Origin: a virus | Strand: one strand, 5' to 3' | DNA: 64,000 nt | IMG/VR virus record: IMGVR_UViG_3300027744_000013 | Span: 1 to 64,000 of that record | Shown here: positions 1 through 64,000 of the stretch, one piece after another | Layout: each line of letters begins with the position of its first letter | How positions within the stretch are numbered: the stretch's first letter is position 1 | Position numbers and translations under genes: made by a program | The notes under the pieces: generated by a model | The model's input: only the letters and a program-made list of their open reading frames with translations | Database searches by the model: none | What the model was told of the DNA's origin: nothing

Positions 1-1
1 A

Positions 2-1867
2 ATTTCCTCAACTGGTGCAACTGCTAGATCGGTAGACGGCACCATCTGGACAGCAAATACTGCATTAGTGAGTGGTGTAACCTGGCGCGACATTACGTTT
101 GGTAACGGATTCTTTGTTGCTGTAGCAACCGGTAGTGCCGATGCGGCATATTCTACAGACGGCGCGGCTTGGAGTACAGGAACAACTGTTAGTGGTGCAG
201 GTGGTTGTCAAGCAGTTGCATACGGCAACAGCAGATACATTGCAATACCAACAGACTCGGGAAGCGTTGCTTCTAGAAGCCAATTTGGGGATTTTTGGAA
301 CTCAATTAGCTTACCTGGAACTGCTGAATGGAAAGATATTGCATACAGCAATATCGGCACTTGGGTAGCGATTGCGGGCAACGGTAGTAACTTAGTAGGT
401 TATTCGTTAAACGATGGAGATACTTGGTCTTCATCAACATTACCAGCTACTGCTAACTGGATTTCAGTAACGTGGGGTAATAGTAGATTTGTAGCCATTG
501 CAACCGGCGGGTCGGCCGCGGCAATATCATTTGATGGAGTTACTTGGATTGCTAGTACGTTACCAGTATCATCAGCCTGGACTAAAATAGCATATGGTCA
601 AGGAGTATTTCTAGTAGTAGCAACATCAACAAGTACTGCAATATCAAGTCAAGACGGGGTAGTATGGACTACTAGAACATTACCGTCAAATTCTTCATGG
701 AATACTCCAGTGTTTGGAAATCCTATAAATCTAGCAACAGGATTACCTACACCTACTTGGATAGTAGTTACAGGAACAGCAACAACTGCGGTATTAAAAC
801 TTGGAGCAAAAGCATTTGCAAGGGCAACTGTAGCCAACCAAAAAATTAGTTTAGTCAAAATACTAGAACCTGGTAGTAGTTATAATGCAACACCAGTAAT
901 AACAGTTGGTGATCCTAATCCAACTAGTGTAGTGCAATTTGTTCCTAGAATTGCAACTGGAGTATTAGGCAATCCAACGTTTGCCAACAGAGGTACTGGT
1001 TATAGAACATCTACTACAGTAGTAACTGTAGCAACTGGCACAGGATTTGCTGATATATATCAGCCCAATAAGTTTTTAACAGTGTCTGGATTAAGTAGTT
1101 TACCAACACCAGGCGCCGCAATTACAATTGCCAGTAATGCAACTCAATATAGAATTGTTCTTATTACAGACCTGGGCACTGGAACTGCTAAGTTTCAAAT
1201 TAGTCCACCGCTAACTATTTCATCAGCACCAGATCACGGTCAATCTATTAGTATTCGTCAACGATACAGCCAGTGTCGTATTACCGGCCACGACTTCTTG
1301 TTAATTGGTACAGGTAATTTTACAGTTACTAACTATCCAAATACTGATATTACCACAGCAACACCATATACACAAATTGCTGAAAATAATGGCGGCCGAG
1401 TATTCCAAACATCAACAGACCAAGATGGTAATTTTAAAGTTGGTAACTTGTTTGCGGTTCAACAGGCATCTGGTATTGTTACAATTAGTGCAGATCAATT
1501 GAGTCTAGAAGGACTACAAACATTGTCACTTGGCGGATTTAGTCTTGGTACAAATGCCGTGGTAGTTACACAATTTAGCACAGACACATATTTTACACAA
1601 AACAGTGATACTATTGTTCCGACACAACGAGCAATTAAAACTTACATTGGTAGGAACATTGCTGGCGGCGGCTCTAATGCGCAAGCAGGAGCAGTTGTAG
1701 CTGGTACATTTGGAGTTGGCGGCCCTAACAGAATTTATTCGTCAACACAGACCCAGCTATTTGTAAGAAATTCTATGAGATTAACCAAGGGTATTAACGG
1801 AACCATGCTGGCAAAATCATTTTTTGCACACGGATTTGCTGTTGGCGGCAGCGATGCAGGAAAGTAA
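2..1867 (+). CDS. Large virion/tail structural protein, C-terminal part (5'-truncated by the window edge)
   Basis: The frame is open from base 2. It has beta-propeller-like W-x2-[IV]-x-[YF]G-x-G-x-FVA...S-x-DG-x-TW repeats. The C-terminal block (TGHDFL..IGTG...GGRVF.TSTDQDGNF.VG.LF.VQQA.G) is paralogous to the end of the next ORF. Confidence 0.8.
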   Translation: MSSTGATARSVDGTIWTANTALVSGVTWRDITFGNGFFVAVATGSADAAYSTDGAAWSTGTTVSGAGGCQAVAYGNSRYIAIPTDSGSVASRSQFGDFWNSISLPGTAEWKDIAYSNIGTWVAIAGNGSNLVGYSLNDGDTWSSSTLPATANWISVTWGNSRFVAIATGGSAAAISFDGVTWIASTLPVSSAWTKIAYGQGVFLVVATSTSTAISSQDGVVWTTRTLPSNSSWNTPVFGNPINLATGLPTPTWIVVTGTATTAVLKLGAKAFARATVANQKISLVKILEPGSSYNATPVITVGDPNPTSVVQFVPRIATGVLGNPTFANRGTGYRTSTTVVTVATGTGFADIYQPNKFLTVSGLSSLPTPGAAITIASNATQYRIVLITDLGTGTAKFQISPPLTISSAPDHGQSISIRQRYSQCRITGHDFLLIGTGNFTVTNYPNTDITTATPYTQIAENNGGRVFQTSTDQDGNFKVGNLFAVQQASGIVTISADQLSLEGLQTLSLGGFSLGTNAVVVTQFSTDTYFTQNSDTIVPTQRAIKTYIGRNIAGGGSNAQAGAVVAGTFGVGGPNRIYSSTQTQLFVRNSMRLTKGINGTMLAKSFFAHGFAVGGSDAGK

Positions 1868-1887
1868 AAAAGCAATAACAACAAATG

Positions 1888-1895
1888 AATAAATA
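1888..1895 (+). promoter_or_regulatory. T4-type late promoter-like element (AATAAATA)
   Basis: TAAATA core upstream of the 3024-aa gene, followed by a GGAG RBS. Confidence 0.5.
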
Positions 1896-1921
1896 CATTA
1901 TAATGAAAATCGGAGTATTGA

Positions 1922-4900
1922 ATGGCTGAATTTAAACTAGGTAGAATCCGCTTTATTTGGAAGAATAATTGGGCTACAGGCGTTACATACGTCAAAGACG
2001 ACATCGTTAGAAACGGTGGAAAAACTTATGTTTGTATACTCGGACATACTGCCGATACTAGTTTTTACACCGATCTAAATAATATTCCAACACGTTGGAA
2101 TCAAGTATCTGACGGTTCGGAATGGAAGGGCGACTGGGCCACTAGTCAATATTATAAAGTCAGTGATCTTGTAAAGTTTGGCGGAAGATTATATCTATGT
2201 AACACTGGCCATACAAGTAATGCATCTGCAACGTCAGGCACTAGTCCTGAGACTACTGCTGGCCTTGAAGCTGACCAAGCAAAATGGGATCTTTATGCAA
2301 CCAGTTTTGACTGGAAAGGCAACTGGTCAACTGCTACTCGATATAAAACTAACGATGTAGTGCGTTATGGCGCAATATCATACGTATGTAATACTGGCCA
2401 CACTTCATCAGCAACTGCCAATTCTGACTCTGACGGCCTAGAACAAGATTTAAGCAAGTGGGATACCTATGCCAAAGGCTTTGACTGGATTGGTAACTGG
2501 GCCACTAGCACACGTTACAAACGAAATGACGTTGTATTATACGGCGGCACAAGTTATGTTTGTAATACTGGACATCAATCAGCATCAACCGCAACCAATG
2601 GCTTAGAACTAGATCAAAGTTTATGGGATTACTTCCATAAAGGTATTGAGTTTAAAGGAACATGGAGCGGAACCACTGTTCGTTATAAAACTAACGATAT
2701 AGTCAAGTACGGTGCTGACCTTTGGATTTGTACTTTAAATCACACTAGTTCAACCACATTCTCAGATGCAACTAACTGGTCGTTGTTTGTAGGCGGCCTA
2801 GAATATGAGAACAGCTGGGATTCAGCTGGCATTTACCAGCCAGGCGATATTGTATCATACGGCGGATACGCTTATGTTGCAACAACAAATAACACTAACA
2901 AAATTCCAACAAGCAATCTTAGTGATTGGGACTTGTTCACCACTGGATTTAACTTTCATGGTGACTGGGTAGGCGCACATGATTATCGTGTAGGCGATGT
3001 ATTACGTTTAAACGGATACACATACGTAGCATTATTAGATCACACATCAGATGTACTAACAAATATCCCCCCAAATCTTACTTATTGGTCAAGATTAAAC
3101 AGTGGTGTTAAGTGGGCCGCAACATCTCAAGTATTTACTGGTATTGCAGGCATTAATATTTCAAGTGCAGGTACCGGTGCAACTTTTGACATTACTAATA
3201 GTAACACAACTTACACAGTTGCTCCAAACTTAGCAGGTACTGGTTATGTAACCGGTGAAACTATTAAGATTTTAGGATCAGATGTTGGCGGCATCAGCCC
3301 AGCAAACGATATTGTACTTACAATCGTTGCAAGCGGCGGACTCATTTCTAGTGTTAGTTCGTCAGTTGGTTATTCAGTATCATGGAAGTCAGGTATTAGC
3401 TATGTGCTAGGTGATGCAGTTGCATTTGGTGTTAATTCATACATTTGTATTTTAGCACATACCGGTAGTGGCGGCAACAGACCAGACGTTGATGTTACTG
3501 GTACTTACTGGAATTTATTAGCCGCAGGTGCATTCCAATCTGCACTTAGTGAGCAAGGCGATATTATATACATGGGCGGCGCTGGCCCAACACGATTACC
3601 AATTGGTACAGACGGACAAGTATTACGTGTTAACGGCACTACACCTTCATGGTCATATTTTGGTGTTATTAATAATCTTGTATATGTTGCACTAAATGGA
3701 GTTGACACAAATGGCGCAGGTCAGGGTCTTACTATAGATAAGCCTTGGAGAACAGTGCGCTATGCCGCAAAACAAATTGAAGACGGTTACTTAAATTCAA
3801 ACGCAACTGAACTAATTAAGAAAAACAAACAATTTTTAATTAAAGAAGTACAAAATTACGTACAATACACATTTACTGTTACAGTATCGGCGTCAAACGC
3901 AACAGTATTCACATGTAACTCAACTGCCAATCTATACGTTGGAATGCCAATTGTCTTTACTGGAACAGTTGGCGGTGTAACAGCAGGTGTAACATATTAT
4001 GTGTTTGACATCCCAGCTGGCGGAACTACATTTGGTATCAAAACAAATTATGCAGATGTAACTCGTAGAACACTAGTCACAGCAACTGGCGCAATGTCCG
4101 GCACTTATTCATATAACGCAAGCAAAACAGAGAGAGATGCAGGCATTGTTGTAGATGCAGTGGCATTTGATATTGGACATAGTGGCACATTTAAAACAAC
4201 CGCCGCAACACTTGCATATTTTACCAGCGCAGGAAATGCATTTATTTCAGGTGTGAACGCATACAATATTATTGCGTTTGTCAGTGCATTAAATTATCTT
4301 AAGACATTGATGTTAAAAGTGATTGCAAATACTGCTCCAGTTAATAACTATCAAACACTAAACGGTGTACTACTAGCAAATCAAGGTCGTCAATTTATTG
4401 ATCCATTGTTAATTGCTGAGTCATCTACCAACATCTTAGTAACTAATTTAGTAGGTATCGTAACTACTGGACTAACCGCAGGAACAGCAAGTGCAATACC
4501 AGCAGTTATTAATCCAGGTACTACTATTTCACTTAAAACTGGTACTTACTCAGAAGTGCTACCAATTGTTGTTCCACAGAACACTGCGGTTGTTGGCGAT
4601 GAATTACGATCAAGTGTAATTCAACCAGCTACACTTAATGATACATTAGTTAATGATAAACCAAAAACTATTGCAGTACTAGAAAGAATTAGATCAATCA
4701 TTCCCAACCTAGTAACAAACACAGCAGTAACTCCTACCGCAGGAAATACCACTGTACAAACATACTTGGGATTTGCCGGCACAACTGCAACAAGTTCTGT
4801 ATCATCAAACACCGCAGTTATTTCCGGAATTATCACAAACGGATTAGGATCAACACCATCATTTACTCTACCAACCCCAACGGGTGGTACAGGTAATGCG

Positions 4901-7900
4901 TTTACCGCAGGTTACTTGGATGCCGCACGTTTGATCTATGCTAACCGAGCTTTCCTACAAGATGAAATTTCATCATGGATACTGGCACAGATCGCAGGCC
5001 CTACTGCACCATTTGTAGGATTTACTTACGGTACTGCTGAACAAGCTAATTGCGAACGCGACGTTGGCTATATTGTCGACGCTGTTCGATATGATTTAAC
5101 CTACGGTGGAAACTTAGAAACTAGCGTGGCAGCACGTTCATATTATTCCTTTGGATCATATGTTGGAGATGCTCCTTCAAAGCTTCGTGCTTTAGCAGTA
5201 CAAGCCCGTATCAAAGATATTATTGACAATATTGCAACGGGAAATACAGCTGGTTGGACCAAAACAACAGCACTAACGCAAGATGTTAGCGGAACTCCAG
5301 GATCTGCACCGGCCGCCGCAACTGCACAATTACGTATTCAAGATATTTACGATACAATTAACACCGGTGTTACCCCAATTACAATTACTCCAGATACATC
5401 GTGGGTAAGCCTTGGATTACGTAACGCTAGTGATGCAATTCAAGCACGTAAATCAGCAATTCAAGCAAGTACGCTATCATGGATTGGTACTACTTATCCA
5501 TCATTGGTGTATAACACAGCAACTTGTTCACGTGACATTGGTTACATTGTTGATGCACTAAGTTTTGATTTGATGTTTGGAAGTAATTTCCGATCAGCTA
5601 AATCAGGAATGGCATATTATCAAGCAGTTGCAAGTGCGCAATATGTAATTGCAAACCAAAAAGCACAATCAGCAGCCGCAGTAAATTACACTGGTTCACT
5701 GATTCAACAAATCACAACTGGTATTACTGGCGATGTAGGCAGTCCTGCATCAGTTAGTTCAGTGGTAACAAACACTGCAATTATTAATAGTATTTTAACA
5801 AACACATTAACCGCAGTTCCAGCATTTGTATTCACTAACCCAACAGGTTATAACACTAGCTTCTTAGCAGGCTACGGTGACGGTAAAGCACAGATTGTAC
5901 AAAATTATGCGTTTATTAAAGATGAAGTTTCTAGTTATTTAAATACAAACTTTAACGCAGTGTGGACAGCACTTGGTGTAGGCGGACAAGCATCTTGCCA
6001 ACAAGACGTTGGATATTTGTTAGACGCAATTCAATATGACATGACATACGGCGGCAATACCCAGTCAGTAATTGCTGGTAGTGCTTACTATTCTAATTCA
6101 GTATTAACTGTGGGCCAAAATGAAAAAGCCGCAACAATTGCTGCCTACACTTGGTTAAAAGGATTTATTGACAATATTGTCATTGCAAATACCGCAGGCT
6201 GGACTAAAAACTCAGCACTAAGTCAAGTAACAACAGGAACAGCTGGATCAGCAGGTGCCGCAACATTTGCACAAGCTCGTGTACAAGATGTAATTGATTG
6301 GATTACCAACGGTGTTTCTCCAGCCGCAATTGCACCAACAGCGGCAATTGCACTAGCAAGTACAGAACTACAAAATAGCTACAATGCATTGCAAGCAGCC
6401 AAGACAGAAATTCAAGGCGATGTGGTTGCTTGGGTTAACAAGTTCTATCAATCAATGAACTTTAATTCTGCAACATGTTATCGCGATGCAGGATATATTG
6501 TTGATGCGTTAAGTTATGATTTAGTATTTGGTACAAACTTTAACTCTGTTAAAGCAGGTATGGCATATTATCGTGCAACAACAAGTGCGCTATATGTACT
6601 CGCTAATCAACTAAATGCCGAAATTGGGGCCGTTAACTTCCTTGGACAAAAAGCAAAACGTATTGTTGCCTACGGCGCCGCAACACAAATTGTTACTATA
6701 TTTGACGACATGATTTTAGCAATAGCGGGCACTGTTTCAACAACTGCTTCTGCAATGTCCGCAGGTGGTGACTTAACTGTTGGTAGCACTGCCGGAATGC
6801 TAGTTGGCATGCCAATTAGAGCAAACGGTTCGCTTGGTGGTATGGGTGTTAACCAAACATATTGGATTGTTTCAATCACAGCACCAACTACAGTTACTAT
6901 TACAGCAACATACGGAAGCGCAACAATCGTTACTGGTGCAGGCACTAACTCTGTTACTATCACAGCTGGTCACGTATCCAACAACGGTATTGAGACATCT
7001 GGTACAAACGTTTACAACAATCAAATTGGTGCTGTTAACGGTGCTGAAATTCTTCGCGCAAACAAAGCATTCCTTGGAAGCGAAGCAACTGCATTTGTAT
7101 CAGCAACATACGGCGGAACTGTAGTAACTACTACTGCGGCAAACAATCAATTAGCTACAAGTCTAGCACACAATTTAACAGCTGGCGATCCAGTTGTGTT
7201 CTCAGGAACAACAATTGGCGGATTAATTGCTGGTACAATTTACTATGTATTGTCAGTACCAAGCACAACAACATTTACACTAACAAACGCACAATACTCA
7301 TCGGTGGTGTTTAACATCGATGATGGTGCAGGTTCGATGACAGTTGGTTACAGTTTTAGTCCAGCATTATGCAAGAGAGACATGGACACGTATATTGATG
7401 CAATTGTATATGATGTAAATTACACTGGAAACTATAAAGCATTACGAGCTATTGAGTTATACAAAAATGCTATAAGCGGATCGGTGTTATCTAACATGTT
7501 CTTACTACGCAACGGCACAGGATTGCGTAACATGACCTTAGTTGGATTAACCGGCGTACTATCTGCCGCAAATCAATACGGCACTTCACGCCCAACTGCT
7601 GGAGCATACAGCTCACTAGATCCAGGATACGGCCCAACCGATACTAACGTATGGATTACACCTCGTTCACCATACACACAAAACTTAACATTGTTTGGTA
7701 CAGCATGTATTGGTATGAAGATCGATGGTGCATTACACGCAGGTGGTAACCGTTCTATTGTAGCTAACGATTATACAACAATTATCAGTGATGGTATTGG
7801 AGTATGGTGTACAGGATCAAATGCGCTGACAGAACTTGTTTCTGTATTTGCATACTATTCATACGCTGGATACTTGGCAGAGCTAGGTGGCAAAATGCGA

Positions 7901-10900
7901 GCAACTAACGGTAACAACTCATATGGTACATATGGTTCGTTAGCTGAAGGTGTTGATACTTACGAAGTGCCTATTACTGCTACAGTTAATAACCGCTTCG
8001 ACCATGCACAAATTGGCGTAGTACTAACAGATAGTACTAATGAAATTTATCGTTTCGAGTATACCAATGCTGGTACACACTACAATACTGCAACTTATTC
8101 ATTAGGCGGCACTGGCTACAATGCGGCAGTAGTGGCAAACGAATTCCGTGACGCAGGTATTTTTGAAGCTAGAATTTTATCAAACGGCGCTAACTACGCT
8201 AACACAACCAACGTTGCACAGGGCGGCTCGACAACCAGCATCACACTAGCGGCCACTGACGCGGCAATTAGTGCGGCATACGTTGGTATGCGTGTTATTG
8301 TAACAGGCGGATCTGGTGTGGGACAAACTGGATACTTTACAACATACAATTCAGGTACAAAGTCTGGTATTATTGCTAGAGAAAGTTTTGATTACAAAAC
8401 AGTAACCAGCGCAGGGTCAAGTTTAATAACAGTTGCGTCAACTGAGCAGATGACTGCAAACATGCCTGTGATATTTACAGGTACAATATTAACTGGAATG
8501 GGTACTTTAACACTTAATACCATTTATTATGTAATTGAGACAACTATTACTGCAACACAATTTAGCGTTGCAAGTAGCTCCGGCGGCACAACGCCGGTAG
8601 CAGTTGGTAGTTCTACCAGCGGTGGCGGTCCATTGTACATGCATGCCGTAGGTTGGGATCATATTATTCCAGGAACTGCTATTGCTACTAACTTAGACTT
8701 GACTAGCGCATATAGTGTTGAACCAAGAGTAGTGGTTGATAGTCCAGCACTATCAGCAACTGCAACCACAATTACAAGTGTTACAGCACCTGTGATCACA
8801 TACGGTGACGTAAACTCTGCATATAACGGCTCGGGATCAGCTGGTGTTGCCTCAACAGGCGGTACTGGAACACTAGCAACATTTACAGTTACTAGAACTG
8901 GAACTGCGTATAACGTTGCCACTAACTTTCCAGGCACGGGTTATAAACTTAATGATACATTAACTATTTTAGGAACAGACCTAGGCGGCACTGTTACTAA
9001 TAATGTCACTGTGGTTGTTAATAATGTTAGCGTAGCAGGTGCTATTCAAAACTTTACATTCTCAGGCCAAGGGGCAGGCGGGTACTATGTAATTACCTCG
9101 GCAGCAAGTTCTGCTACACAGATTAGTACAGACGGTATTACGTGGGTAGCAGGCGGCGCTATGCCAGCAGTTGGCACGTGGACCGCAGTTGCTTACGGTG
9201 CAGGCCGTTGGGTAGCTGCCGCAAGCGGCACAACAAGTTCAGGGTATTCACTTGATCCAACATCAGCATGGTCTGGCGGTGGCGCAATGCCAAGCGGGTC
9301 AAACTGGATTGCAATGACTTACGGTAGTAACCAGTTTATGGCCATTGCTACAGGCAGCGCAAATGCCGCATATTCAACCAACGGAACTGCATGGTTTGCA
9401 ACTAGCGCATTACCTGCAAACACTACCTGGACTGATATTGCCTACGGTAACGGTACGTTTGTAGCAATCGCCAGTGGCGGAACACAAGCCGCAACCAGTA
9501 CAGATGGTATTTCGTGGGTTACAAGAACATTACCAGCAAGTGATCAATGGTCAAGTGTAGCGTTTGGTAACAACAGATTTGTAGCAGTTGCAGGCGGAAT
9601 AGGTCAGGGCAATATTGCCTACTCTAAAGATGGTATTACATGGATATTGTCTGCACAACCGTTACAGTGGCCATACGGTGGATCACAAACACTACCGGCA
9701 TCCAAAGTTAGATACGGTCATGGTGTATTCGTTGCAACCGGTTTGGTCGGCATATCACCCATTCAAACAAGAATTAAGTACTCATATGACGGTGTTGTGT
9801 GGAGATCATATGCAACAACAGCAACCGGCAACTACAGTGCAGTAGCATTTGGTAATGCAAACAGTGTTGGTCGTTGGGTATTTGCCCAAGACGGATCAAC
9901 TGTTGCAAATTATATGAATATCGGTGCAAGAGCACAAGGCCGCGCAAAAATTTCTAATAATCTAGTTAGTGAAATTAGAATTGTTGAACCGGGCAGTGGA
10001 TACACATCAACTCCAACGATTATTTTAGTGGATCCTAACCAAACAGCAAGCGGTACATGGCAAGTTAGAACTGGCAACGGTGTACTGGCTAATCCATCGT
10101 TTAACAACAGGGGATTACAGTATGCTACAGCATTGGCAACTGTAACCGGTAACGGTTATGCAGATTCTTTCCAAACAGGTTATTACTTAAATGTTAATTC
10201 ATTGAATAGTAATCCAACACCGGGATCTAATATTGTACTTAATAACAACAGCAACTACTACAAGTTAGTTTCAGCTAATGCGTATGTGGGTACTGATAGA
10301 AATAGTTTCCAAGGCTGGATTGCCGCAGGCGGAAGTGCTCCTTATACAGCTAGATTCCAAATGAGTCCTGCGCTAACAGCAAGCAATACTCCGGTACATG
10401 GCGAAATAGTAACAATGCGTATCAAGTATTCACAAGTTCGATTAACTGGACATGACTTCTTAAGTATTGGTACAGGTGGTACAACTACCACAAATTACCC
10501 AAATACTCCAACACAGTCACCGGATCCTAACAAAGAAACTGTTGGTAACGGCGGTGGCCGCGTATTCTACACATCAACTGACCAAGACGGTAACTTCCGT
10601 GTTGGTACATTGTTTAGCGTTCAGCAAGCAACCGGTGTTGCTAGTATTAATGCTGATGCGTTTAACTTAGCAGGTTTGAACTCGTTAACACTGGGTTCTG
10701 TTGCATTAGGTGGTTCTGGTGCAACAATTACATCGTTCTCGACAGATCAGTATTTTACGGCCAACAGCGATAATGTAGTTCCAACACAAAAAGCTATTAA
10801 ATCATACATTAGTAGCCAAATTGGTGGCGGATCTAGCGCATTGAACGTAAATACACTAACAGCTGGTGTTATATACATTGCTGGTAATAGTATTAGTACT

Positions 10901-10996
10901 ACTACTGGTGTTCAAATTAACGTGACAGCAACGATGAATTTCACTGGCGGGATCAACGGGTTGCCAGTAGCAATGGATTTCTTACTTTTAGGATAA
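1922..10996 (+). CDS. Giant virion structural / tail-fibre protein (3024 aa), multi-domain
   Basis: Starts MAEFKLGRIRF. N-terminal W-x-G-x-W...Y-x2-ND-x-V-x-YGG-x2-Y-x-C repeats (CBM5/12-like), helical C-x-RD-x-GY repeats, a probable beta-helix segment, propeller repeats, and a C-terminus shared with the upstream ORF. Confidence 0.85.
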   Translation: MAEFKLGRIRFIWKNNWATGVTYVKDDIVRNGGKTYVCILGHTADTSFYTDLNNIPTRWNQVSDGSEWKGDWATSQYYKVSDLVKFGGRLYLCNTGHTSNASATSGTSPETTAGLEADQAKWDLYATSFDWKGNWSTATRYKTNDVVRYGAISYVCNTGHTSSATANSDSDGLEQDLSKWDTYAKGFDWIGNWATSTRYKRNDVVLYGGTSYVCNTGHQSASTATNGLELDQSLWDYFHKGIEFKGTWSGTTVRYKTNDIVKYGADLWICTLNHTSSTTFSDATNWSLFVGGLEYENSWDSAGIYQPGDIVSYGGYAYVATTNNTNKIPTSNLSDWDLFTTGFNFHGDWVGAHDYRVGDVLRLNGYTYVALLDHTSDVLTNIPPNLTYWSRLNSGVKWAATSQVFTGIAGINISSAGTGATFDITNSNTTYTVAPNLAGTGYVTGETIKILGSDVGGISPANDIVLTIVASGGLISSVSSSVGYSVSWKSGISYVLGDAVAFGVNSYICILAHTGSGGNRPDVDVTGTYWNLLAAGAFQSALSEQGDIIYMGGAGPTRLPIGTDGQVLRVNGTTPSWSYFGVINNLVYVALNGVDTNGAGQGLTIDKPWRTVRYAAKQIEDGYLNSNATELIKKNKQFLIKEVQNYVQYTFTVTVSASNATVFTCNSTANLYVGMPIVFTGTVGGVTAGVTYYVFDIPAGGTTFGIKTNYADVTRRTLVTATGAMSGTYSYNASKTERDAGIVVDAVAFDIGHSGTFKTTAATLAYFTSAGNAFISGVNAYNIIAFVSALNYLKTLMLKVIANTAPVNNYQTLNGVLLANQGRQFIDPLLIAESSTNILVTNLVGIVTTGLTAGTASAIPAVINPGTTISLKTGTYSEVLPIVVPQNTAVVGDELRSSVIQPATLNDTLVNDKPKTIAVLERIRSIIPNLVTNTAVTPTAGNTTVQTYLGFAGTTATSSVSSNTAVISGIITNGLGSTPSFTLPTPTGGTGNAFTAGYLDAARLIYANRAFLQDEISSWILAQIAGPTAPFVGFTYGTAEQANCERDVGYIVDAVRYDLTYGGNLETSVAARSYYSFGSYVGDAPSKLRALAVQARIKDIIDNIATGNTAGWTKTTALTQDVSGTPGSAPAAATAQLRIQDIYDTINTGVTPITITPDTSWVSLGLRNASDAIQARKSAIQASTLSWIGTTYPSLVYNTATCSRDIGYIVDALSFDLMFGSNFRSAKSGMAYYQAVASAQYVIANQKAQSAAAVNYTGSLIQQITTGITGDVGSPASVSSVVTNTAIINSILTNTLTAVPAFVFTNPTGYNTSFLAGYGDGKAQIVQNYAFIKDEVSSYLNTNFNAVWTALGVGGQASCQQDVGYLLDAIQYDMTYGGNTQSVIAGSAYYSNSVLTVGQNEKAATIAAYTWLKGFIDNIVIANTAGWTKNSALSQVTTGTAGSAGAATFAQARVQDVIDWITNGVSPAAIAPTAAIALASTELQNSYNALQAAKTEIQGDVVAWVNKFYQSMNFNSATCYRDAGYIVDALSYDLVFGTNFNSVKAGMAYYRATTSALYVLANQLNAEIGAVNFLGQKAKRIVAYGAATQIVTIFDDMILAIAGTVSTTASAMSAGGDLTVGSTAGMLVGMPIRANGSLGGMGVNQTYWIVSITAPTTVTITATYGSATIVTGAGTNSVTITAGHVSNNGIETSGTNVYNNQIGAVNGAEILRANKAFLGSEATAFVSATYGGTVVTTTAANNQLATSLAHNLTAGDPVVFSGTTIGGLIAGTIYYVLSVPSTTTFTLTNAQYSSVVFNIDDGAGSMTVGYSFSPALCKRDMDTYIDAIVYDVNYTGNYKALRAIELYKNAISGSVLSNMFLLRNGTGLRNMTLVGLTGVLSAANQYGTSRPTAGAYSSLDPGYGPTDTNVWITPRSPYTQNLTLFGTACIGMKIDGALHAGGNRSIVANDYTTIISDGIGVWCTGSNALTELVSVFAYYSYAGYLAELGGKMRATNGNNSYGTYGSLAEGVDTYEVPITATVNNRFDHAQIGVVLTDSTNEIYRFEYTNAGTHYNTATYSLGGTGYNAAVVANEFRDAGIFEARILSNGANYANTTNVAQGGSTTSITLAATDAAISAAYVGMRVIVTGGSGVGQTGYFTTYNSGTKSGIIARESFDYKTVTSAGSSLITVASTEQMTANMPVIFTGTILTGMGTLTLNTIYYVIETTITATQFSVASSSGGTTPVAVGSSTSGGGPLYMHAVGWDHIIPGTAIATNLDLTSAYSVEPRVVVDSPALSATATTITSVTAPVITYGDVNSAYNGSGSAGVASTGGTGTLATFTVTRTGTAYNVATNFPGTGYKLNDTLTILGTDLGGTVTNNVTVVVNNVSVAGAIQNFTFSGQGAGGYYVITSAASSATQISTDGITWVAGGAMPAVGTWTAVAYGAGRWVAAASGTTSSGYSLDPTSAWSGGGAMPSGSNWIAMTYGSNQFMAIATGSANAAYSTNGTAWFATSALPANTTWTDIAYGNGTFVAIASGGTQAATSTDGISWVTRTLPASDQWSSVAFGNNRFVAVAGGIGQGNIAYSKDGITWILSAQPLQWPYGGSQTLPASKVRYGHGVFVATGLVGISPIQTRIKYSYDGVVWRSYATTATGNYSAVAFGNANSVGRWVFAQDGSTVANYMNIGARAQGRAKISNNLVSEIRIVEPGSGYTSTPTIILVDPNQTASGTWQVRTGNGVLANPSFNNRGLQYATALATVTGNGYADSFQTGYYLNVNSLNSNPTPGSNIVLNNNSNYYKLVSANAYVGTDRNSFQGWIAAGGSAPYTARFQMSPALTASNTPVHGEIVTMRIKYSQVRLTGHDFLSIGTGGTTTTNYPNTPTQSPDPNKETVGNGGGRVFYTSTDQDGNFRVGTLFSVQQATGVASINADAFNLAGLNSLTLGSVALGGSGATITSFSTDQYFTANSDNVVPTQKAIKSYISSQIGGGSSALNVNTLTAGVIYIAGNSISTTTGVQINVTATMNFTGGINGLPVAMDFLLLG

Positions 10997-11008
10997 CGGA
11001 GAAAATAT

Positions 11009-11329
11009 ATGGCAACAGGAAGATTAGGGACAGCAAACTTAGCAACAGCAACAAATACCACGGTGTATACAGTACCAGGTACAACGTTTGCAGTTGTTAC
11101 AGTGTCTATTTGTAATAGAACTAATACTGCAATAACATGCAGAATAGCATTATCAACTACCACTACACCCGCCGCAGACGAGTATATTGAATTTGATACT
11201 GAAATTCTGCCAAAAGGGGTACTTGAGAGAACCGGTTTGGTTATGCAGGCCAGTCTTAACCTCGTAGTTTGGTCAAGCAATTCAAGCGTGACCGCGGTAG
11301 CTATGGGTATTGAAACACCAACTGCATAA
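11009..11329 (+). CDS. Small virion-associated beta-sandwich protein
   Basis: 106 aa with a GGAG RBS. The T..YTVP....A.V.VSICN...YIEFD..I...GVLERTG pattern is typical of small genes in T4-like fibre regions. Confidence 0.65.
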   Translation: MATGRLGTANLATATNTTVYTVPGTTFAVVTVSICNRTNTAITCRIALSTTTTPAADEYIEFDTEILPKGVLERTGLVMQASLNLVVWSSNSSVTAVAMGIETPTA

Positions 11330-11332
11330 ATA
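11325..11332 (+). promoter_or_regulatory. Late promoter-like element (CATAAATA)
   Basis: TAAATA core upstream of the Cys-rich module. Confidence 0.5.
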
Positions 11333-11354
11333 CACTGATAAAGGAATTTTCAAA

Positions 11355-11681
11355 ATGGGAAGATATATAACAACAACTGGCACCGGCGGTGCAGTAACTA
11401 GGGTTAATGCTGGTACAGCATATACCGCACTGGTAAACGATCGTATTCTTTGTACGGCCGGCGGGCAAACAATTACGTTACCTGCAACTAGTACTTGTAT
11501 TGATGGTGACATGGTACAAATTACTGACGCAGTAGGCATTGCTGGAACTAATAATATTACTGTTGCACGTAATGGTACAGCAAACATACAGAACTTAGCA
11601 GAAAACTTAACAATCAACATTAACAATGCAACCGTAATGCTAGTGTTTAGCGCCGCGTTGGGTTGGACTATTATTAGATAA
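11355..11681 (+). CDS. Small tail-fibre-associated protein (108 aa)
   Basis: AAGGA RBS before the ATG at 11355. The TITLP...GD.V.I.DA.G....NNITV.RNG..I motif is typical of T4-like fibre domains. Confidence 0.7.
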   Translation: MGRYITTTGTGGAVTRVNAGTAYTALVNDRILCTAGGQTITLPATSTCIDGDMVQITDAVGIAGTNNITVARNGTANIQNLAENLTININNATVMLVFSAALGWTIIR

Positions 11682-11693
11682 TAGGCGAACATA

Positions 11694-12473
11694 ATGTCAA
11701 TACTACGAGATTTACTATTAACCACTAGCGTAACCAACATTCCGTTTAAACCATTGCAACTTGCAGTGTTTGGCGGACGTGAGGGTACTGGTGTACAAGA
11801 CGGCGGAAGATGTTGCTGTTGGAAAATTCCATCTGGTACAACTTGGGCTACTTTTGAAGGCTGGGGTGCAGGCGGAGATGGGCCAGGAGCATGTTGCTGC
11901 CAAGGACAATATCGTAGCGGCGGAACTGGTCAGTATGCTAAGAGAACATTGACTGTTAGCGCATCTACTGAATATTTTGTTCTTTGTGCGGCAGGATCCG
12001 GATGTTGTGCCCAATCATGCTGTGGACAATGTGGATTTCCAACGTTTGTATTGTGCTGTAACGGCACACAAACAATGTGTGCGCCTGGCGGATACGGCGG
12101 ATGTGGTGTATGTCACCACATGGGTGGATTGTCATGTACAGGCATTTGCCAATCAGGTCAAGGTGGCGGTAACAGAGGTTGTCAAGGCAATGGTGACATA
12201 TTCTATGGTTCACTATCAGAACCAGATAAAGAAAGTAATTTCTGCGTAAATCAACACTGGCACTATCAGCCAATGACCTTAAAATATGGTCCTAATTTTA
12301 GAAGAAGCTTTGACCCATGCGCCATGCAAATGACACGGATGGGTTGTGACTACTGGGGTAGCCAAGTGCAATCATGGCCCGGCGGCCCAGGAGCTGGAGC
12401 ACAAGCATGTGGCGGCCCATGTTGCTGGGGTTACTTTGGCACAGGCGGTCTAGTATTAATTACATACGGTTAA
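11694..12473 (+). CDS. Cys/Gly-rich fibre-associated protein, paralogue 1
   Basis: Gly-rich domain motif W.IP.G.T...FE.WGAGG, about 26 Cys, ends GGLVLITYG. Confidence 0.75.
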   Translation: MSILRDLLLTTSVTNIPFKPLQLAVFGGREGTGVQDGGRCCCWKIPSGTTWATFEGWGAGGDGPGACCCQGQYRSGGTGQYAKRTLTVSASTEYFVLCAAGSGCCAQSCCGQCGFPTFVLCCNGTQTMCAPGGYGGCGVCHHMGGLSCTGICQSGQGGGNRGCQGNGDIFYGSLSEPDKESNFCVNQHWHYQPMTLKYGPNFRRSFDPCAMQMTRMGCDYWGSQVQSWPGGPGAGAQACGGPCCWGYFGTGGLVLITYG

Positions 12474-12484
12474 AAGGATTTAAA

Positions 12485-13156
12485 ATGACAGTTGAACAAA
12501 AAAAAGAAAACGAAAGAATTGAGAAAACATTTGTATTTGATCTTCCGGATCAATACCTTTATCAAACCAATTCTCTAAACAGAACAGGTACTTGGACATA
12601 CAAAGGCCCAAGATATCTATGGATTTTTGCTGATGCAGAAACTAGAAAAGTCAAAGGTTCGTTCCATTACACTGAACATGATAACGGCGATGTTGTTCCA
12701 ACTCCAGAAGGGCAAATTAAAATCAAAGTAGATGCCAATGTAAATCCTGATATTGCATCATTATGCCATAACGAATGGGACTACGGGGTAGATTTGCCAC
12801 AATACGTGGAACAACTACCTTTGGGACTAACTTATGGTCACAGCGATCCGCAAGCGCCGGACCATACATACGAGTTAACTGAAATACAATATGATGCTGA
12901 AACTGCAACATTTGTAAAACCATATCCCTGGAAGAAACCACATATTACTTGGGAAGAAATCATGCGCTGGCGAGATATGAATTTAAATCATTCAGATCTA
13001 CAGTATAAAAATGCTATTAATCCTGAGAAAAAAGCCAAGTGGGCAGAATATAGACAGTATCTTAGAGACTTACCAGCTACGTTTGAGGGTGTTGATCCTT
13101 GGAAGATTCCATTTCCACCAAGTCCCGACCTTGATGCTGTTCAACCAGGGGTATAA
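12485..13156 (+). CDS. Tail-fibre assembly chaperone-like protein, paralogue A
   Basis: AAGGA RBS before MTVEQ. C-terminal W..I..WRD..L..SD...WAEYRQYLRDLP motif of phage tail assembly chaperones. Confidence 0.7.
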   Translation: MTVEQKKENERIEKTFVFDLPDQYLYQTNSLNRTGTWTYKGPRYLWIFADAETRKVKGSFHYTEHDNGDVVPTPEGQIKIKVDANVNPDIASLCHNEWDYGVDLPQYVEQLPLGLTYGHSDPQAPDHTYELTEIQYDAETATFVKPYPWKKPHITWEEIMRWRDMNLNHSDLQYKNAINPEKKAKWAEYRQYLRDLPATFEGVDPWKIPFPPSPDLDAVQPGV

Positions 13157-13159
13157 CAC

Positions 13160-13912
13160 ATGGCAGATTTAAGAACGCTGTACCCAGATTCTAACTACAA
13201 CATTAATTTAACAATTACAAATCCGTTTAACGTGTTGTACGTTTGGAACACAAGCAACGGTTCGCCATCAAATGGCGGACGTTGTTGTTTATGGACAGTA
13301 CCAGGTGGCGCAACGTGGGCCAAGTTTGAAGTATGGGGTGGTGGTGGATCCGGCGGTGGCGCATGTTGCTGTCAGCAAGCACAAGGTGGTGGTGGATCTG
13401 GTTCATATGCTCGTAAAACTATTCGTGTAGTCCCAGGCCAAGCATACACTATTTGTGCAGGCGGATCTTCATGCTGTTGGAGCGGTTGCTGTGGAATGAC
13501 AGGTTATCCATCATACGCATGTAACCCGAGCGCAACATATCCTTTATGCCTGTGCGCATCGGGCGGATGGGGTGGTTATACACAATGTTTTGCCAGCTGG
13601 ACTGGTTGCTATAGTTGTATTACCTGCATTTGCGGAACCACATGCGGTGCTGACTTTTCACTGTGCGGCGTATGGGGTGGCAACAGAAATACCAGCTGTA
13701 GTTTTGACTCACATCACTTTGCGGCTGAGCCAACATACATTGGTGGCGGAATGAGAATTTCACAAGATCATTGTCGTTGCTGTCCAGGTGACTTTATGGT
13801 CTGTTTTGCAACTTTCCCAGGCGGCGGCGGCGGTACTGCAAATGCATTTGAAGGTCCGTGCTTCTGTAGTTCATGGGGTGCAGGCGGATTAGTAGTTGTC
13901 ACATATAAGTAA
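13160..13912 (+). CDS. Cys/Gly-rich fibre-associated protein, paralogue 2
   Basis: GGRCCLWTVPGGATWAKFEVWGGGG..GACCC, about 27 Cys, ends GGLVVVTYK. Confidence 0.75.
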   Translation: MADLRTLYPDSNYNINLTITNPFNVLYVWNTSNGSPSNGGRCCLWTVPGGATWAKFEVWGGGGSGGGACCCQQAQGGGGSGSYARKTIRVVPGQAYTICAGGSSCCWSGCCGMTGYPSYACNPSATYPLCLCASGGWGGYTQCFASWTGCYSCITCICGTTCGADFSLCGVWGGNRNTSCSFDSHHFAAEPTYIGGGMRISQDHCRCCPGDFMVCFATFPGGGGGTANAFEGPCFCSSWGAGGLVVVTYK

Positions 13913-13924
13913 ACGGGAAAAGTT

Positions 13925-14665
13925 ATGTCAAATTTAAGAGCATTAAAATATACAACAAGTGCAACAAGTGGTAGTACAAACTTTCCTACTGAATTTTTAG
14001 TTTATCACACTAGCATTGGATCTGCACTAAACGGCGGATGCTGTCTAGCGTGGACTGTACCAGCAGGAAAGACTTATGTAACATTTGAAATTTGGGGTGG
14101 TGGAGGAACCGGTGGCAAGAGCTGTTGCTGTCAACAAAGTGACGGTGGTGGCGCAGGTGCATATTCTGTAAAAACAGTATGTAGTGCTACACTAGCAGGT
14201 TGTGTATATACAATTTGCGCGGCAAGTACCTCGGGATGCAGTCAAGAAAACGCAGGCTGCGGTGGATTTACAAGTTACGTTAACGGATATGGATTAAGTA
14301 ATTTTTGTGCGGCAGGTGGTGGGCAAGGGTGCTCAGACTGCTGGAAATACGGCGCTTGTTATCAATGTCGTGTAAGTTATTGCTGTTCATGTGCCAACGG
14401 TGGAGATATTAATATTCCTGGTGTTAACGGTGAAGCAATTCAAACACAATTCTGCGGAATGTGGGGACAAGCCCACAGCCCAATGGCTCCTGCAACAGCA
14501 TCAGGCCCAATGGTTGGCGCACACTGGTGTCAGTGGGGCGGCGGGCAAGGCTGGCCTTGCGCAATGTTCCCAGGTGGTGGCGCAAACGGCGGAATTGCTT
14601 CAGCAAATGTCTGTTGCTATAGCGGTATTGGCGCAGGCGGTTTAGTTTCAGTAACTTACGGATAA
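13925..14665 (+). CDS. Cys/Gly-rich fibre-associated protein, paralogue 3
   Basis: GGCCLAWTVPAGKTYVTFEIWGGGG..KSCCC, about 23 Cys, ends GGLVSVTYG. Confidence 0.75.
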   Translation: MSNLRALKYTTSATSGSTNFPTEFLVYHTSIGSALNGGCCLAWTVPAGKTYVTFEIWGGGGTGGKSCCCQQSDGGGAGAYSVKTVCSATLAGCVYTICAASTSGCSQENAGCGGFTSYVNGYGLSNFCAAGGGQGCSDCWKYGACYQCRVSYCCSCANGGDINIPGVNGEAIQTQFCGMWGQAHSPMAPATASGPMVGAHWCQWGGGQGWPCAMFPGGGANGGIASANVCCYSGIGAGGLVSVTYG

Positions 14666-14669
14666 TAAC

Positions 14670-15686
14670 ATGGCATTGATTAGAAAAACTTTTACTTATA
14701 CATTAGCTGACGATTATCTAGCACAAACTCGTGCATTAGGTAAAACAGCTGAATGGGAATTTATTGGACCTGATACTATTTGGATTCTTATTAATAAAGA
14801 AACTAACAAATATACAGGTAGATACTTTACAGAAGATCAAGACGGTGAGCACATTCCAACTCCGATAGATTGCTATAAGGTTCGCGTTGATTGCAGTAGT
14901 GAGCCATTACTATGTTCATTACTGCATGCCGATGTTGAAAAACCTGATTATGCAGATTTAAATCAGCATGAAGAATTACTACCGGACGGTATGACATACA
15001 AGCGTCCTGAAAATCCTCCACCTGATCACACTCACAGTATTACTGAAATGGAGTTTGATCCAGTATCAATGTCGTACTTAAAACCTTATCCGCTGATTAA
15101 ACCTCATGTGGATTGGGCAGGTATACGTGGTTGGAGAAATAGACTATTAGAAACAACTGACGATAAAGCAGGCGACGAGTTAGATGACGGTTTTCCAGAT
15201 GATTTAAAAACAGCCTGGGCAGACTTCCGTCAAAACTTACGTGATATTCCGCAAGTACACGGTGCATCAAACAAACATGTATATCTTGATTTAACTGCTC
15301 AAGCACCTTATAATCAAGTGGGCAGTACATTTATTAAAGTATCAGATACTACCGGAATTCAAGTGGGTTATGATGTAGGTGTTAAAGGGTGGCCAGTAGA
15401 AGACATTTTTAACGTTGAAGATGATCACACACAAGTAGTAAGTGTTGATCACGTTAATAAAATTGTTGAGCTTGATAAACCGCTAGTGCTAACTCCAATA
15501 GAAAATTTTAACCACGAGTTATCATTTAGTCCATGTCCTGAAACGCATCCGTGGAAAATTAGCGCACTAACAACACCAGACGGTACAGGCGGAGTTGGCG
15601 GACATAACTATCATCCAGACTTTGATCCGGCAGATCCAACTAAGCCATTAGGCGATCCAACAGATCCATTTACAGTTGCAAGATAA
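14670..15686 (+). CDS. Tail-fibre assembly chaperone-like protein, paralogue B, with an inserted beta domain
   Basis: Co-linear with 12485-13156 (KTF..L.D.YL.QT, PTP, PDHT, KPYP..KPH.W, WA.FRQ.LRD.P, PWKI). Confidence 0.7.
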   Translation: MALIRKTFTYTLADDYLAQTRALGKTAEWEFIGPDTIWILINKETNKYTGRYFTEDQDGEHIPTPIDCYKVRVDCSSEPLLCSLLHADVEKPDYADLNQHEELLPDGMTYKRPENPPPDHTHSITEMEFDPVSMSYLKPYPLIKPHVDWAGIRGWRNRLLETTDDKAGDELDDGFPDDLKTAWADFRQNLRDIPQVHGASNKHVYLDLTAQAPYNQVGSTFIKVSDTTGIQVGYDVGVKGWPVEDIFNVEDDHTQVVSVDHVNKIVELDKPLVLTPIENFNHELSFSPCPETHPWKISALTTPDGTGGVGGHNYHPDFDPADPTKPLGDPTDPFTVAR

Positions 15687-15712
15687 AAAAAGCACCCTCA
15701 GGGTGCTTTTTT
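15685..15712. terminator. Bidirectional intrinsic terminator
   Basis: AAAAAAAGCACCC-TCA-GGGTGCTTTTTT between convergent genes. Confidence 0.85.
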
Positions 15713-15713
15713 G

Positions 15714-17534
15714 TTAGTTAGCTACTTTAAGTAGTTTACCGTACTCTGGCAAATACAAGTATTCCATAGCTGATTCTTGTAAAGTCCATAACGCATCGTC
15801 TAATGTTTCAACTAGCGGTTCTCCGCCTAGGTTAAAACTAGTATTAAACAAGATAGGAACACCTGTTTTACTATGGAATGCTTTGATCAAATCATAGTAG
15901 TGTTTATTCTGTTTCTGTGTAACAGTTTGGATACGGCAAGTACCATCTATGTGGATAATACTTGGAATCTTTTCTTCAATCCCCGGCTGACAGTTGACAG
16001 CATACATCATATATGGACTATCTTCCATACCACGCAGATCAAACCATTCATGCACATATTCTTGCAGGATAGATCCTGCAAACGGGCGGAAATATTCACG
16101 ATGTTTAATTTCGTTAACAAAGTCCTTACCGTCTTCATATGTTGGATTAAACAAGATACTGCGATTTCCTAATGCTCTTGGACCGTTTTCACTGCGCCCT
16201 TGGAACATGGTAACAATATTTTTATTTAATAACAGTTCTACAACATCGTCATGCGTTGCATCTACAACACTAGCACCATATTGACTTGCAAGTTTGTTAA
16301 TGTCATCGTTACTATAGTTGTATTCAAATCCTAAATATAGTCTTTCTTTAGTGTAGTCAACTTTAGTAAGCGGTTGTAGATTTTTAAACAACATTAATGC
16401 CGCACCAATAGCTGTGCCTGCATCGTTAGATATTGGCTCAACGTACAGATTAATGCCCTCATCTTTCAAAGCATCCAAATAATAATAGTTAGCAACACAG
16501 TTTAAAGCGTAGCCACCGCTTAGTACAACATTTTTATGTCCAGTATCTTTAACTGCTTTGCGGATCAAATTAGCAACTTGTTCCTGTGTTTCTATTTGGC
16601 AAGCATACGCCATGTCTCTACGGTTTTGTAGCAACGTAACATCATCAAAGTAATCAGGTGTTGCACCAGAACCTTCAATTAAATAGTCAAACAAGCAAGC
16701 GTTTACACTTGCACCGTTTGGATACGTTGGAATAATAAGGTTTCTATTGGATAGCGGTACAATGCTAGTATGGTCAAACAACGGAGGAATTGCATCGTTC
16801 TTTTTACCGTACGGGAATAGTCCCATAGTTTTGCCTGCCTCAATAGGTTGCCATCCGCACCATTTAGTAACAGCTTCGTAAATCTTGGTAATACCAGCTC
16901 GATCAGTAATTACTGCTTCATGCGTTTGACCAGGTTCTTGATAAATTTCACTACTAAACTCTGGAATTTTAACACCAGCCATTGGTCCTCTTGTGCCAAT
17001 GTGTTTATAAACAGTTTTAAACCAAGCGGGCCATGCACAATCAAAAATACTTTCAGTTTCCCAACCTATAGTCGAGTCACCGTTAGCACTTAACGAAATG
17101 AATGTGCCAGCACCGTCTACAATGACAGCAACTGCTTGATCAAACCCCGAACGATAAAACGCAGCCGCCGCATGTAATTTGTGGTGAACTGCACTTAAAT
17201 CAATAACTTGCGGATGTTTGTAAGGATCTTCTTTACGGCTAATTAAACCAAGTTTTCTAGCCATTGCAGTATATACATCGTCACCTGTAAAATCATTACG
17301 TGGCGCAGTTTCTGCTATGGTCTGAGTATGTGCTATCACAATATAATCTAACTTGTTAGTATATTCTTTAATTTTCATCATAGCGGCAAAAGGGCCGCCG
17401 TCATACTTATGGCGACTCAGTCGCTCTTCTTCAATGCTAAAAATGATTTTACCATTTTTTAACAAGCATACGCTACCGTTATGCCCTCTAGCAATACCAG
17501 CAATCCAAACATCATTTTCGTAATTAATTTCCAT
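15714..17534 (-). CDS. O-carbamoyltransferase, NodU/CmcH/TobZ family (full length)
   Basis: HNGS...EEERLSR.K; HHKLHAAAAFY.SGF; VDGAG; GKTMGL; LSGGYALNCVAN; DAGTAIGAA; G.SE.GPRALGNRSIL; KHREYFRPFA; H.DGTCRIQTV; NTSFNL.GEPLV. Confidence 0.95.
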   Translation of the reverse strand: MEINYENDVWIAGIARGHNGSVCLLKNGKIIFSIEEERLSRHKYDGGPFAAMMKIKEYTNKLDYIVIAHTQTIAETAPRNDFTGDDVYTAMARKLGLISRKEDPYKHPQVIDLSAVHHKLHAAAAFYRSGFDQAVAVIVDGAGTFISLSANGDSTIGWETESIFDCAWPAWFKTVYKHIGTRGPMAGVKIPEFSSEIYQEPGQTHEAVITDRAGITKIYEAVTKWCGWQPIEAGKTMGLFPYGKKNDAIPPLFDHTSIVPLSNRNLIIPTYPNGASVNACLFDYLIEGSGATPDYFDDVTLLQNRRDMAYACQIETQEQVANLIRKAVKDTGHKNVVLSGGYALNCVANYYYLDALKDEGINLYVEPISNDAGTAIGAALMLFKNLQPLTKVDYTKERLYLGFEYNYSNDDINKLASQYGASVVDATHDDVVELLLNKNIVTMFQGRSENGPRALGNRSILFNPTYEDGKDFVNEIKHREYFRPFAGSILQEYVHEWFDLRGMEDSPYMMYAVNCQPGIEEKIPSIIHIDGTCRIQTVTQKQNKHYYDLIKAFHSKTGVPILFNTSFNLGGEPLVETLDDALWTLQESAMEYLYLPEYGKLLKVAN

Positions 17535-17543
17535 ATTATTCCT

Positions 17544-18458
17544 TTAAAATCCTAATGGTATTCCAGGCCAAGTAATCTTATTACACGACTCCGGAAATCC
17601 TTGTTTTCTACCCAATGCAAACTCAAACGCTGTTTTATCAAACATAAATTTTTTATAAATTGGTTCAATATTATCTACTAATTCTTGGGCTAGATGCAAT
17701 GTACTATCAGAAATTTTTAATTTTTCCTTTAACTCTTGCTTAATCCATCCTAGGTGTTGTATTGTACTGGGATGTAGATCTATGTAGTGCGTTCCGTTAT
17801 AGTCTATAAAGTTAAAAGTATGTTCGGGGCATGACTGACAATATAATTCTAGCGGCATTAGCCAATGTTCAGCATGATCTTGCCATATTATTTTATCGTA
17901 TATTTCAAGATCTGGTAACATGTCCCATGCACTGTAATTGTCGCCACGCTTGTGATTAGTAACTAGTTCAGTCTTTTCACCGTATCCGTCCTTATCTCGA
18001 AGATCCTTGCCCATATCTCTAACGTCACCAATACTGGTCATAAACCATTTACAGCCGATTCCTTTTAAAAAACCTTGTGTTAACGAGATAAAATTTAAGG
18101 TATGCATAAAATAAGCAGGCTCATAGAAGAAAGTATCTATCCATTTTTGATCGTATAACTTTATGTTATGATAATTGAAAATACTTCCGTATGTTTTCCA
18201 ACCTCTTACTCTACCAGGCGTACTTTCTTGGTGCCACCAGTCATTTCTAAGATGACTAGACCATTGAACAATAACTACATCATCTTTGGTAAAATGGTGC
18301 CTGGCGTTGGCCTCGGACACTCGTTCAGCAATAGCCTGATTACCAATCCCCGATAATCCATAGTTATACAGTTCATCAAATTCTAGTTCTAGAAAGTTGG
18401 CCCAAGTAGGCCAACTGTAACTAGTATAACTACAACCAAATGCAAAAACTCTTTTCAT
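17544..18458 (-). CDS. SGNH/GDSL-like hypothetical protein
   Basis: N-terminal FGCSYT...W, N.G.SG.GN, V.VQWS...R.D and a late D.HP motif. Confidence 0.55.
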   Translation of the reverse strand: MKRVFAFGCSYTSYSWPTWANFLELEFDELYNYGLSGIGNQAIAERVSEANARHHFTKDDVVIVQWSSHLRNDWWHQESTPGRVRGWKTYGSIFNYHNIKLYDQKWIDTFFYEPAYFMHTLNFISLTQGFLKGIGCKWFMTSIGDVRDMGKDLRDKDGYGEKTELVTNHKRGDNYSAWDMLPDLEIYDKIIWQDHAEHWLMPLELYCQSCPEHTFNFIDYNGTHYIDLHPSTIQHLGWIKQELKEKLKISDSTLHLAQELVDNIEPIYKKFMFDKTAFEFALGRKQGFPESCNKITWPGIPLGF

Positions 18459-18461
18459 ATG

Positions 18462-19463
18462 TTAGTTACAGCATCCAGCATCGGAGTTAGATGAGGCAAT
18501 TTCTTGAACAGTACTAGTTGACGCTGAAAATTTCTTAATGCCAGCATCTACTGAATCAACGATGGCTTTTTCTATAGCATCATTCATGCTCATAATACCG
18601 TCATTGCCACGATCAGCAACTTCGTCCATTGTAATTCTAATCGGGCTATATTTACGAATATCGCCGCCCATGTCTAATACATCAAACTTTTCGTAGTTTG
18701 GATATGACACATTTATAGAAAAGGTTGAACCCACAACAACTGTGGCAGGCTTATCTAATGCACATGCTAAATGTTGCCCGACTGAATCACAACCTAAGAA
18801 GTAATCTGCGTTGGCAATAACTCCTGCCCACTGGCGAAGTGTGAGGTTTTGTGGGTGTGCAACAGGATCTTTACAGCCATGCTTGCTAAAGTCAATACCA
18901 ATCTCACTCATTAAAATTACAGAGTATTTTCTTTGTAACATCTTTACAATATTAATAACATGACCGCCTTCAAAGCTACGGGCTGAACTGTCTAAAATAA
19001 GACCGTTTTGACTTACAACTCCACGTCCAAACGGTTGAAAAATAACTACCTTATCTTTTTTAGTCTTTTCTTTTACTTCTTTAATAACACCAAAGCCAGT
19101 AAACATCTCTTCGTTAGAAAGACGCATTTTTGGATGCGGCAATGCTCTTATACCCTTGTTGTTAATGGCAATATCGTATGCTTGTGCAAGTGAACATTTT
19201 TGATTAAAATATTCCCATACTCTATATGGTTCCGGACTTACAAGGTCCATGTTAATTAACTTGTCTTCAAACAAGTTTTTGTGCCAGTGATCATACGCAC
19301 GTTCGTGTAAAATTGGATGGCCTTTATAAAAATCAGTGCCTCCTTCACATACTATGATAAAATCTTTACCGTTTTCTTCAGCATATTTCTCTAATGCTGG
19401 GATTGAGCATACTACACGTCCGGCTCCGCCGTTAATAAAGAATGCTTTGGCTCGTTGGGTCAT
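18462..19463 (-). CDS. GT-B glycosyltransferase, GT9 (heptosyltransferase)-like
   Basis: N-terminal GGAGR...S.PAL and C-terminal LRQWAGVIANADYFLGCDSVGQHLACALDKP. Confidence 0.7.
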   Translation of the reverse strand: MTQRAKAFFINGGAGRVVCSIPALEKYAEENGKDFIIVCEGGTDFYKGHPILHERAYDHWHKNLFEDKLINMDLVSPEPYRVWEYFNQKCSLAQAYDIAINNKGIRALPHPKMRLSNEEMFTGFGVIKEVKEKTKKDKVVIFQPFGRGVVSQNGLILDSSARSFEGGHVINIVKMLQRKYSVILMSEIGIDFSKHGCKDPVAHPQNLTLRQWAGVIANADYFLGCDSVGQHLACALDKPATVVVGSTFSINVSYPNYEKFDVLDMGGDIRKYSPIRITMDEVADRGNDGIMSMNDAIEKAIVDSVDAGIKKFSASTSTVQEIASSNSDAGCCN

Positions 19464-19486
19464 AAATCGTCCTATAATTATACTAC

Positions 19487-19515
19487 ACTATAATTTAGCA
19501 TATTTTAGAAAGCAA
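19487..19515 (-). promoter_or_regulatory. Sigma70-like promoter for the modification cassette
   Basis: TTGCTT-N17-TATAGT on the minus strand. Confidence 0.5.
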
Positions 19516-19533
19516 AGCAAGAGTTTTGAGTCG

Positions 19534-19541
19534 GATAAATA
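19534..19541 (+). promoter_or_regulatory. Late promoter-like element (GATAAATA)
   Basis: Lies upstream of the structural gene at 19560. Confidence 0.55.
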
Positions 19542-19559
19542 TACTATAAAGAGACCAAT

Positions 19560-21614
19560 ATGAACAACTTTTCTTCATTTTTTACTATCGGCGCACAGAG
19601 CATTTTAAAATTTTTAAAGAAGCCGGGCCTGTCGTACAAAGGCAACTGGATACCGGTATTTCCTAATACAGTGCTGGATAGTTGGCATGTGGGTGATTTC
19701 TCAACTGCTTCGTATTTGATCACAGTTGAGCATCAATCTAATAAAAAAGAAGTAATGCATGTGAACGTGGTAGCTAGACCAGACCAGGCAAGTTATAACG
19801 TTTTCGGAAGAACCAGCATTGACGACGAACTGATCATTCTCGAAGCATCAGTTTCTAACAGTATTTTCTCACTGAAAGCCAGTCCTTCAGACCCCTTGTT
19901 TACTGGTGCAAAAATCACCATGCTGGTGTTTTACGGCGAAACTATAAACCCATTAACTCCGGCTATGCCAATTACAATTGGCCCTGGATTTGAAGCAGGC
20001 ACTGGGGGTAACACAGAAGGCGGTGGCGGAACAAGCGGTGGTATAACTAGTTTTTTACAACTGTCCGGCAGTATCGGAATATCACAAATATCTAATGGAC
20101 TGATTACCCCTAACAAATTAAATCTTAATGCGGCATTGACGCCAACTGCTAACGAAACATATGATTTGGGCAGTAACACATTCCGATGGCGAGACCTTTA
20201 TCTCAGCGGAAATTCAATACGGCTAGGCGATGCCACTATCTCTGCCTCAGGTAGCAACATAGTGTTACCGGTCGGAACCACAGTAGGTGGTGCTGCCATT
20301 AGTACTACCAATAGTTTTAGTTCAATAGCGGTATCAGGGCAGTCTAGTATTGAAGCAGATAGTGTCTCAGATATACTGACATTAGTTGCTGGCCCTAATA
20401 TTACAATTACAACAAATGCTGGATCAGATACTATAACTATTAGTGCTACTACTGGTGGTTCTAGCAGTGGGGTAAGCACAGGCACTGCTAATAGATTGGC
20501 ATATTATGCATCAACCGGTGCAGTAGTTCAAGACACCGGAGCCGGCCTAACTTGGAGTGGCACTAACTTAAACGTCACTGGCACTGTTACAGCCACAGGT
20601 GACGTAAGTTATGTTCGGGCATATTTTGATACGCTGGCAGAACTCCAAGCAGTAAGTGCTTCTGTATGGCACGGTATGGTTGCTCATGTGCATGAAAATG
20701 GCGGCAGAATGTATTTTGCTCATAGCGGCGCATGGCAACCTATGTCAAACTTCAGTGATTTAAATATTTTTAAAACAATTGCAGTAGCTGGTCAGGCTAG
20801 CATAGTAGCAGATAGTGCCCTAGATACATTGACTTTGGTTGCAGGTACAAATGTAACTATTACAACTGATGCTACTACCGATACTATTACTATAAATGCT
20901 ACAGCAGGCGGGTCAGCTGGTAATTTAGATTCATTAACCGATGTGGTAATCACTACCCCCACAACAAATCAGGTTTTGAAATATAATGGTACAAATTGGA
21001 TAAATGACACCGACGCCACTAGTGCAGGTGCCGGCGGGGGTACTGTTACTTCAGTAAGCGGTACTGGCACAGTAAACGGACTAACACTGACTGGTACAGT
21101 AACCACCACAGGTAGTTTGACATTAGGCGGAACACTGAGTGGTATTGGCAATACTCAATTGACAAACAGCACAATATCTGGCGTAGCACTTGGCGGAAGT
21201 TTACTCAACCTAACTGCCGGCACCGGTGTATCATTCAGTAGCGGCACAACTTATAATGGTAGTGCGGCAATTACTATTAACGCAACAGCATCTAGTTCAA
21301 GTATATCGTGGTCACTCTCAGCTAACGGATCTAGTGACTATATATTCAGCGGGCCCGGGATAATCACAGGTAATACTAACGATCCGGTGCTGTATTTGTA
21401 CAGGGGATTTTCTTATACCTTTGTCAATACTACAGGTGGAAGCCATCCATTTGCAATCAGAACCTCGTCAACTAGCGGTGTAGATTACACATCTGGTGTT
21501 TCTGGGAGTCAAACTGGCACACAAATATTTGTAGTTCCAATGAATGCTCCTAGTACACTATATTATATATGTACTGCCCACAGCAACATGGGAAATGTCA
21601 TTAACATTGTTTAA
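19560..21614 (+). CDS. Tail-fibre-like virion protein with a C-terminal cupredoxin-like domain
   Basis: Two F..IAV.GQ.SI.ADS..D.LTLVAG.N.TITT repeats, YDLGS...RWRDLYLSG, L..LTDV.I......QVL.YNG..W.N, and C-terminal SHPF...YYICTAHSNMG. Confidence 0.75.
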   Translation: MNNFSSFFTIGAQSILKFLKKPGLSYKGNWIPVFPNTVLDSWHVGDFSTASYLITVEHQSNKKEVMHVNVVARPDQASYNVFGRTSIDDELIILEASVSNSIFSLKASPSDPLFTGAKITMLVFYGETINPLTPAMPITIGPGFEAGTGGNTEGGGGTSGGITSFLQLSGSIGISQISNGLITPNKLNLNAALTPTANETYDLGSNTFRWRDLYLSGNSIRLGDATISASGSNIVLPVGTTVGGAAISTTNSFSSIAVSGQSSIEADSVSDILTLVAGPNITITTNAGSDTITISATTGGSSSGVSTGTANRLAYYASTGAVVQDTGAGLTWSGTNLNVTGTVTATGDVSYVRAYFDTLAELQAVSASVWHGMVAHVHENGGRMYFAHSGAWQPMSNFSDLNIFKTIAVAGQASIVADSALDTLTLVAGTNVTITTDATTDTITINATAGGSAGNLDSLTDVVITTPTTNQVLKYNGTNWINDTDATSAGAGGGTVTSVSGTGTVNGLTLTGTVTTTGSLTLGGTLSGIGNTQLTNSTISGVALGGSLLNLTAGTGVSFSSGTTYNGSAAITINATASSSSISWSLSANGSSDYIFSGPGIITGNTNDPVLYLYRGFSYTFVNTTGGSHPFAIRTSSTSGVDYTSGVSGSQTGTQIFVVPMNAPSTLYYICTAHSNMGNVINIV

Positions 21615-21705
21615 TACGTGATAAATGCTAGTCTTAATCTGTTAGGAATACAATAATGTATATTACACTAGGTAAATACAGCTATACTTATAACATGGAT
21701 CAATA

Positions 21706-22281
21706 ATGGGAGTAATTCAAAAACAATTAACGTCATCTTCGGGCTTTAGAGGCCCGGGATTTACCGTGGACGGCGTAGGAAATCTAACGGCGTCTTCTAT
21801 CAACTCTCTAGGTAGTTTGTTAATTGGCGGCCTTCCATTCATATCTGGCTCAAATTTAGCCAACACAATTACTGGTAGTAGTCTACAGACGGTTGGCAGG
21901 CTAACATCACTAGATGTCGGAACAGATTCAGCTAACAACAAAATATTAGCCGTTACTGTCTTAGGTATTACTAGTTCAGCACTAACTTCAGTAAACTTTA
22001 ACAACGGTCTATTATTAATAGATCCAACAAATAAACCCAACAGATTAACAGTGGGTCCGGTCGGAGTCACACCAATTCGATTGGACGTATCCGGCACCAT
22101 CTATGCAACAGCAACAACTGAATCAACCTCAACCTCAACAGGATCAATAGTTGTAAGCGGTGGTGCAGGTGTTGCCAAAGACCTCAATGTAGGCGGCGAC
22201 ACCTTTATCACAGGTGATACTTATATTGGCGGACAGAATATTAAATCACTAGCAGCCGCACTTGCAGTAGCATTATCATAA
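21706..22281 (+). CDS. Small fibre-like structural protein
   Basis: Contains the fibre repeat STSTSTGSIVVSGGAGVAKDLNVGG, ends AAALAVALS, preceded by GGTAAATA at 21671. Confidence 0.65.
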   Translation: MGVIQKQLTSSSGFRGPGFTVDGVGNLTASSINSLGSLLIGGLPFISGSNLANTITGSSLQTVGRLTSLDVGTDSANNKILAVTVLGITSSALTSVNFNNGLLLIDPTNKPNRLTVGPVGVTPIRLDVSGTIYATATTESTSTSTGSIVVSGGAGVAKDLNVGGDTFITGDTYIGGQNIKSLAAALAVALS

Positions 22282-22292
22282 GAGAAAATTAA

Positions 22293-25200
22293 ATGGCAAA
22301 GAAAAGAATAACAAATTATGTGTTTCAACCAGGCGTATCTAAAAGCAGTAACGCCTATCCGAATGCTCACGCACTACTAACTGTTAACAAATCTTTTATA
22401 CAAAAAGAAGCAAGAGCATGGATTAGCCAACAAATTATTCTTGATAGTGCTAATAATTTATATCCGGATGCTGTTAGACTATTAACACTTAATAAACAAT
22501 TTATTTTAGATGAGATCTCAGCGTGGACAACTGCGCAAGTTGCAACCGCAAATGTCACATCTGTATTTTTTGGATATGTATACGGTGCAACTGAAATTGC
22601 AAAATGTAAACGCGATGTGGGGTATCTTGTTGATGCGTTAGCTTACGATATTCGATACGGTGGTAATGAACGAGTAAGTTTTGTTGCAAGCCAGTACTAC
22701 CTAAGCGGCACAATACAAGTTATTAATGCTCAAGTTGAAACAGCAATCCAAACAAAGTTATGGAATTTAATTCAAGGCTTTGTAATGCAAAAGATTGTTT
22801 ACTCTCCAACTGATCAAAGTCCGGTTACCAGTACACAGGTTACAACAGGCGATGCTGGTGAAACAGCGGCAGTTGCTCGAGCGTTTGTGTTATCGCCAAT
22901 GATCAGCAATGTTATCAACGGTGGATTATCAACTATACCGGCTACAATATATTCAGTATATAATTTTCCGGGATACACATACGATTCATATAAATGCGAA
23001 CGTGATGTGGGATATGTTATTGACGGGTACTTGCATGATTTACAATACGGTGGAAACGTCAAGACACGATTGATCAGTAGTCGTTATTGGGACGGCGAAT
23101 ATCCTCAAGTTGACGGCGATCGCTCACCTGAAATTGCAACACATACTTTTATTCGTGATTTAATAAACGACTATATTTTTAGCCAAGCGGCATATACTCC
23201 ATTACAAATTACAGAACCACTACAAGCACTACCAAATAATGGAGAGGCTGGCGCAAATGCAAGAATTACAACTCTAGCAGGAATTGTTGTTACTGTTATT
23301 ACCAACGGATTATCATCATTACCAGCAATAGTAAACGGAGTAACATCTCTTAAAATTCAAGGGTACTACACACTTGACAAAATACTGTTAATTACAAATT
23401 CAAAAACAAATCAAATTATTTACAATTTTAGCGACCCACAGTTAGGCGCAACAGCAACGTTTGATGCACCCCATAACAGTAACGGACGTGATCGTGATGA
23501 AGATTACCCATCATATTTACAAACCACTGATACAATTACTGTTTTAGATTTAGAAGCGGATACTAGTACTGGATCCTCTACTGATGATATTCAGATATTT
23601 GTTGAAGCAGAAGAACAAAAAACTAGACCATATGACTTTGGTACAGACGCTATTGAACGTATGCGTGTTGCTCAACCCCAGTCTATGCTTGACGCTGACT
23701 TTGAGTATGGACTACAACCTACCAAATGGCAGGCGATTGGAGTTGCTCGCGGATATCCTTCTGTGTATGAAATTCCAGGTACTGACACTGCTGTTGTTTC
23801 AGTAACTACTGATGCTTCAACCGGAACTGGCGGTGTTGGTAACTCATTAATCACAGTTACTACACAAGGCCCCCATGGATTTACCGCAGGAACGCCTATT
23901 ACAATTCGAGCACTAGCAAACACTATTAGCGGATTTAGTCGAGCAGAAGGCACATTTATTATTATTTCCGTACCCACTCCGGCTACATTTACATATTATG
24001 CTACTGCTAAAGTAGGTACAAGTAATGGGCAAGTGCTTGCAACTAGTTACTCACAACTAAGAAAAGGTGCGTTCTATACAGGAGCATCAATCGGCACTCC
24101 TACAATCAGCGTGAACAGTAACGGTGTTAATAGTTCGTTCACTAGTAAGTTTATTACACCAATAACCTCAGATCAGATTGCAGTAGCAGCCACACTGCCT
24201 CTACTAAATGTCCCATTAAGTGGTACTGGTATAAATGCTGGCACGCAAGTTACTGGCACAGTTGGCCCAGGTGGCCTTGCAGTAACAGCCAACATTAGTG
24301 ATCCAGTATCAACCGGTGATACTTCGATCACAGTAGTTGATGCAACTGGCGTACTAGAAGGTATGGCCATTGATAACGGAACTGGTACTGCAATATTTGT
24401 AAGTACAATTTCTTCTAACACTATTAGTTTTACACAACCACTAACTGCTAATCGTGGTGGCGCATCTCAATCTTACACTAATAAAACTGGTACAAACATT
24501 GTACCCGGTGGTACTGGCGCACTGTTTGATGTTGATCGAGTAAGTGGAGTTTATACAAATATTAGTATTAGTGATCCCGGACTTGACTATGTTGACGGCA
24601 GTAGATTAGTAATTCTAGGTAGTGACTTAGGCGGTGCAACACCTGCAAACGATTTAACTATTAAAATATCTTCAACAATTAATCTTGATACATTTAACGG
24701 TGTAGTACAAAACGGCACTAGTGGTACAGGTACCGGCGCTGAGTTTGATATACTACTTGAATCAGGCGGTGCATACGATGTAACTAATATTGCAACAGCT
24801 GGATTGGATTATGCAGTGGGCGATACAATAACACTATTAGGTACAAATCTTGGTGGAGCAAGTCCTGCAAATAATGCAACTGTTACCGTAGCAACAGTGA
24901 CTCGTAATTATTCAAGTATTGCACAAGACAGCACAACCGGACTAGGTAGCACTGCAACATTTAATATTTCTAGAACTGGAGCATTATACACATTAACCGT
25001 ATCTACAAAAGGTGTTGACTACACGCCCGGGGATACTGTTACAATACTTGGTACACAACTTGGCGGCGCAACACCCGATAACGACTTAACATTTACTGTT
25101 GTTGATGTGGATATTAATAATGGTATCAATGCCTTTGATACGCTAACCGGTATTGCTACGGGTACTGGCGGAATCTTTGGCATTGCCAGTGTTACTGGTA

Positions 25201-28200
25201 TTTGTAACTTTGTTGGCGGATTAATTAATACTATTTCAGTTGTTTCGGGAACTAGTATAAGCGGTGAAAGAGCTTACGCGGCTATCATACAAGACGCAAC
25301 TAGCGCATCAGGATCCGGCGCAATATTTGATATTGAAACCAGCGGCGGAATTTATGATGTAGTGATTGTTGATCCAGGTTTAACCTATGCGTTTGGCGAC
25401 ACCATTACTATTTTAGGAACTCAGCTAGGCGGCTTGAGTCCTGCAAATGATTTAGAACTTACAGTAACTAGTGCAAGCTCTTTTGGAGGCGGCATATTAG
25501 CATTTAACACAGCAGGCGTACCATCAAGCGTTGACGATAACTTTCTAACATTGACTGCAACCGCTATTGCACCAGGTGATGGTGCATCATTTGATATCTC
25601 TCGCGCAGGCGGATTGTATACATCTGTTGTGGTTAATTTACCGGGAACTGGCTACGAAATAAACGATAGGATTGAATTAAACGGTGCAAATTTTGGCGGC
25701 GTAAGCCCTACCAATAATGTTACACTAACTGTTACTGGTGTAAATGTATCAGACGGTAGTATTACTACATCAACAGCATCTGGTACTGCGGTATCGGGTT
25801 CAGCACTTGAGTTTTGGTCAGCAGTTGCATTAAGTGAACCTACTACTGCATCTATTCCAGATGCTACATCACTTACAACGTCGGCTATTGCCACTGTACA
25901 GATTGCATTTGCTAGTCCACACGGATTAGTTCCAGGAGCAAACATACTAGTTGATATTTCAAGCGCAGGAACTAATCATGCACTTGCTAAAGGTCCATTC
26001 TACGTTGAATCAGTTCCAAGCACAACAACACTAAGATATACAGCAAGGACAACTGGTAACATTGACACTGGGGTTGCACTAGTTGGTTTAGTTTATGCTA
26101 GACCAGACAGTTATTTTATTCATAGACCATACGACGGCGGTGTACAGTTAGGCACGGGCGGTCCACAGCACGGCGCTCAAGCAATTCGTATGAGTAAGAA
26201 ATATATTCGTTACCAATCTGGTAAAGGTATTATGTATACTACTGGTGCGTTGTTTGCACCAAGTTATAATTTACAATCAATTAGCGCAGATGGAACATCT
26301 GTTGGTGCGTATATTACCGTAACAACAGATGACGTGGACCATGGTTGTCAAGTTGGTGGCCGAATTAGAATTATTGGTGTTGATACTGCTGGATATAACG
26401 GCGAGTACATTATCAGCGATGTGGTAACTGAGCGACAATTTAAAGTACAAGCATATACCACATTGGCAAATGTGTATGGTTCAATCACAACAGCGGCTCA
26501 AATGTCAATTGTTGGCTGGCATGGGGCTACAGTACGTGCTGGAACATTTGATGATCAAAACGGTATGTTCTGGGAATATGACGGCACTGAATTAGCAGTT
26601 GGTAAACGTTCTAGTACATTACAATTATCCGGTATATCAACTATCAATAGAGATAGTAATACCTTAACCGGTACTAATACACGTTTTCGTGACCAAGTTA
26701 AGGCAGGCGATCGTATTGTTATTAAAGGCATGACTCATGTTGTATCAGGCGTTCAAAGCCAAACACTACTGACTGTTACTCCGGATTATCGTGGTGCAGT
26801 TAACGCGGTACAATCAAAGGTATGTTTGGTACAAGATTTAATTATTAAACAAAGTAATTTTAACCTAGACAGACTAGACGGTACTGGACCAAGCGGATAT
26901 AATTTAGACATTAGTAAAATGCAGATGATTGGTATGCAATGGTCATGGTACGGTGCTGGATTTATTGATTACATGTTAAGAGGTGCTGATGGAAACTATG
27001 TGTTTGCACACCGTATTCGTAACAGTAACACTAATACAGAAGCGTATATGCGTACTGGTAACATGCCAGTGCGTTATGAAGTTATTAACGAAGGTGCTCT
27101 TGGTAAATTAAAATCATCAATTACTGCAACACAAACAACAATACCATTAATTGATGCAAATCAATTTCCAAATGAAGCAGGTACTGTTTATATAGACAAC
27201 GAACTAATTCAATTTGGTGGTAAAACAAGCAACACATTAATTAATTGTGTACGTTCAAGCCCAATGGTATTGTTTACCGGCGGTGCTCAGCGGTCATTCA
27301 GAGCAGGACTTGCATCAGTACACGAATATAATACCGGAGTAATACTAGTAAGCAATACTATCACTCCAATTATTAGTCACTGGGGTAGTGCAATGTTAAC
27401 AGACGGACGCTTTGACGAAGATCGAGGATATTTGTTTAACTATGCATCTACAGGTATTCAAGTATCAACTACAAAACAAACTGCGTTTTTAATTCGATTA
27501 GCACCAAGTGTATCTAACGCTATTATTGGTGACTTAGGCGAACGAGAACTTATTAACCGTGCGCAATTATTGTTAAAATCCATTGCTGTAACATCTGACT
27601 CGGGCACAGGTGGTCTAGTGGTTGAAGGAGTATTGAATCCTCAAAACTATCCAATTGACCCAGCCGCAATTTCTTGGTCGGGACTAGCAGGTAGTTCGGC
27701 TGGCGGCCAACCATCGTTTGCACAAGTAGCGCCAGGTGGTTCTGTATCATGGGCAGGCGGTGCAACTGTTACAACTTCAACAGCAACTACCACTGCGGCC
27801 TTAACAGGTACTGCGTCAGTTCCGAACAGCGCACTATTTCAATCAGCAATTGGCTCAGCTGTGTTGTATGTAACCAAAGCAAGTTGGGAAACATTGGGAG
27901 CGGCAGTTGGATTCTCTGTTGCGGCAAGCGAAACAAAATACCCAAGTGGTACTACTGTTTCCTCAGTAACTGCTAACCCTAATCCAATTGCAACAACACT
28001 GGGCGTTATTACAGGTACTGCAACTATTCCACCTAGTGCAAACTTTAAGACACCTGCTGGATCTAATCAATTATTTTTCACACAGGCTTCATGGAATGCG
28101 TTACAAGGCGCAGTTGGCACTGCAATTCTTAGCTCAGACTTTGCACCAGGAACAGTAGTTTCAGTTGTTGCTGGCCCTGCGCTGGCAGCAGGACAGAACT

Positions 28201-29324
28201 ATTATACCATTACAACAAGTACTAACTCGTTAGTTCCACATAATCCAGTAACAACTAATTTACAAACTTACTATCTTCAAGCATTTAACAGCATTCAGGT
28301 TACTGCATATTTTAACGTGGGACAAACTTATGCTCCTTATCAAATTAACGATAGTATTACTATATCAGGTAATCCGAACGTTCCACAAGTCAACGGTACT
28401 TGGGCTGTAACAGCATGTACCACATCATATGTACAGTTTAACGTGTCAGGTTCTCTTAACCTTAACGGTGGCTCAAACGGCTTTGTGGTAAACAATAATG
28501 CACTTAATACGGTGTCATTCTTTCTTAGCGGCTCCGCAGGATTAGGTGCAACAACTTTAAACATTACACAAGCAAGTTGGAATGCACTACCAATTGGTAC
28601 TCGAGTAGTGGGTAACACTGTTAATGACACTGCAAAATTCGTAGGCGGAACAACAATTTCAGCAATCAGTGCGGTAAGAACATTTGCAGGTACTGCTTAC
28701 TTCACGATAACATTTAATAGTGGATTGCTTGCGGCGCAACCTGCAGGGACATCGGTGACATTTAGTTTCACAGCATATTACGTCATAGGACTAAGCAGAA
28801 CGGCATCCAGTGCAATTGTTGCTAATGCTAGCGTAGCATTTACGCCTGCAGTTATTGCAACAAACACGTCATTCTTATATTTCACACAAGCATCATGGGA
28901 ATCACTAACATCGGGATACGGTGCTACAACCGGAACTGAAATTGTTGACCCGACTAAATTTTCGTCAGGTACAAAGATTGCTAGTATCGGTGCTCTAAGC
29001 TCGTTTGGTGGAACTGCATACTATCGTGTTAACTTTACACAAAGCTCAGTAACTTCTATTGCGGCTGCAAGTACAATTACATTCCAATTTGGTTTACCTG
29101 CTTATGCACAACCTGGTGAAACTGTATTCTCGTTCATTGCGGCTCCGGGCGGCGCACAAACATTGGACTTGGGTGAATTGAAAGAATTGACTAATACTAC
29201 CCTAGGTGGCAGAGGAACTTATCCAAACGGCCCAGACGTATTAGCCATTAACGTTTATCGTGCGTCAGGTGCTGGTAGTATTCCTACTAACATTGTTGTA
29301 CGTTGGGGTGAAGCGCAGGCTTAA
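22293..29324 (+). CDS. Giant virion structural protein (2343 aa)
   Basis: Two N-terminal KC.RDVGY..D...D..YGGN units, multiple G..Y..GD..TILG..LGG..P.NDL repeats, .HG....G..I.I beta domains and LYFTQASW repeats. Confidence 0.85.
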   Translation: MAKKRITNYVFQPGVSKSSNAYPNAHALLTVNKSFIQKEARAWISQQIILDSANNLYPDAVRLLTLNKQFILDEISAWTTAQVATANVTSVFFGYVYGATEIAKCKRDVGYLVDALAYDIRYGGNERVSFVASQYYLSGTIQVINAQVETAIQTKLWNLIQGFVMQKIVYSPTDQSPVTSTQVTTGDAGETAAVARAFVLSPMISNVINGGLSTIPATIYSVYNFPGYTYDSYKCERDVGYVIDGYLHDLQYGGNVKTRLISSRYWDGEYPQVDGDRSPEIATHTFIRDLINDYIFSQAAYTPLQITEPLQALPNNGEAGANARITTLAGIVVTVITNGLSSLPAIVNGVTSLKIQGYYTLDKILLITNSKTNQIIYNFSDPQLGATATFDAPHNSNGRDRDEDYPSYLQTTDTITVLDLEADTSTGSSTDDIQIFVEAEEQKTRPYDFGTDAIERMRVAQPQSMLDADFEYGLQPTKWQAIGVARGYPSVYEIPGTDTAVVSVTTDASTGTGGVGNSLITVTTQGPHGFTAGTPITIRALANTISGFSRAEGTFIIISVPTPATFTYYATAKVGTSNGQVLATSYSQLRKGAFYTGASIGTPTISVNSNGVNSSFTSKFITPITSDQIAVAATLPLLNVPLSGTGINAGTQVTGTVGPGGLAVTANISDPVSTGDTSITVVDATGVLEGMAIDNGTGTAIFVSTISSNTISFTQPLTANRGGASQSYTNKTGTNIVPGGTGALFDVDRVSGVYTNISISDPGLDYVDGSRLVILGSDLGGATPANDLTIKISSTINLDTFNGVVQNGTSGTGTGAEFDILLESGGAYDVTNIATAGLDYAVGDTITLLGTNLGGASPANNATVTVATVTRNYSSIAQDSTTGLGSTATFNISRTGALYTLTVSTKGVDYTPGDTVTILGTQLGGATPDNDLTFTVVDVDINNGINAFDTLTGIATGTGGIFGIASVTGICNFVGGLINTISVVSGTSISGERAYAAIIQDATSASGSGAIFDIETSGGIYDVVIVDPGLTYAFGDTITILGTQLGGLSPANDLELTVTSASSFGGGILAFNTAGVPSSVDDNFLTLTATAIAPGDGASFDISRAGGLYTSVVVNLPGTGYEINDRIELNGANFGGVSPTNNVTLTVTGVNVSDGSITTSTASGTAVSGSALEFWSAVALSEPTTASIPDATSLTTSAIATVQIAFASPHGLVPGANILVDISSAGTNHALAKGPFYVESVPSTTTLRYTARTTGNIDTGVALVGLVYARPDSYFIHRPYDGGVQLGTGGPQHGAQAIRMSKKYIRYQSGKGIMYTTGALFAPSYNLQSISADGTSVGAYITVTTDDVDHGCQVGGRIRIIGVDTAGYNGEYIISDVVTERQFKVQAYTTLANVYGSITTAAQMSIVGWHGATVRAGTFDDQNGMFWEYDGTELAVGKRSSTLQLSGISTINRDSNTLTGTNTRFRDQVKAGDRIVIKGMTHVVSGVQSQTLLTVTPDYRGAVNAVQSKVCLVQDLIIKQSNFNLDRLDGTGPSGYNLDISKMQMIGMQWSWYGAGFIDYMLRGADGNYVFAHRIRNSNTNTEAYMRTGNMPVRYEVINEGALGKLKSSITATQTTIPLIDANQFPNEAGTVYIDNELIQFGGKTSNTLINCVRSSPMVLFTGGAQRSFRAGLASVHEYNTGVILVSNTITPIISHWGSAMLTDGRFDEDRGYLFNYASTGIQVSTTKQTAFLIRLAPSVSNAIIGDLGERELINRAQLLLKSIAVTSDSGTGGLVVEGVLNPQNYPIDPAAISWSGLAGSSAGGQPSFAQVAPGGSVSWAGGATVTTSTATTTAALTGTASVPNSALFQSAIGSAVLYVTKASWETLGAAVGFSVAASETKYPSGTTVSSVTANPNPIATTLGVITGTATIPPSANFKTPAGSNQLFFTQASWNALQGAVGTAILSSDFAPGTVVSVVAGPALAAGQNYYTITTSTNSLVPHNPVTTNLQTYYLQAFNSIQVTAYFNVGQTYAPYQINDSITISGNPNVPQVNGTWAVTACTTSYVQFNVSGSLNLNGGSNGFVVNNNALNTVSFFLSGSAGLGATTLNITQASWNALPIGTRVVGNTVNDTAKFVGGTTISAISAVRTFAGTAYFTITFNSGLLAAQPAGTSVTFSFTAYYVIGLSRTASSAIVANASVAFTPAVIATNTSFLYFTQASWESLTSGYGATTGTEIVDPTKFSSGTKIASIGALSSFGGTAYYRVNFTQSSVTSIAAASTITFQFGLPAYAQPGETVFSFIAAPGGAQTLDLGELKELTNTTLGGRGTYPNGPDVLAINVYRASGAGSIPTNIVVRWGEAQA

Positions 29325-29325
29325 T

Positions 29326-29775
29326 TTATATCAGGTCAACAAGGTCAAAAACTGTTTGAAGTTTTGTGCGGATGGTTTTATTACTAAAACTATTCCGTAG
29401 ACCTTGATGTAACGGCTTAGGCGCATGGTCAATGTTAACCCATGACCAACCGCAATGTTCATCGCTTAGTTCAGGAACAAATTCGTTTTGAATAACACAT
29501 AAGTAAGTGTGGAAGTTAAAAACTTTGTCGTTAGAAACAAATGTTTCAATTGGAATTGTTTTTAATACTTTTGGCATTGCACCAATTTCTTCAGTAACTT
29601 CACGTTGTAAACCCTGCCATGGGTTTTCATCTTGAAGGTTAGTACCTCCAACTAGTCCCCAAGTACCAGAGTGTTTACCGTGAGCTTTTTGTAATAACAG
29701 GAATCGTCGTGTAGATTTAGCGTAGAACAATGCTCCGCTACAAACTATACGATCTTTTACAATTCCAGTCTCCAT
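29326..29775 (-). CDS. Nudix hydrolase
   Basis: Nudix box GG.....ENPWQGLQREVTEEIG. Confidence 0.9.
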   Translation of the reverse strand: METGIVKDRIVCSGALFYAKSTRRFLLLQKAHGKHSGTWGLVGGTNLQDENPWQGLQREVTEEIGAMPKVLKTIPIETFVSNDKVFNFHTYLCVIQNEFVPELSDEHCGWSWVNIDHAPKPLHQGLRNSFSNKTIRTKLQTVFDLVDLI

Positions 29776-31217
29776 GATCCTACCTTATATTCGCCTTCAA
29801 ACGATTTAGCCCATTGTACGCCATTCCATACAAATTGTATTCTAAAGTTTGTTTGGCTCTTGTATATATTAGTTTGCCATAGTAAGGTATCAGTTTCTTG
29901 AGCGGCGCTGAATATAACATGCCACGCGGCACCATCATATTCAATAATATCGTTTCCGTGTGCTACAAAGAGGCCCCATGCCGGTGTGCTTTGTACAATA
30001 TCTTCAACAATGAGGAACCTATCACCTGCCACCGGATTAATCATTCCGTGTCCTGGATAGACTTTTGTAGGATCTATAATAGCATCAAATGTACCCCTTG
30101 CTGTAGATTGATCAAACCCTGCATCTCCAAACATAAAGCCATCAGAGTCAATCAGTGTATCCGACGGATATGTATCATTGTCCCATACAACTGATAATAT
30201 TGTAGGATCTAATGAACTAATTGCCACAGTTCCAACAACATCGGCGCCATTAGGCTGTGTGATGAATAGTGTGCTAGAGCCAGCAATATACTTTCCAGGA
30301 TAGCGATTAAATACTTCTTGCCACTCAATCGGTGTACCTTGGCGTACTGGAATATCTAAACTAGGCTCTCTTGGTAATGAGCTCTCAGCATGATGCAATA
30401 GTATTGCTTGATTATTGTAAACTTGGATATTGTAGTCAGTAATTGTCACAACTTCTCTAGCTAGTAATGTTGACAAGCTAGTCTCAGGCCCAACTAGTGG
30501 TTGTCCAAGTCCTTCGATATATTCATTGCTGTCAGTTTGTGAGCCACTATAGATGCTAGTGATAATTTTTGTAATAACACCAAGGTGTTTGACCTTAACT
30601 GGAGGGCTGATCCATATAGGAGTTTCTAAAGTTAGAGTAGCAATATCAATGGGGGTGTCTGTACCAACTGGGACTGCTCTGCTGGACCATGATACCTGTG
30701 TTAGGTTTAAAATAGTTAAACTAGTCCAGTCAATATAGTTGTCACTAGTTTGCAATTCTAAACTAGGATTAAACAGCACCAACATCTGTTCAAGTAATTG
30801 TAACTTTTGATCAGTGTTTGCAGTCCAAATATCGCACTTCATTGTCAGCTTAAATGGAGTTGGCATTAATCGTTCAACTGTATAGTTACGTCCTTGGCCG
30901 GTAGTGTATACTGGATTTGCAGGATCTGCATTATTGATTTCTCGTTCACGAACGTGAACTTTGCCAACAAAGCTACTATCACCTAATCGGTTAGCATCGA
31001 TATCAAGTCCACTAATATAAATGCTCATACGGGGTACTGAATTAACTTTATTTTCACTATTTTGTCTAATTATGCTTGCCACTTGTCGATCTGCATCACC
31101 GTACATAACCGGCACTTGGTGTAGAGTTCCGTCACCGTATTTTACTACAAAGTTACTTAACACACGAATTGTCTGCGTTAAGTAACGTCTTATCTGACCG
31201 TCATAAAAGTGTTGCAT
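29757..31217 (-). CDS. gp15: Tail sheath stabiliser / tail terminator (T4 gp15-like) with C-terminal extension
   Basis: FYD.QIRRY, VPVMYG, PRMS, P.PF, Q..EQ.L..FNP; adjacent to gp14 and gp13. Confidence 0.8.
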   Translation of the reverse strand: MQHFYDGQIRRYLTQTIRVLSNFVVKYGDGTLHQVPVMYGDADRQVASIIRQNSENKVNSVPRMSIYISGLDIDANRLGDSSFVGKVHVREREINNADPANPVYTTGQGRNYTVERLMPTPFKLTMKCDIWTANTDQKLQLLEQMLVLFNPSLELQTSDNYIDWTSLTILNLTQVSWSSRAVPVGTDTPIDIATLTLETPIWISPPVKVKHLGVITKIITSIYSGSQTDSNEYIEGLGQPLVGPETSLSTLLAREVVTITDYNIQVYNNQAILLHHAESSLPREPSLDIPVRQGTPIEWQEVFNRYPGKYIAGSSTLFITQPNGADVVGTVAISSLDPTILSVVWDNDTYPSDTLIDSDGFMFGDAGFDQSTARGTFDAIIDPTKVYPGHGMINPVAGDRFLIVEDIVQSTPAWGLFVAHGNDIIEYDGAAWHVIFSAAQETDTLLWQTNIYKSQTNFRIQFVWNGVQWAKSFEGEYKVGSWRLEL

Positions 31218-32629
31218 TATAGATCCGCCTTTGGTCTAAGAGCTGTTGTCAAGCTCTGTCTCTGAGCTTCTCTGTTGTTACATAAACTTACCTTCCAAGT
31301 TCCAGTGTATGGAATTATTTGTTGTTCGGTATTGATCACAGGCATTGTTATGTAGGCTTTACTGCTGACATTGGTCAGCATGCCTGGATAGTCTGCGATT
31401 GTAAACGCAATCTCAGTAGTTTCTAATTTTATCACCAGGTACTTGGCAGTTGCAAAGGTAAAGTCAATATTAGTATTAAAGAGGTGTACACCTTCAACAA
31501 GTTTAACCCAATCAATTGCAACAGCTTCGTTGTAAATGTGTGACTCATTATTAATGAAACTAGTTTTAAGAGTCTGTCTAGAATTATTGTTAGTCATGTT
31601 CATGCGTACTGCATCTTCAATCTTAACCCAACGTGTTCCATCAAATCGGAACAATCTATTGGGTAAAAAGTCTGTACGCAAGAAGAAATCGTCTGGACCT
31701 GCGGTATCGGGGAATTGTATCCCGTGACCAAAATCGTATCCGTTGCTTGGAAATCCGTCACCAACAAGGTAGCCAGTATAACCAGTTCTTACTGGACGTT
31801 TGTTATTTTCAAGAGCAGTGTATGAAGTTATACTAGCATCTAGTTCTGTGGTTGTGTCAGCAGTATTTAAGACTGTTTTTCCGTCTAGGCCTACACCTAA
31901 TGTATAAAATTGTCTTGTCTCGTAACCACTCTTTGGTGCATCAACTTCTGCTTGGTTAATGACTGCTAAATTAATTTCAAGCTCTTTAGATTTTGTACTT
32001 AATAAATCTGCAAGCGTTTGTCCCGTAGGATCACCATTAGAATCCAGCGCAGGTTTACTGAAAATATCAGCAAACTGTTGGCTATCTGTGACCTTCTTAA
32101 GTTTCAATCTATACAAGTGTGGAAACCATGTAGAACTAAATCCTTCACTAGCACGGCCAACATCTTCGATAACATAGTACCTTGGAAGTGCTACATCAAA
32201 GTCATTGAGGGCAAACTGGTCTCTTAAATGTGGTAATTCTATAACATCGCCACTCAACGGTTTTCTACCTATATACTTGATAAAATCGTTAATATGTACG
32301 GTCATGTACAAGGTGTCATTGTCAATAAACAAACCAAACTGGCTTAAATTAAAGTCAATATTTTGTACATTATACAGGCCGCGAATTCGATAAATTTCTT
32401 CACTGTATTTTCGATCTCTGTTTTCTAAGAATAACAAATCTTGGATATTTGTTTCCTTTACAGCATCGTAAATTGGCTGATCAGCAGTACCTGTGGTAGG
32501 ATTTTTAGGGCCTAGGTACTTGTGTAAGTATACATCTGTTCCACCAACCTGAAACATCTCAGAAATCTGACGGTCGATAAATTTATAATCTTGCCCTCTT
32601 TCGGGCTTATACAGTGATAGTCTTGGCAT
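31217..32629 (-). CDS. gp14: Neck / head-closure protein (T4 gp14-like)
   Basis: E.FQVGG.DVY, D.LF.E...RKY, LSQFGL....D, P..GD.I..P; structural gene context. Confidence 0.75.
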   Translation of the reverse strand: MPRLSLYKPERGQDYKFIDRQISEMFQVGGTDVYLHKYLGPKNPTTGTADQPIYDAVKETNIQDLLFLENRDRKYSEEIYRIRGLYNVQNIDFNLSQFGLFIDNDTLYMTVHINDFIKYIGRKPLSGDVIELPHLRDQFALNDFDVALPRYYVIEDVGRASEGFSSTWFPHLYRLKLKKVTDSQQFADIFSKPALDSNGDPTGQTLADLLSTKSKELEINLAVINQAEVDAPKSGYETRQFYTLGVGLDGKTVLNTADTTTELDASITSYTALENNKRPVRTGYTGYLVGDGFPSNGYDFGHGIQFPDTAGPDDFFLRTDFLPNRLFRFDGTRWVKIEDAVRMNMTNNNSRQTLKTSFINNESHIYNEAVAIDWVKLVEGVHLFNTNIDFTFATAKYLVIKLETTEIAFTIADYPGMLTNVSSKAYITMPVINTEQQIIPYTGTWKVSLCNNREAQRQSLTTALRPKADL

Positions 32630-32633
32630 ATGA

Positions 32634-32664
32634 TATTTATCGTAAATAATATTAACGATAAATA
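32634..32664. promoter_or_regulatory. Divergent late promoters between gp14 and gp13
   Basis: GATAAATA on the minus strand at 32634-32641; CGTAAATA at 32641 and GATAAATA at 32657 on the plus strand. Confidence 0.6.
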
Positions 32665-32681
32665 TGTATGGAGAACTTAAT

Positions 32682-33473
32682 ATGGCAGATAATTACCCAT
32701 CAGATCCTAGTGAATCAGACAGTACAATAGAACGTAACAAGGTATTTGATTACGTGCGTACTATGCTGGGCGACGGCATGGTTGAAGTAGAGCTTGATCC
32801 TAAACATTACGAAACTGCACTAGATCGTGCAATTACAAAGTTTAGACAGCGTTCTAGCAATTCTGTAGAAGAAAGCTATATGTTCTTAGAATTAATACAA
32901 GATCAAAACGAATATAAACTGCCAAATGAAGTTGTAGAAGTGCAGAGCATATTCCGCAGAGCAATTGGTTCACGTAGCGGGTTAGGTTCCGGCGGAACAT
33001 TATTTGAACCATTTAATTTGGCCTATACCAACAGCTACTTGTTAACCGGTAGCATGATGGGCGGTCTTGCAACATACGAAATGTTTGCAGGATATCAAAA
33101 ATTAGTGGGACGTATGTTTGGTAGTTACATTGAATTCAAATGGCGACAAAGCAATCATACCCTTACTATTTTACAACGTCCGTTTGCCGCAGGCGAACAA
33201 ATCTTAATTCGCTGCCATAACTATCGTCCAGATTTTGTATTGCTACAAGACATTTACGCAAAACAATGGTTGTACGATTATACCCTTGCAGTATGTAAAT
33301 TAATGCTAGGTGAAGCACGTAGCAAGTTTGGAAGCATTGCCGGCCCTGGATCTCCAATCACATTAAACGGTGCCGCTTTACAAGGGCAAGGCAAAGAAGA
33401 AGTCGAAAAGCTAGAAAAAGAAATTGGCGAACTTGTTTCTGGCGGAACTCCAATGACATTCGTGATTGGCTAA
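32682..33473 (+). CDS. gp13: Neck / head-tail adaptor protein (T4 gp13-like)
   Basis: Y....LG...VEVEL, W..DY.LA..K..LG..R.KF, G..TLNG..L...G..E.E.LE; GGAG RBS before MADNYP. Confidence 0.85.
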   Translation: MADNYPSDPSESDSTIERNKVFDYVRTMLGDGMVEVELDPKHYETALDRAITKFRQRSSNSVEESYMFLELIQDQNEYKLPNEVVEVQSIFRRAIGSRSGLGSGGTLFEPFNLAYTNSYLLTGSMMGGLATYEMFAGYQKLVGRMFGSYIEFKWRQSNHTLTILQRPFAAGEQILIRCHNYRPDFVLLQDIYAKQWLYDYTLAVCKLMLGEARSKFGSIAGPGSPITLNGAALQGQGKEEVEKLEKEIGELVSGGTPMTFVIG

Positions 33474-33481
33474 CAAATAAT

Positions 33482-33510
33482 TTGACCTTGTAATAAAACT
33501 GTTATATACT
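33482..33510 (+). promoter_or_regulatory. Sigma70-like promoter
   Basis: TTGACC-N17-TATACT. Confidence 0.7.
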
Positions 33511-33532
33511 AGTAGTTCATTAGGAGACTACT

Positions 33533-34231
33533 ATGATTATTGGTGTATGCGGGTTTATTGGTTCTGGCAAAGATACCATTGCAGATTATCTAACTAACTT
33601 CCACGGTTTCCGACGAGAAAGCTTCGCTAACACCCTTAAAGATGCAGTAAGCTATGTCTTTGGCTGGGACCGCACTATGCTAGAAGGCCGCACAAAACAA
33701 GCACGTGAGTGGCGAGAACAAGTAGATCCATGGTGGTCACAGCGTTTGAACATGCCCGACCTTACTCCCAGATTAATGCTTCAACTATGGGGCACTGAAG
33801 TATGTCGCAGAGGATTCCATGATGATATTTGGATTGCCAGCCTAGAAAACAAACTCCGTACTAGCACTGATAACGTAGTCATCTCTGACTGTCGTTTCCC
33901 CAATGAAATCAAATCAATTCGTGAAGCAGGCGGCATTATTGTCTGGGTCAAACGAGGCGAATTGCCGGAATGGTACGAAGATGCTGTTAATTCAAATCGT
34001 GGAGAGACAGGAAATTTTGCCTGGGCCACAAGTCGTAGTAGGTTAGAAAAAATAGGGATTCATGCTAGCGAAACTGCTTGGGTTGGCACCAAGTTTGATG
34101 CTGTGTTAGACAATAACGGAAGCATTGATGACTTGTTTGAACAAGTTAAAGATCTGGTACTAAGTCACCTTGACGCCAACGAATCCCCTCTTTATGTAGG
34201 ACACGCTGACAGTTTGAGCATACCGTCTTAA
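33533..34231 (+). CDS. gp1: Deoxynucleoside monophosphate kinase (T4 gp1-like)
   Basis: IIG.CG..GSGKDT.A, SFA..LKD, TPR..LQ.WGTE..R, V.SDCRFPNE, H.SE. Confidence 0.92.
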   Translation: MIIGVCGFIGSGKDTIADYLTNFHGFRRESFANTLKDAVSYVFGWDRTMLEGRTKQAREWREQVDPWWSQRLNMPDLTPRLMLQLWGTEVCRRGFHDDIWIASLENKLRTSTDNVVISDCRFPNEIKSIREAGGIIVWVKRGELPEWYEDAVNSNRGETGNFAWATSRSRLEKIGIHASETAWVGTKFDAVLDNNGSIDDLFEQVKDLVLSHLDANESPLYVGHADSLSIPS

Positions 34232-34481
34232 GGTTGATAGGGCGACAGTTGTTTAGGTCGCCGTCAACATGAAATACAGCAAACACTTCCGTGTGCTGTG
34301 ATTTAAAGCCGCATTTGTCACAAGTATTTTTTATCTTATAGCCAGCTCGATGCCATCTGGCAATACCAGCATACTTGCCACCCTTAAGGCAAGCCTCACA
34401 TAATTTTCTATAATAAGTCCTGCCGTTTTTAACATAGTTAACGGCAGCTGGCCTATAGCCGCACGAACATAATGGTCTCAT
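34146..34481 (-). CDS. Small Zn-finger/HNH-like protein
   Basis: CxC, CxxC, CxxC, H.DG...N....NL...C.NC; CTTAAATA lies 4 nt before the ATG. Confidence 0.75.
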   Translation of the reverse strand: MRPLCSCGYRPAAVNYVKNGRTYYRKLCEACLKGGKYAGIARWHRAGYKIKNTCDKCGFKSQHTEVFAVFHVDGDLNNCRPINLKTVCSNCQRVLHKEGIRWRQGDLVPDL

Positions 34482-34545
34482 ATTTTATTTAAGCCTTTTC
34501 CGTCCCTTTTTTAGAGTGTATTACAAGTATAAAAAGCCAAAAAGC

Positions 34546-34553
34546 ACTAAATA
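34546..34553 (+). promoter_or_regulatory. Late promoter-like element (ACTAAATA)
   Basis: Lies upstream of the tail sheath gene. Confidence 0.55.
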
Positions 34554-34590
34554 CAATTAGAATGAACACGTATTCACGGAGATTACAAAT

Positions 34591-37500
34591 ATGGCTCAAT
34601 TAAGTTCACCAGGTGTAGCAGTTACGGTTGTAGACGAAAGTTTTTATACACCAGCGGCTCCCGGGACAACCCCTTTAATAGTAGTAACTAGTGCTGAGAA
34701 TAAAGCAAATGGTTCTGCAACTGGTACAGCACCTGCTACACTAAAAGCTAATGCAGGTAAAGTTTACCTACTAACAAGTCAGAAAGATTTAGCGGATAGC
34801 TTTGGTACTCCAATCTTTAAGACTGATAGTAATAATAACCCAATCCATGCAGGCGAACAAAACGAATATGGCCTACAAGCGGCTTACAGTTATTTAGGTG
34901 TAAGTAACCGTGCATTTGTTGTTCGTGCAGACATTGATCTATCACAATTAGATGCTAAGGCAATAGCACCTGCTGGTGAGCCAGCCGACGGCCAGTACTG
35001 GTTTGATACAGCAAATACTAAGTTTGGTATCTTCCAATGGAATGGCGCAGAGGCAACAACTGCAACAGGCCAAACATTTAGCAATTCAATTCCGCTAGTT
35101 ATTACTGACAGCACAAAAATTGCCGTTAATGATGCTCCAAAAGACAGCGTTGGTGCAGTAGGTGATTATGCAATTGTAGCAATTGCAGGCACTTATTCAT
35201 TATATTTTAAGAAAGCAAAGACCTTTACAGCCGCTGGTACTTGGGTAGCTGTTGGTTCTAACGCATGGGCCGCAAGCTGGCCAACTGTACAGGGTACAGT
35301 TGCAAGCCCAGTACTACTTGCAGGTGATGCACTAACAATGACAATTAGTGGAGCTCCGTATAGTTTTACTGGCCATACAAGTTTAACAACTCTAGTAGCA
35401 GACATTAATACAGCAATGGATGACAGCGACGGCGTAGGCACCGGCGACTTAGATAATCCAGTTGTACCTCCTGGTGTTTCTGCGGCAGTTATTAATAACC
35501 GTTTAGAAATTTATTCAACTGGAACTGCAATTGCTATTAGTGGAACATCTGCTAGTAAGATTGGTATTACTGTAGGCACTTACTATGCACCAGCATTAGA
35601 AATTAAACCTCATACACAGTTACCAACATACAAGCGCACAGATAATGCATCAGCGGTACAAGGTTACCCAACTGGCTCTTTATGGGTTAAAACAACTGAA
35701 CCTAACTTAGGTTCACGTTGGAGAATTAAAGTTTACAACGAAGCAACAGGTAGTTGGATTGAAAAATTTGCTCCATTGTATGCAAACAGCGCAGCCGCAT
35801 TAAAAGGACTTGATCCTACAGGTGGCGGCTTAAACTTAGTACAAGGCGCACTGTTTGTTAAAACTAATATTGCAGAAACACTTAATGCAGCCAATCGTCC
35901 AACAGATGCAAATTACAAAATTTATGCTCGTAAAACTTCCGGAGCAACAGAAATTGTTTCCGGTACTGCTGTAACATTTACTGCACAAGGCAGTAACTCG
36001 TTTACAATTAAAGAATCAGTTAAAGGTCAAACTGCTACTACCGACGCACTTACAGTAACATTTACTGGAAGTGAAGGAGTTGATGGCTTTTTAACACAGT
36101 TAACACAAAAATTAGCTGATGCAACATTTAACTCTTCACCATACACTTCTAAAATTACAGCTAGTAAAGCTGTTGTAACTGGTGAAGTGACTTTACGTCA
36201 CGCAGACGGCGGTGACATTTACTTTACACAAGGAACTGGAACTCCAATTGCAGATTTGTTTACTCCGTTTACTATTGACCCACTAACAATGGCTGGTTTA
36301 GGAACACCTAATTTTTACACAGATGCAGGCCCTGAACAATATGTAGCAACATTATGGAGCCCATACGCTGACATTACTGCCAGTGCAGATGCTCCAACAA
36401 CTGAAGCCGCTGACAATCAACTATGGTATAATTCAATGGTTGACGAAGTTGATATTTTAATTAACAACGGCTATACATGGGTTGGATATCGCTACCAAGC
36501 AGGTGCTGGCCTATCAAACTATAGTTCCCCTTACTACGCGGCATCAGACGATTCTAAAACAGATCCAGCTGGCCCGCTTGTTTCGGCAACTAAACCAAAG
36601 ACACAAAGTGATGGTACAAATTTAGTCACAGGTGACTTATGGGTTGATACTAGTGACTTGGAAAATTATCCTTCACTATACAAGTATAATAGTAATACCG
36701 GTAAATGGGCAATAGTTGATACTGGCGACCAGACTACAGAAGATGGCATTGTATTTTTTGATGCACGTTGGAATACTGACGGTGAAGCGGCAACTCCAAG
36801 TACAATTAAAGAATTATTAACAAGCGATTTCTTAGATTTTGATGCTCCTGATCCTGCATTATACCCAAGAGGTATGTTGCTATGGAACTTACGTAGAAGT
36901 GGATTTAATGTTAAGAAATTTGTACGTGATTATGTTGATACTAACACAGACAACGTTCGCCAAGATGGCGCACAAATGACCGATTACTATCCACATCGTT
37001 GGGTTACTGAATCAGGTAATCAAGAAAACGGCGCTGGCACATTTGGTCGTAAAGCACAACGTAAAGTTATTGTTCAAGCGTTGCAAGCCCTTGTTAACAG
37101 CAATCAATCACTACGTGATGAAGAAAGCAGAATATTTAACTTGTTAGCTTGTCCTGGATATCCAGAGTTAGTTGGCGAACTTGTATCGTTAAATTACGAT
37201 CGCGGTTTAACAGCATTTGTAGTTGGAGATACACCTGCACGTTTAACAGCAGATGCAACTAGTTTAAACAACTGGGGTAAAAACGTATCGGGCGCAGTTG
37301 AAGACAACGATGACGGTTTAGTATCAAGCGATGAATACTTAGGTGTGTTCTATCCATGGGGATTCACAAGTGATAATTTAGGTAACAACATTGTTGTACC
37401 GCCAAGCCACATGATGTTACGTACTATTGCATTAAATGATAATGTTAGCTATCCATGGTTTGCACCAGCAGGCACACGCCGTGGTGGAATTACTAACGCT

Positions 37501-37989
37501 ACCGCAGTTGGCTACGTTACAAGCGAAGGCGAATTCCAATCAGTTGCATTAAATAATGGACAACGTGATACATTAGCTGGTGTTAAAGTTAACCCAATTA
37601 CATTTATTACAGGAACAGGTCTTGTAAACTACGGACAATATACTCGTGCTAGAAGCGCAAGTGCATTAGATCGTATTAACGTAGCACGTTTAGTAATTTA
37701 TTTACGTCGTCAATTTGCACAGTTGGCTAAACCATATGTGTTTGAACCAAACGATAAAATTACTAGAGATGAATTGAAAGGTGCCGCAGAAAGCCTATTG
37801 TTAGAATTAGTAGGTCAACGTGCATTGTATGACTATATCGTAGTTTGCGATACATCAAACAACACACCATCAAGAATTGATCGTAACGAACTATACCTAG
37901 ACGTTGCAATTGAACCAGTGAAAGCAGTGGAATTTATTTACATTCCACTACGCTTGAAAAACACCGGCGAGATCAAAGGCCTAGCATAA
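34591..37989 (+). CDS. gp18: Contractile tail sheath protein (1132 aa)
   Basis: Starts L.SPGV.V...DES; C-terminal PWFAPAG..RG, NPI, SA.DRINV.RL, FEPND..TR, CD..NNTP..IDRNE...D.AI.P.K..EFI. Confidence 0.95.
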   Translation: MAQLSSPGVAVTVVDESFYTPAAPGTTPLIVVTSAENKANGSATGTAPATLKANAGKVYLLTSQKDLADSFGTPIFKTDSNNNPIHAGEQNEYGLQAAYSYLGVSNRAFVVRADIDLSQLDAKAIAPAGEPADGQYWFDTANTKFGIFQWNGAEATTATGQTFSNSIPLVITDSTKIAVNDAPKDSVGAVGDYAIVAIAGTYSLYFKKAKTFTAAGTWVAVGSNAWAASWPTVQGTVASPVLLAGDALTMTISGAPYSFTGHTSLTTLVADINTAMDDSDGVGTGDLDNPVVPPGVSAAVINNRLEIYSTGTAIAISGTSASKIGITVGTYYAPALEIKPHTQLPTYKRTDNASAVQGYPTGSLWVKTTEPNLGSRWRIKVYNEATGSWIEKFAPLYANSAAALKGLDPTGGGLNLVQGALFVKTNIAETLNAANRPTDANYKIYARKTSGATEIVSGTAVTFTAQGSNSFTIKESVKGQTATTDALTVTFTGSEGVDGFLTQLTQKLADATFNSSPYTSKITASKAVVTGEVTLRHADGGDIYFTQGTGTPIADLFTPFTIDPLTMAGLGTPNFYTDAGPEQYVATLWSPYADITASADAPTTEAADNQLWYNSMVDEVDILINNGYTWVGYRYQAGAGLSNYSSPYYAASDDSKTDPAGPLVSATKPKTQSDGTNLVTGDLWVDTSDLENYPSLYKYNSNTGKWAIVDTGDQTTEDGIVFFDARWNTDGEAATPSTIKELLTSDFLDFDAPDPALYPRGMLLWNLRRSGFNVKKFVRDYVDTNTDNVRQDGAQMTDYYPHRWVTESGNQENGAGTFGRKAQRKVIVQALQALVNSNQSLRDEESRIFNLLACPGYPELVGELVSLNYDRGLTAFVVGDTPARLTADATSLNNWGKNVSGAVEDNDDGLVSSDEYLGVFYPWGFTSDNLGNNIVVPPSHMMLRTIALNDNVSYPWFAPAGTRRGGITNATAVGYVTSEGEFQSVALNNGQRDTLAGVKVNPITFITGTGLVNYGQYTRARSASALDRINVARLVIYLRRQFAQLAKPYVFEPNDKITRDELKGAAESLLLELVGQRALYDYIVVCDTSNNTPSRIDRNELYLDVAIEPVKAVEFIYIPLRLKNTGEIKGLA

Positions 37990-38010
37990 TAATATAACGG
38001 AGCATACAAC

Positions 38011-38634
38011 ATGGCAATCGCAAGTTTATCAAAATTTACCGTACCGCTAGCGTCAGATCAAAGTGCTAGCGCACAAGGTATGTTAATGCCAAAGTTAAAA
38101 TATCGCTTTAGAGTGATGTTTGAAAACTTTGGTACATCAACACCAACAACAGAATTAACCAAGCAAGTTCAAGATGCGGCTAGACCTCAGGTATCTTTTG
38201 AAAATCAAAAGATTATGGTTTATAACTCAACTATTAACTATGCTGGTCGTCCAAGCTGGCAACAAATGTCAATCAAATTACGTGATGACGTAACTGGTGC
38301 AGTATCCAAGCTAGTTGGCGAACAAATGCAGAAACAGTTTGACTTCTTTGAACAAAGTAGTGCGGCCTCAGGCGGCGACTACAAGTTCTTAATGCGTATT
38401 GAAATGCTAGACGGTGGTAACGGCGCACAAACCGCAAACGTTCTTGAAACATGGGAATGTTATGGTTGCTACGTACAAGCCGCTCAGTATAACGCACTAG
38501 GTTATGGCGCACAAGATATGTTAACAATTGACTTGACAATCCAGCCTGATAACTGTATTCAAACTAGTGGTGGCGCGGCAGCTCCAACTTCGAGACGTTT
38601 AGGAACAGCGGCAACTGCATCTGGTTCACGTTGA
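38011..38634 (+). CDS. gp19: Tail tube protein
   Basis: Directly follows the sheath gene; YRFRV.F, Y.GR..W...I..RDD, E.W...GC. Confidence 0.85.
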   Translation: MAIASLSKFTVPLASDQSASAQGMLMPKLKYRFRVMFENFGTSTPTTELTKQVQDAARPQVSFENQKIMVYNSTINYAGRPSWQQMSIKLRDDVTGAVSKLVGEQMQKQFDFFEQSSAASGGDYKFLMRIEMLDGGNGAQTANVLETWECYGCYVQAAQYNALGYGAQDMLTIDLTIQPDNCIQTSGGAAAPTSRRLGTAATASGSR

Positions 38635-38639
38635 TAATT

Positions 38640-38663
38640 AAGCTCACTCAGGTGAGCTTTTTT
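38640..38663 (+). terminator. Intrinsic terminator
   Basis: AAGCTCAC-TCAG-GTGAGCTT followed by a T run. Confidence 0.85.
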
Positions 38664-38697
38664 ATGACTACTCATTAACTACGTAGTTAATTTTATC

Positions 38698-38705
38698 GAT
38701 AAATA
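38698..38705 (+). promoter_or_regulatory. Late promoter-like element (GATAAATA), 5 nt before the ATG
   Basis: GATAAATA-TTGTT-ATG. Confidence 0.6.
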
Positions 38706-38710
38706 TTGTT

Positions 38711-39700
38711 ATGGCCTTTACACCCAACTCATTTTTATATCGTCCTTCTAATATCACGTTGCGTGATCCACAACACGCCGCCCGGGTGTTTACTGACGAT
38801 CAGTTTAGATTAGCACCAAAGCATAAGTTTTTATTCCACGTAGCATTCAGTATAAATTCAGCGGCATTATCAAATGCTAGTTTAATTGATCGATACAGGA
38901 ATGAAATTAATGTACTGGTAAAAAGTGCAGACTTGCCAAACTTTACACTAAATGCAGAAACACTTAACCAGTACAATAGAAAAAAGAACATACAAACAAC
39001 GCACAAATACAATCCTATTAATATCACATTCCATGATGACAATATGGGATTGATTAATCAGTTATGGCAAAACTACTATAGTTATTACTATGCAGACAGC
39101 AGGTCAGCATGGGATCCAGCGGCATACAAAAGAAATGCTACTCGTAATAGTGACTTTATAACTACACCTTATGGTTTTGATAACGGTAGTACATTGCCGT
39201 TTTTTAATTACATTAAAATTTACCAAATGGCCAGACACGAGTATGTGGGATATACTTTATATAATCCTATAATTACTAGTTGGAACCATAACAAAGTGGA
39301 TTACGCAGGTCAAGGTACAATGGAAAATACAATGGGTATCCAGTTTGAAGCAGTTACTTACGAAAACGGTGACGTATCAACCGGGGATCCAGAAGGCTTT
39401 GGACTTGAGCATTATGATGTAGAAAAAAGTTCTTTACAAGGTAATGTTGATTCTACATCTAGTAGTCCGTCATTTACTGGCAGCGACACAGAAACACTAG
39501 ATTTATCAATAGTTGACACTGTAACACAACAACTTAACTCGTATCAGAATACTGTAGAAAAAACAAATACTAATACAACAACTATTTTAAAAACGTCTAC
39601 AACACCAGCACAGTCTAGCGCACTTAGTGGAATAGCATTTCCAACGGCCCCAACTAACACTAATAGCACAGTTGCATCATTAATTAAGTTAGGAAAATAA
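38711..39700 (+). CDS. Tail-tube-fold baseplate protein (gp54/gp48-like)
   Basis: KSADLP.F......NQYN.K......Y.PI.ITFHDD tube-like motif; S/T-rich tail. Confidence 0.6.
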   Translation: MAFTPNSFLYRPSNITLRDPQHAARVFTDDQFRLAPKHKFLFHVAFSINSAALSNASLIDRYRNEINVLVKSADLPNFTLNAETLNQYNRKKNIQTTHKYNPINITFHDDNMGLINQLWQNYYSYYYADSRSAWDPAAYKRNATRNSDFITTPYGFDNGSTLPFFNYIKIYQMARHEYVGYTLYNPIITSWNHNKVDYAGQGTMENTMGIQFEAVTYENGDVSTGDPEGFGLEHYDVEKSSLQGNVDSTSSSPSFTGSDTETLDLSIVDTVTQQLNSYQNTVEKTNTNTTTILKTSTTPAQSSALSGIAFPTAPTNTNSTVASLIKLGK

Positions 39701-39701
39701 T

Positions 39702-40070
39702 ATGGCATCTAATCTACCTATTGAAGTATCAGTTGATTCAAGCGTTGAAGTAAAAAGTTTTTTTGACAAGTACTATTCAACGTCTGTTAGTTTTCCTAGC
39801 AATCAAATTGATGCAGTTGTTGGGTTTTTTACAAATAACGGATTTGGCACTGAAAGCGCCAACAGTATTAGTATTGTATTGTTAAATCAAGCTCGTGCTG
39901 ATAATGTTAATGTCTTTGAATTAGTAGACAGTTTAAGATCGTTATCAAATGTACAATTAAGCCAGGTTGTTGCACAAGTATTAAATTCATACAGAGAAAA
40001 GACTAGTTTGCTAGGATATCGTGTAGCTCAGATTGTTGACAAATACGAAGATAGAAACATTCTAGTATAA
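39702..40070 (+). CDS. Hypothetical protein
   Basis: 122-aa ORF tightly packed in the structural operon. Confidence 0.6.
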   Translation: MASNLPIEVSVDSSVEVKSFFDKYYSTSVSFPSNQIDAVVGFFTNNGFGTESANSISIVLLNQARADNVNVFELVDSLRSLSNVQLSQVVAQVLNSYREKTSLLGYRVAQIVDKYEDRNILV

Positions 40071-40071
40071 C

Positions 40072-40509
40072 ATGGCCTCAAAATTTGCCCGTGGTACGTT
40101 TACCATGACCCAGCCGGAAAAGTACGTAGGTACTAAGATGCCAACATATAGATCAAGTTGGGAATGGAGTTTCATGCGGTTTTGTGACACTAATAAAAGT
40201 GTGCAAAAGTGGGCAAGCGAAGCGGTTAATATCCCCTATCGTGACCCGTTAACTGGTAGACAAACCATATATGTGCCAGATTTCTTTATACAGTATGTGG
40301 ACAAAAATAATAAAATGAATGTTGAATTAATTGAAATTAAACCAGCTAGTCAGACTATCTTAGAACGTGTTGGTAAGAACAAATACAATCAAGCACAGTT
40401 TGTTAAGAATCAAGCCAAGTGGCAAGCCGCATCAATTTGGTGTAAACAGCAGGGTATAAAATTTAGAATTGTCAACGAAAATGATTTGTTTCATCAAGGC
40501 GGAGCATAA
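40072..40509 (+). CDS. gp4: Head completion protein (T4 gp4-like, TnsA-type nuclease fold)
   Basis: KY.G...YRSSWE..FM.FCD, W.SE...IPY, Y.PDF, IEIKP..QT, N.AKW.AA. Confidence 0.9.
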   Translation: MASKFARGTFTMTQPEKYVGTKMPTYRSSWEWSFMRFCDTNKSVQKWASEAVNIPYRDPLTGRQTIYVPDFFIQYVDKNNKMNVELIEIKPASQTILERVGKNKYNQAQFVKNQAKWQAASIWCKQQGIKFRIVNENDLFHQGGA

Positions 40510-40517
40510 GTAATATT

Positions 40518-41000
40518 ATGAAGAAACTTGAAGACCTATTAAACTTACCTGCTAGTAAAGATATTATTAAAGCAGAAGAAAAGAAAAAGCAAAAATCTGC
40601 TCCTCCCCAAGCATTCTTGCGAGATATGTCAGAATTTGACAAAATTAGTGCGGCTTTACCCGCAGTTAAGGGCCTAGGTGATGCTACTGACGCAGAGTTT
40701 GATTCTCTAGCTCAACGTGCTACTGACGCATATGATGATTTAATTGACCTAGGCATGAATGTAGAAGCACGTTATTCAGCACGTATTTTTGAAGTTGCTG
40801 GTACTATGCTTAAAAACGCAATTGACGCTAAATCAGCCAAAGTTGACAAGAAATTGAAGATGATTGAGCTACAGCTTAAGAAACAGAAGATGGACCACGA
40901 TATATCAGGCGGCGAAGATTCCGGTATTGATCTACAAGCAGACGGTTATATCGTTACAGATCGTAATAGTCTAATAGAAAAATTAAAGAATATGAAATAA
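40518..41000 (+). CDS. Probable terminase small subunit (gp16-like)
   Basis: Helical 160 aa; the ARIFEVAGTMLK motif resembles gp16 PRAYEV.GQL.K; upstream of the large terminase. Confidence 0.55.
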   Translation: MKKLEDLLNLPASKDIIKAEEKKKQKSAPPQAFLRDMSEFDKISAALPAVKGLGDATDAEFDSLAQRATDAYDDLIDLGMNVEARYSARIFEVAGTMLKNAIDAKSAKVDKKLKMIELQLKKQKMDHDISGGEDSGIDLQADGYIVTDRNSLIEKLKNMK

Positions 41001-41021
41001 ATACAATACTGGGATCAACAT

Positions 41022-41645
41022 ATGAAATCGTTTAAACACTACATTACAGAAAGCAAAAAGGTCTACGAATTTAAGATCAAAATTGCGGGCGACTGCCCAA
41101 AAGATTGCGCTAAGAAAATCAAAGAAGCATTAGATGTTTACAAAGTAGAATCATGTTCAAGCGGTAAGGGATTACCAATTGCTGAGAATTATGTAGATTT
41201 TCCAACTCTTAAAAATGTTGGAGTTACGGTGTTTGATGTAAAAGTAGCTTACCCAGCTAATGCATATCAAGTACGTACAGCAGTTATTGATCACTTAAAA
41301 AGAAGTGGAGATACAGTTAAAGTTCGTAACATGAAAGAAGAGGAAGAAGACACTCTTAATCACGAACACGATACAAAGTCAGGCGAGTCTTTATTAACAA
41401 AAGACTATGAAAAAAATGACGGGCAACAACTAGTTGGCAATACACAATCTATGTCGTTGTTAAAAGAATTAGGTAAACACAGAACTACAGGTACACCAGT
41501 TAAAGGTACTAATGATGCACTTTTAGCAAACACTGCACCTGTTGAGAAAAAGAACGGGCCAGCAAAAGCTGCCAAAGTTGATGTTAAAAGTCCTGTGGGA
41601 AACAAAAAAGTTAAACTAACACCTGTTAAAGTTAAAGGACAATAA
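41022..41645 (+). CDS. Hypothetical, probable internal head protein
   Basis: N-terminus MKSFKHYITE resembles the T4 capsid-targeting sequence MKTYQEFIAE. Confidence 0.55.
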   Translation: MKSFKHYITESKKVYEFKIKIAGDCPKDCAKKIKEALDVYKVESCSSGKGLPIAENYVDFPTLKNVGVTVFDVKVAYPANAYQVRTAVIDHLKRSGDTVKVRNMKEEEEDTLNHEHDTKSGESLLTKDYEKNDGQQLVGNTQSMSLLKELGKHRTTGTPVKGTNDALLANTAPVEKKNGPAKAAKVDVKSPVGNKKVKLTPVKVKGQ

Positions 41646-41646
41646 T

Positions 41647-42267
41647 ATGAATTTTCAAGACTTGCTAGCAAAAATGAAATCGATTGATGAGTCATCAGCC
41701 GAAGTACAAGACCTTCCAACTAGTGCAACTAGTTCTCCACCAACAGCACCGGACGGCTCTTTGCCCCCGGCAGGTGCCGAAACACCAACTGTAGAATGTG
41801 GTGATGATATGGAAAAAACAAACTCCCAATCTGATGTATTACTTGGTGAAAAAGATGTAGAAGAATGCGGATTACCTGGTATGTCTAGCATGCCATCGGG
41901 TATGATGGGTTCGCCTAAACAAAGCGATTCAGTAACAATGAATGTTAGTATGAATGGAAGTGGTGCTGGTGGAATCCGTGATCTAATGGATATTCTACGT
42001 AACTTAGATGGCGACCAGGATAGCAATGATGCAGGCGCTGACATTGTATTAGGTGTTGAAGAAGATGGTGCTGATGGTAATTTTACCAACGCAACCACCG
42101 AGCCGAACCCAACAACATATGATATGGATGCTGTATTACCAACTGGTGACGACATCCATAGTAAAGGCCGTGAGGCACTTAAAGTTAATGGTGGCGGCAA
42201 TCCCCTAGCAGAAACATTAATGGCTAGACTATCAGCACACTATCAGTCTATTAAAGAAAGACAATAA
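41647..42267 (+). CDS. Acidic low-complexity hypothetical, probable head/scaffold-associated protein
   Basis: 206 aa, D/E-rich, starts MNFQDLLAKMKSIDE. Confidence 0.55.
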   Translation: MNFQDLLAKMKSIDESSAEVQDLPTSATSSPPTAPDGSLPPAGAETPTVECGDDMEKTNSQSDVLLGEKDVEECGLPGMSSMPSGMMGSPKQSDSVTMNVSMNGSGAGGIRDLMDILRNLDGDQDSNDAGADIVLGVEEDGADGNFTNATTEPNPTTYDMDAVLPTGDDIHSKGREALKVNGGGNPLAETLMARLSAHYQSIKERQ

Positions 42268-42268
42268 T

Positions 42269-42670
42269 ATGACTACTGCCGCAGAACAATATCGTGCGTT
42301 AGTTGCTAGATTAGAAGCAATAAACCCATCGGAACCAGTTAACGAAGAAACGCCAGAGCCGGCTGGTTCTCCAACTCCAGCAGACGCACTTGCCCCAGCA
42401 GGCGCTGTAGCTGATGCTCAAGCGGCACCTGTAGATCCTAACAAATATAAACCTAACGATAACATTCCAGAGATCAAAGCCGGAACACTAGCTCAGGCAA
42501 AACAAATTGCGCTAAAACAGTTAGGGCCAGGAAAGAAATTTCGTTTCTGCATGACATACGGAACTAAACTAGGCCCAGCTAAACCTAACCAAGCTGGAAT
42601 GGAAAAACCCCAAGATAATTTTAGTAGATTTGGCGGCGCAAATGTAGTTAAACCTGCGGAGAAAAAATAA
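42269..42670 (+). CDS. Hypothetical protein
   Basis: N-terminus AEQYRALV..LE is shared with the next ORF. Confidence 0.6.
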   Translation: MTTAAEQYRALVARLEAINPSEPVNEETPEPAGSPTPADALAPAGAVADAQAAPVDPNKYKPNDNIPEIKAGTLAQAKQIALKQLGPGKKFRFCMTYGTKLGPAKPNQAGMEKPQDNFSRFGGANVVKPAEKK

Positions 42671-43509
42671 TGAACGCAGAACAATATCGCGCACTAGTTA
42701 ATAAACTAGAAAGCATACAACAACTTAACGAATTAGCCTACGGCCAAGAAGACCCTAACAATCCAGGTTTTATGTGGGTTCCAGCTGATGGTACTACTCC
42801 GCTTGGAGACGGTAGCAAACAAATGATTCGATCAGGATCTGGCGGATATTGGAATGCTAAAAAAGTTCCAATTGTAAAACCAGAAGTTGCACCGGCAGTC
42901 GTCGCCCCCGCAGTTGTAGAACCAGAAAAAGTAGCCGAACCACCCGCAGTTGTAGAACCAGAAAAAGTAGCCGAACCACCCGCAGTTGTAGAACCAGAAA
43001 AAGTAGCAGAAAAGGAGCCAGAAGTTTTTCAACCACAAATTGCTCCTACTAAGAAACTGCCATGTGATCCCGATACACTAGCTAAAATTAAATACATGCC
43101 TAGTTTCAATAAAGCATTTGCGGCCGCTCGTGCTGCCGGATGTGAAAAGTTTGACTGGTGCGGAGTATACACTACACAAGTAGAACAAGCTGGTATGGAT
43201 ACTATCCCAGCGGCTGTGGGTAACCCAACAATTTATGCCCAAGGTATTAATATGGCAGTGAATAGAGCAAAACTTAAAGGCGTTCTTGCCCAAAGCGGCC
43301 CTTACACACAGAAAGATGTTGCTAAGGTTGTAAAAGGATTGCAAGACGGCACAATTGGATACCAATTAGATCCAAAATCACACAGTACAAGTGAAATTGA
43401 AACTTTTACTAGAATGCTACGTGACCAGTTACTCAAAGGTGATAAACGTGCAAGCGGCGACTTTAAAACACCACTTGATCAACGAACATTCCCAGCACCA
43501 AAGAAATAA
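42670..43509 (+). CDS. Hypothetical protein with PAVVEPEKVAEP repeats
   Basis: Starts MNAEQYRALVNKLE; contains SFNKAFAAARAAG...FDW.G.YTT. Confidence 0.6.
   Translation: MNAEQYRALVNKLESIQQLNELAYGQEDPNNPGFMWVPADGTTPLGDGSKQMIRSGSGGYWNAKKVPIVKPEVAPAVVAPAVVEPEKVAEPPAVVEPEKVAEPPAVVEPEKVAEKEPEVFQPQIAPTKKLPCDPDTLAKIKYMPSFNKAFAAARAAGCEKFDWCGVYTTQVEQAGMDTIPAAVGNPTIYAQGINMAVNRAKLKGVLAQSGPYTQKDVAKVVKGLQDGTIGYQLDPKSHSTSEIETFTRMLRDQLLKGDKRASGDFKTPLDQRTFPAPKK
42907..43007 (+). repeat. 36-bp coding tandem repeat, about 2.8 copies
   Basis: Unit CCCGCAGTTGTAGAACCAGAAAAAGTAGCCGAACCA. Confidence 0.9.
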
Positions 43510-43527
43510 GATTTCGTCAGCAGTATC

Positions 43528-43555
43528 AAAAAGGGCTCTTCGGAGCCCTTTTTTT
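43528..43555 (+). terminator. Intrinsic terminator with a cUUCGg tetraloop
   Basis: AAAAAGGGCTC-TTCG-GAGCCCTTTTTTT. Confidence 0.9.
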
Positions 43556-43556
43556 G

Positions 43557-43564
43557 TGTAAATA
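43557..43564 (+). promoter_or_regulatory. Late promoter-like element (TGTAAATA), 5 nt before the terminase ATG
   Basis: Immediately after the terminator; no Shine-Dalgarno between it and the ATG. Confidence 0.6.
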
Positions 43565-43569
43565 AAGTT

Positions 43570-45162
43570 ATGGCAAAATCATTAGAAGGCGTCTTAGTAA
43601 AAAAAGCGCATACAAAAGAAAAGTTTAACGAAGAGCAAATAACAGACTTGTTAAAGTGTTCCGATCCTACCAACGGATACTTATACTTTTCTCAAAACTT
43701 TTTCTATATTCAGCATCCTGTAAGAGGAAAGTTGTTATTTCAACCGTATGAATATCAGGAAGGGTTATTATCAAGTTACCACGATTTTAGATTCAACATA
43801 AACATGTTGCCACGACAAAGTGGTAAGACAACATGTGCATCAGCATACTTGTTATGGTTTGCCATGTTCCATCCGGACCAAACTATTCTAGTTGCCGCGC
43901 ACAAATATACAGGCGCACAAGAAATTATGGCACGTATCCGTTATGGATATGAATTATGCCCTGACCACATTCGATGTGGTGTGACGAGCTATAACAAAGG
44001 CTCAATGGAGTTTGACAATGGATCACGTATTGTTTCTGCTACCACTACTGGTAACACTGGTCGTGGTATGTCCATATCACTTCTTTATTGCGATGAGTTT
44101 GCATTTGTGCAACCTAATATTGCTGAAGAATTTTGGACGTCAATATCACCAACACTAGCAACTGGCGGTAGGGCAATTTTAACTTCAACACCTAACAGTG
44201 ACGAAGATACGTTTGCTATTATTTGGAAAGAGTCACAAGATAAATTTGACACACACGGAAACGAGCGTACTGATGATTTAGGACGCAATGGGTTTCACGG
44301 ATTCCGTGCAGAATGGAATGAACATCCAGATCGTGACGAAGCATGGAAAGCTGTTGAAATGGGACGTATTGGCGAGGAACGTTTCCGTCGAGAATATGGG
44401 TGCGAGTTTTTAATCTATGACGAAACATTAATTAGCTCGCTTAAACTAACAGACATGCTAGGCAAAGAACCTGCCTTTAAGATGGGACAAGTACGCTGGT
44501 ATAAAAAGCCAACGCCAGGCAACACTTACCTTGTGGGATTAGATCCTAGTTTAGGTACAGGTGGAGATTATGCAGGTATTCAAGTATTTGAATTGCCCAG
44601 TATGATACAATGTGCAGAGTGGCAACACAATCTAACTATTATACAAGATCAAGTTAGGATTTTTCGAGATGTTGTAAAGTATATACAAGAAGAGATCGGA
44701 CACGAATACAGTAATAACATTTATTGGTCAGTAGAAAATAACACCCTAGGAGAAGCCGCCCTAGTAGTTATTGCTAACTTAGGCGAAGAAACATTCCCCG
44801 GATTGTTCTTAAGTGAGCCAGTACGCAAAGGGCATGTGCGCAAGTTCCGCAAAGGATTTAACACTACACACGGTAATAAGATTTCAGCTTGTAGTAGATT
44901 AAAGTATTTTATTGAAGAAAACAGGATGATTGTACACAGTAAGATGCTAATAAGTGAACTTAAAACATTTATTGCCGCGGGTGTAACCTTTAAAGCTAAA
45001 GAAGGACAACACGACGATTTAGTTAGTGCGCTATTGCTAATAGTGCGTATGACTGTAATTTTAGCAGATTGGGATCCAGCTGTATTTGATAAACTCAGTA
45101 TAGAAGGCCAATTAGACGATGATTGGGAAGCTCCGCTACCAATATTCATTTCCAGTAATTAG
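43570..45162 (+). CDS. gp17: Terminase large subunit
   Basis: PRQSGKTT (Walker A), LLYCDEFAFV (Walker B), STPN, F.REY.CEF, D...G.GGDY, HDDLV. Confidence 0.97.
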   Translation: MAKSLEGVLVKKAHTKEKFNEEQITDLLKCSDPTNGYLYFSQNFFYIQHPVRGKLLFQPYEYQEGLLSSYHDFRFNINMLPRQSGKTTCASAYLLWFAMFHPDQTILVAAHKYTGAQEIMARIRYGYELCPDHIRCGVTSYNKGSMEFDNGSRIVSATTTGNTGRGMSISLLYCDEFAFVQPNIAEEFWTSISPTLATGGRAILTSTPNSDEDTFAIIWKESQDKFDTHGNERTDDLGRNGFHGFRAEWNEHPDRDEAWKAVEMGRIGEERFRREYGCEFLIYDETLISSLKLTDMLGKEPAFKMGQVRWYKKPTPGNTYLVGLDPSLGTGGDYAGIQVFELPSMIQCAEWQHNLTIIQDQVRIFRDVVKYIQEEIGHEYSNNIYWSVENNTLGEAALVVIANLGEETFPGLFLSEPVRKGHVRKFRKGFNTTHGNKISACSRLKYFIEENRMIVHSKMLISELKTFIAAGVTFKAKEGQHDDLVSALLLIVRMTVILADWDPAVFDKLSIEGQLDDDWEAPLPIFISSN

Positions 45163-45175
45163 TGATAAATACAAC

Positions 45176-47437
45176 ATGAATGCAAATTTAGATAAGATTG
45201 CCCAAGACCTTTACGGTAAAATACAAACACGCTTCCCTAATATCCAAATGGGGGACGAAAACGCCGGTGTACTAAGCAAAAAGGAAGATATTCCTAATGC
45301 TCGATTCTTTGAGTTTGAATACGAAGAAAACGGCGAATCATTAGGCACTATTGCTATTACCCTTGATGCCCAAGACGGGATTGTGCTACAAGTTAGCGGC
45401 GATTTAGTCAACGATAACAGCAACACAACGCACCACAGTGCGTACAAGTTTATCCGCGGTTTTAGATCATTTGCAAAAGACAGATTATTAAACTTCGATG
45501 TGCAAAACATCGGTAAGAGCAACTTAGACAAACGAGACTACGAGTTTCAGGCCAAACGTAAGGAAAATGCCATGCCCGCAATTATGGAAAACAAGATGTA
45601 CGGTAATGCCCGTATGAGTTATCAAGATTTAGGCGAAAATGCTAGACTAGTTGTCAAGCACACACAGCCAATCAATATGGAACTTGCCGCCGGACGTACA
45701 ATGCACATTGATAGCATTTACATCGAAAACGCACAAGGCGAACGATTCCGTTACCCAGCAAAGCATTTAAATGGTGCTCGTGCATTAGCAGAGCATATCA
45801 AAGCAGGCGGCAATCCATACGATCCAATTGGCAAACACATTTGCAGTCTAAGTGAAGAACTAGCAAGCCTACGCAAGTTCAAAGGTTATGTTAACCGCCA
45901 AGAACAAGTTAGTGAAGCAATGGGCAGTGTTACTGATCGTGTTCTAGAACGCATTGAACAAATTAAAGAAACTATCCACAAGTTACAACGTCCAGCATAT
46001 TATCAATCATTTGTAGAAACATTTGAAGCTCAAGAAGAACAAATGATTCCTGAAGAAATTGCAAATGACCTAATTGACCGTTTGACAATCCGCACATTTA
46101 ACGAAGAATTAAAAGCAGTATTCCCGTACATTTATAAGTTTGTTGACGAGTCACAATTAGATGTATTAGAAATTGGTGTTGACGAATTACTAAGCGATGC
46201 ATACAATCCTAACTCAGTAGATGCTGAACATCGTCGTAGTTTAGAAAAATCGCAGGAAGACAGCTTAAAGAAAAAAGCAGAGGACGGGGATGAGTCAGCT
46301 AAGAAGCGGTTGCAAGCATTAAAAGATAAAAAAGAACGTATGCGTAACGATTACAACGATCGTATGGAGCGCGAATCCATAGATCCTGAACTAGCATACG
46401 AAAACTTCATGAATGATATCGTCCGTGAAGATAAAGACGAACTGTTTAGTCCTAATAAGTCAGCTCAACAAACAGCTATCAAACAATTAAACGATATTTT
46501 ATCACAACCGTTAATGGGCGGCCCACAAGGCATCAATGCTATACAAAGCCTTAAAGGATTAATTGATGATCCTGAATTTTTACAATCGTTGCAAGACATT
46601 GATCCAGAGTTAGATATACGTCCATTAGTACAACAGTTTATTTTACAAAAAGACCCAGAACTATCAATGCGATTAAACTTCAGTGGTGAAGATAATGAAG
46701 CACCTGCTCCAGCAGCACCTGCTCCGTTAGCGCCTGCTCCAGAAGCACCACCAGCGCCTGCTCCAGAAGCACCACCGGCTGAAGCACCACCAGCTGAAGC
46801 ACCACCCCCAGCTCCAGTAGCTGAAGCTACAGATGATAGTCCTCCATGGGATGTAGATCCTAAAGAGAAAAAGTCTAAACCAACAACACCGGGCAAGCAC
46901 GGTCAGGGTTACAGCCAAGCACGTCACCTAGCACGTCAAGGTATGGCAGATGCTATGAAGAAAGCGGTCAAAGCTGGTGCAAAATTAGAAACTCAATTAG
47001 ACTTTGGTCATGGTGTTAAAACTATCCAAGAAATTCTAAGCGATTGCGGAATGAGTCCTCAAGATGTTGGTATGGAAATGCCCGTTGAAGGCGGATTGCC
47101 AGCAATGCTAAAATTTATCAGCGGCTTTTATAACAAAGACGAAGGTAACTTTCCATTAGGCGGTATGCGCATTAAAATTAAAGTTAAAAAAGGTTTTGAA
47201 GATGGTGAGTTTGGCGAAGCTAGCGATGATGACTTGATCAAAGTATTAAAGTTCATTGACATGAAAGATCCAAGCGACGAAGCAGATCATCATGAACAAC
47301 AACATGTCTTAAAGTTAGCAGGTGTTAGTCCACAACCACAAATGCATGAGCCAGAAGCACACGTTAGTCCTATTAGCGGACACTCTGATGCACATGCCGA
47401 TAGTCTAGCTAGAATCATGCAGTTGGTAAGTAGATAA
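45176..47437 (+). CDS. Large hypothetical protein (753 aa), probably head-associated
   Basis: GATAAATA at 45164-45171 lies 4 nt before the ATG at 45176; acidic, with a Pro/Ala linker and C-terminal LARIMQL. Confidence 0.7.
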   Translation: MNANLDKIAQDLYGKIQTRFPNIQMGDENAGVLSKKEDIPNARFFEFEYEENGESLGTIAITLDAQDGIVLQVSGDLVNDNSNTTHHSAYKFIRGFRSFAKDRLLNFDVQNIGKSNLDKRDYEFQAKRKENAMPAIMENKMYGNARMSYQDLGENARLVVKHTQPINMELAAGRTMHIDSIYIENAQGERFRYPAKHLNGARALAEHIKAGGNPYDPIGKHICSLSEELASLRKFKGYVNRQEQVSEAMGSVTDRVLERIEQIKETIHKLQRPAYYQSFVETFEAQEEQMIPEEIANDLIDRLTIRTFNEELKAVFPYIYKFVDESQLDVLEIGVDELLSDAYNPNSVDAEHRRSLEKSQEDSLKKKAEDGDESAKKRLQALKDKKERMRNDYNDRMERESIDPELAYENFMNDIVREDKDELFSPNKSAQQTAIKQLNDILSQPLMGGPQGINAIQSLKGLIDDPEFLQSLQDIDPELDIRPLVQQFILQKDPELSMRLNFSGEDNEAPAPAAPAPLAPAPEAPPAPAPEAPPAEAPPAEAPPPAPVAEATDDSPPWDVDPKEKKSKPTTPGKHGQGYSQARHLARQGMADAMKKAVKAGAKLETQLDFGHGVKTIQEILSDCGMSPQDVGMEMPVEGGLPAMLKFISGFYNKDEGNFPLGGMRIKIKVKKGFEDGEFGEASDDDLIKVLKFIDMKDPSDEADHHEQQHVLKLAGVSPQPQMHEPEAHVSPISGHSDAHADSLARIMQLVSR
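46698..46825 (+). repeat. Imperfect Pro/Ala/Glu coding repeats (APAPEAPP)
   Basis: GCGCCTGCTCCAGAAGCACCACC occurs twice, plus GCTGAAGCACCACC units. Confidence 0.7.
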
Positions 47438-47439
47438 TC

Positions 47440-48681
47440 ATGAGCACACCCAACATACTACGCCGTTACATGGACATACTGGCAGAAAGAGTCACAATGA
47501 ATCCAGATGGTACTACGTCTGGTGGGTTTAAGCCCAACCCAGTAGATCCCAACGCACCTGTGGATCCCAGACATCAAGCCATGCAACAAGCCAAGGATCA
47601 AGCGGATCAAGCATATAATGCATGGGTTGTAACTCGCCCCAAAACAGCAGATGGACGCCTTATGCCAGCCAACTTGAATCCTGCCGCAGTTGAACGGGTG
47701 TTGGCTGGAGAAGATCCCAACACAGTTATCAAGGGTCGTAGCCAGCTGGGAGCATTTGGCACTGACCCCTCACAGTACAAAACATTGGCACAGCAGTATC
47801 TAGCATGGTTGGCCAAACAGCCCGCTAAGTTTGATAATATGGATCCCAAGTGGGATTCTCCACCTCCGGCAGCGGCAGCACCTGCTCCCGCCGGAGCAAT
47901 TAATATCAATGTGCAAGGTACTCAGCAGGCCGCTAAACTTAAAGCATATAACGATGCCAAGGCTGCTGGTGCAACAGAAGAACAAGCACAAAACGCAGAA
48001 GCAGCCGCAGGAAATCTTGCTGGTGCTGAAGCACTAAGTAAAGTTGATATAAACGATCCGTCTACATACGTTAATAATCCTAGATCTAACACCGGCCCAA
48101 GTTCTGAAGCAGAACGTCAACAATGGATACAAGATCCTACAAAGACTGCTACAGCAACGGCGCCTGCGGCGGCACCTGCCAAAGCTCCGTACAAGGGCAG
48201 TGCAGGCGCCCAAGAAATTCAAAAGTTAAATCCAGCGATTATAGATGTTAATCGAATACAAGTTGGACAAAAACTTAAGATGCCCAACGGTCAACCAGAT
48301 TATATTGTTAAGCCGGGTGATACATTAGATAGAATTGCCAAAGGTGTAAAACCAGCTCAAGGTGCGATGTCTGCAAATGTAGCACCAGCCGGGCAACCAG
48401 CCGCAACTGCCGCTAATCCCGCATTAGGTACTATAAAAGGCGCAACCCAGGCAATCCCAACAGTAGCACCGCCAGCAGGTAATCCAAGCGGAGTAGGAAA
48501 GAATGCAACATATACGACAGATGAAATTGCGGCGGCCCGCGAAGCATTAAAGGATCCAAAACTCGGCGCAAGGGACAGGGCATTTTATACTGGTATGTTA
48601 GCAAACCAACCAAAAGCAGTTAAAGAAAATACCGGATACGACGAAGTTGAGCGTATTGTGAGTTTGGTACATTACAGATAA
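47440..48681 (+). CDS. Pro/Ala-rich protein with a permuted LysM domain
   Basis: LNP.I.D.N.I.VGQKL..P followed by Y.VKPGDTL..IA. Confidence 0.75.
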   Translation: MSTPNILRRYMDILAERVTMNPDGTTSGGFKPNPVDPNAPVDPRHQAMQQAKDQADQAYNAWVVTRPKTADGRLMPANLNPAAVERVLAGEDPNTVIKGRSQLGAFGTDPSQYKTLAQQYLAWLAKQPAKFDNMDPKWDSPPPAAAAPAPAGAININVQGTQQAAKLKAYNDAKAAGATEEQAQNAEAAAGNLAGAEALSKVDINDPSTYVNNPRSNTGPSSEAERQQWIQDPTKTATATAPAAAPAKAPYKGSAGAQEIQKLNPAIIDVNRIQVGQKLKMPNGQPDYIVKPGDTLDRIAKGVKPAQGAMSANVAPAGQPAATAANPALGTIKGATQAIPTVAPPAGNPSGVGKNATYTTDEIAAAREALKDPKLGARDRAFYTGMLANQPKAVKENTGYDEVERIVSLVHYR

Positions 48682-48690
48682 AGAAATATT

Positions 48691-49038
48691 ATGAAAACTC
48701 TTCGCGATTATATAAATCTAATAGAGGATGCCCAAGCGCCAGTTCAAGCACCTGCAGATCCAAATAAACTGCTGGTGTTTATTAATTTTGCCAGCGGTCA
48801 GGGCAACAAACAGTATGATTTAACAAGCATCATGCAAAAAAATGGTTGGGTTGGAACTCCTGCGCAAGTTATTAATCAAGCTGAAAAATGGTTAAGTGAT
48901 TTTTTAAGACAACGCGGCGATCAGTGGACTGGTGCAAACTGGTCTTATAAAGGCCAATTATTGAGAGCAAGCCAAGTTGGTGATGCTGGCGCCGCTGACG
49001 AGTGGGCCGATGAAATTAAAAACTCATTTAAGAAATAA
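48691..49038 (+). CDS. Hypothetical, probable internal head protein
   Basis: Capsid-targeting-like N-terminus MKTLRDYINLIE. Confidence 0.55.
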   Translation: MKTLRDYINLIEDAQAPVQAPADPNKLLVFINFASGQGNKQYDLTSIMQKNGWVGTPAQVINQAEKWLSDFLRQRGDQWTGANWSYKGQLLRASQVGDAGAADEWADEIKNSFKK

Positions 49039-49074
49039 TTGAGTAAAATACTCATATTTAAAGCAAGATTTCTC

Positions 49075-49103
49075 TTGCTTTACTAAATAAAAGTGCGTAT
49101 ACT
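49075..49103 (+). promoter_or_regulatory. Sigma70-like promoter with an embedded late element, upstream of gp32
   Basis: TTGCTT-N17-TATACT with ACTAAATA inside the spacer. Confidence 0.7.
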
Positions 49104-49192
49104 ATGTATATGCACTTTTTACTTTAAGGTAGATCCGTAAAGTAAACAAAGGCAAATGAAGTAAACAAAGGCTTATATAAAGGAGAACTACT

Positions 49193-50179
49193 ATGGCAAC
49201 TTTGGCTGAAATTAGAGCAAAACTTAAGGCATCTGAATCAAAAGGTTCAGGAGAACGTACAGGCGGTGATAATTCAATTTATCCGTTCTGGAACTTAAAA
49301 GAAGGCGATGAATCCGTTCTGCGATTCTTACCCGATGGTAACACTGACAACACATTTTTCTGGGTTGAACGTGCAATGATTAAATTACCATTCGCCGGCA
49401 TCAAGGGTGAATCAGAAAGCAAACCAACTATCGTACAAGTACCATGCGTTGAAATGTATGGCGACACTTGCCCAATACTGTCAGAAGTTCGCGGCTGGTT
49501 TAAAGACCCTGCACTTGAAGATATGGGTCGTAAGTATTGGAAGAAACGCAGTTACATTTTCCAAGGATTTGTAACTGAAGATGGTTTGAATGAGAAAGAA
49601 AAAGCAACAAACCCAATCCGTAGATTTATCATCGGACCTCAAATCTTTACATCAATTCGTGCGGCTTTGGTCGATCCAGAATTGGAAGATTTGCCAACTG
49701 ACTTCACAAACGGTATTGACTATCGTATGAAGAAAGGTAGCAAAGGCGGTTATGCTGACTACTCAACTAGTACTTGGTCACGTCGTTCACGTCCGTTGAA
49801 CGAACAAGAACAAGAAGCTATTAAAGAGCACGGCTTGTTTAACTTGTCAGACTTCCTACCTAAAAAGCCAAGTGAAATTGAGCTTAAAGTAATGAAGGAA
49901 ATGTTTGAAGCATCAGTTGATGGCGAACCATATGACATGGAACGTTGGGGACAGTATTTCAAACCAGCTGGCATGAGTCAGAACACAGGTGATCCACAAA
50001 AGACATCTACTCCTAAAGCCGCACCTGCTCCAGCGGCATCACATGATGATGAAGATGACACACCTGCTCCAAAAGCAACTGCTCCGGCAGTGGCACCTAA
50101 AGCAGAAACACCAAGTGACAGTGGCGGCGACAGTCGTGCCGCAGACATCTTGGCAATGATTCGCAATCGTCAGAAGTAA
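49193..50179 (+). CDS. gp32: Single-stranded DNA-binding protein
   Basis: LRFLP, C......CP, YWK+.SY, D...G.D+..K....G+ADY.TS; heads the uvsX-uvsY operon. Confidence 0.88.
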   Translation: MATLAEIRAKLKASESKGSGERTGGDNSIYPFWNLKEGDESVLRFLPDGNTDNTFFWVERAMIKLPFAGIKGESESKPTIVQVPCVEMYGDTCPILSEVRGWFKDPALEDMGRKYWKKRSYIFQGFVTEDGLNEKEKATNPIRRFIIGPQIFTSIRAALVDPELEDLPTDFTNGIDYRMKKGSKGGYADYSTSTWSRRSRPLNEQEQEAIKEHGLFNLSDFLPKKPSEIELKVMKEMFEASVDGEPYDMERWGQYFKPAGMSQNTGDPQKTSTPKAAPAPAASHDDEDDTPAPKATAPAVAPKAETPSDSGGDSRAADILAMIRNRQK

Positions 50180-50241
50180 AAACGGCTTGGGCCTCTGCAA
50201 TCTAGTTGTACGCCCAGGTTATCTATTAGGAGAAAAACAAT

Positions 50242-51300
50242 ATGGCAACGAAAGCATTCGATCTTTCAAAATTTCGTAAAACCTTGACCAAGGCAATTGA
50301 CGGTCTAGGTGTAGGATTTAACGATCCTACAGATTGGGTTAGCACAGGTAACTTTGCGCTTAACTATCTGATCAGCGGTGACTGGAACAAAGGTATTCCT
50401 TTGGGTAAAGTTACTGTATTTGCTGGCGAATCTGGTGCCGGCAAGAGTTATATATGCTCAGGCAACATTGTCAAACACGCACAAGAGCAAGGAATTTATG
50501 TTATCTTAATTGATAGCGAAAATGCACTTGACGAACAATGGTTGAAAGACCTCGGTGTTGACACTAGCGAGAGCAAACTACTAAAACTCAACATGGCCAT
50601 GATTGATGATGTGGCTAAAACAATCCATGAATTTATGGACGAGTATAAAGCAATGGCAGAACGTCCTAAGGTCATGTTTGTCATAGACTCACTGGGTATG
50701 TTGCTTACCCCTACTGACATTAACCAGTTCCAAGCTGGTGATATGAAGGGTGATATGGGCCGTAAGCCAAAAGCATTAACCTCATTAGTTCGTAATTGTG
50801 TTAACATGTTCGGTACTTATAATGTAGGCATGGTTTGTACAAATCACACATACGCAAGTCAAGATATGTTTGATCCAGACGACAAAATATCAGGCGGACA
50901 AGGGTTTGTTTACGCATCTAGTATTGTTGTTGCAATGAAAAAGCTGAAGTTGAAAGAAGATGAAGACGGTAACAAGGTTTCAGAAGTAAATGGCATTCGT
51001 GCTAGTTGCAAGATTATGAAAACTCGTTACAGCAAGCCATTTGAAACACTTCAAATTAAAATCCCATACACAACCGGTATGAATCCTTACAGCGGCCTAG
51101 TAGATATGTTTGAAAAACAAGGTCTACTAAAGCAAGAAGGTAACAGACTCAAGTGGAATGATCCTGAGACTGGTGAGGAATTCAAATTCTATCGAAAAGA
51201 ATGGAAAGATGATAAATTAGATATGATAATGGCGAAATTCCATATCAAGCCTGAAACAACAACTACCATTCCTACGGAGATAGATGAAAATGTTGAATGA
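50242..51300 (+). CDS. uvsX: RecA-like recombinase
   Basis: GESGAGKS Walker A, DSENA, DSLG, NHTY, SGG.G..Y.S. Confidence 0.95.
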   Translation: MATKAFDLSKFRKTLTKAIDGLGVGFNDPTDWVSTGNFALNYLISGDWNKGIPLGKVTVFAGESGAGKSYICSGNIVKHAQEQGIYVILIDSENALDEQWLKDLGVDTSESKLLKLNMAMIDDVAKTIHEFMDEYKAMAERPKVMFVIDSLGMLLTPTDINQFQAGDMKGDMGRKPKALTSLVRNCVNMFGTYNVGMVCTNHTYASQDMFDPDDKISGGQGFVYASSIVVAMKKLKLKEDEDGNKVSEVNGIRASCKIMKTRYSKPFETLQIKIPYTTGMNPYSGLVDMFEKQGLLKQEGNRLKWNDPETGEEFKFYRKEWKDDKLDMIMAKFHIKPETTTTIPTEIDENVE

Positions 51301-51520
51301 AACACAAATTGGTGATGTCTGGTTACTATTCGCAGACTATATTGACAAGAAGCAACTAGAACTTGTAGCTGAACGCTATGTAGATTTATTGGCAGATCAC
51401 GGTGTTAGTGACAAAGTGTTGCAAAGTGCAACCGGCGTCGACGACACTTTAGATTCTGCTATTGAATACTATCTTGATGAAGACGCTGAAGACGAAGATT
51501 ATAAAGAATTGGATTTCTAA
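51284..51520 (+). CDS. Small acidic hypothetical protein
   Basis: Coupled between uvsX and uvsY; the start may instead be 51290. Confidence 0.65.
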   Translation: MKMLNETQIGDVWLLFADYIDKKQLELVAERYVDLLADHGVSDKVLQSATGVDDTLDSAIEYYLDEDAEDEDYKELDF

Positions 51521-51975
51521 TGGGTTGGTACGTTAAAGTTAGCAAGGATATTTCTTATATTCCTGACGCTGTAGATTTCTACAATACTGAACTAATCGAT
51601 GCTCGTAAAGAGTGTTGGATTACCGGTAATGTTGAAAGAGCGGCCGCGTCAATGCCTGGGATTGTAGAACAACGTTTCAGTCAACTACAAGAAATTGAGG
51701 CAATTTTAGAGTACCTTAACATTGAACTTCGCAGACTTAAGAGTCAGCATTTTAGAAAGTATCTTGAAAACTATCAAAGAGCACTAAGCTCAAGAGATTG
51801 TGAAAAGTTTGTTGAAGGTGAAGCAGACGTTGTTGATTTTGAAAAAATTATCAACGAGTTTGCTTTACTTCGCAACAAATGGCTAGGTATTACTAAAGCA
51901 CTAGATCAAAAACAATGGCAGATTACTAATATTGTCAAATTGCGTGTTGCAGGGATGGAAGACGCTTCATTGTGA
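51520..51975 (+). CDS. uvsY: Recombination mediator (UvsY-like)
   Basis: Helical 151 aa ending K.LD.K.WQI.NIVK.R.AG; follows uvsX. Confidence 0.7.
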   Translation: MGWYVKVSKDISYIPDAVDFYNTELIDARKECWITGNVERAAASMPGIVEQRFSQLQEIEAILEYLNIELRRLKSQHFRKYLENYQRALSSRDCEKFVEGEADVVDFEKIINEFALLRNKWLGITKALDQKQWQITNIVKLRVAGMEDASL

Positions 51976-52397
51976 AGATAGTACTAGTTACTGGCGGGTT
52001 TGATCCAATCCACAGCGGTCACATAGATTATTTTAATTCTGCTAGGCAGTTGGGTGACAAACTTGTTGTTGGTTTAAACAGTGACAAATGGCTGTCTCGT
52101 AAAAAAGGTCAACCATTTATGACATGGCAAGATCGTTTTCAAATTATTAAACATTTAAAAATGGTTGACTTTGTTATCAGTTTTAATGACGATGACAATA
52201 GTGCTAAACTTGCAATTAAATTAGTCCAACAAACTTTTCCCGATGACATTATTATCTTTGCCAATGGCGGTGATCGTACCCAAGACAATGTTCCCGAACT
52301 TGATGTTGCTGGTGTAGACTTTGTATTCAATGTAGGCGCAAAAAAAACAACATCTAGTAGTACTTTATTAGAGTCCTGGACATCTGCACATCACTAA
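51972..52397 (+). CDS. Cytidylyltransferase-family nucleotidyltransferase (TagD/RfaE-like)
   Basis: TGGFDPIHSGH (HxGH), VGLNSD..L.RKKG, ANGGDR, K..SSS. Confidence 0.9.
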   Translation: MKIVLVTGGFDPIHSGHIDYFNSARQLGDKLVVGLNSDKWLSRKKGQPFMTWQDRFQIIKHLKMVDFVISFNDDDNSAKLAIKLVQQTFPDDIIIFANGGDRTQDNVPELDVAGVDFVFNVGAKKTTSSSTLLESWTSAHH

Positions 52398-52419
52398 TCA
52401 ATTCGCCCAAACGAATACT

Positions 52420-52453
52420 AATAGGCCTTAAATAATATTGAGGCCTATTTTTT
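52420..52453 (+). terminator. Probable intrinsic terminator
   Basis: AATAGGCCT...AGGCCTATT followed by TTTT. Confidence 0.6.
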
Positions 52454-52463
52454 ATTCAAATGG

Positions 52464-52492
52464 TTGACCTTTGACAAATTACCATGTATACT
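52464..52492 (+). promoter_or_regulatory. Sigma70-like promoter, leaderless
   Basis: TTGACC-N17-TATACT-N6-ATG. Confidence 0.7.
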
Positions 52493-52498
52493 AGTAAT

Positions 52499-53680
52499 AT
52501 GACGACTATAGATAAACTTTTAATTAAAATTGTAAATCAATCGGATCCTTCAGTTGAAGAAGTTATACCAAAGAGAGATGCTAGGGTATTGCGTAGCCTA
52601 GCAACGGCAATTTTAACACCTGGATTTATCACAGAAAATCAAAGTAAACTACTAGTTAAGATTTTAACTGAACATACTGGTAAATTTGTGCAAAATTTAG
52701 ACGAACTTGTTGAGTCGTTAATAACACCAAGTTGGTCTAAACTTTTTAGAGAAGTTGATAAAACTAAAAAAATGTATATTTCATCGGCTGAGCCGTTACT
52801 TGTCATCGAATTTGCATTTTCTTCAATTATGCGGAAATCAGTAACATCTAGTGTTAAAAAAATCAGCGGTCTGGTACAGGTAGCAAGTGGCAAAGTATAC
52901 TCCGCCGACCTGACTGAAGAAAATATTGAAACACTGGTCGAACTACTACAACCAATGGGTTTTGAAATAGAGGAAAAAATCCTGGATTTTTACAAAATCA
53001 TAAAATCTTGGGAAAAAACTGAAGTTAAGAATCAGTTCTTATTAACTAACATTACGCACAGCAACTTTCAAAAACAAATTACGGCCGACTTGGGTATTAG
53101 TACTCCAATTGACGATAACGTCATTAGTGACCGAAGTACTAGGTACCAATATTTTCATGAAAAATCCGGAAAAAATCCGGAAAAATTGACCGAAATTTTA
53201 GCCTATCGAAATTCAACAAAGGTATGGGTTGATAGAAATAAATGGTCATTAGACGAAATTATTTTTAGCTTAACAGAGTTAAAACGATTGCCGGTGTTGG
53301 TTGTCTTTGATAATAACGATCCTAAAAAATGCCTGGCTGAGATGGCAATTTTACATGAAAGTTTAGAAAATAATTCAATATACGATAATGTTGGAATTTA
53401 TTTTAGATTACCAAACGACGAGGTCGGAAGTCAGTTTAATAAATTTATTAGTGAACATAGTTACAACTGTCAACTTGATAATACGACAAAAGTAGTTGGG
53501 GTGCAAAATGGAAAAATTCCGAAATTTTTCCTAAAAAATGAATGGCGGCCGATGAGTGTCATTTCTGTGGGAAATACGCTTCGCCAAACAAAAACATCAG
53601 TGTATGCAAACTTATGCGACTTAATAATTTCACACACTGACACACAACCAATTATTGAGACAAGGAACGTATGGGAGTAA
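52499..53680 (+). CDS. Hypothetical protein upstream of uvsW
   Basis: 393-aa ORF; the start at 52499 was chosen because the ATG at 52484 lies inside the promoter. Confidence 0.7.
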   Translation: MTTIDKLLIKIVNQSDPSVEEVIPKRDARVLRSLATAILTPGFITENQSKLLVKILTEHTGKFVQNLDELVESLITPSWSKLFREVDKTKKMYISSAEPLLVIEFAFSSIMRKSVTSSVKKISGLVQVASGKVYSADLTEENIETLVELLQPMGFEIEEKILDFYKIIKSWEKTEVKNQFLLTNITHSNFQKQITADLGISTPIDDNVISDRSTRYQYFHEKSGKNPEKLTEILAYRNSTKVWVDRNKWSLDEIIFSLTELKRLPVLVVFDNNDPKKCLAEMAILHESLENNSIYDNVGIYFRLPNDEVGSQFNKFISEHSYNCQLDNTTKVVGVQNGKIPKFFLKNEWRPMSVISVGNTLRQTKTSVYANLCDLIISHTDTQPIIETRNVWE

Positions 53681-55140
53681 AATTAGTTATACGAGATGAG
53701 GTTAATATTAAATTTGAGAATCTTCCATTAGATGCTCGAAAAAAATTAACTAATACATTTAAGTATGAAAATCCAACTGCACGTTATCAACCTGCGTACA
53801 AATTAGGACGTTGGGATGGTATGGTCAGTATGTTTGGTCTTGGTGGTAACGGCTATTTGAGCCAGCTAGAAAAGTGCCTAGAAATACTTGCAAGTTTACG
53901 TGTACATATCGAAGATGTCGAAGACTTGCGTACCACTGGTCAAATTGAATTTAAAGAAATTACAAATACTTACTGGGCAGACCAAGGTAAGGTATGGCCT
54001 AAAGGACATCGATTTGCAGGGCAACCTATTACATTACGTGATGACCAAGTTGAGGTTGTAAACCGATTTTTTACCAATACGCAAGCACTACAAGAAGTAG
54101 CAACTGGTGCTGGTAAAACTATTATGACAGCAACATTAAGTCACTGTGCTGAAAAATACGGACGTACTATTGTAATTGTTCCTAACAAAGATCTTGTTAC
54201 ACAAACAGAAGAAGATTATATTAATGTTGGACTTGATGTTGGAGTTTACTTTGGCGATCGAAAGGATCTAGGTAAGACTCATACTATCTGTACATGGCAA
54301 AGTCTCAATGTGTTAGATAAGAAAAGTAAGAACTGGGACTTAGAAAATGCAATAACATTGGCAGAGTTCCTTGACGGTGTTAAGACAGTAATTGTTGACG
54401 AAGTACATATGGCCAAAGCGGAAGTGTTGAAGAACTTGCTTACACAAAACCTAGCAAATGCACCTATTCGTTGGGGACTAACTGGCACTGTTCCTAAAGA
54501 TGATTTTGAAGCACAACCTATATATGCTAGCATAGGCCCAGTAGTTGGCGGCATTAAAGCTCACCAATTACAAGAGATGGGTGTGCTTAGTAACCTGCAT
54601 GTAAACATTGTGCAGATGATAGATTTACCAGAATTTAAATCATACGCAGAAGAATTAAAATATCTTGTTACTAGCCCCGAGCGATTAGCGTATATTGCAA
54701 AAATAGTTAAAGGCTTATCAGAAACAGGCAATACATTAGTTCTGGTTAACAGAATTGATTCAGGCAAGCAACTAATAGAATTACTCGATGATGCTGTTTT
54801 TATTTCAGGCGAAGTAAAAGGCACAAAGAGGACCGAGGAGTACAAAGAACATGCAACAAATGATAACAAGATTACTGTGGCGACTTTTGGTGTGGCCTCT
54901 GTTGGTATTAATATCCCAAGGATTTTTAATCTGGTTCTTCTTGAACCCGGAAAGAGCTTTGTCCGTGTTATACAAAGCATTGGGCGAGGCATTAGAAAAG
55001 CAGAAGACAAAGACTTCGTACAAATCTGGGACATAACCAGTACTTGTAAGTATGCAAAACGGCACCTTACAGCGAGAAAGAAATTTTACAAGGATGCCAA
55101 GTATCCGTTTACTATTACTAAAACGGACTGGCAAAAATAA
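53671..55140 (+). CDS. uvsW: SF2 DNA helicase
   Basis: ATGAGKT, DEVH, GLTGT, S.GINIP, QSIGRGIR. Confidence 0.93.
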   Translation: MGVKLVIRDEVNIKFENLPLDARKKLTNTFKYENPTARYQPAYKLGRWDGMVSMFGLGGNGYLSQLEKCLEILASLRVHIEDVEDLRTTGQIEFKEITNTYWADQGKVWPKGHRFAGQPITLRDDQVEVVNRFFTNTQALQEVATGAGKTIMTATLSHCAEKYGRTIVIVPNKDLVTQTEEDYINVGLDVGVYFGDRKDLGKTHTICTWQSLNVLDKKSKNWDLENAITLAEFLDGVKTVIVDEVHMAKAEVLKNLLTQNLANAPIRWGLTGTVPKDDFEAQPIYASIGPVVGGIKAHQLQEMGVLSNLHVNIVQMIDLPEFKSYAEELKYLVTSPERLAYIAKIVKGLSETGNTLVLVNRIDSGKQLIELLDDAVFISGEVKGTKRTEEYKEHATNDNKITVATFGVASVGINIPRIFNLVLLEPGKSFVRVIQSIGRGIRKAEDKDFVQIWDITSTCKYAKRHLTARKKFYKDAKYPFTITKTDWQK

Positions 55141-55147
55141 AGGAATT

Positions 55148-55654
55148 ATGCAAATATTAACATTAGATAACAAGACTTTTTCATTAAACAATCTACCCGA
55201 CGAGGTAGATGATAGTACTAGATTTGCAGTTCTAGATAACAGTGACCCTAAAGAACCCGATTTCTTTTTTATGCCGTTAATCTTTCTTGAGAGTTTTAAT
55301 GCACCTGCCATGGTATTAAGGATTGGCGAAGATGAAGTAACAATGCCCATTGATTGGTGTATTGCAGTGGGTGATAGTAGCTGTGCTACTGACATTGAAA
55401 TTCTACCTTTAACTAGTTTAAATGACAGAGGATTTGAAGCACTGGTGTTTAATCCGTTGAGCTCGTTTAGGGTAGAGTTTAAGAAGATCGAAATTGTAAA
55501 TTTTTATAACGATGTTAAATGGTATTTTCCAAAGATGAAAAATGGACAACTATTAGCAGTACCGACTCGCTTTAAAGAACAACCAGATTGTGCTTATTTT
55601 GTAAAAGAAATTAGCAGACAAAGTGAGATAATTCAGTTAGATAAAATTCTATAA
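55148..55654 (+). CDS. Hypothetical protein, possibly a degenerate Hint fold
   Basis: AAGGA RBS before MQILTLD; beta-strand pattern resembles intein blocks (see findings). Confidence 0.6.
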   Translation: MQILTLDNKTFSLNNLPDEVDDSTRFAVLDNSDPKEPDFFFMPLIFLESFNAPAMVLRIGEDEVTMPIDWCIAVGDSSCATDIEILPLTSLNDRGFEALVFNPLSSFRVEFKKIEIVNFYNDVKWYFPKMKNGQLLAVPTRFKEQPDCAYFVKEISRQSEIIQLDKIL

Positions 55655-56244
55655 TGTTTAAAGATATTGTCATCATTAACGATGCTATTCCAGTAGCCCA
55701 GCAAATAGAACTTGAAACTTTATTTACTGGGCCTACTATCCCATGGAGCCTAGTGCCGCCTGGCGAAGAGCATAATTCAACAAGCCTATCCACTAAAGAC
55801 TCAGTTGATTATACTCAATTTGTACACTTAGTATTCTGGGATGAACACAGCATTGTATCTCCATCGTTCCCATTAATGGTTCCTATACTTTCTGCAATGC
55901 CTATCAATATCAAACAGTTACTTAGAATCAAAGCCAACGTTACATTGTCAAATAAAAATCGTCCATTGGATAGCTATGGCATGCCACATGTTGATTTTAC
56001 TCCGCCGGTAAAAGGACTTGTGACAGCAATATACTATATTAATGACAGTGATGGCGATACTGTAATGTTTAATCAACTTGGCGATAAGTTATTGCCAATT
56101 CAAACAATTACTCCAAAACGGGGACGCTTGGTAATGTTTAATGGTTCTCGTTATCATTCGGGTAATTGTCCAACCGGTGATAAGCCACGAGCTCTATTGA
56201 ACATTAATTTTTTACCAGTAAAGGAATATAATGGGATCACTTAA
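55654..56244 (+). CDS. 2OG-Fe(II) oxygenase
   Basis: PHVD...YYINDSDGDT...PK.GR.V.F.G..YH....R. Confidence 0.85.
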   Translation: MFKDIVIINDAIPVAQQIELETLFTGPTIPWSLVPPGEEHNSTSLSTKDSVDYTQFVHLVFWDEHSIVSPSFPLMVPILSAMPINIKQLLRIKANVTLSNKNRPLDSYGMPHVDFTPPVKGLVTAIYYINDSDGDTVMFNQLGDKLLPIQTITPKRGRLVMFNGSRYHSGNCPTGDKPRALLNINFLPVKEYNGIT

Positions 56245-56521
56245 ACCTGGCGCAACATACATATATGAGCGTGACAGAGAAACAGTCTACGCTCGAGAAT
56301 TTGGTGCAGACCCAAGTACTAGACAAGTAGTCGGATGGGATTATGATAAAGAACATCCAAAGTTTGATCCTCGGACCAATGATGGCAGACCGTTACTTGA
56401 TCATATAATGGACAGCAAAATGTGGGGCGAAATTCGGCGAGAAGCACGTACCAATGTGACTTTACAAAAGGCTCTGGATCGTGTTATAATGATATACAAA
56501 TTAAGCAAGGACAAAATATAA
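56231..56521 (+). CDS. Hypothetical protein
   Basis: 96 aa, AAGGA RBS, translationally coupled on both sides. Confidence 0.65.
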   Translation: MGSLKPGATYIYERDRETVYAREFGADPSTRQVVGWDYDKEHPKFDPRTNDGRPLLDHIMDSKMWGEIRREARTNVTLQKALDRVIMIYKLSKDKI

Positions 56522-57174
56522 TGGCTTTACATATTGCATATTTTCAACCAACAATTTTTGCAATTGACACAGTTGCGCCGGTTGAATTTAGTAGAATTTT
56601 TAACTTAACTGAACAGTTACATGCGCATCCAGAGTTAGATGATGCATCCAATCCGTATACTAGTGTTCGTGGAGGACAGCAAATACAAGTATACCCAAAC
56701 GATCTTAACATTGATACTAGTTGGCTTGTTGCATACTTAGAAACAATGTGTAAAGGCTACATGGAAATTGTTTCTAAACAGAGTACAACAAAAGATTTAG
56801 ACATGTGTAGACCCGTTGTTACTAGCATTTGGACTATTAGACAATCCCAAGGACAGTATCAAGAATTGCACAGTCATCCAGGTGGAAATCTAAGCGGAAA
56901 CATTTATATCACTGCACCCGAGCTTACATTAGATAGTAATCCAAGTGACTCACAAATTGCATTTAGAATGCCGCAAACAAGAGACGTTACTAAATTTATG
57001 ATGTCAGATATATGGAAGTACAGCCCAACTCCAGGTTCGATTGTTCTGTTCCCAAGCCATATACCACATACCGTTTATCCGTGGAAAGGTATGGGATATC
57101 GTACTGTGTTAGCGTTTGATGCTAGATTAGTTCCTAAAGACGAAGTGTTAGAAACAGAGCAACCAAATGAGTGA
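56521..57174 (+). CDS. Putative 2OG-Fe(II) oxygenase, HxH type
   Basis: W......G.YQ..H.H....SG..Y; P..G...LFPS..PH.V.P....R...AF. Confidence 0.8.
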   Translation: MALHIAYFQPTIFAIDTVAPVEFSRIFNLTEQLHAHPELDDASNPYTSVRGGQQIQVYPNDLNIDTSWLVAYLETMCKGYMEIVSKQSTTKDLDMCRPVVTSIWTIRQSQGQYQELHSHPGGNLSGNIYITAPELTLDSNPSDSQIAFRMPQTRDVTKFMMSDIWKYSPTPGSIVLFPSHIPHTVYPWKGMGYRTVLAFDARLVPKDEVLETEQPNE

Positions 57175-57649
57175 AAAAATTGAATTAAAAGAGAAACTGT
57201 CGGCTGTTGATCAAAATGTCCGCGAGCTGTGGGACGCTATGGATGCAGACCAGCAGAAATCTCTTAAGAACGAATATTTTATTCTTAATCGTTATATTAG
57301 CAACGTGCAAGGACAAAAGCGTGAAATTCAAGAACACTTTGTACTAACTGTCAATGAGTATTTTAATAAGAACTGGAATCTTTTACAGAAGCATCCTAAA
57401 CTTATGTGGCTACTGTTGTGTATGTGTAGTCATAACGGAGAGACTGTATACTTCCATCAATGGTTAGGAAATAAAAAGAAAGATGCCGCAAATAGCAACA
57501 AGCGAGTTAAATTCTTAGCTGAAATTTATCCTAATAAAAAAATGGATGAGGTTGAAATGCTGGCTCAGCTAACTACAGATAAAGAGATGAAGGCCCTTGC
57601 TAAAACATACGGCATGGATGATGCAACGATCGCAAAGAAATTTAAATGA
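57167..57649 (+). CDS. Hypothetical protein, possibly clamp-loader small subunit (gp62-like)
   Basis: F.LNRY.S...VNE..N...W...KK...Y pattern, size and replication context; weak. Confidence 0.4.
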   Translation: MSEKIELKEKLSAVDQNVRELWDAMDADQQKSLKNEYFILNRYISNVQGQKREIQEHFVLTVNEYFNKNWNLLQKHPKLMWLLLCMCSHNGETVYFHQWLGNKKKDAANSNKRVKFLAEIYPNKKMDEVEMLAQLTTDKEMKALAKTYGMDDATIAKKFK

Positions 57650-58338
57650 TGGCTGTGGAAGAACAAACGTATACTTGTCAGTATTGTAGTAATAAATTTA
57701 CTAAAGAAAAAACGTTAGCTGTGCATGTATGCGAGCAAAAACGCAGGGCACTGGCTAAGACTGAAAGACATGTTGTTCTTGGATACGATACATATAACAA
57801 ATTTTATAGGATGAGTCAAAACTCTAAAGTTGACAAGACCTATGACGAGTTTGCTCATAGTTCGTATTATAATTCGTTTGTTAAGTTTGGTAGTTTTGTC
57901 TCTAATGTTAATCCGTTATATCCAGACAAGTTTATAAATTATGTAGTGACTAGTGGTGTTAAATTAGATCACTGGTGTAGAGATGAATTGTATGAAAAAT
58001 ACGTTCTACACTTGATTAAAACAGAACCGGTTGAAGTTGCACTAGAGCGTAGTATTAGTCATATGCTAACCTGGGCAGAAGACCAAGGAAGTGTATGGAA
58101 TCATTATTTTTTATATGTTAGTCTAAGCAGAGCTACGTACGACATCAAAGATGGTAAAATTAGTCCTTGGCTTGTACTAAATTCAGCAAATGGTAAATCA
58201 ATGCTGAAGAAGATGGGTGATGATCAGCTATCTGCAATAAGTAATATTATAGACTTGCAATTTTGGCTTAATAAGTTTAAGCAAAAGTCGGCAGATGCTG
58301 ATTTAGTCAAGCAAGTTGTTAAGGAATCTAACATATGA
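57646..58338 (+). CDS. Hypothetical protein with an N-terminal Zn finger
   Basis: C..C...F..E..L..H.C. Confidence 0.7.
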   Translation: MMAVEEQTYTCQYCSNKFTKEKTLAVHVCEQKRRALAKTERHVVLGYDTYNKFYRMSQNSKVDKTYDEFAHSSYYNSFVKFGSFVSNVNPLYPDKFINYVVTSGVKLDHWCRDELYEKYVLHLIKTEPVEVALERSISHMLTWAEDQGSVWNHYFLYVSLSRATYDIKDGKISPWLVLNSANGKSMLKKMGDDQLSAISNIIDLQFWLNKFKQKSADADLVKQVVKESNI

Positions 58339-58526
58339 AAACGAATCATGTAAGTCCTAATCCAGATGCATTACAGCTTGAATTGCAAGTAATCGTGTCA
58401 GAAGAAGATAATTCGGTTTACGTAAAGTTTATAGGATTTGATACTATTGAAGAAGCTGACAAGTATGCCGACCACTTAACAGAACACTTACCTTTATTAC
58501 TTTTTGAATCAGAGATAAAACACTAA
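58335..58526 (+). CDS. Small hypothetical protein
   Basis: 63 aa, coupled on both sides. Confidence 0.55.
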   Translation: MKTNHVSPNPDALQLELQVIVSEEDNSVYVKFIGFDTIEEADKYADHLTEHLPLLLFESEIKH

Positions 58527-59104
58527 TGCCAGATATTGATATTGACTTTGCAGACAGAACAACCGCACTTAAAGTGTTTAAGAATGTCACGGCTGCAATC
58601 AGCGACAACGGAACTTTTAAAAAGCACAATACTGGAATATATTGTACTGCGATCCCGTACAATCCAATTACAGGAATAAGTACGATAGAGTATAAACAAG
58701 CAGAAGAACGAGGTTATTTTAAGTTAGACTTTTTAAATGTTAGTGTCTATGAAGGTGTAAAAGATAGGACACATTTACTCAAGTTAATGGAGACTGAACC
58801 GTTATGGGATCTACTGGAGCAAGACGACTTTACCCAACTACTATTCCATGTGAATGGGCATGGGTCTATTCTGAGACAAAGCAAGCCAAAGTCTATAGAG
58901 CAATTGGCCGCAGTACTGGCGATGATCAGACCCGCGAAACGTTATCTGATTGGGAAAGATTGGACTACGGTGATGAACGAAGTGTGGACGAAACCCGAGA
59001 ATAATGAGTATTACTTTAAAAAAGCACATGCTATTGCTTACGCACATGTGGTGGTAGTGCAGATGAATCTAATCTGTGAAAGTATAAGCTACGAGTTTAG
59101 TTAA
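58526..59104 (+). CDS. dnaE: Miniature DNA polymerase III alpha (DnaE)-like catalytic fragment
   Basis: MPDIDIDF, HNTGIY, G.FKLDFL, P.SIEQLA.VLAMIRP, Y.FKKAHA.AYA. Confidence 0.85.
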   Translation: MPDIDIDFADRTTALKVFKNVTAAISDNGTFKKHNTGIYCTAIPYNPITGISTIEYKQAEERGYFKLDFLNVSVYEGVKDRTHLLKLMETEPLWDLLEQDDFTQLLFHVNGHGSILRQSKPKSIEQLAAVLAMIRPAKRYLIGKDWTTVMNEVWTKPENNEYYFKKAHAIAYAHVVVVQMNLICESISYEFS

Positions 59105-59475
59105 CGAGTTTTTCGCACTAACTGTACTGATTTACGCTTTACACGCTTGAGTGTTAGATTCATCAAATTAACAACTGGACCTAGTATTACTCTAACATCC
59201 TTACTGTTAAAAGTTTTAACAGCATAAGCAAAGGGTAGTATTTGATCACGACAAATAATGCTAATTGGAAATTGTCTGTTTGATTCCCACCACCAAGTTT
59301 CTCCTATTTCTAAAAATAGGGTTTTTTCTTCTGGGGACTTTATTGCATTTAAATCGTAGAAGCTAGTAACAAATTGGTCTTGATTAATAATTATACCAAC
59401 GTATTCTTCTTCGCCGTAGTTTAATACGCTGATAAAGGGTAATTGTTGTTCGATGTTGTCTCTTAGTTTTGCCAT
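59101..59475 (-). CDS. Hypothetical protein
   Basis: 124-aa minus-strand ORF filling the gap; contains WWWESNR..PI. Confidence 0.7.
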   Translation of the reverse strand: MAKLRDNIEQQLPFISVLNYGEEEYVGIIINQDQFVTSFYDLNAIKSPEEKTLFLEIGETWWWESNRQFPISIICRDQILPFAYAVKTFNSKDVRVILGPVVNLMNLTLKRVKRKSVQLVRKTR

Positions 59476-59500
59476 AAATAGTATATAAAGGTCCTGCCAG

Positions 59501-60337
59501 ATGCAAAAAATATCAAGTTATTTATATCCAAATAGAGTACAGCTATTAGCCGATCTGGCAGGATTTACTACGGAGTATACAAACGTGTATCAGAGAACAG
59601 TAAAAATATATAATGGTATTGATAATACTATCGAGTTCGACATTAAGAATGCCGACCAAAAGCGCATTAACCTAAGCACACTTTCTATAATTGAACTTAA
59701 TGTTATGGATTCTCAAGGTAATGCACTATCGAACAGTCCGTACACCGTTACTCCGTTAAATCAAACTACGCACAAGGGTATTAGTACAGTTACTATCCCA
59801 CAAGATGATTTAGTAGAGTTACAAGATCAATTTTTGCGATATAGTGTTACCGCAGTTAAAGACGGCAATGATATCATACTATACGGCGATTCAAGATTTG
59901 GAGCAGTTGGCACAATTGAATTGATTGGTAATGCTATGCCTACCTTTAGAAACGAGCGAGTATACAAAGACTTTTCAGCAGAAATGAATTTAGAAGGTCT
60001 TCCTATTCGTAAGTCTAGTTCAATTCCAACTACATTTTACGAAGCTGAAAAAACAACTTCATTAGACTTTGAAATTGCATATACGGGATTTAAAGGCACA
60101 ATTTGGATTGAAGGTACTACTGAATCAACTATTACTACCGAAGCATTTAAACCAGAAGTTCGAATTTATGAGTTTCCAGAACTAACGGTAGCCGCATCTG
60201 GAACATTCACAGTGACCATGGATATCGGTGAATACAAATATTTTAGAGTTAGATATCTTAACTCAAGATTGGCAGATGTTACTGGCACTAATTCGTCCGG
60301 AACAACCGGAAAGGTTGACAAAGTAACCGTAAGTTAA
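59501..60337 (+). CDS. Hypothetical, probably late/structural beta-sandwich protein
   Basis: CATAAATA at 59473; IY.G.DN...F..KN.DQK; beta-rich. Confidence 0.6.
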   Translation: MQKISSYLYPNRVQLLADLAGFTTEYTNVYQRTVKIYNGIDNTIEFDIKNADQKRINLSTLSIIELNVMDSQGNALSNSPYTVTPLNQTTHKGISTVTIPQDDLVELQDQFLRYSVTAVKDGNDIILYGDSRFGAVGTIELIGNAMPTFRNERVYKDFSAEMNLEGLPIRKSSSIPTTFYEAEKTTSLDFEIAYTGFKGTIWIEGTTESTITTEAFKPEVRIYEFPELTVAASGTFTVTMDIGEYKYFRVRYLNSRLADVTGTNSSGTTGKVDKVTVS

Positions 60338-60344
60338 GTATAAT
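60315..60344 (+). promoter_or_regulatory. Sigma70-like promoter, leaderless primase
   Basis: TTGACA-N18-TATAAT-N6-ATG. Confidence 0.75.
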
Positions 60345-60350
60345 AGTGCT

Positions 60351-61364
60351 ATGAGTCTCATAGCCGATACATTACTACAACACTTACCCGGTAAACGAAA
60401 ACAGACCCCAAGCGGCTGGATAAGTTTCAATGCCCCGTGTTGTGATGACAAACGCCAACGTGGCGGCTTTATTATCAATGGCGGCGATGCAGTATCTTAC
60501 CATTGTTTCAATTGCGGATTTAAAGCAAGCTGGCAACCTGGTAGAACTATTAGTCAAAAAATGAGTAAACTAATGCGTGACCTTAATATGGGTGACGATA
60601 CAATTAGCCAACTTAGATTAGAAGCCCTTAGACTAAATGACAACTCGAATACGGTAATAACAAGTGTTATTCCAAAGTTTGAAACAAGAGCATTGCCACT
60701 GGATGCTATTAGTTTTGAAGAGTTAGATACATTCTTAAAACTTCCAGATGGTGACTATGCTGTTCCAACAAAATTTACCGAAGCAGTTGGATACTTGGTA
60801 GAAAGAAAGATTGATCCGTTTGCTTATCCGTTTTATTGGGCTAACAAAATAGGATTCAACAGCAGACTTATTATTCCGTTTTTATTCAAAGGTGTCATTG
60901 TTGGATGGACTGCCCGTGCTTTCAATGATGCTAAACCCAAGTATCTAAGTGAACAGCAACCTGGTTATGTGTTTAACTTAGACCGTCAAACTAATGAAAG
61001 AAATTTCGTAATTGTTAGTGAAGGGCCGTTTGATGCACTAAGTATTGATGGGTGTGCTTTATTAGGTGCTGAGATTAAAGACAGCCAGAACTGGTTACTA
61101 AAACAGCTGGGCAAAGAAATTGTGCTAGTACCAGATAGAGACCATGAAGGCCCACGGACTGTTGAACAAGCATTAGAGTTCGGCTGGAGTGTAAGCATGC
61201 CAGATTGGCCTGAAGATGTCAAAGATATAAACGATGCAGTGGTTAAGCTGGGCAAACTTGCCACACTATGGCTTATAACTAACGCAAAAGAATCAAATAG
61301 TCTTAAGATTCAACTTAGGGCAAAGAAGTGGTTTCCAAAGGATCAAAATGAAAAAAATAATTGA
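60351..61364 (+). CDS. gp61: DNA primase
   Basis: Zn-binding N-terminus (PCC...YHCFNCG), R.IIP...G..AR, PKYL, Toprim EG.FDA...D.D, KD.ND. Confidence 0.92.
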   Translation: MSLIADTLLQHLPGKRKQTPSGWISFNAPCCDDKRQRGGFIINGGDAVSYHCFNCGFKASWQPGRTISQKMSKLMRDLNMGDDTISQLRLEALRLNDNSNTVITSVIPKFETRALPLDAISFEELDTFLKLPDGDYAVPTKFTEAVGYLVERKIDPFAYPFYWANKIGFNSRLIIPFLFKGVIVGWTARAFNDAKPKYLSEQQPGYVFNLDRQTNERNFVIVSEGPFDALSIDGCALLGAEIKDSQNWLLKQLGKEIVLVPDRDHEGPRTVEQALEFGWSVSMPDWPEDVKDINDAVVKLGKLATLWLITNAKESNSLKIQLRAKKWFPKDQNEKNN

Positions 61365-61461
61365 CTTTCTATTAACTCCCTGGACATGGTACCAGGATCG
61401 CCGTGCGTTTAAAAAACGCCTAAAAGAATTACGCAAACGTGACCCGTTTATTTACAAATGA
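61348..61461 (+). CDS. 37-aa basic peptide (MKKIIDFLLTPWTWYQDRRAFKKRLKELRKRDPFIYK), below the ORF-track cut-off
   Basis: AAGGA RBS; fills the primase-to-carbamoyltransferase gap with an ATGA overlap. Confidence 0.7.
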   Translation: MKKIIDFLLTPWTWYQDRRAFKKRLKELRKRDPFIYK

Positions 61462-62396
61462 TACTTTGGGGCGTCAACGCATTAAATCACGGGCATAGTA
61501 TTGCTGTCTTTAAGGACGGCCAATTTGTCGATAACTATACTGGCACAAGCGATCAACTTGAAAGTGAAACCACTTTGAAATCGCTAGCACCAGGAAGTCC
61601 TGACAGGATATTTTGGTATGAAAATCCTTGGTTAAAGAAAGCTAGACAACTGTATGCTGGCCAATACAGTACAGCAATGAAGATAAGTGTACTGCCAAAA
61701 CGCTACATGCGATCATATCGATATGCTCCAATTACCTATACTGCCCACCACGCTAGTCATGCGGCGGCAGGATACTACACTAGCCCATTCAACCATTGCG
61801 CCATTGTTGTACTGGATGCCATTGGCGAGTTTGAGTGTGCTACTATTTGGCAAGGCCAGCACGGTGAAATGCGTAAGGTATGGAGTCGTTGGTATCCAAA
61901 TAGTCTTGGATTGTTCTATAGTGCATTTACACAACTAGTGGGATTAACACCTATACGTGATGAGTATTTGTTGACTCAAATGGCTGAACAAGGCGATGCC
62001 AGTGTGTACTATCAAGACGTTATGGGTTATATGGCGGGAATAGTTGAAGCCAAACAAAACATGCACAGGGGCATTAACAATTGGCCCCATGTGATTAGCA
62101 ACATACAAGATCAATGTAATATTGCCGCGGCAGTACAGCAAATATTCCAGAATCAAGTTGCACAAGTTATGGACACGGCCCTTGAGCTAACCAATGCCGA
62201 TTGCCTAGTTTACATGGGCGGATGTGCTATGAACAAGAGTGCCAACACCAATGTGGTTGAGCCCCGATTCAAGCACATATGGTCATTGCCCAATCCTGGT
62301 GACCCTAGCAGTTCAATTGGTGCTGTCACATATCATACTAAACAGCGAGTCTGGCGCACATGGGATCCAGTCAAACATATTGCTATCAACGTTTAA
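61458..62396 (+). CDS. Carbamoyltransferase N-terminal (Kae1-like) domain only
   Basis: HH.SHAAAGYY.SPF, V.DAIGE, P.SLGLFYSAFT..VG, EY....A..G, IAAAVQ, GGCAMN..AN, P.PGD..SSIGA; stops before the YrdC-like domain. Confidence 0.85.
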   Translation: MILWGVNALNHGHSIAVFKDGQFVDNYTGTSDQLESETTLKSLAPGSPDRIFWYENPWLKKARQLYAGQYSTAMKISVLPKRYMRSYRYAPITYTAHHASHAAAGYYTSPFNHCAIVVLDAIGEFECATIWQGQHGEMRKVWSRWYPNSLGLFYSAFTQLVGLTPIRDEYLLTQMAEQGDASVYYQDVMGYMAGIVEAKQNMHRGINNWPHVISNIQDQCNIAAAVQQIFQNQVAQVMDTALELTNADCLVYMGGCAMNKSANTNVVEPRFKHIWSLPNPGDPSSSIGAVTYHTKQRVWRTWDPVKHIAINV

Positions 62397-62408
62397 AGAG
62401 TATATAAT
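62380..62408 (+). promoter_or_regulatory. Sigma70-like promoter, leaderless helicase
   Basis: TTGCTA-N17-TATAAT-N6-ATG. Confidence 0.7.
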
Positions 62409-62414
62409 AACTAC

Positions 62415-63845
62415 ATGAAACAAAATACAGACTACGGCTACGACATACAAAAACTATATTTAGAAATGATGCTGGCTGATGCGGCCACATTTGTACGTTG
62501 CCAATCAATCTTTGATCACACACTATTTGATCGCAAGCTACAGATGTCCGCGGAATTTATGAACACTTATGTTGAAGAACATAATGTCATGCCCACAATT
62601 GACATTGTCAATGCGGCCACTGATGCCAGCTTCAAACCCGCAGAGAATCTACGTGAAGAACACTTTGATTGGTTACTGGCAGACTTTGAAACATTCATCC
62701 GCCATAAAGGTCTTGAGAAAGCTATTCTAGCTTCAGCTGACCTGTTGGAAAAAGGTGAGTACGGCCCAGTAGAAGAATTGGTCAAGAAGGCAGTGCAAGT
62801 TGGATTGCAAAAGGACATGGGCACTGATTACTTTCTAGATCCCCGTGCTCGATTGCTCAAGATCAAAGACAAGAACGGACAGTTGAGCACTGGCTGGAAG
62901 AGTGTAGATGACAAACTGTTTGGTGGTATGAACCGCGGAGAGTTGAATATCTTTGCAGGTGGCTCGGGCGCAGGCAAGAGTTTGTTTCTGGCTAACTTGG
63001 GTTGTAATTGGGCATTGCAGGGTTTGAATGTGGTGTACTTGACATTAGAACTTAGTGAAGAACTAGTGTCAATGCGTGTTGACAGCATGTTAACAGGGAT
63101 CCCGACTAGAGAGATTTTTAAACATCTAGATGATGTCGAGATGAAGGTGAAAGTGATTGGCAAAAAGTCGGGCACCTTCCAAGTCAAGTATATGCCGTCT
63201 GGGAAGACCGCAAATGACTTGCGATCATACTTGAAAGAATATGAAATCAAGACTGATCGTAAAGTAGATGTACTATTAGTAGACTACTTGGACTTGCTCA
63301 TGCCAATCTCAAAGAAGATTAGCCCCGCAGACTTGTTTATCAAGGACAAGTATGTGTCAGAAGAATTACGTAACCTAGCAGTGGAAAAGAACTGTATATT
63401 TGTCACAGCCGCACAGTTGAACCGTGGTGCTGTTGAAGAAGTTGAGTTTGATCACAGTCATATCTCAGGTGGACTTAGCAAGATCCAAACTGCGGATAAT
63501 GTGTTTGGTATCTTCACATCAAGGGCAATGCGTGAACGTGGACGTTATCAAATACAACTGATGAAAACACGTAGTAGCAGTGGTGTGGGCATGAAAATTG
63601 ATCTGGAGTTCAATGTGGACAGTTTGCGTATCAGCGACTGTGAACAAGAAGACTCATATGGCAACAGTACCAGCGCCAGTGCAGGTTCAAGTTTGTTGGC
63701 ATCAATCAAGAATCGTCAAACAGTTGATCCTGCTACAGGTGAATTGGATCCCAACAGTCTAGTGCCCATACCCAAAGTACGTGCCCAAGTTGAAAGTAGT
63801 AAACTACGTGAACTGTTGAATAATCTTCCTAGTGATGACGTATAA
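62415..63845 (+). CDS. gp41: Replicative DnaB-like helicase
   Basis: GGSGAGKS, TLELSE, VDYLDL, EELR.LA, TAAQLNR, TAD, MKTR. Confidence 0.95.
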   Translation: MKQNTDYGYDIQKLYLEMMLADAATFVRCQSIFDHTLFDRKLQMSAEFMNTYVEEHNVMPTIDIVNAATDASFKPAENLREEHFDWLLADFETFIRHKGLEKAILASADLLEKGEYGPVEELVKKAVQVGLQKDMGTDYFLDPRARLLKIKDKNGQLSTGWKSVDDKLFGGMNRGELNIFAGGSGAGKSLFLANLGCNWALQGLNVVYLTLELSEELVSMRVDSMLTGIPTREIFKHLDDVEMKVKVIGKKSGTFQVKYMPSGKTANDLRSYLKEYEIKTDRKVDVLLVDYLDLLMPISKKISPADLFIKDKYVSEELRNLAVEKNCIFVTAAQLNRGAVEEVEFDHSHISGGLSKIQTADNVFGIFTSRAMRERGRYQIQLMKTRSSSGVGMKIDLEFNVDSLRISDCEQEDSYGNSTSASAGSSLLASIKNRQTVDPATGELDPNSLVPIPKVRAQVESSKLRELLNNLPSDDV

Positions 63846-63864
63846 TCTCGCTGTAATGCAGTTT

Positions 63865-63894
63865 TTGACTCAAAGAGATAAGTACGTATATAAT
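63865..63894 (+). promoter_or_regulatory. Sigma70-like promoter with an embedded late-like element
   Basis: TTGACT-N18-TATAAT with GATAAGTA in the spacer. Confidence 0.6.
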
Positions 63895-63917
63895 AACACT
63901 AAGGAATTTTTAATATC

Positions 63918-64000
63918 ATGCATCTGTACCACATACGCGACATCAATGATCCACAGGTTCGGGTCATCAAAGATGATCCAGTGCGACCACACATTCCCCT
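63918..64000 (+). CDS. Hypothetical protein, 3'-truncated (MHLYHIRDINDPQVRVIKDDPVRPHIP...)
   Basis: AAGGA RBS and an open frame to the window end. Confidence 0.6.
   Translation, partial: MHLYHIRDINDPQVRVIKDDPVRPHIP

Follow-up and report, generated by a model that had tools for sequence, protein, structure and literature searches.

The stretch of DNA analysed (the window, 64,000 nts) comes from an uncultured freshwater jumbo myovirus of ~370 kb, a distant relative of the group that includes Atu_ph07, Phosso and PA5oct. The record to which it belongs is 108 kb, only ~29% of one genome. On the plus strand of the window, at 1922..10996, a single frame encodes a giant virion protein of tail-fibre/baseplate type (3,024 aa). 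Its N-terminus has eight CBM_5_12 repeats (Pfam, 1.1e-35), its middle has six phycobiliprotein-like globin domains and its C-terminus is beta-rich. The placing of these domains in a tail or virion protein, already proposed in the original prediction, is upheld by matches to PHROG tail-fibre families (phrog_9851 at 9e-172, phrog_4527 and phrog_5342) and by position in the tail module, where the nearby genes are for tail-fibre, fibre-assembly, baseplate wedge connector and sheath-related proteins. Another giant virion protein (2,343 aa, 22293..29324, plus strand) has two phycobiliprotein-like units near its N-terminus, at nts 22458-22823 and 22947-23192, with K-C-K-R-D and K-C-E-R-D respectively (unit profile E 4.2e-20 and 2.6e-16).

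Five of the six domains in the first protein share the motif C-x-R/Q-D-x-G-Y-x-x-D-A, and the sixth has T-E-R-D. With a profile built from the units, the four central domains, which are contiguous, canonical and ordered A-B-A-B, give E 1e-46 to 2e-56; for the outer pair E is 2e-8 and 1e-6. All are on the plus strand. Domain 1 (A type, aa ~990-1150, 4889..5371, E 8.9e-47) has Cys1044 in C-E-R-D (nt 5051, CERDVGYIVDA) and the helix order A, B, E, F, G, long loop, H. Domain 2 (B type, aa ~1148-1308, 5363..5845, E 1.9e-56) has Cys1202 in C-S-R-D (nt 5525, CSRDIGYIVDA), domain 3 (A type, aa ~1305-1465, 5834..6316, E 1.2e-46) has Cys1359 in C-Q-Q-D (nt 5996, CQQDVGYLLDA), and domain 4 (B type, aa ~1465-1625, 6314..6796, E 1.9e-55) has Cys1519 in C-Y-R-D (nt 6476, CYRDAGYIVDA). 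In the outer domains a small beta domain is inserted in the B-E loop. Domain 0 (aa ~625-842, 3794..4447; profile match aa 725-805, E 2.4e-8) has helix B (NKQFLIKEVQNYV, aa 635), followed by a beta insertion of ~80 aa and then helix E with T-E-R-D, in which Thr736 takes the place of Cys (nt 4127, TERDAGIVVDA). Domain 5 (aa ~1706-1860, 7037..7501; profile match aa 1806-1858, E 1.3e-6) has helix B (ANKAFLGSEATAF, aa 1713), a beta insertion of ~85 aa and helix E with C-K-R-D (Cys1817, nt 7370, CKRDMDTYIDA), after which comes a beta-rich region. From residue 666 to residue 1928 (~1,260 residues) there are no cysteines other than those of the motif.

Translation bears out the five Cys-containing units, and the Cys-less one near 4125, that had been picked out from the letters alone, with the same spacing (158, 157 and 160 aa between the motifs of the first four Cys units). 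The two alternating subtypes also stand: units 1 and 3 are 44% identical and units 2 and 4 39%, versus 26-36% across types, and dozens of homologues show the alternating order too (ABAB, ABABAB). The unit boundaries have had to be shifted; the helix taken as the start of a unit region belongs to the domain before it, as its helix H. Among ~420 distinct units, conservation of the motif residues is 88.7% for Cys, 91% for Arg and 97.6% for Asp. The most conserved positions are the equivalent of Asp98 (100%), Asp87 and Tyr114, and not the cysteine, in place of which ~11% of units have Thr, Trp or Ala with Arg and Asp retained. Asp93, Asp98, Asn104 and Tyr114, on helices E and F, are invariant acidic or polar residues that phycobiliproteins lack.

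A globin fold with phycobiliproteins as nearest relatives, and with their chromophore-helix motif, had been proposed and is supported by sequence, profile and predicted structure alike. Searched with phmmer against all PDB sequences, residues 977-1643 match C-phycocyanin alpha alone. Phycobiliproteins account for 34 of the 35 PDB matches of the unit profile, which span helices A/B to E (best E 0.0013; matches to single phycobiliproteins have marginal E-values, 0.0013-0.07). The sequence alignment of domain 1 covers CpcA residues 34-103 and sets the motif, on helix E, in register with CpcA Cys84, Arg86 and Asp87, with helix B aligning as well. The phycocyanin strings quoted in the original prediction agree with natural CpcA genes from metagenomes. 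Comparison with the curated Pfam cut-off for PF00502 (22.2 bits) gave a divided answer: the window protein falls below it (11.3 bits whole; 13.6 bits for domain 4 alone, profile positions 72-149), whereas its homologues P0004 (33.3 bits) and P0009 (27.3 bits) pass. PF00502 is the sole Pfam family to recur among 71 A-B pairs (nine matches at E <= 0.01, best 2e-5). For domain 2 against CpcA+CpcB, hhalign gives 87.8% (E 3.3e-6), the similarity being limited to 27 columns in the E helix.

The modelling that had been suggested, AlphaFold followed by Foldseek, yielded a confident model whose best matches are phycobiliproteins. The AF2 model of the A-B pair formed by domains 1 and 2 (pLDDT 92.6, pTM 0.90) has a predicted globin-type fold, helices A-B-E-F-G-H, and every one of its best 50 Foldseek matches is a phycobiliprotein (TM 0.52-0.66). 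Allophycocyanin, phycoerythrin and ApcE are matched with VIA Z of 10.9-13.0 (11.4-13.0 over 118-162 residues), domain 1 aligning to phycobiliprotein residues 33-164 (Z 11-13), and in the core matches helix A to helix H superpose (118-138 residues, rmsd 2.5-3.2 Å). The bilin domain of photocobilin scores Z 10.2, and globin-coupled sensors are nearly equal in structural score (Z 10.6-10.7). A single-unit AF2 model of domain 4 again has phycobiliproteins as top matches (Z 10.6). The core alignments open at phycobiliprotein residue ~33 (just two matches cover the hairpin, with rmsd ~6 Å), from which it follows that the X-Y N-terminal hairpin, by which alpha-beta monomers are built, is missing. The contact of Asp13 with Arg93 is part of the phycobiliprotein alpha-beta interface; Arg93 is invariant in CpcA and CpcB and is Asp in the phage units. 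The loss of both points to core bilin-globin-like domains, and not to a demonstrated single-chain (alpha-beta)2 as the prediction had it. A non-globin fold, or poor conservation of Cys, Arg and Asp, had been named as grounds for abandoning the idea; neither was found (89%, 91% and 98% conserved). The six domains belong to the clade of bilin-binding globins that comprises phycobiliproteins, BBAGs and photoglobins.

The unit family is almost confined to phages, where it occurs in giant baseplate/fibre proteins of cultured cyanomyoviruses and of the uncultured ~370-kb jumbo clade, with 1 to ~38 units per protein. The 74 GenBank phage records with the unit are cyanophages without exception, and none of ~484 non-cyanophage T4-like GenBank records has it. 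The search that had been recommended for heme oxygenase, bilin reductase and lyase genes (CpeT and CpeS included) drew a blank in the 108-kb record, which is ~29% of the genome. Elsewhere in the jumbo clade, ten of ten large reductase-bearing contigs, both complete genomes included, also have units and heme oxygenase. The cassette never adjoins the fibre gene, being >100 kb away where present. Three clade contigs with units, whose completeness is 60-75%, have no bilin reductase, and the chance of missing a universal cassette in all three is ~0.03. Cultured relatives of the clade feature neither among the unit carriers nor among the reductase carriers. Pelagibacter phage Mosig and P-SSM2 lack units though both make bilins, so the pigment genes must have other uses. 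In eight of nine genomes tested cpeT and units are found together, and in S-PM2 and S-WAM2 cpeT is 1.5-3.4 kb upstream of a unit-bearing gene.

Since a pigment-attachment motif has been kept in phycobiliprotein-like folds, the phage particles may carry bile pigment and perhaps sense light. In this proposal each domain would take up a linear tetrapyrrole inside the infected cell and link it to the motif cysteine, either lyase-free in the manner of BBAGs or, in marine cyanomyoviruses, with CpeT. In the jumbo clade the pigment would be made by the phage's own heme oxygenase and bilin reductase cassette; cyanophages would obtain it from the host. The finished fibre would bear the pigment, which could render it responsive to light and gate adsorption. 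It is less likely that the pigment serves for photoprotection or for stability alone. Bilin-carrying, light-responsive fibre domains are the best explanation as a whole, with a probability of roughly 0.4. Bilin binding by the units, considered by itself, is put at somewhat short of an even chance. That covalent bilins on fibres or baseplate arms act as virion-borne photoreceptors gating adsorption is, as a specific claim, unlikely.

Three other explanations have to be weighed against bilin carriage. Convergence or chance, with an unrelated helical repeat sharing a short motif with phycocyanin, could draw on the marginal E-values, the sub-threshold Pfam score of the window protein, the 27 columns of the hhalign match and the ease with which helical folds reach middling Z-scores. 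It is very improbable, as phycobiliproteins come first, and almost exclusively, in four independent methods, the entire globin core superposes, the alignment takes in helix B besides the motif, and homologues exceed the curated cut-off. A pocket for something other than bilin, such as a metal ion coordinated by the Cys together with conserved Asp, Asn and Tyr, or a Cys serving in an inter-chain disulfide or cross-link that stabilises the fibre, is a more credible though still improbable alternative. In its favour are the four additional invariant residues on helices E and F, the single conserved Cys per domain and the frequent presence of metal sites in T4-type fibres. However, no particular ligand is indicated, and the motif is an exact match to the bilin site, register included. 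The replacement of Cys in ~11% of units, with Arg and Asp staying, is easier to reconcile with a ligand retained non-covalently than with a cross-link.

Quite possibly, if at less than even odds, the units are a pigment-free structural module: rigid helical beads, once bilin globins, that lengthen or space a fibre or baseplate arm, with the conserved C-x-R-D...D-A..Y-D..G.N...Y stripe forming a buried polar network for folding or for packing against the neighbouring bead. Copy number is as free as in spacer modules, the A-B pair is modelled as a single rigid body, the most invariant residues (Asp98 and Tyr114) have no phycobiliprotein counterpart, units occur in clade members in which no bilin reductase was detected, and a literature search found no report of pigmented phage particles. 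What such a module leaves unexplained is the survival of exactly the three chromophore-contact residues in units otherwise 20-30% identical, the motif Cys being the only Cys in ~1,260 residues, and the restriction to phages with access to bilins. Nor does it explain why the residues lost are those of the phycobiliprotein interface (Arg93, the X-Y hairpin) and those kept are the ligand residues.

Bilin-carrying fibres have a possible bearing on adsorption. S-PM2, P-HM1 and P-HM2 adsorb only in the light, through a mechanism that does not depend on host photosynthesis (PMC6628666). Units are present in all three, which are the sequenced phages with light-dependent adsorption, and in none of the dark-adsorbing P-SSM2, P-SSP7 and P-GSP1, a comparison with just 2-3 independent positives and in which two of the negatives are small podoviruses. 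Were the photoreceptor reading true, it would account for the light-dependent adsorption of cyanomyoviruses such as these, give phage cpeT its purpose, and partly explain the occurrence of heme oxygenase and PcyX/PcyA cassettes in phages whose hosts are non-photosynthetic.

With phycobiliproteins the phage units have in common a ~160-aa domain built of the globin helices A-B-E-F-G-H, two alternating subtypes, C-x-R-D-[IV]-G-Y on helix E followed by a Tyr (+13) and Gly-Gly (+18/+19), and the 'A-N' motif of helix B. ApcE has a large insertion in its B-E loop, which domains 0 and 5 resemble. Unlike phycobiliproteins, the units lack the X-Y hairpin, have Asp for Arg93 and extra invariant Asp98, Asn104 and Tyr114, and are known, from genes and models, as head-to-tail arrays of 1 to ~38 within a virion protein. 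They are phage-encoded, some of the phages probably not being cyanophages. The literature search found no description of such a phage domain family.

The same domain is in giant baseplate/fibre proteins of cyanomyoviruses, each genome having 4-13 units, with E as low as 1e-27. Examples are the S-PM2 'short tail fiber' (an 11.3-kb gene), P-HM1 PHM1_087, which is gp7-like with gp6 and gp8 on either side, and 'YapH' PHM1_097, S-WAM2 gp162 and a protein of DSL-LC03. These are structural proteins of the tail end, of 3,000-4,800 aa, and their copies have a CpcA-like K-C-x-R-D-[IL]-G-[YH]. The phages differ (Kyanoviridae versus the Atu_ph07-like jumbo clade), identity is only 25-38%, and the receptor-type domains at the N- and C-termini of the cyanomyovirus fibres are unlike the window protein, which opens with its CBM_5_12 repeats.

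A further parallel is with BBAGs and photoglobins. Phycobiliproteins and BBAGs both attach bilin at a CXRD motif, and BBAGs do it themselves, needing no lyase; CXRD is found in BBAG-1 and -3, and CXQD, the variant to which C-Q-Q-D of domain 3 corresponds, in photoglobins (PMC10151467). Photoglobins also lack the phycobiliprotein hairpin (PMC8717448). The phage units likewise are hairpin-free core globins with CXRD or CXQD outside photosynthetic antennae, the comparison with BBAGs being by published motif, and genomes of the window phage's relatives encode heme oxygenase and a bilin reductase besides the units. BBAGs and photoglobins, however, are small cytoplasmic or signalling bacterial proteins whose gene is beside that of the reductase, whereas the phage units are tandem parts of a structural protein.

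The phycobiliprotein-like units, globin-type repeats with a C-x-R-D motif, lie with the whole repeat region in a single ORF of 3,024 aa (window 1922-10996, + strand), as its translation shows. A regular-expression scan of this ORF for [C/T]-x-[R/Q]-D-x5-D-A finds the motif at residues 736, 1044, 1202, 1359, 1519 and 1817. The corresponding nucleotide starts (4127, 5051, 5525, 5996, 6476 and 7370) agree exactly with those in the original prediction. The spacing from residue 1044 to 1519 is 158, 157 and 160 aa, and residues 666-1928 contain no cysteines besides the five of the motifs. A profile built from 30 units detects six units in the ORF, the four central ones with E 1e-46 to 2e-56. Identity is 44% between units 1 and 3, 39% between units 2 and 4, and 26-36% for cross-type pairs. 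Separate A and B profiles, applied to the units of 90 homologous ORFs, often yield runs of ABAB and ABABAB. By motif scan, unit profile, pairwise identity and typing of homologues, the predicted repeats are confirmed, as is their division into two subtypes.

The model of a single unit, made from a 30-row alignment, has a pLDDT of 73 and its Foldseek list consists entirely of phycobiliproteins; its best nine VIA matches are to allophycocyanin, ApcE, phycoerythrin and the bilin domain of photocobilin (Z 10.6-8.9, rmsd 2.2-3.3 Å). The A-B pair (aa 946-1280), modelled from 71 rows, reaches pLDDT 92.6 and pTM 0.90. Its top 50 Foldseek matches are phycobiliproteins without exception (target-normalised TM 0.52-0.66), and in VIA phycobiliproteins (Z 13.0-10.9) precede globin-coupled sensors (10.6-10.7) and photocobilins (10.2). 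From these models and their matches, together with the sequence searches, the unit is predicted with high confidence to have the globin-like fold originally proposed, with phycobiliproteins ranking first in both structural comparisons. Residues ~49-203 of the pair model superpose on phycobiliprotein residues 33-164 in VIA, and from this alignment the domain comprises helices A, B, E, F and G, a loop of ~25 residues, and helix H. It extends from about Cys-54 to Cys+106, with the motif Cys of each unit on helix E. The domain boundaries first drawn have to be moved accordingly: the 'I..II..G' helix before the 'G..P' loop, taken as the start of a unit, closes the domain before it as that domain's helix H.

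A phmmer search of residues 977-1643 against all solved-structure sequences returns two matches, both C-phycocyanin alpha (E 0.069), in an alignment that runs from helix B through the B-E loop to helix E. With the 30-unit profile, 34 of 35 matches among solved-structure sequences are phycobiliproteins, nearly all phycocyanin alpha (best E 0.0013), and the 71-row profile of A-B pairs has the same outcome. The window protein scores 11.3 bits against Pfam PF00502, under the cut-off of 22.2 bits; two homologous proteins, P0004 (33.3 bits) and P0009 (27.3 bits), exceed it over profile positions 72-155, and a match to the family is precomputed for many homologues. When 71 A-B pairs were scanned singly, PF00502 was the sole recurrent Pfam family (9 members, best 2e-5). 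An hhalign comparison of 29 re-cut phage domains with natural cpcA and cpcB sequences drawn from metagenome contigs gives a probability of 87.8% (E 3.3e-6) over only 27 columns, all of them in the E helix. Nucleotides 4800-7600 have no blastn match in GenBank phages, and domain 2 no usable match in the ESM Atlas. It takes fold, motif and profile matches jointly to assign the units to the bilin-binding branch. Within the bilin-binding globin clade they form a lineage specific to phages, joined in tandem inside fibre and baseplate proteins.

The conservation of Cys, Arg and Asp on which the original prediction staked itself holds across homologues. For this comparison 90 ORFs contribute 636 units, of which 416-424 are distinct at the motif columns. 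In these the equivalent of Cys84 is Cys in 88.7% and Thr in 4.5%, that of Arg86 is conserved in 91% and that of Asp87 in 97.6%. Further equivalents are Asp93 (82%), Ala94 (88%), Asp98 (100%), Asn104 (86%) and Tyr114 (97%). These frequencies show the putative attachment motif to be under strong constraint. In the second giant protein of phage P-HM1, 'YapH' (L394, 78174-89204), the units read C-x-D-D, an Arg to Asp variant.

Eight CBM_5_12 (chitin/carbohydrate-binding) repeats, identified by Pfam, form the N-terminus of the giant ORF (window 1922-3120, + strand, aa 1-400), and a single Cys is conserved in each of them within Y-[VI]-C-x-x-x-H. Two similar beta domains of ~80 aa (…PIVFTGT.GG..AG..YYV…; window 3878-4120 and 7106-7360, aa ~652-732 and ~1729-1812) interrupt domains 0 and 5 between helices B and E, in the same B-E loop that holds a large insertion in ApcE; in Pfam they weakly suggest the endosialidase beta-barrel (PF12195, E 0.019). 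A run of BNR/Asp-box-like S-x-D-G-x-[TS]-W repeats (window ~8900-9900, aa ~2330-2650), seen by eye and without a Pfam hit, hints at a beta-propeller in this C-terminal portion. Downstream are paralogous proteins of ~250 aa (phrog_4205, unknown function; 11694-15686, + strand), Cys-rich according to the original prediction and interleaved with a protein matching tail-fibre assembly, and a Nol-like carbamoyltransferase (15714-17534, - strand; phrog_1601, E 2e-169) that is flanked by tail genes of the other strand. The unit profile also finds two N-terminal units, K-C-K-R-D and K-C-E-R-D, in a second giant virion protein of 2,343 aa (22293-29324, + strand). An extra B-type helix precedes the first of these, an arrangement earlier taken for nested units.

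The family is plentiful in IMG/VR, where at least 596 stretches carry a unit, and almost missing from cellular genomes. A degenerate DNA motif scan of 185,579 cellular genomes gave 8 stretches with 6 true units, each in a giant ORF on a MAG contig, and these are probably binned phage DNA. Three contigs with such ORFs (L182, L184, L187) belong to one freshwater Bacteroidota MAG (Crocinitomicaceae, JBDNIA01); they may reflect phage DNA that was co-binned with its host, which would hint at the host, or plain mis-binning. By tblastn, 74 GenBank phage records have a unit, all from cyanophages (59 Synechococcus, 13 'Cyanophage', 2 Prochlorococcus), in genes whose annotation is tail fibre, short tail fibre or virion structural protein; among 948 T4-like records gathered with a neck-protein query, none of the ~484 non-cyanophage ones has a unit. 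In P-HM1 the units are in a gp7-like baseplate gene flanked by gp6 and gp8, as well as in 'YapH'. In the RefSeq record of phage S-PM2 (L178, NC_006820.1, 163063-175398) many tRNA features fall within the 'short tail fiber' CDS of 11.3 kb, which looks like a coordinate or annotation fault of the record.

Units are also present throughout the jumbo clade, the uncultured ~370-kb phages related to that of the window: a census of large clade genomes by a sheath-like marker yielded mostly short contigs and one new large record, and units occur in seven of the seven clade records reached via this marker. The complete 399,796-bp relative G026 has 43 units over three giant ORFs, one of which (6,682 aa; G026:C1:~104000-122700, part of it covered by L171) holds about 38. 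The window's sheath-related protein is 45-65% identical to those of the clade and 33-37% to those of Sinorhizobium phage Phosso, Agrobacterium phage Atu_ph07 and Pseudomonas phage PA5oct; the nearest cultured relatives infect Proteobacteria. Searches found no psbA in 20 clade records and neither CpeT nor NblA in five large ones, both sets including the two complete genomes. Given these absences and the sheath kinship, cyanophage identity was dropped and the window's phage is probably not a cyanophage. The unit module is common to two distant phage lineages of illuminated waters.

A pigment supply, which the original prediction proposed to look for, is missing from the window's 108-kb record: heme oxygenase, bilin reductase, CpeT and CpeS genes are all absent from it, the record being rated 29% complete (the complete sizes of its relatives are all rated at about 360-400 kb). 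In the 278-kb relative G001, heme oxygenase and a ferredoxin-dependent bilin reductase are adjacent behind an Hsp70 fragment, Hsp20 and ClpS in an operon-like run (L090, G001:35448-38831, - strand). This reductase has 336 close relatives in IMG/VR at 73-87% identity, and units and heme oxygenase accompany it in ten of ten contigs of at least 128 kb, two of them complete genomes, one with 43 units. It is absent from three unit-bearing clade contigs that are 60-75% complete, and its nearest cultured relative (50% identity) is from Pelagibacter phage Mosig, where the bilin cassette abuts neck genes and no unit was found. The co-occurrence is therefore compatible with a pigment supply line, short of proving it. 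That the cassette serves solely to feed the fibres was rejected, as Mosig and P-SSM2 have pigment genes without units and some unit-bearing contigs have no cassette.

Liu et al. (PMC6628666) reported that darkness prevents adsorption of P-HM1 and P-HM2 but not of P-SSM2, P-SSP7 and P-GSP1, and that S-PM2 adsorption needs light independently of host photosynthesis. Nine phage genomes were scanned with the unit profile and, for cpeT, with PF06206. Units and cpeT are both present in S-PM2 (9 units), P-HM1 and P-HM2 (4 each) and S-WAM2 (13), and both absent from P-SSM2, P-SSP7, P-GSP1 and Mosig; the exception to this concordance in eight of nine genomes is DSL-LC03, with 4 units and no cpeT. The adsorption phenotype matches the units in six of six phages, of which P-HM1 and P-HM2 are one species and two are podoviruses without giant fibre genes. 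In S-PM2 and S-WAM2, cpeT is 1.5-3.4 kb upstream of a giant unit-bearing gene. That cpeT invariably accompanies units is contradicted by DSL-LC03 and the jumbo clade.

We put the probability that the phage units attach bilin at roughly 40%; that the fibre also responds to light is unlikely. The main rival, that the unit is a pigment-free structural bead, is about as likely as bilin attachment; the constrained motif speaks against it, the unit-bearing contigs without a cassette for it. Through the units several questions become testable at the bench: what, apart from host photosynthesis, makes some cyanophage adsorption light-dependent (PMC6628666), what the phage CpeT-type lyase gene does, and why phages of non-photosynthetic hosts produce bilins, an acknowledged open question (PMC11480375). 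If pigment is bound, these would be the first virions known to contain a cofactor that absorbs light, and the units, small and maybe self-attaching their pigment, would be candidate fluorescent tags. If it is not, an antenna-protein fold has still been recruited as a structural bead in two phage families.

The bilin-binding globins known so far are the phycobiliproteins, which are antenna proteins, and the more recently recognised BBAGs and photoglobins of bacteria (PMC10151467, PMC8717448). A full-text literature search found no paper describing phycobiliprotein-like domains in phage structural proteins, and a tandem phage-specific branch in virion fibres does not appear in the papers searched. 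Phycobiliproteins have an X-Y hairpin that the phage units lack, and Arg93, invariant in CpcA and CpcB, is Asp at the same position in the units; both features belong to the oligomer interface. The alpha-beta-like pairing in a single chain, as first envisaged, loses its footing with them, and what says that A and B would pack in a fixed manner is the high pTM of the pair model. Cys84, Arg86, Asp87, Gly89, Tyr90, Tyr97 and Gly102 are common to the units and CpcA/CpcB. In short, among the aligned residues the units have lost those of the oligomer interface and retained those of the ligand site, and the cyanophage units, with K-C-x-R-D-[IL]-G-[YH], are nearer still to the K-C-A-R-D-I-G-Y-Y of CpcA.

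Follow-up and report, generated by a model that had tools for sequence, protein, structure and literature searches.

Polymerases of the C family are bacterial replicases of about 1100 aa. In cyanobacteria the protein is divided, and DnaE-N and DnaE-C are joined by protein trans-splicing; the position of that split differs from the one found in phages. For jumbo phages of group 2.2, a split minimal Pol III alpha has been predicted from sequence, and the part of that study drawn on here proposes for it either a joint action with the family B enzyme or a role in repair (Iyer, Anantharaman, Krishnan, Burroughs and Aravind, 2021, Viruses 13:63; PMC7824862). A truncated Pol III alpha is also noted in the genome papers on CBB and Atu_ph07. 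The literature yielded only these three reports, and experimental work on the split enzyme was not found in it.

The DNA analyzed here (the window) comprises 64,000 nucleotides, positions 1 to 64,000 of IMG/VR record IMGVR_UViG_3300027744_000013. The record is a fragment of 108,086 bp from an uncultured freshwater giant phage and is estimated to be 29% complete. The window encodes a 192-aa protein, the C-unit, which is a further copy of the split kind already predicted in 2021 and so adds no new principle. With a probability of roughly 85%, the C-unit is the metal- and template-binding half of a two-gene minimal Pol III alpha of the kind encoded by group 2.2 jumbo phages (RaK2/Atu_ph07/PA5oct-like). 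A separately encoded N-unit would provide the other half of a heterodimer whose assembly, polymerase activity and biological role are predicted.

The C-unit gene and its neighborhood

The C-unit gene lies among replication and recombination genes, of which the following are relevant here:

53671..55140, plus strand: UvsW-like helicase (phrog_16, E 2e-71; synteny with RaK2)
57646..58338, plus strand: conserved upstream neighbor, 230 aa (phrog_11058, E 4.6e-60)
58335..58526, plus strand: 63-aa ORF, variable accessory gene (TAA stop overlaps the C-unit ATG)
58526..59104, plus strand: probable C-unit of a split minimal Pol III alpha, phrog_11778 (PHROG match, profile, AlphaFold2 model, dN/dS)
59101..59475, minus strand: convergent conserved neighbor, 124 aa, with no assigned function (phrog_11637, E 6e-31)
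60351..61364, plus strand: gp61-like DNA primase (phrog_47, E 1e-46; synteny with RaK2, Phosso and Atu_ph07)
62415..63845, plus strand: gp41/DnaB-like replicative helicase (PF03796, E 5e-18; phrog_19, E 2e-66)

The C-unit ORF is intact in the ORF list of the window. An in-frame stop is found 7 codons 5′ of its ATG, and ATG, GTG and TTG are absent between the two; the C-unit therefore cannot begin before MPDIDIDF. The list and this upstream stop bear out the observation, made in an earlier note on this DNA, that an intact reading frame opens exactly at the catalytic motif.

At the junction TAATG, the TAA of the 63-aa upstream ORF overlaps the C-unit ATG. This small ORF has no Pfam or PHROG match and is found in only a subset of the close relatives. 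In relatives that lack it, either the phrog_11058 gene or a different small ORF adjoins the C-unit, again through a TAATG junction. Overlaps of the TAATG type occur at the C-unit start in 48 of 79 relatives, and the identity of the upstream gene varies. Translational coupling to the upstream neighbor, as the earlier note described it, is thus real as far as the overlap goes but does not single out a specific partner: the C-unit is coupled with whichever gene stands upstream. The 230-aa phrog_11058 protein carries a C2H2-like CxxC...HxxxC arrangement at its N-terminus. On the 3′ side, an opposite-strand gene of similar size to the convergent neighbor is also present in Phosso, Atu_ph07 and RaK2.

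The block to which the gene belongs contains homologs of gp32, UvsX, UvsY and UvsW, two 2OG-Fe(II) oxygenases and the C-unit. It continues 3′ of the C-unit with a virion-type protein, the gp61 primase, a carbamoyltransferase and the gp41/DnaB helicase. RaK2, Phosso and Atu_ph07 have in common the order UvsW ... C-unit, convergent small gene, virion protein, primase and helicase. The oxygenase-like genes (55654-56244 and 56521-57174, plus strand; phrog_274/61 and phrog_81) are located between UvsW and the C-unit block. The NodU/CmcH-like carbamoyltransferase gene (61458-62396, plus strand; phrog_1601) lies between the gp61 and gp41 genes, which are adjacent to each other in RaK2. Directly 5′ of UvsW, a 398-aa ORF (52484-53680, plus strand) has no Pfam or PHROG match, and RaK2 carries a DnaQ-like ‘DNA polymerase exonuclease subunit’ at this position. 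The window also contains very long plus-strand ORFs at 1922-10996 (3024 aa), 22293-29324 (2343 aa) and 34591-37989 (1132 aa).

Homology, active site and selection

Homology to C-family polymerases is evident from several profile comparisons. The phrog_11778 family (‘DNA polymerase’) matches C-unit residues 3-186 at E 1.9e-66, over profile positions 8-194 of 197, and phrog_405, the full-length DnaE family, gives a local match at positions 578-678 (E 9e-9). When a profile of 85 sequences is compared with the PDB, only Pol III alpha chains match (E. coli 2hnh, Taq and M. tuberculosis; E 6e-6 to 1e-4), and E. coli 2hnh is the best of them at E 6e-6. Pfam hmmscan of the C-unit returns only PF17657, a fingers match that, at 13.2 bits, falls short of the cut-off of 22. 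At the C-unit locus PF07733 scores 16.7 bits, against a gathering score of 23.9, and reaches this value only by reading through the stop. The upstream read-through was taken as chance, the DNA there encoding the variable 63-aa ORF in another frame.

The family is both widespread and uniform in length. Using tblastn, the C-unit gene is detected at 31-52% identity in 96 isolate phage genomes, all from jumbo myoviruses of the RaK2/121Q/GAP32/CBB, PA5oct, XacN1 and Atu_ph07/Phosso groups. HMMER, run exhaustively on 1.84 billion representatives, recovered 420 clusters with E <= 0.001, of which almost every one measures 180-220 aa, and a word-indexed search of public data retrieved at least 8000 C-unit protein clusters.

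Four motifs can be placed on the gene by alignment with E. coli Pol III alpha:

58529..58549, plus strand: PDIDIDF, with catalytic D3 and D5 (E. coli D401/D403) and D7 (conservation in 85 representatives)
58721..58735, plus strand: K66-L-D68-F-L, third catalytic Asp and conserved Lys (E. coli K553/D555); K66 and D68 invariant
58925..58933, plus strand: I134-R135-P136, fingers motif (E. coli F638-R639-P640); P136 invariant
59009..59044, plus strand: Y162-Y-F-K-K-A-H-A-I-A-Y-A173, fingers motif (E. coli Y754-GFNKSHSAAYA), from the alignment

Among 85 aligned representatives (30-57% identity), D3, D5, K66, D68 and P136 are invariant, and D7, H34, G37, I134, R135, K165, H168 and A173 are conserved in at least 90%. 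The PDIDIDF segment aligns to PDFDVDF of E. coli Pol III alpha, and the C-unit MPDIDIDF is identical to that of M. tuberculosis DnaE1. K66-L-D68-F-L aligns to K553-F-D555-F-L, which lies within VKFDFLGL of 2hnh. Further along, P121.S...LA...R135-P136 aligns to E. coli P..FEDMIALVALFR639-P640, and Y163-F-K-K-A-H168-A-I-A-Y-A to Y754-G-F-N-K-S-H760-S-A-A-Y-A, which pairs F164 with F756. In E. coli alpha, the catalytic residues are D401, D403 and D555; the D401/D403 numbering agrees with the range of the structural alignment. Every motif first read from the sequence, including H..G (H34/G37), is therefore present and in the E. coli Pol III alpha order. The C-unit ends 24 residues past H168, and the C-terminal tails of the family are variable, with no shared motif and no clamp-binding tail found among them.

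An AlphaFold2 (AF2) model of the C-unit has a mean pLDDT of 96.6. Its top 18 PDB matches in Foldseek are all C-family polymerases, as are the top 15 in VIA-align (Pol III alpha/PolC), after which the score drops to Z 3.2. The best VIA match is Taq Pol III alpha 461-841 (Z 9.9, rmsd 3.7, 188 residues aligned), and the alignment to E. coli alpha 400-784 (Z 8.8-8.9) spans model residues 1-190. From these spans it follows that about 190 residues replace about 380. The heavy deletion of the regions between the motifs, described in the earlier note, is thus apparent in the structural alignment: the thumb has been lost, together with much of the fingers. The aligned part runs no further than E. coli residue ~781-784 and leaves out the canonical C-terminal modules.

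A protein some six times shorter than DnaE, whose Pfam matches all fall below threshold, might be taken for the decayed remnant of a full-length phage DnaE (a pseudogene) or for an assembly artefact, and both doubts had been raised in the earlier note. Nei-Gojobori dN/dS values against the window copy range from 0.06 to 0.19, with a median of 0.11 (n=48 informative pairs), and the catalytic residues are invariant. At this median the C-unit gene is not a pseudogene; the comparison across relatives that the note had proposed reveals purifying selection, and relaxed selection is ruled out by these values together with the intact reading frames. An intact ORF of 186-194 aa starting M[PA]DxDxD is present at 78 of 80 IMG/VR loci, whose proteins are 69-100% identical, and the same architecture recurs in the 96 isolate genomes, alongside the thousands of clusters mentioned above. 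A second IMG/VR contig carries an identical C-unit ORF, and near-identical sequence is present in 14 or more DNA runs from freshwater or lakes, produced by many studies between 2017 and 2025. In one freshwater DNA run the gene is covered free of any difference or indel; in other public runs two variants fall inside the ORF, one synonymous and one I170V. The second contig, the intact loci and the indel-free run exclude an artefact of assembly, and decay or misassembly can for practical purposes be dismissed as the origin of this gene. RNA-library contigs from three studies also cover the C-unit gene; carry-over of DNA is possible, and expression is therefore not claimed.

The N-unit in relatives and natural fusions

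The palm half that the C-unit lacks is encoded by a separate gene in related phages. All three isolate jumbo phages RaK2, Atu_ph07 and Phosso possess a GRGS-containing N-unit gene of 172-177 aa, and of five large contigs with a C-unit at 72-81% identity to that of the window, four encode a 166-168-aa N-unit. N-units (166-185 aa overall) form the family phrog_11127, match PF07733 above the gathering score over positions ~10-95 (~18-98 in the isolates), and are distantly recognized by phrog_405 (E 5e-12, positions 366-429). With PF07733 and the Phosso N-unit protein as queries, the 108-kb record itself shows neither another PF07733 match besides the C-unit nor an N-unit homolog. The earlier note had envisaged an intein-free split polymerase with its GRGS partner elsewhere, and the separate N-unit of the relatives supports this; the small GRGS ORF it proposed to look for is missing from the record but present in these isolates and in most of the large relatives.

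The distance between the two genes accounts for this absence. In close relatives the N-unit and C-unit genes are 160-185 kb apart, and in G004, a contig in the orientation of the window, ~159 kb separate the C-unit from the N-unit gene on its upstream side. Since the window gene is located at 58.5 kb, the lack of a partner so far off from a 108-kb fragment is to be expected. To judge from the relatives, the window phage probably has an N-unit of its own, missing from the record owing to the incompleteness of the fragment. In all relatives examined for it (L095-L098, L012-L014), the N-unit gene is followed by one for a basic protein of ~110-150 aa and then by a GroES-like (Cpn10) gene.

The boundary between the two proteins is precise. 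The isolate N-units terminate as ...GVGRGSSVxSY...LDFxEFLN, that is, at the residue before PDxDxD in DnaE. All 80 of the IMG/VR N-units stop right after L[DN]xxEF[LMI][RK], immediately before the C-unit start point. With the N-unit ending in EF[LMI][RK] and the C-unit opening with MPD, there is no extra sequence and no room for intein halves. The split point is thus fixed and intein halves are absent, so that assembly of the N-unit and C-unit would have to be non-covalent.

Three independent natural proteins carry both units in one chain: P0223 (375 aa) and P0272 and P0273 (376 aa each), the latter two 78-81% identical to P0223. In each, a complete N-unit is followed by a linker of 10 residues and a complete C-unit. 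Residues 190-370 of P0223 are the part that matches the C-unit in the HMMER search, and the PF07733 match runs unbroken across the N/C junction of the fused proteins. P0272 and P0273 come from ENA and Logan; P0223 was not found in IMG/VR, where an alignment-based scan gave split N-units only. In a FastTree phylogeny of 99 C-unit sequences, the fused forms make up one clade (support 1.0) nested within a clade of stand-alone C-units (support 0.998), and fusion therefore looks secondary. Subject to midpoint rooting and the shortness of the contigs, this position points to an old split and a later re-fusion.

P0223 also offers a view of the two units together. Its AF2 model was built on 11 aligned sequences and has a pLDDT of 79.9 overall, about 90 over residues 80-375 and low confidence over the first ~75 residues; the MAFFT alignment behind it misplaces the final 7 residues of every N-unit. 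Over residues 78-375 the model superimposes on Taq alpha 292-830 (287 residues, rmsd 3.0, Z 21.7) and on E. coli alpha 274-773 (Z 15.9). As modeled, the N-unit and C-unit would together constitute the palm, a vestigial thumb and the proximal fingers. P0271, at 550 aa the sole longer C-unit homolog, was considered as a PHP-fused form and rejected, as it looks like a chimeric contig. It is represented by one member on one contig, in which a bacterial DnaQ exonuclease and the PHP N-part of DnaE are followed by GRG, and its last 33 residues share 88% identity with the C-terminal end of the window C-unit.

The C-unit could conceivably act as a self-sufficient miniature nucleotidyltransferase, to which the N-unit is unrelated or dispensable. 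All three metal-binding Asp residues are in this one protein, its lone model is as confident as noted above, and its gene is far from the N-unit gene. However, the C-unit has neither the GRGS loop nor the first elements of the palm; both are on the N-unit, which stops precisely before the C-unit start at every one of the 80 loci and co-occurs with it in the isolates and in four of five large contigs. Natural N-C fusions exist, and the fused model has a contiguous palm and more than twice the score of the C-unit alone (Z 21.7 vs 9.9). Self-sufficiency is accordingly very improbable. The ‘minimal polymerase’ of the earlier note is likewise a name that fails for the 192-aa protein alone, because the GRGS half of the palm is missing; it suits the two-gene enzyme better, of which the C-unit would be one part.

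A possible second polymerase and its relation to known enzymes

Relatives with the split enzyme also carry a T4-type replicase. A family B polymerase is encoded by RaK2, Atu_ph07, Phosso and three of four large relatives, and in close relatives it lies ~22-26 kb from the N-unit gene. In the 108-kb record (~29% complete) neither PF00136 (PolB) nor PF00929 (DnaQ) finds a match, and PF02811 (PHP domain) finds none in the four large relatives. A search for gp43, as the earlier note had advised, thus draws a blank in the record itself and succeeds in the isolates and most of the large relatives, and gp43 appears not to have been replaced by the split enzyme; a PHP gene, which the note also listed, is missing from those four large relatives. 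The family B polymerase of Atu_ph07 is distributed over two adjacent ORFs (578 + 418 aa), while that of RaK2 and Phosso is one ORF of ~1000 aa.

These observations can be assembled into a tentative mechanism. The C-unit would supply the second half of the palm, with D3, D5, D68 and K66, as well as the vestigial thumb and the proximal fingers with the RP and FKKxH motifs. The N-unit (~170 aa), from its separate gene, would supply the first palm half with the GRGS triphosphate-binding loop. The two would associate non-covalently and free of inteins into a heterodimer of ~360 aa, corresponding to E. coli alpha ~274-781 and devoid of the PHP, HhH, clamp-binding and OB modules. This enzyme would presumably work beside the T4-type family B polymerase and not instead of it. 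Its likely activity is templated DNA synthesis of short patches at low processivity, either in primer extension with hand-off at the fork or in repair. Primer extension and hand-off are a reasonable guess because the position of the gene beside primase and helicase is conserved.

Templated, primer-dependent synthesis is not guaranteed, because the thumb, HhH and clamp-binding elements are missing and the tails are unconserved; the enzyme may catalyze another nucleotidyl-transfer reaction instead. One such proposal is that the N+C heterodimer is a non-replicative nucleotidyltransferase of the Pol-beta superfamily, active in untemplated tailing, nucleotide-signal synthesis or phage-host conflict. 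The absence of the thumb and of the HhH, clamp-binding and OB modules agrees with this, as does the complete family B replicase of the relatives. CCA-adding enzymes, TUTases and MenT-type nucleotidyltransferases are moreover the next matches of the P0223 model below the C family, at Z 3-4. These scores (max 4.2) are nevertheless far below the Z 21.7 of Pol III alpha/PolC, the C-family-specific fingers motifs (RP, FKKxH) are retained and conserved, and the gene belongs clade-wide to a replication/recombination block running from UvsW to primase-helicase. A non-replicative enzyme is therefore improbable, if somewhat less so than a self-sufficient C-unit.

That the two-piece enzyme, or its 375-aa form, is an active template-dependent second polymerase beside the family B replicase is a proposition held at slightly less than even odds. 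If it is correct, this would be by far the smallest C-family polymerase, and would serve in primer extension before hand-off or in gap filling. A conserved core of ~360 aa spread over two genes is in any case strongly selected and very abundant in freshwater phages and in isolate jumbo phages, and would define the minimal catalytic module of the C family. Why phages that own a complete family B replisome retain a split C-family core is a puzzle. The precise, invariant split point, the single-chain fusions, which can be expressed directly, and the high-confidence models are aids to testing.

The closest known counterpart is the group 2.2 system (PHROG 11778), which the window copy resembles in family, length, motifs, start at PDxDxD and synteny. 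As in that system, its relatives have a distant GRGS N-unit (PHROG 11127) and a co-occurring family B polymerase. The window copy differs in coming from an uncultured freshwater phage, in sharing only 37-52% identity with the versions of isolate phages and in presumably having its N-unit outside the fragment. Neither the 375-aa fusions nor the dN/dS values and AF2 models of this analysis occur in the part of the 2021 study drawn on here (PMC7824862; Iyer et al., 2021).

Bacterial DnaE/Pol III alpha (2hnh; 2hpi/3e0d; 5lew) and PolC (3f2b) share with the phage protein the Pol-beta-like palm with three Asp and a Lys and the same order of fingers motifs, and they align structurally over nearly the whole C-unit. 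In contrast to bacterial DnaE, the split enzyme is without the PHP domain, the distal fingers, HhH, the clamp-binding motif, the OB fold and the tau-binding tail; its thumb is almost gone, and its palm is divided over two polypeptides. Like the split-intein DnaE of cyanobacteria, the phage system derives a C-family polymerase from two distant genes. The phage split, however, falls inside the palm, between FLR/N and PDxDxD, and intein halves are absent. Full-length phage DnaE (PHROG 405), found in Bacillus and Streptomyces phages and in phage G (group 3.2), is distantly similar to both units. Each of them is a single polypeptide of ~1100-1200 aa that includes a PHP domain and acts as the replicase of its phage, whereas the split core stands beside a family B replicase.
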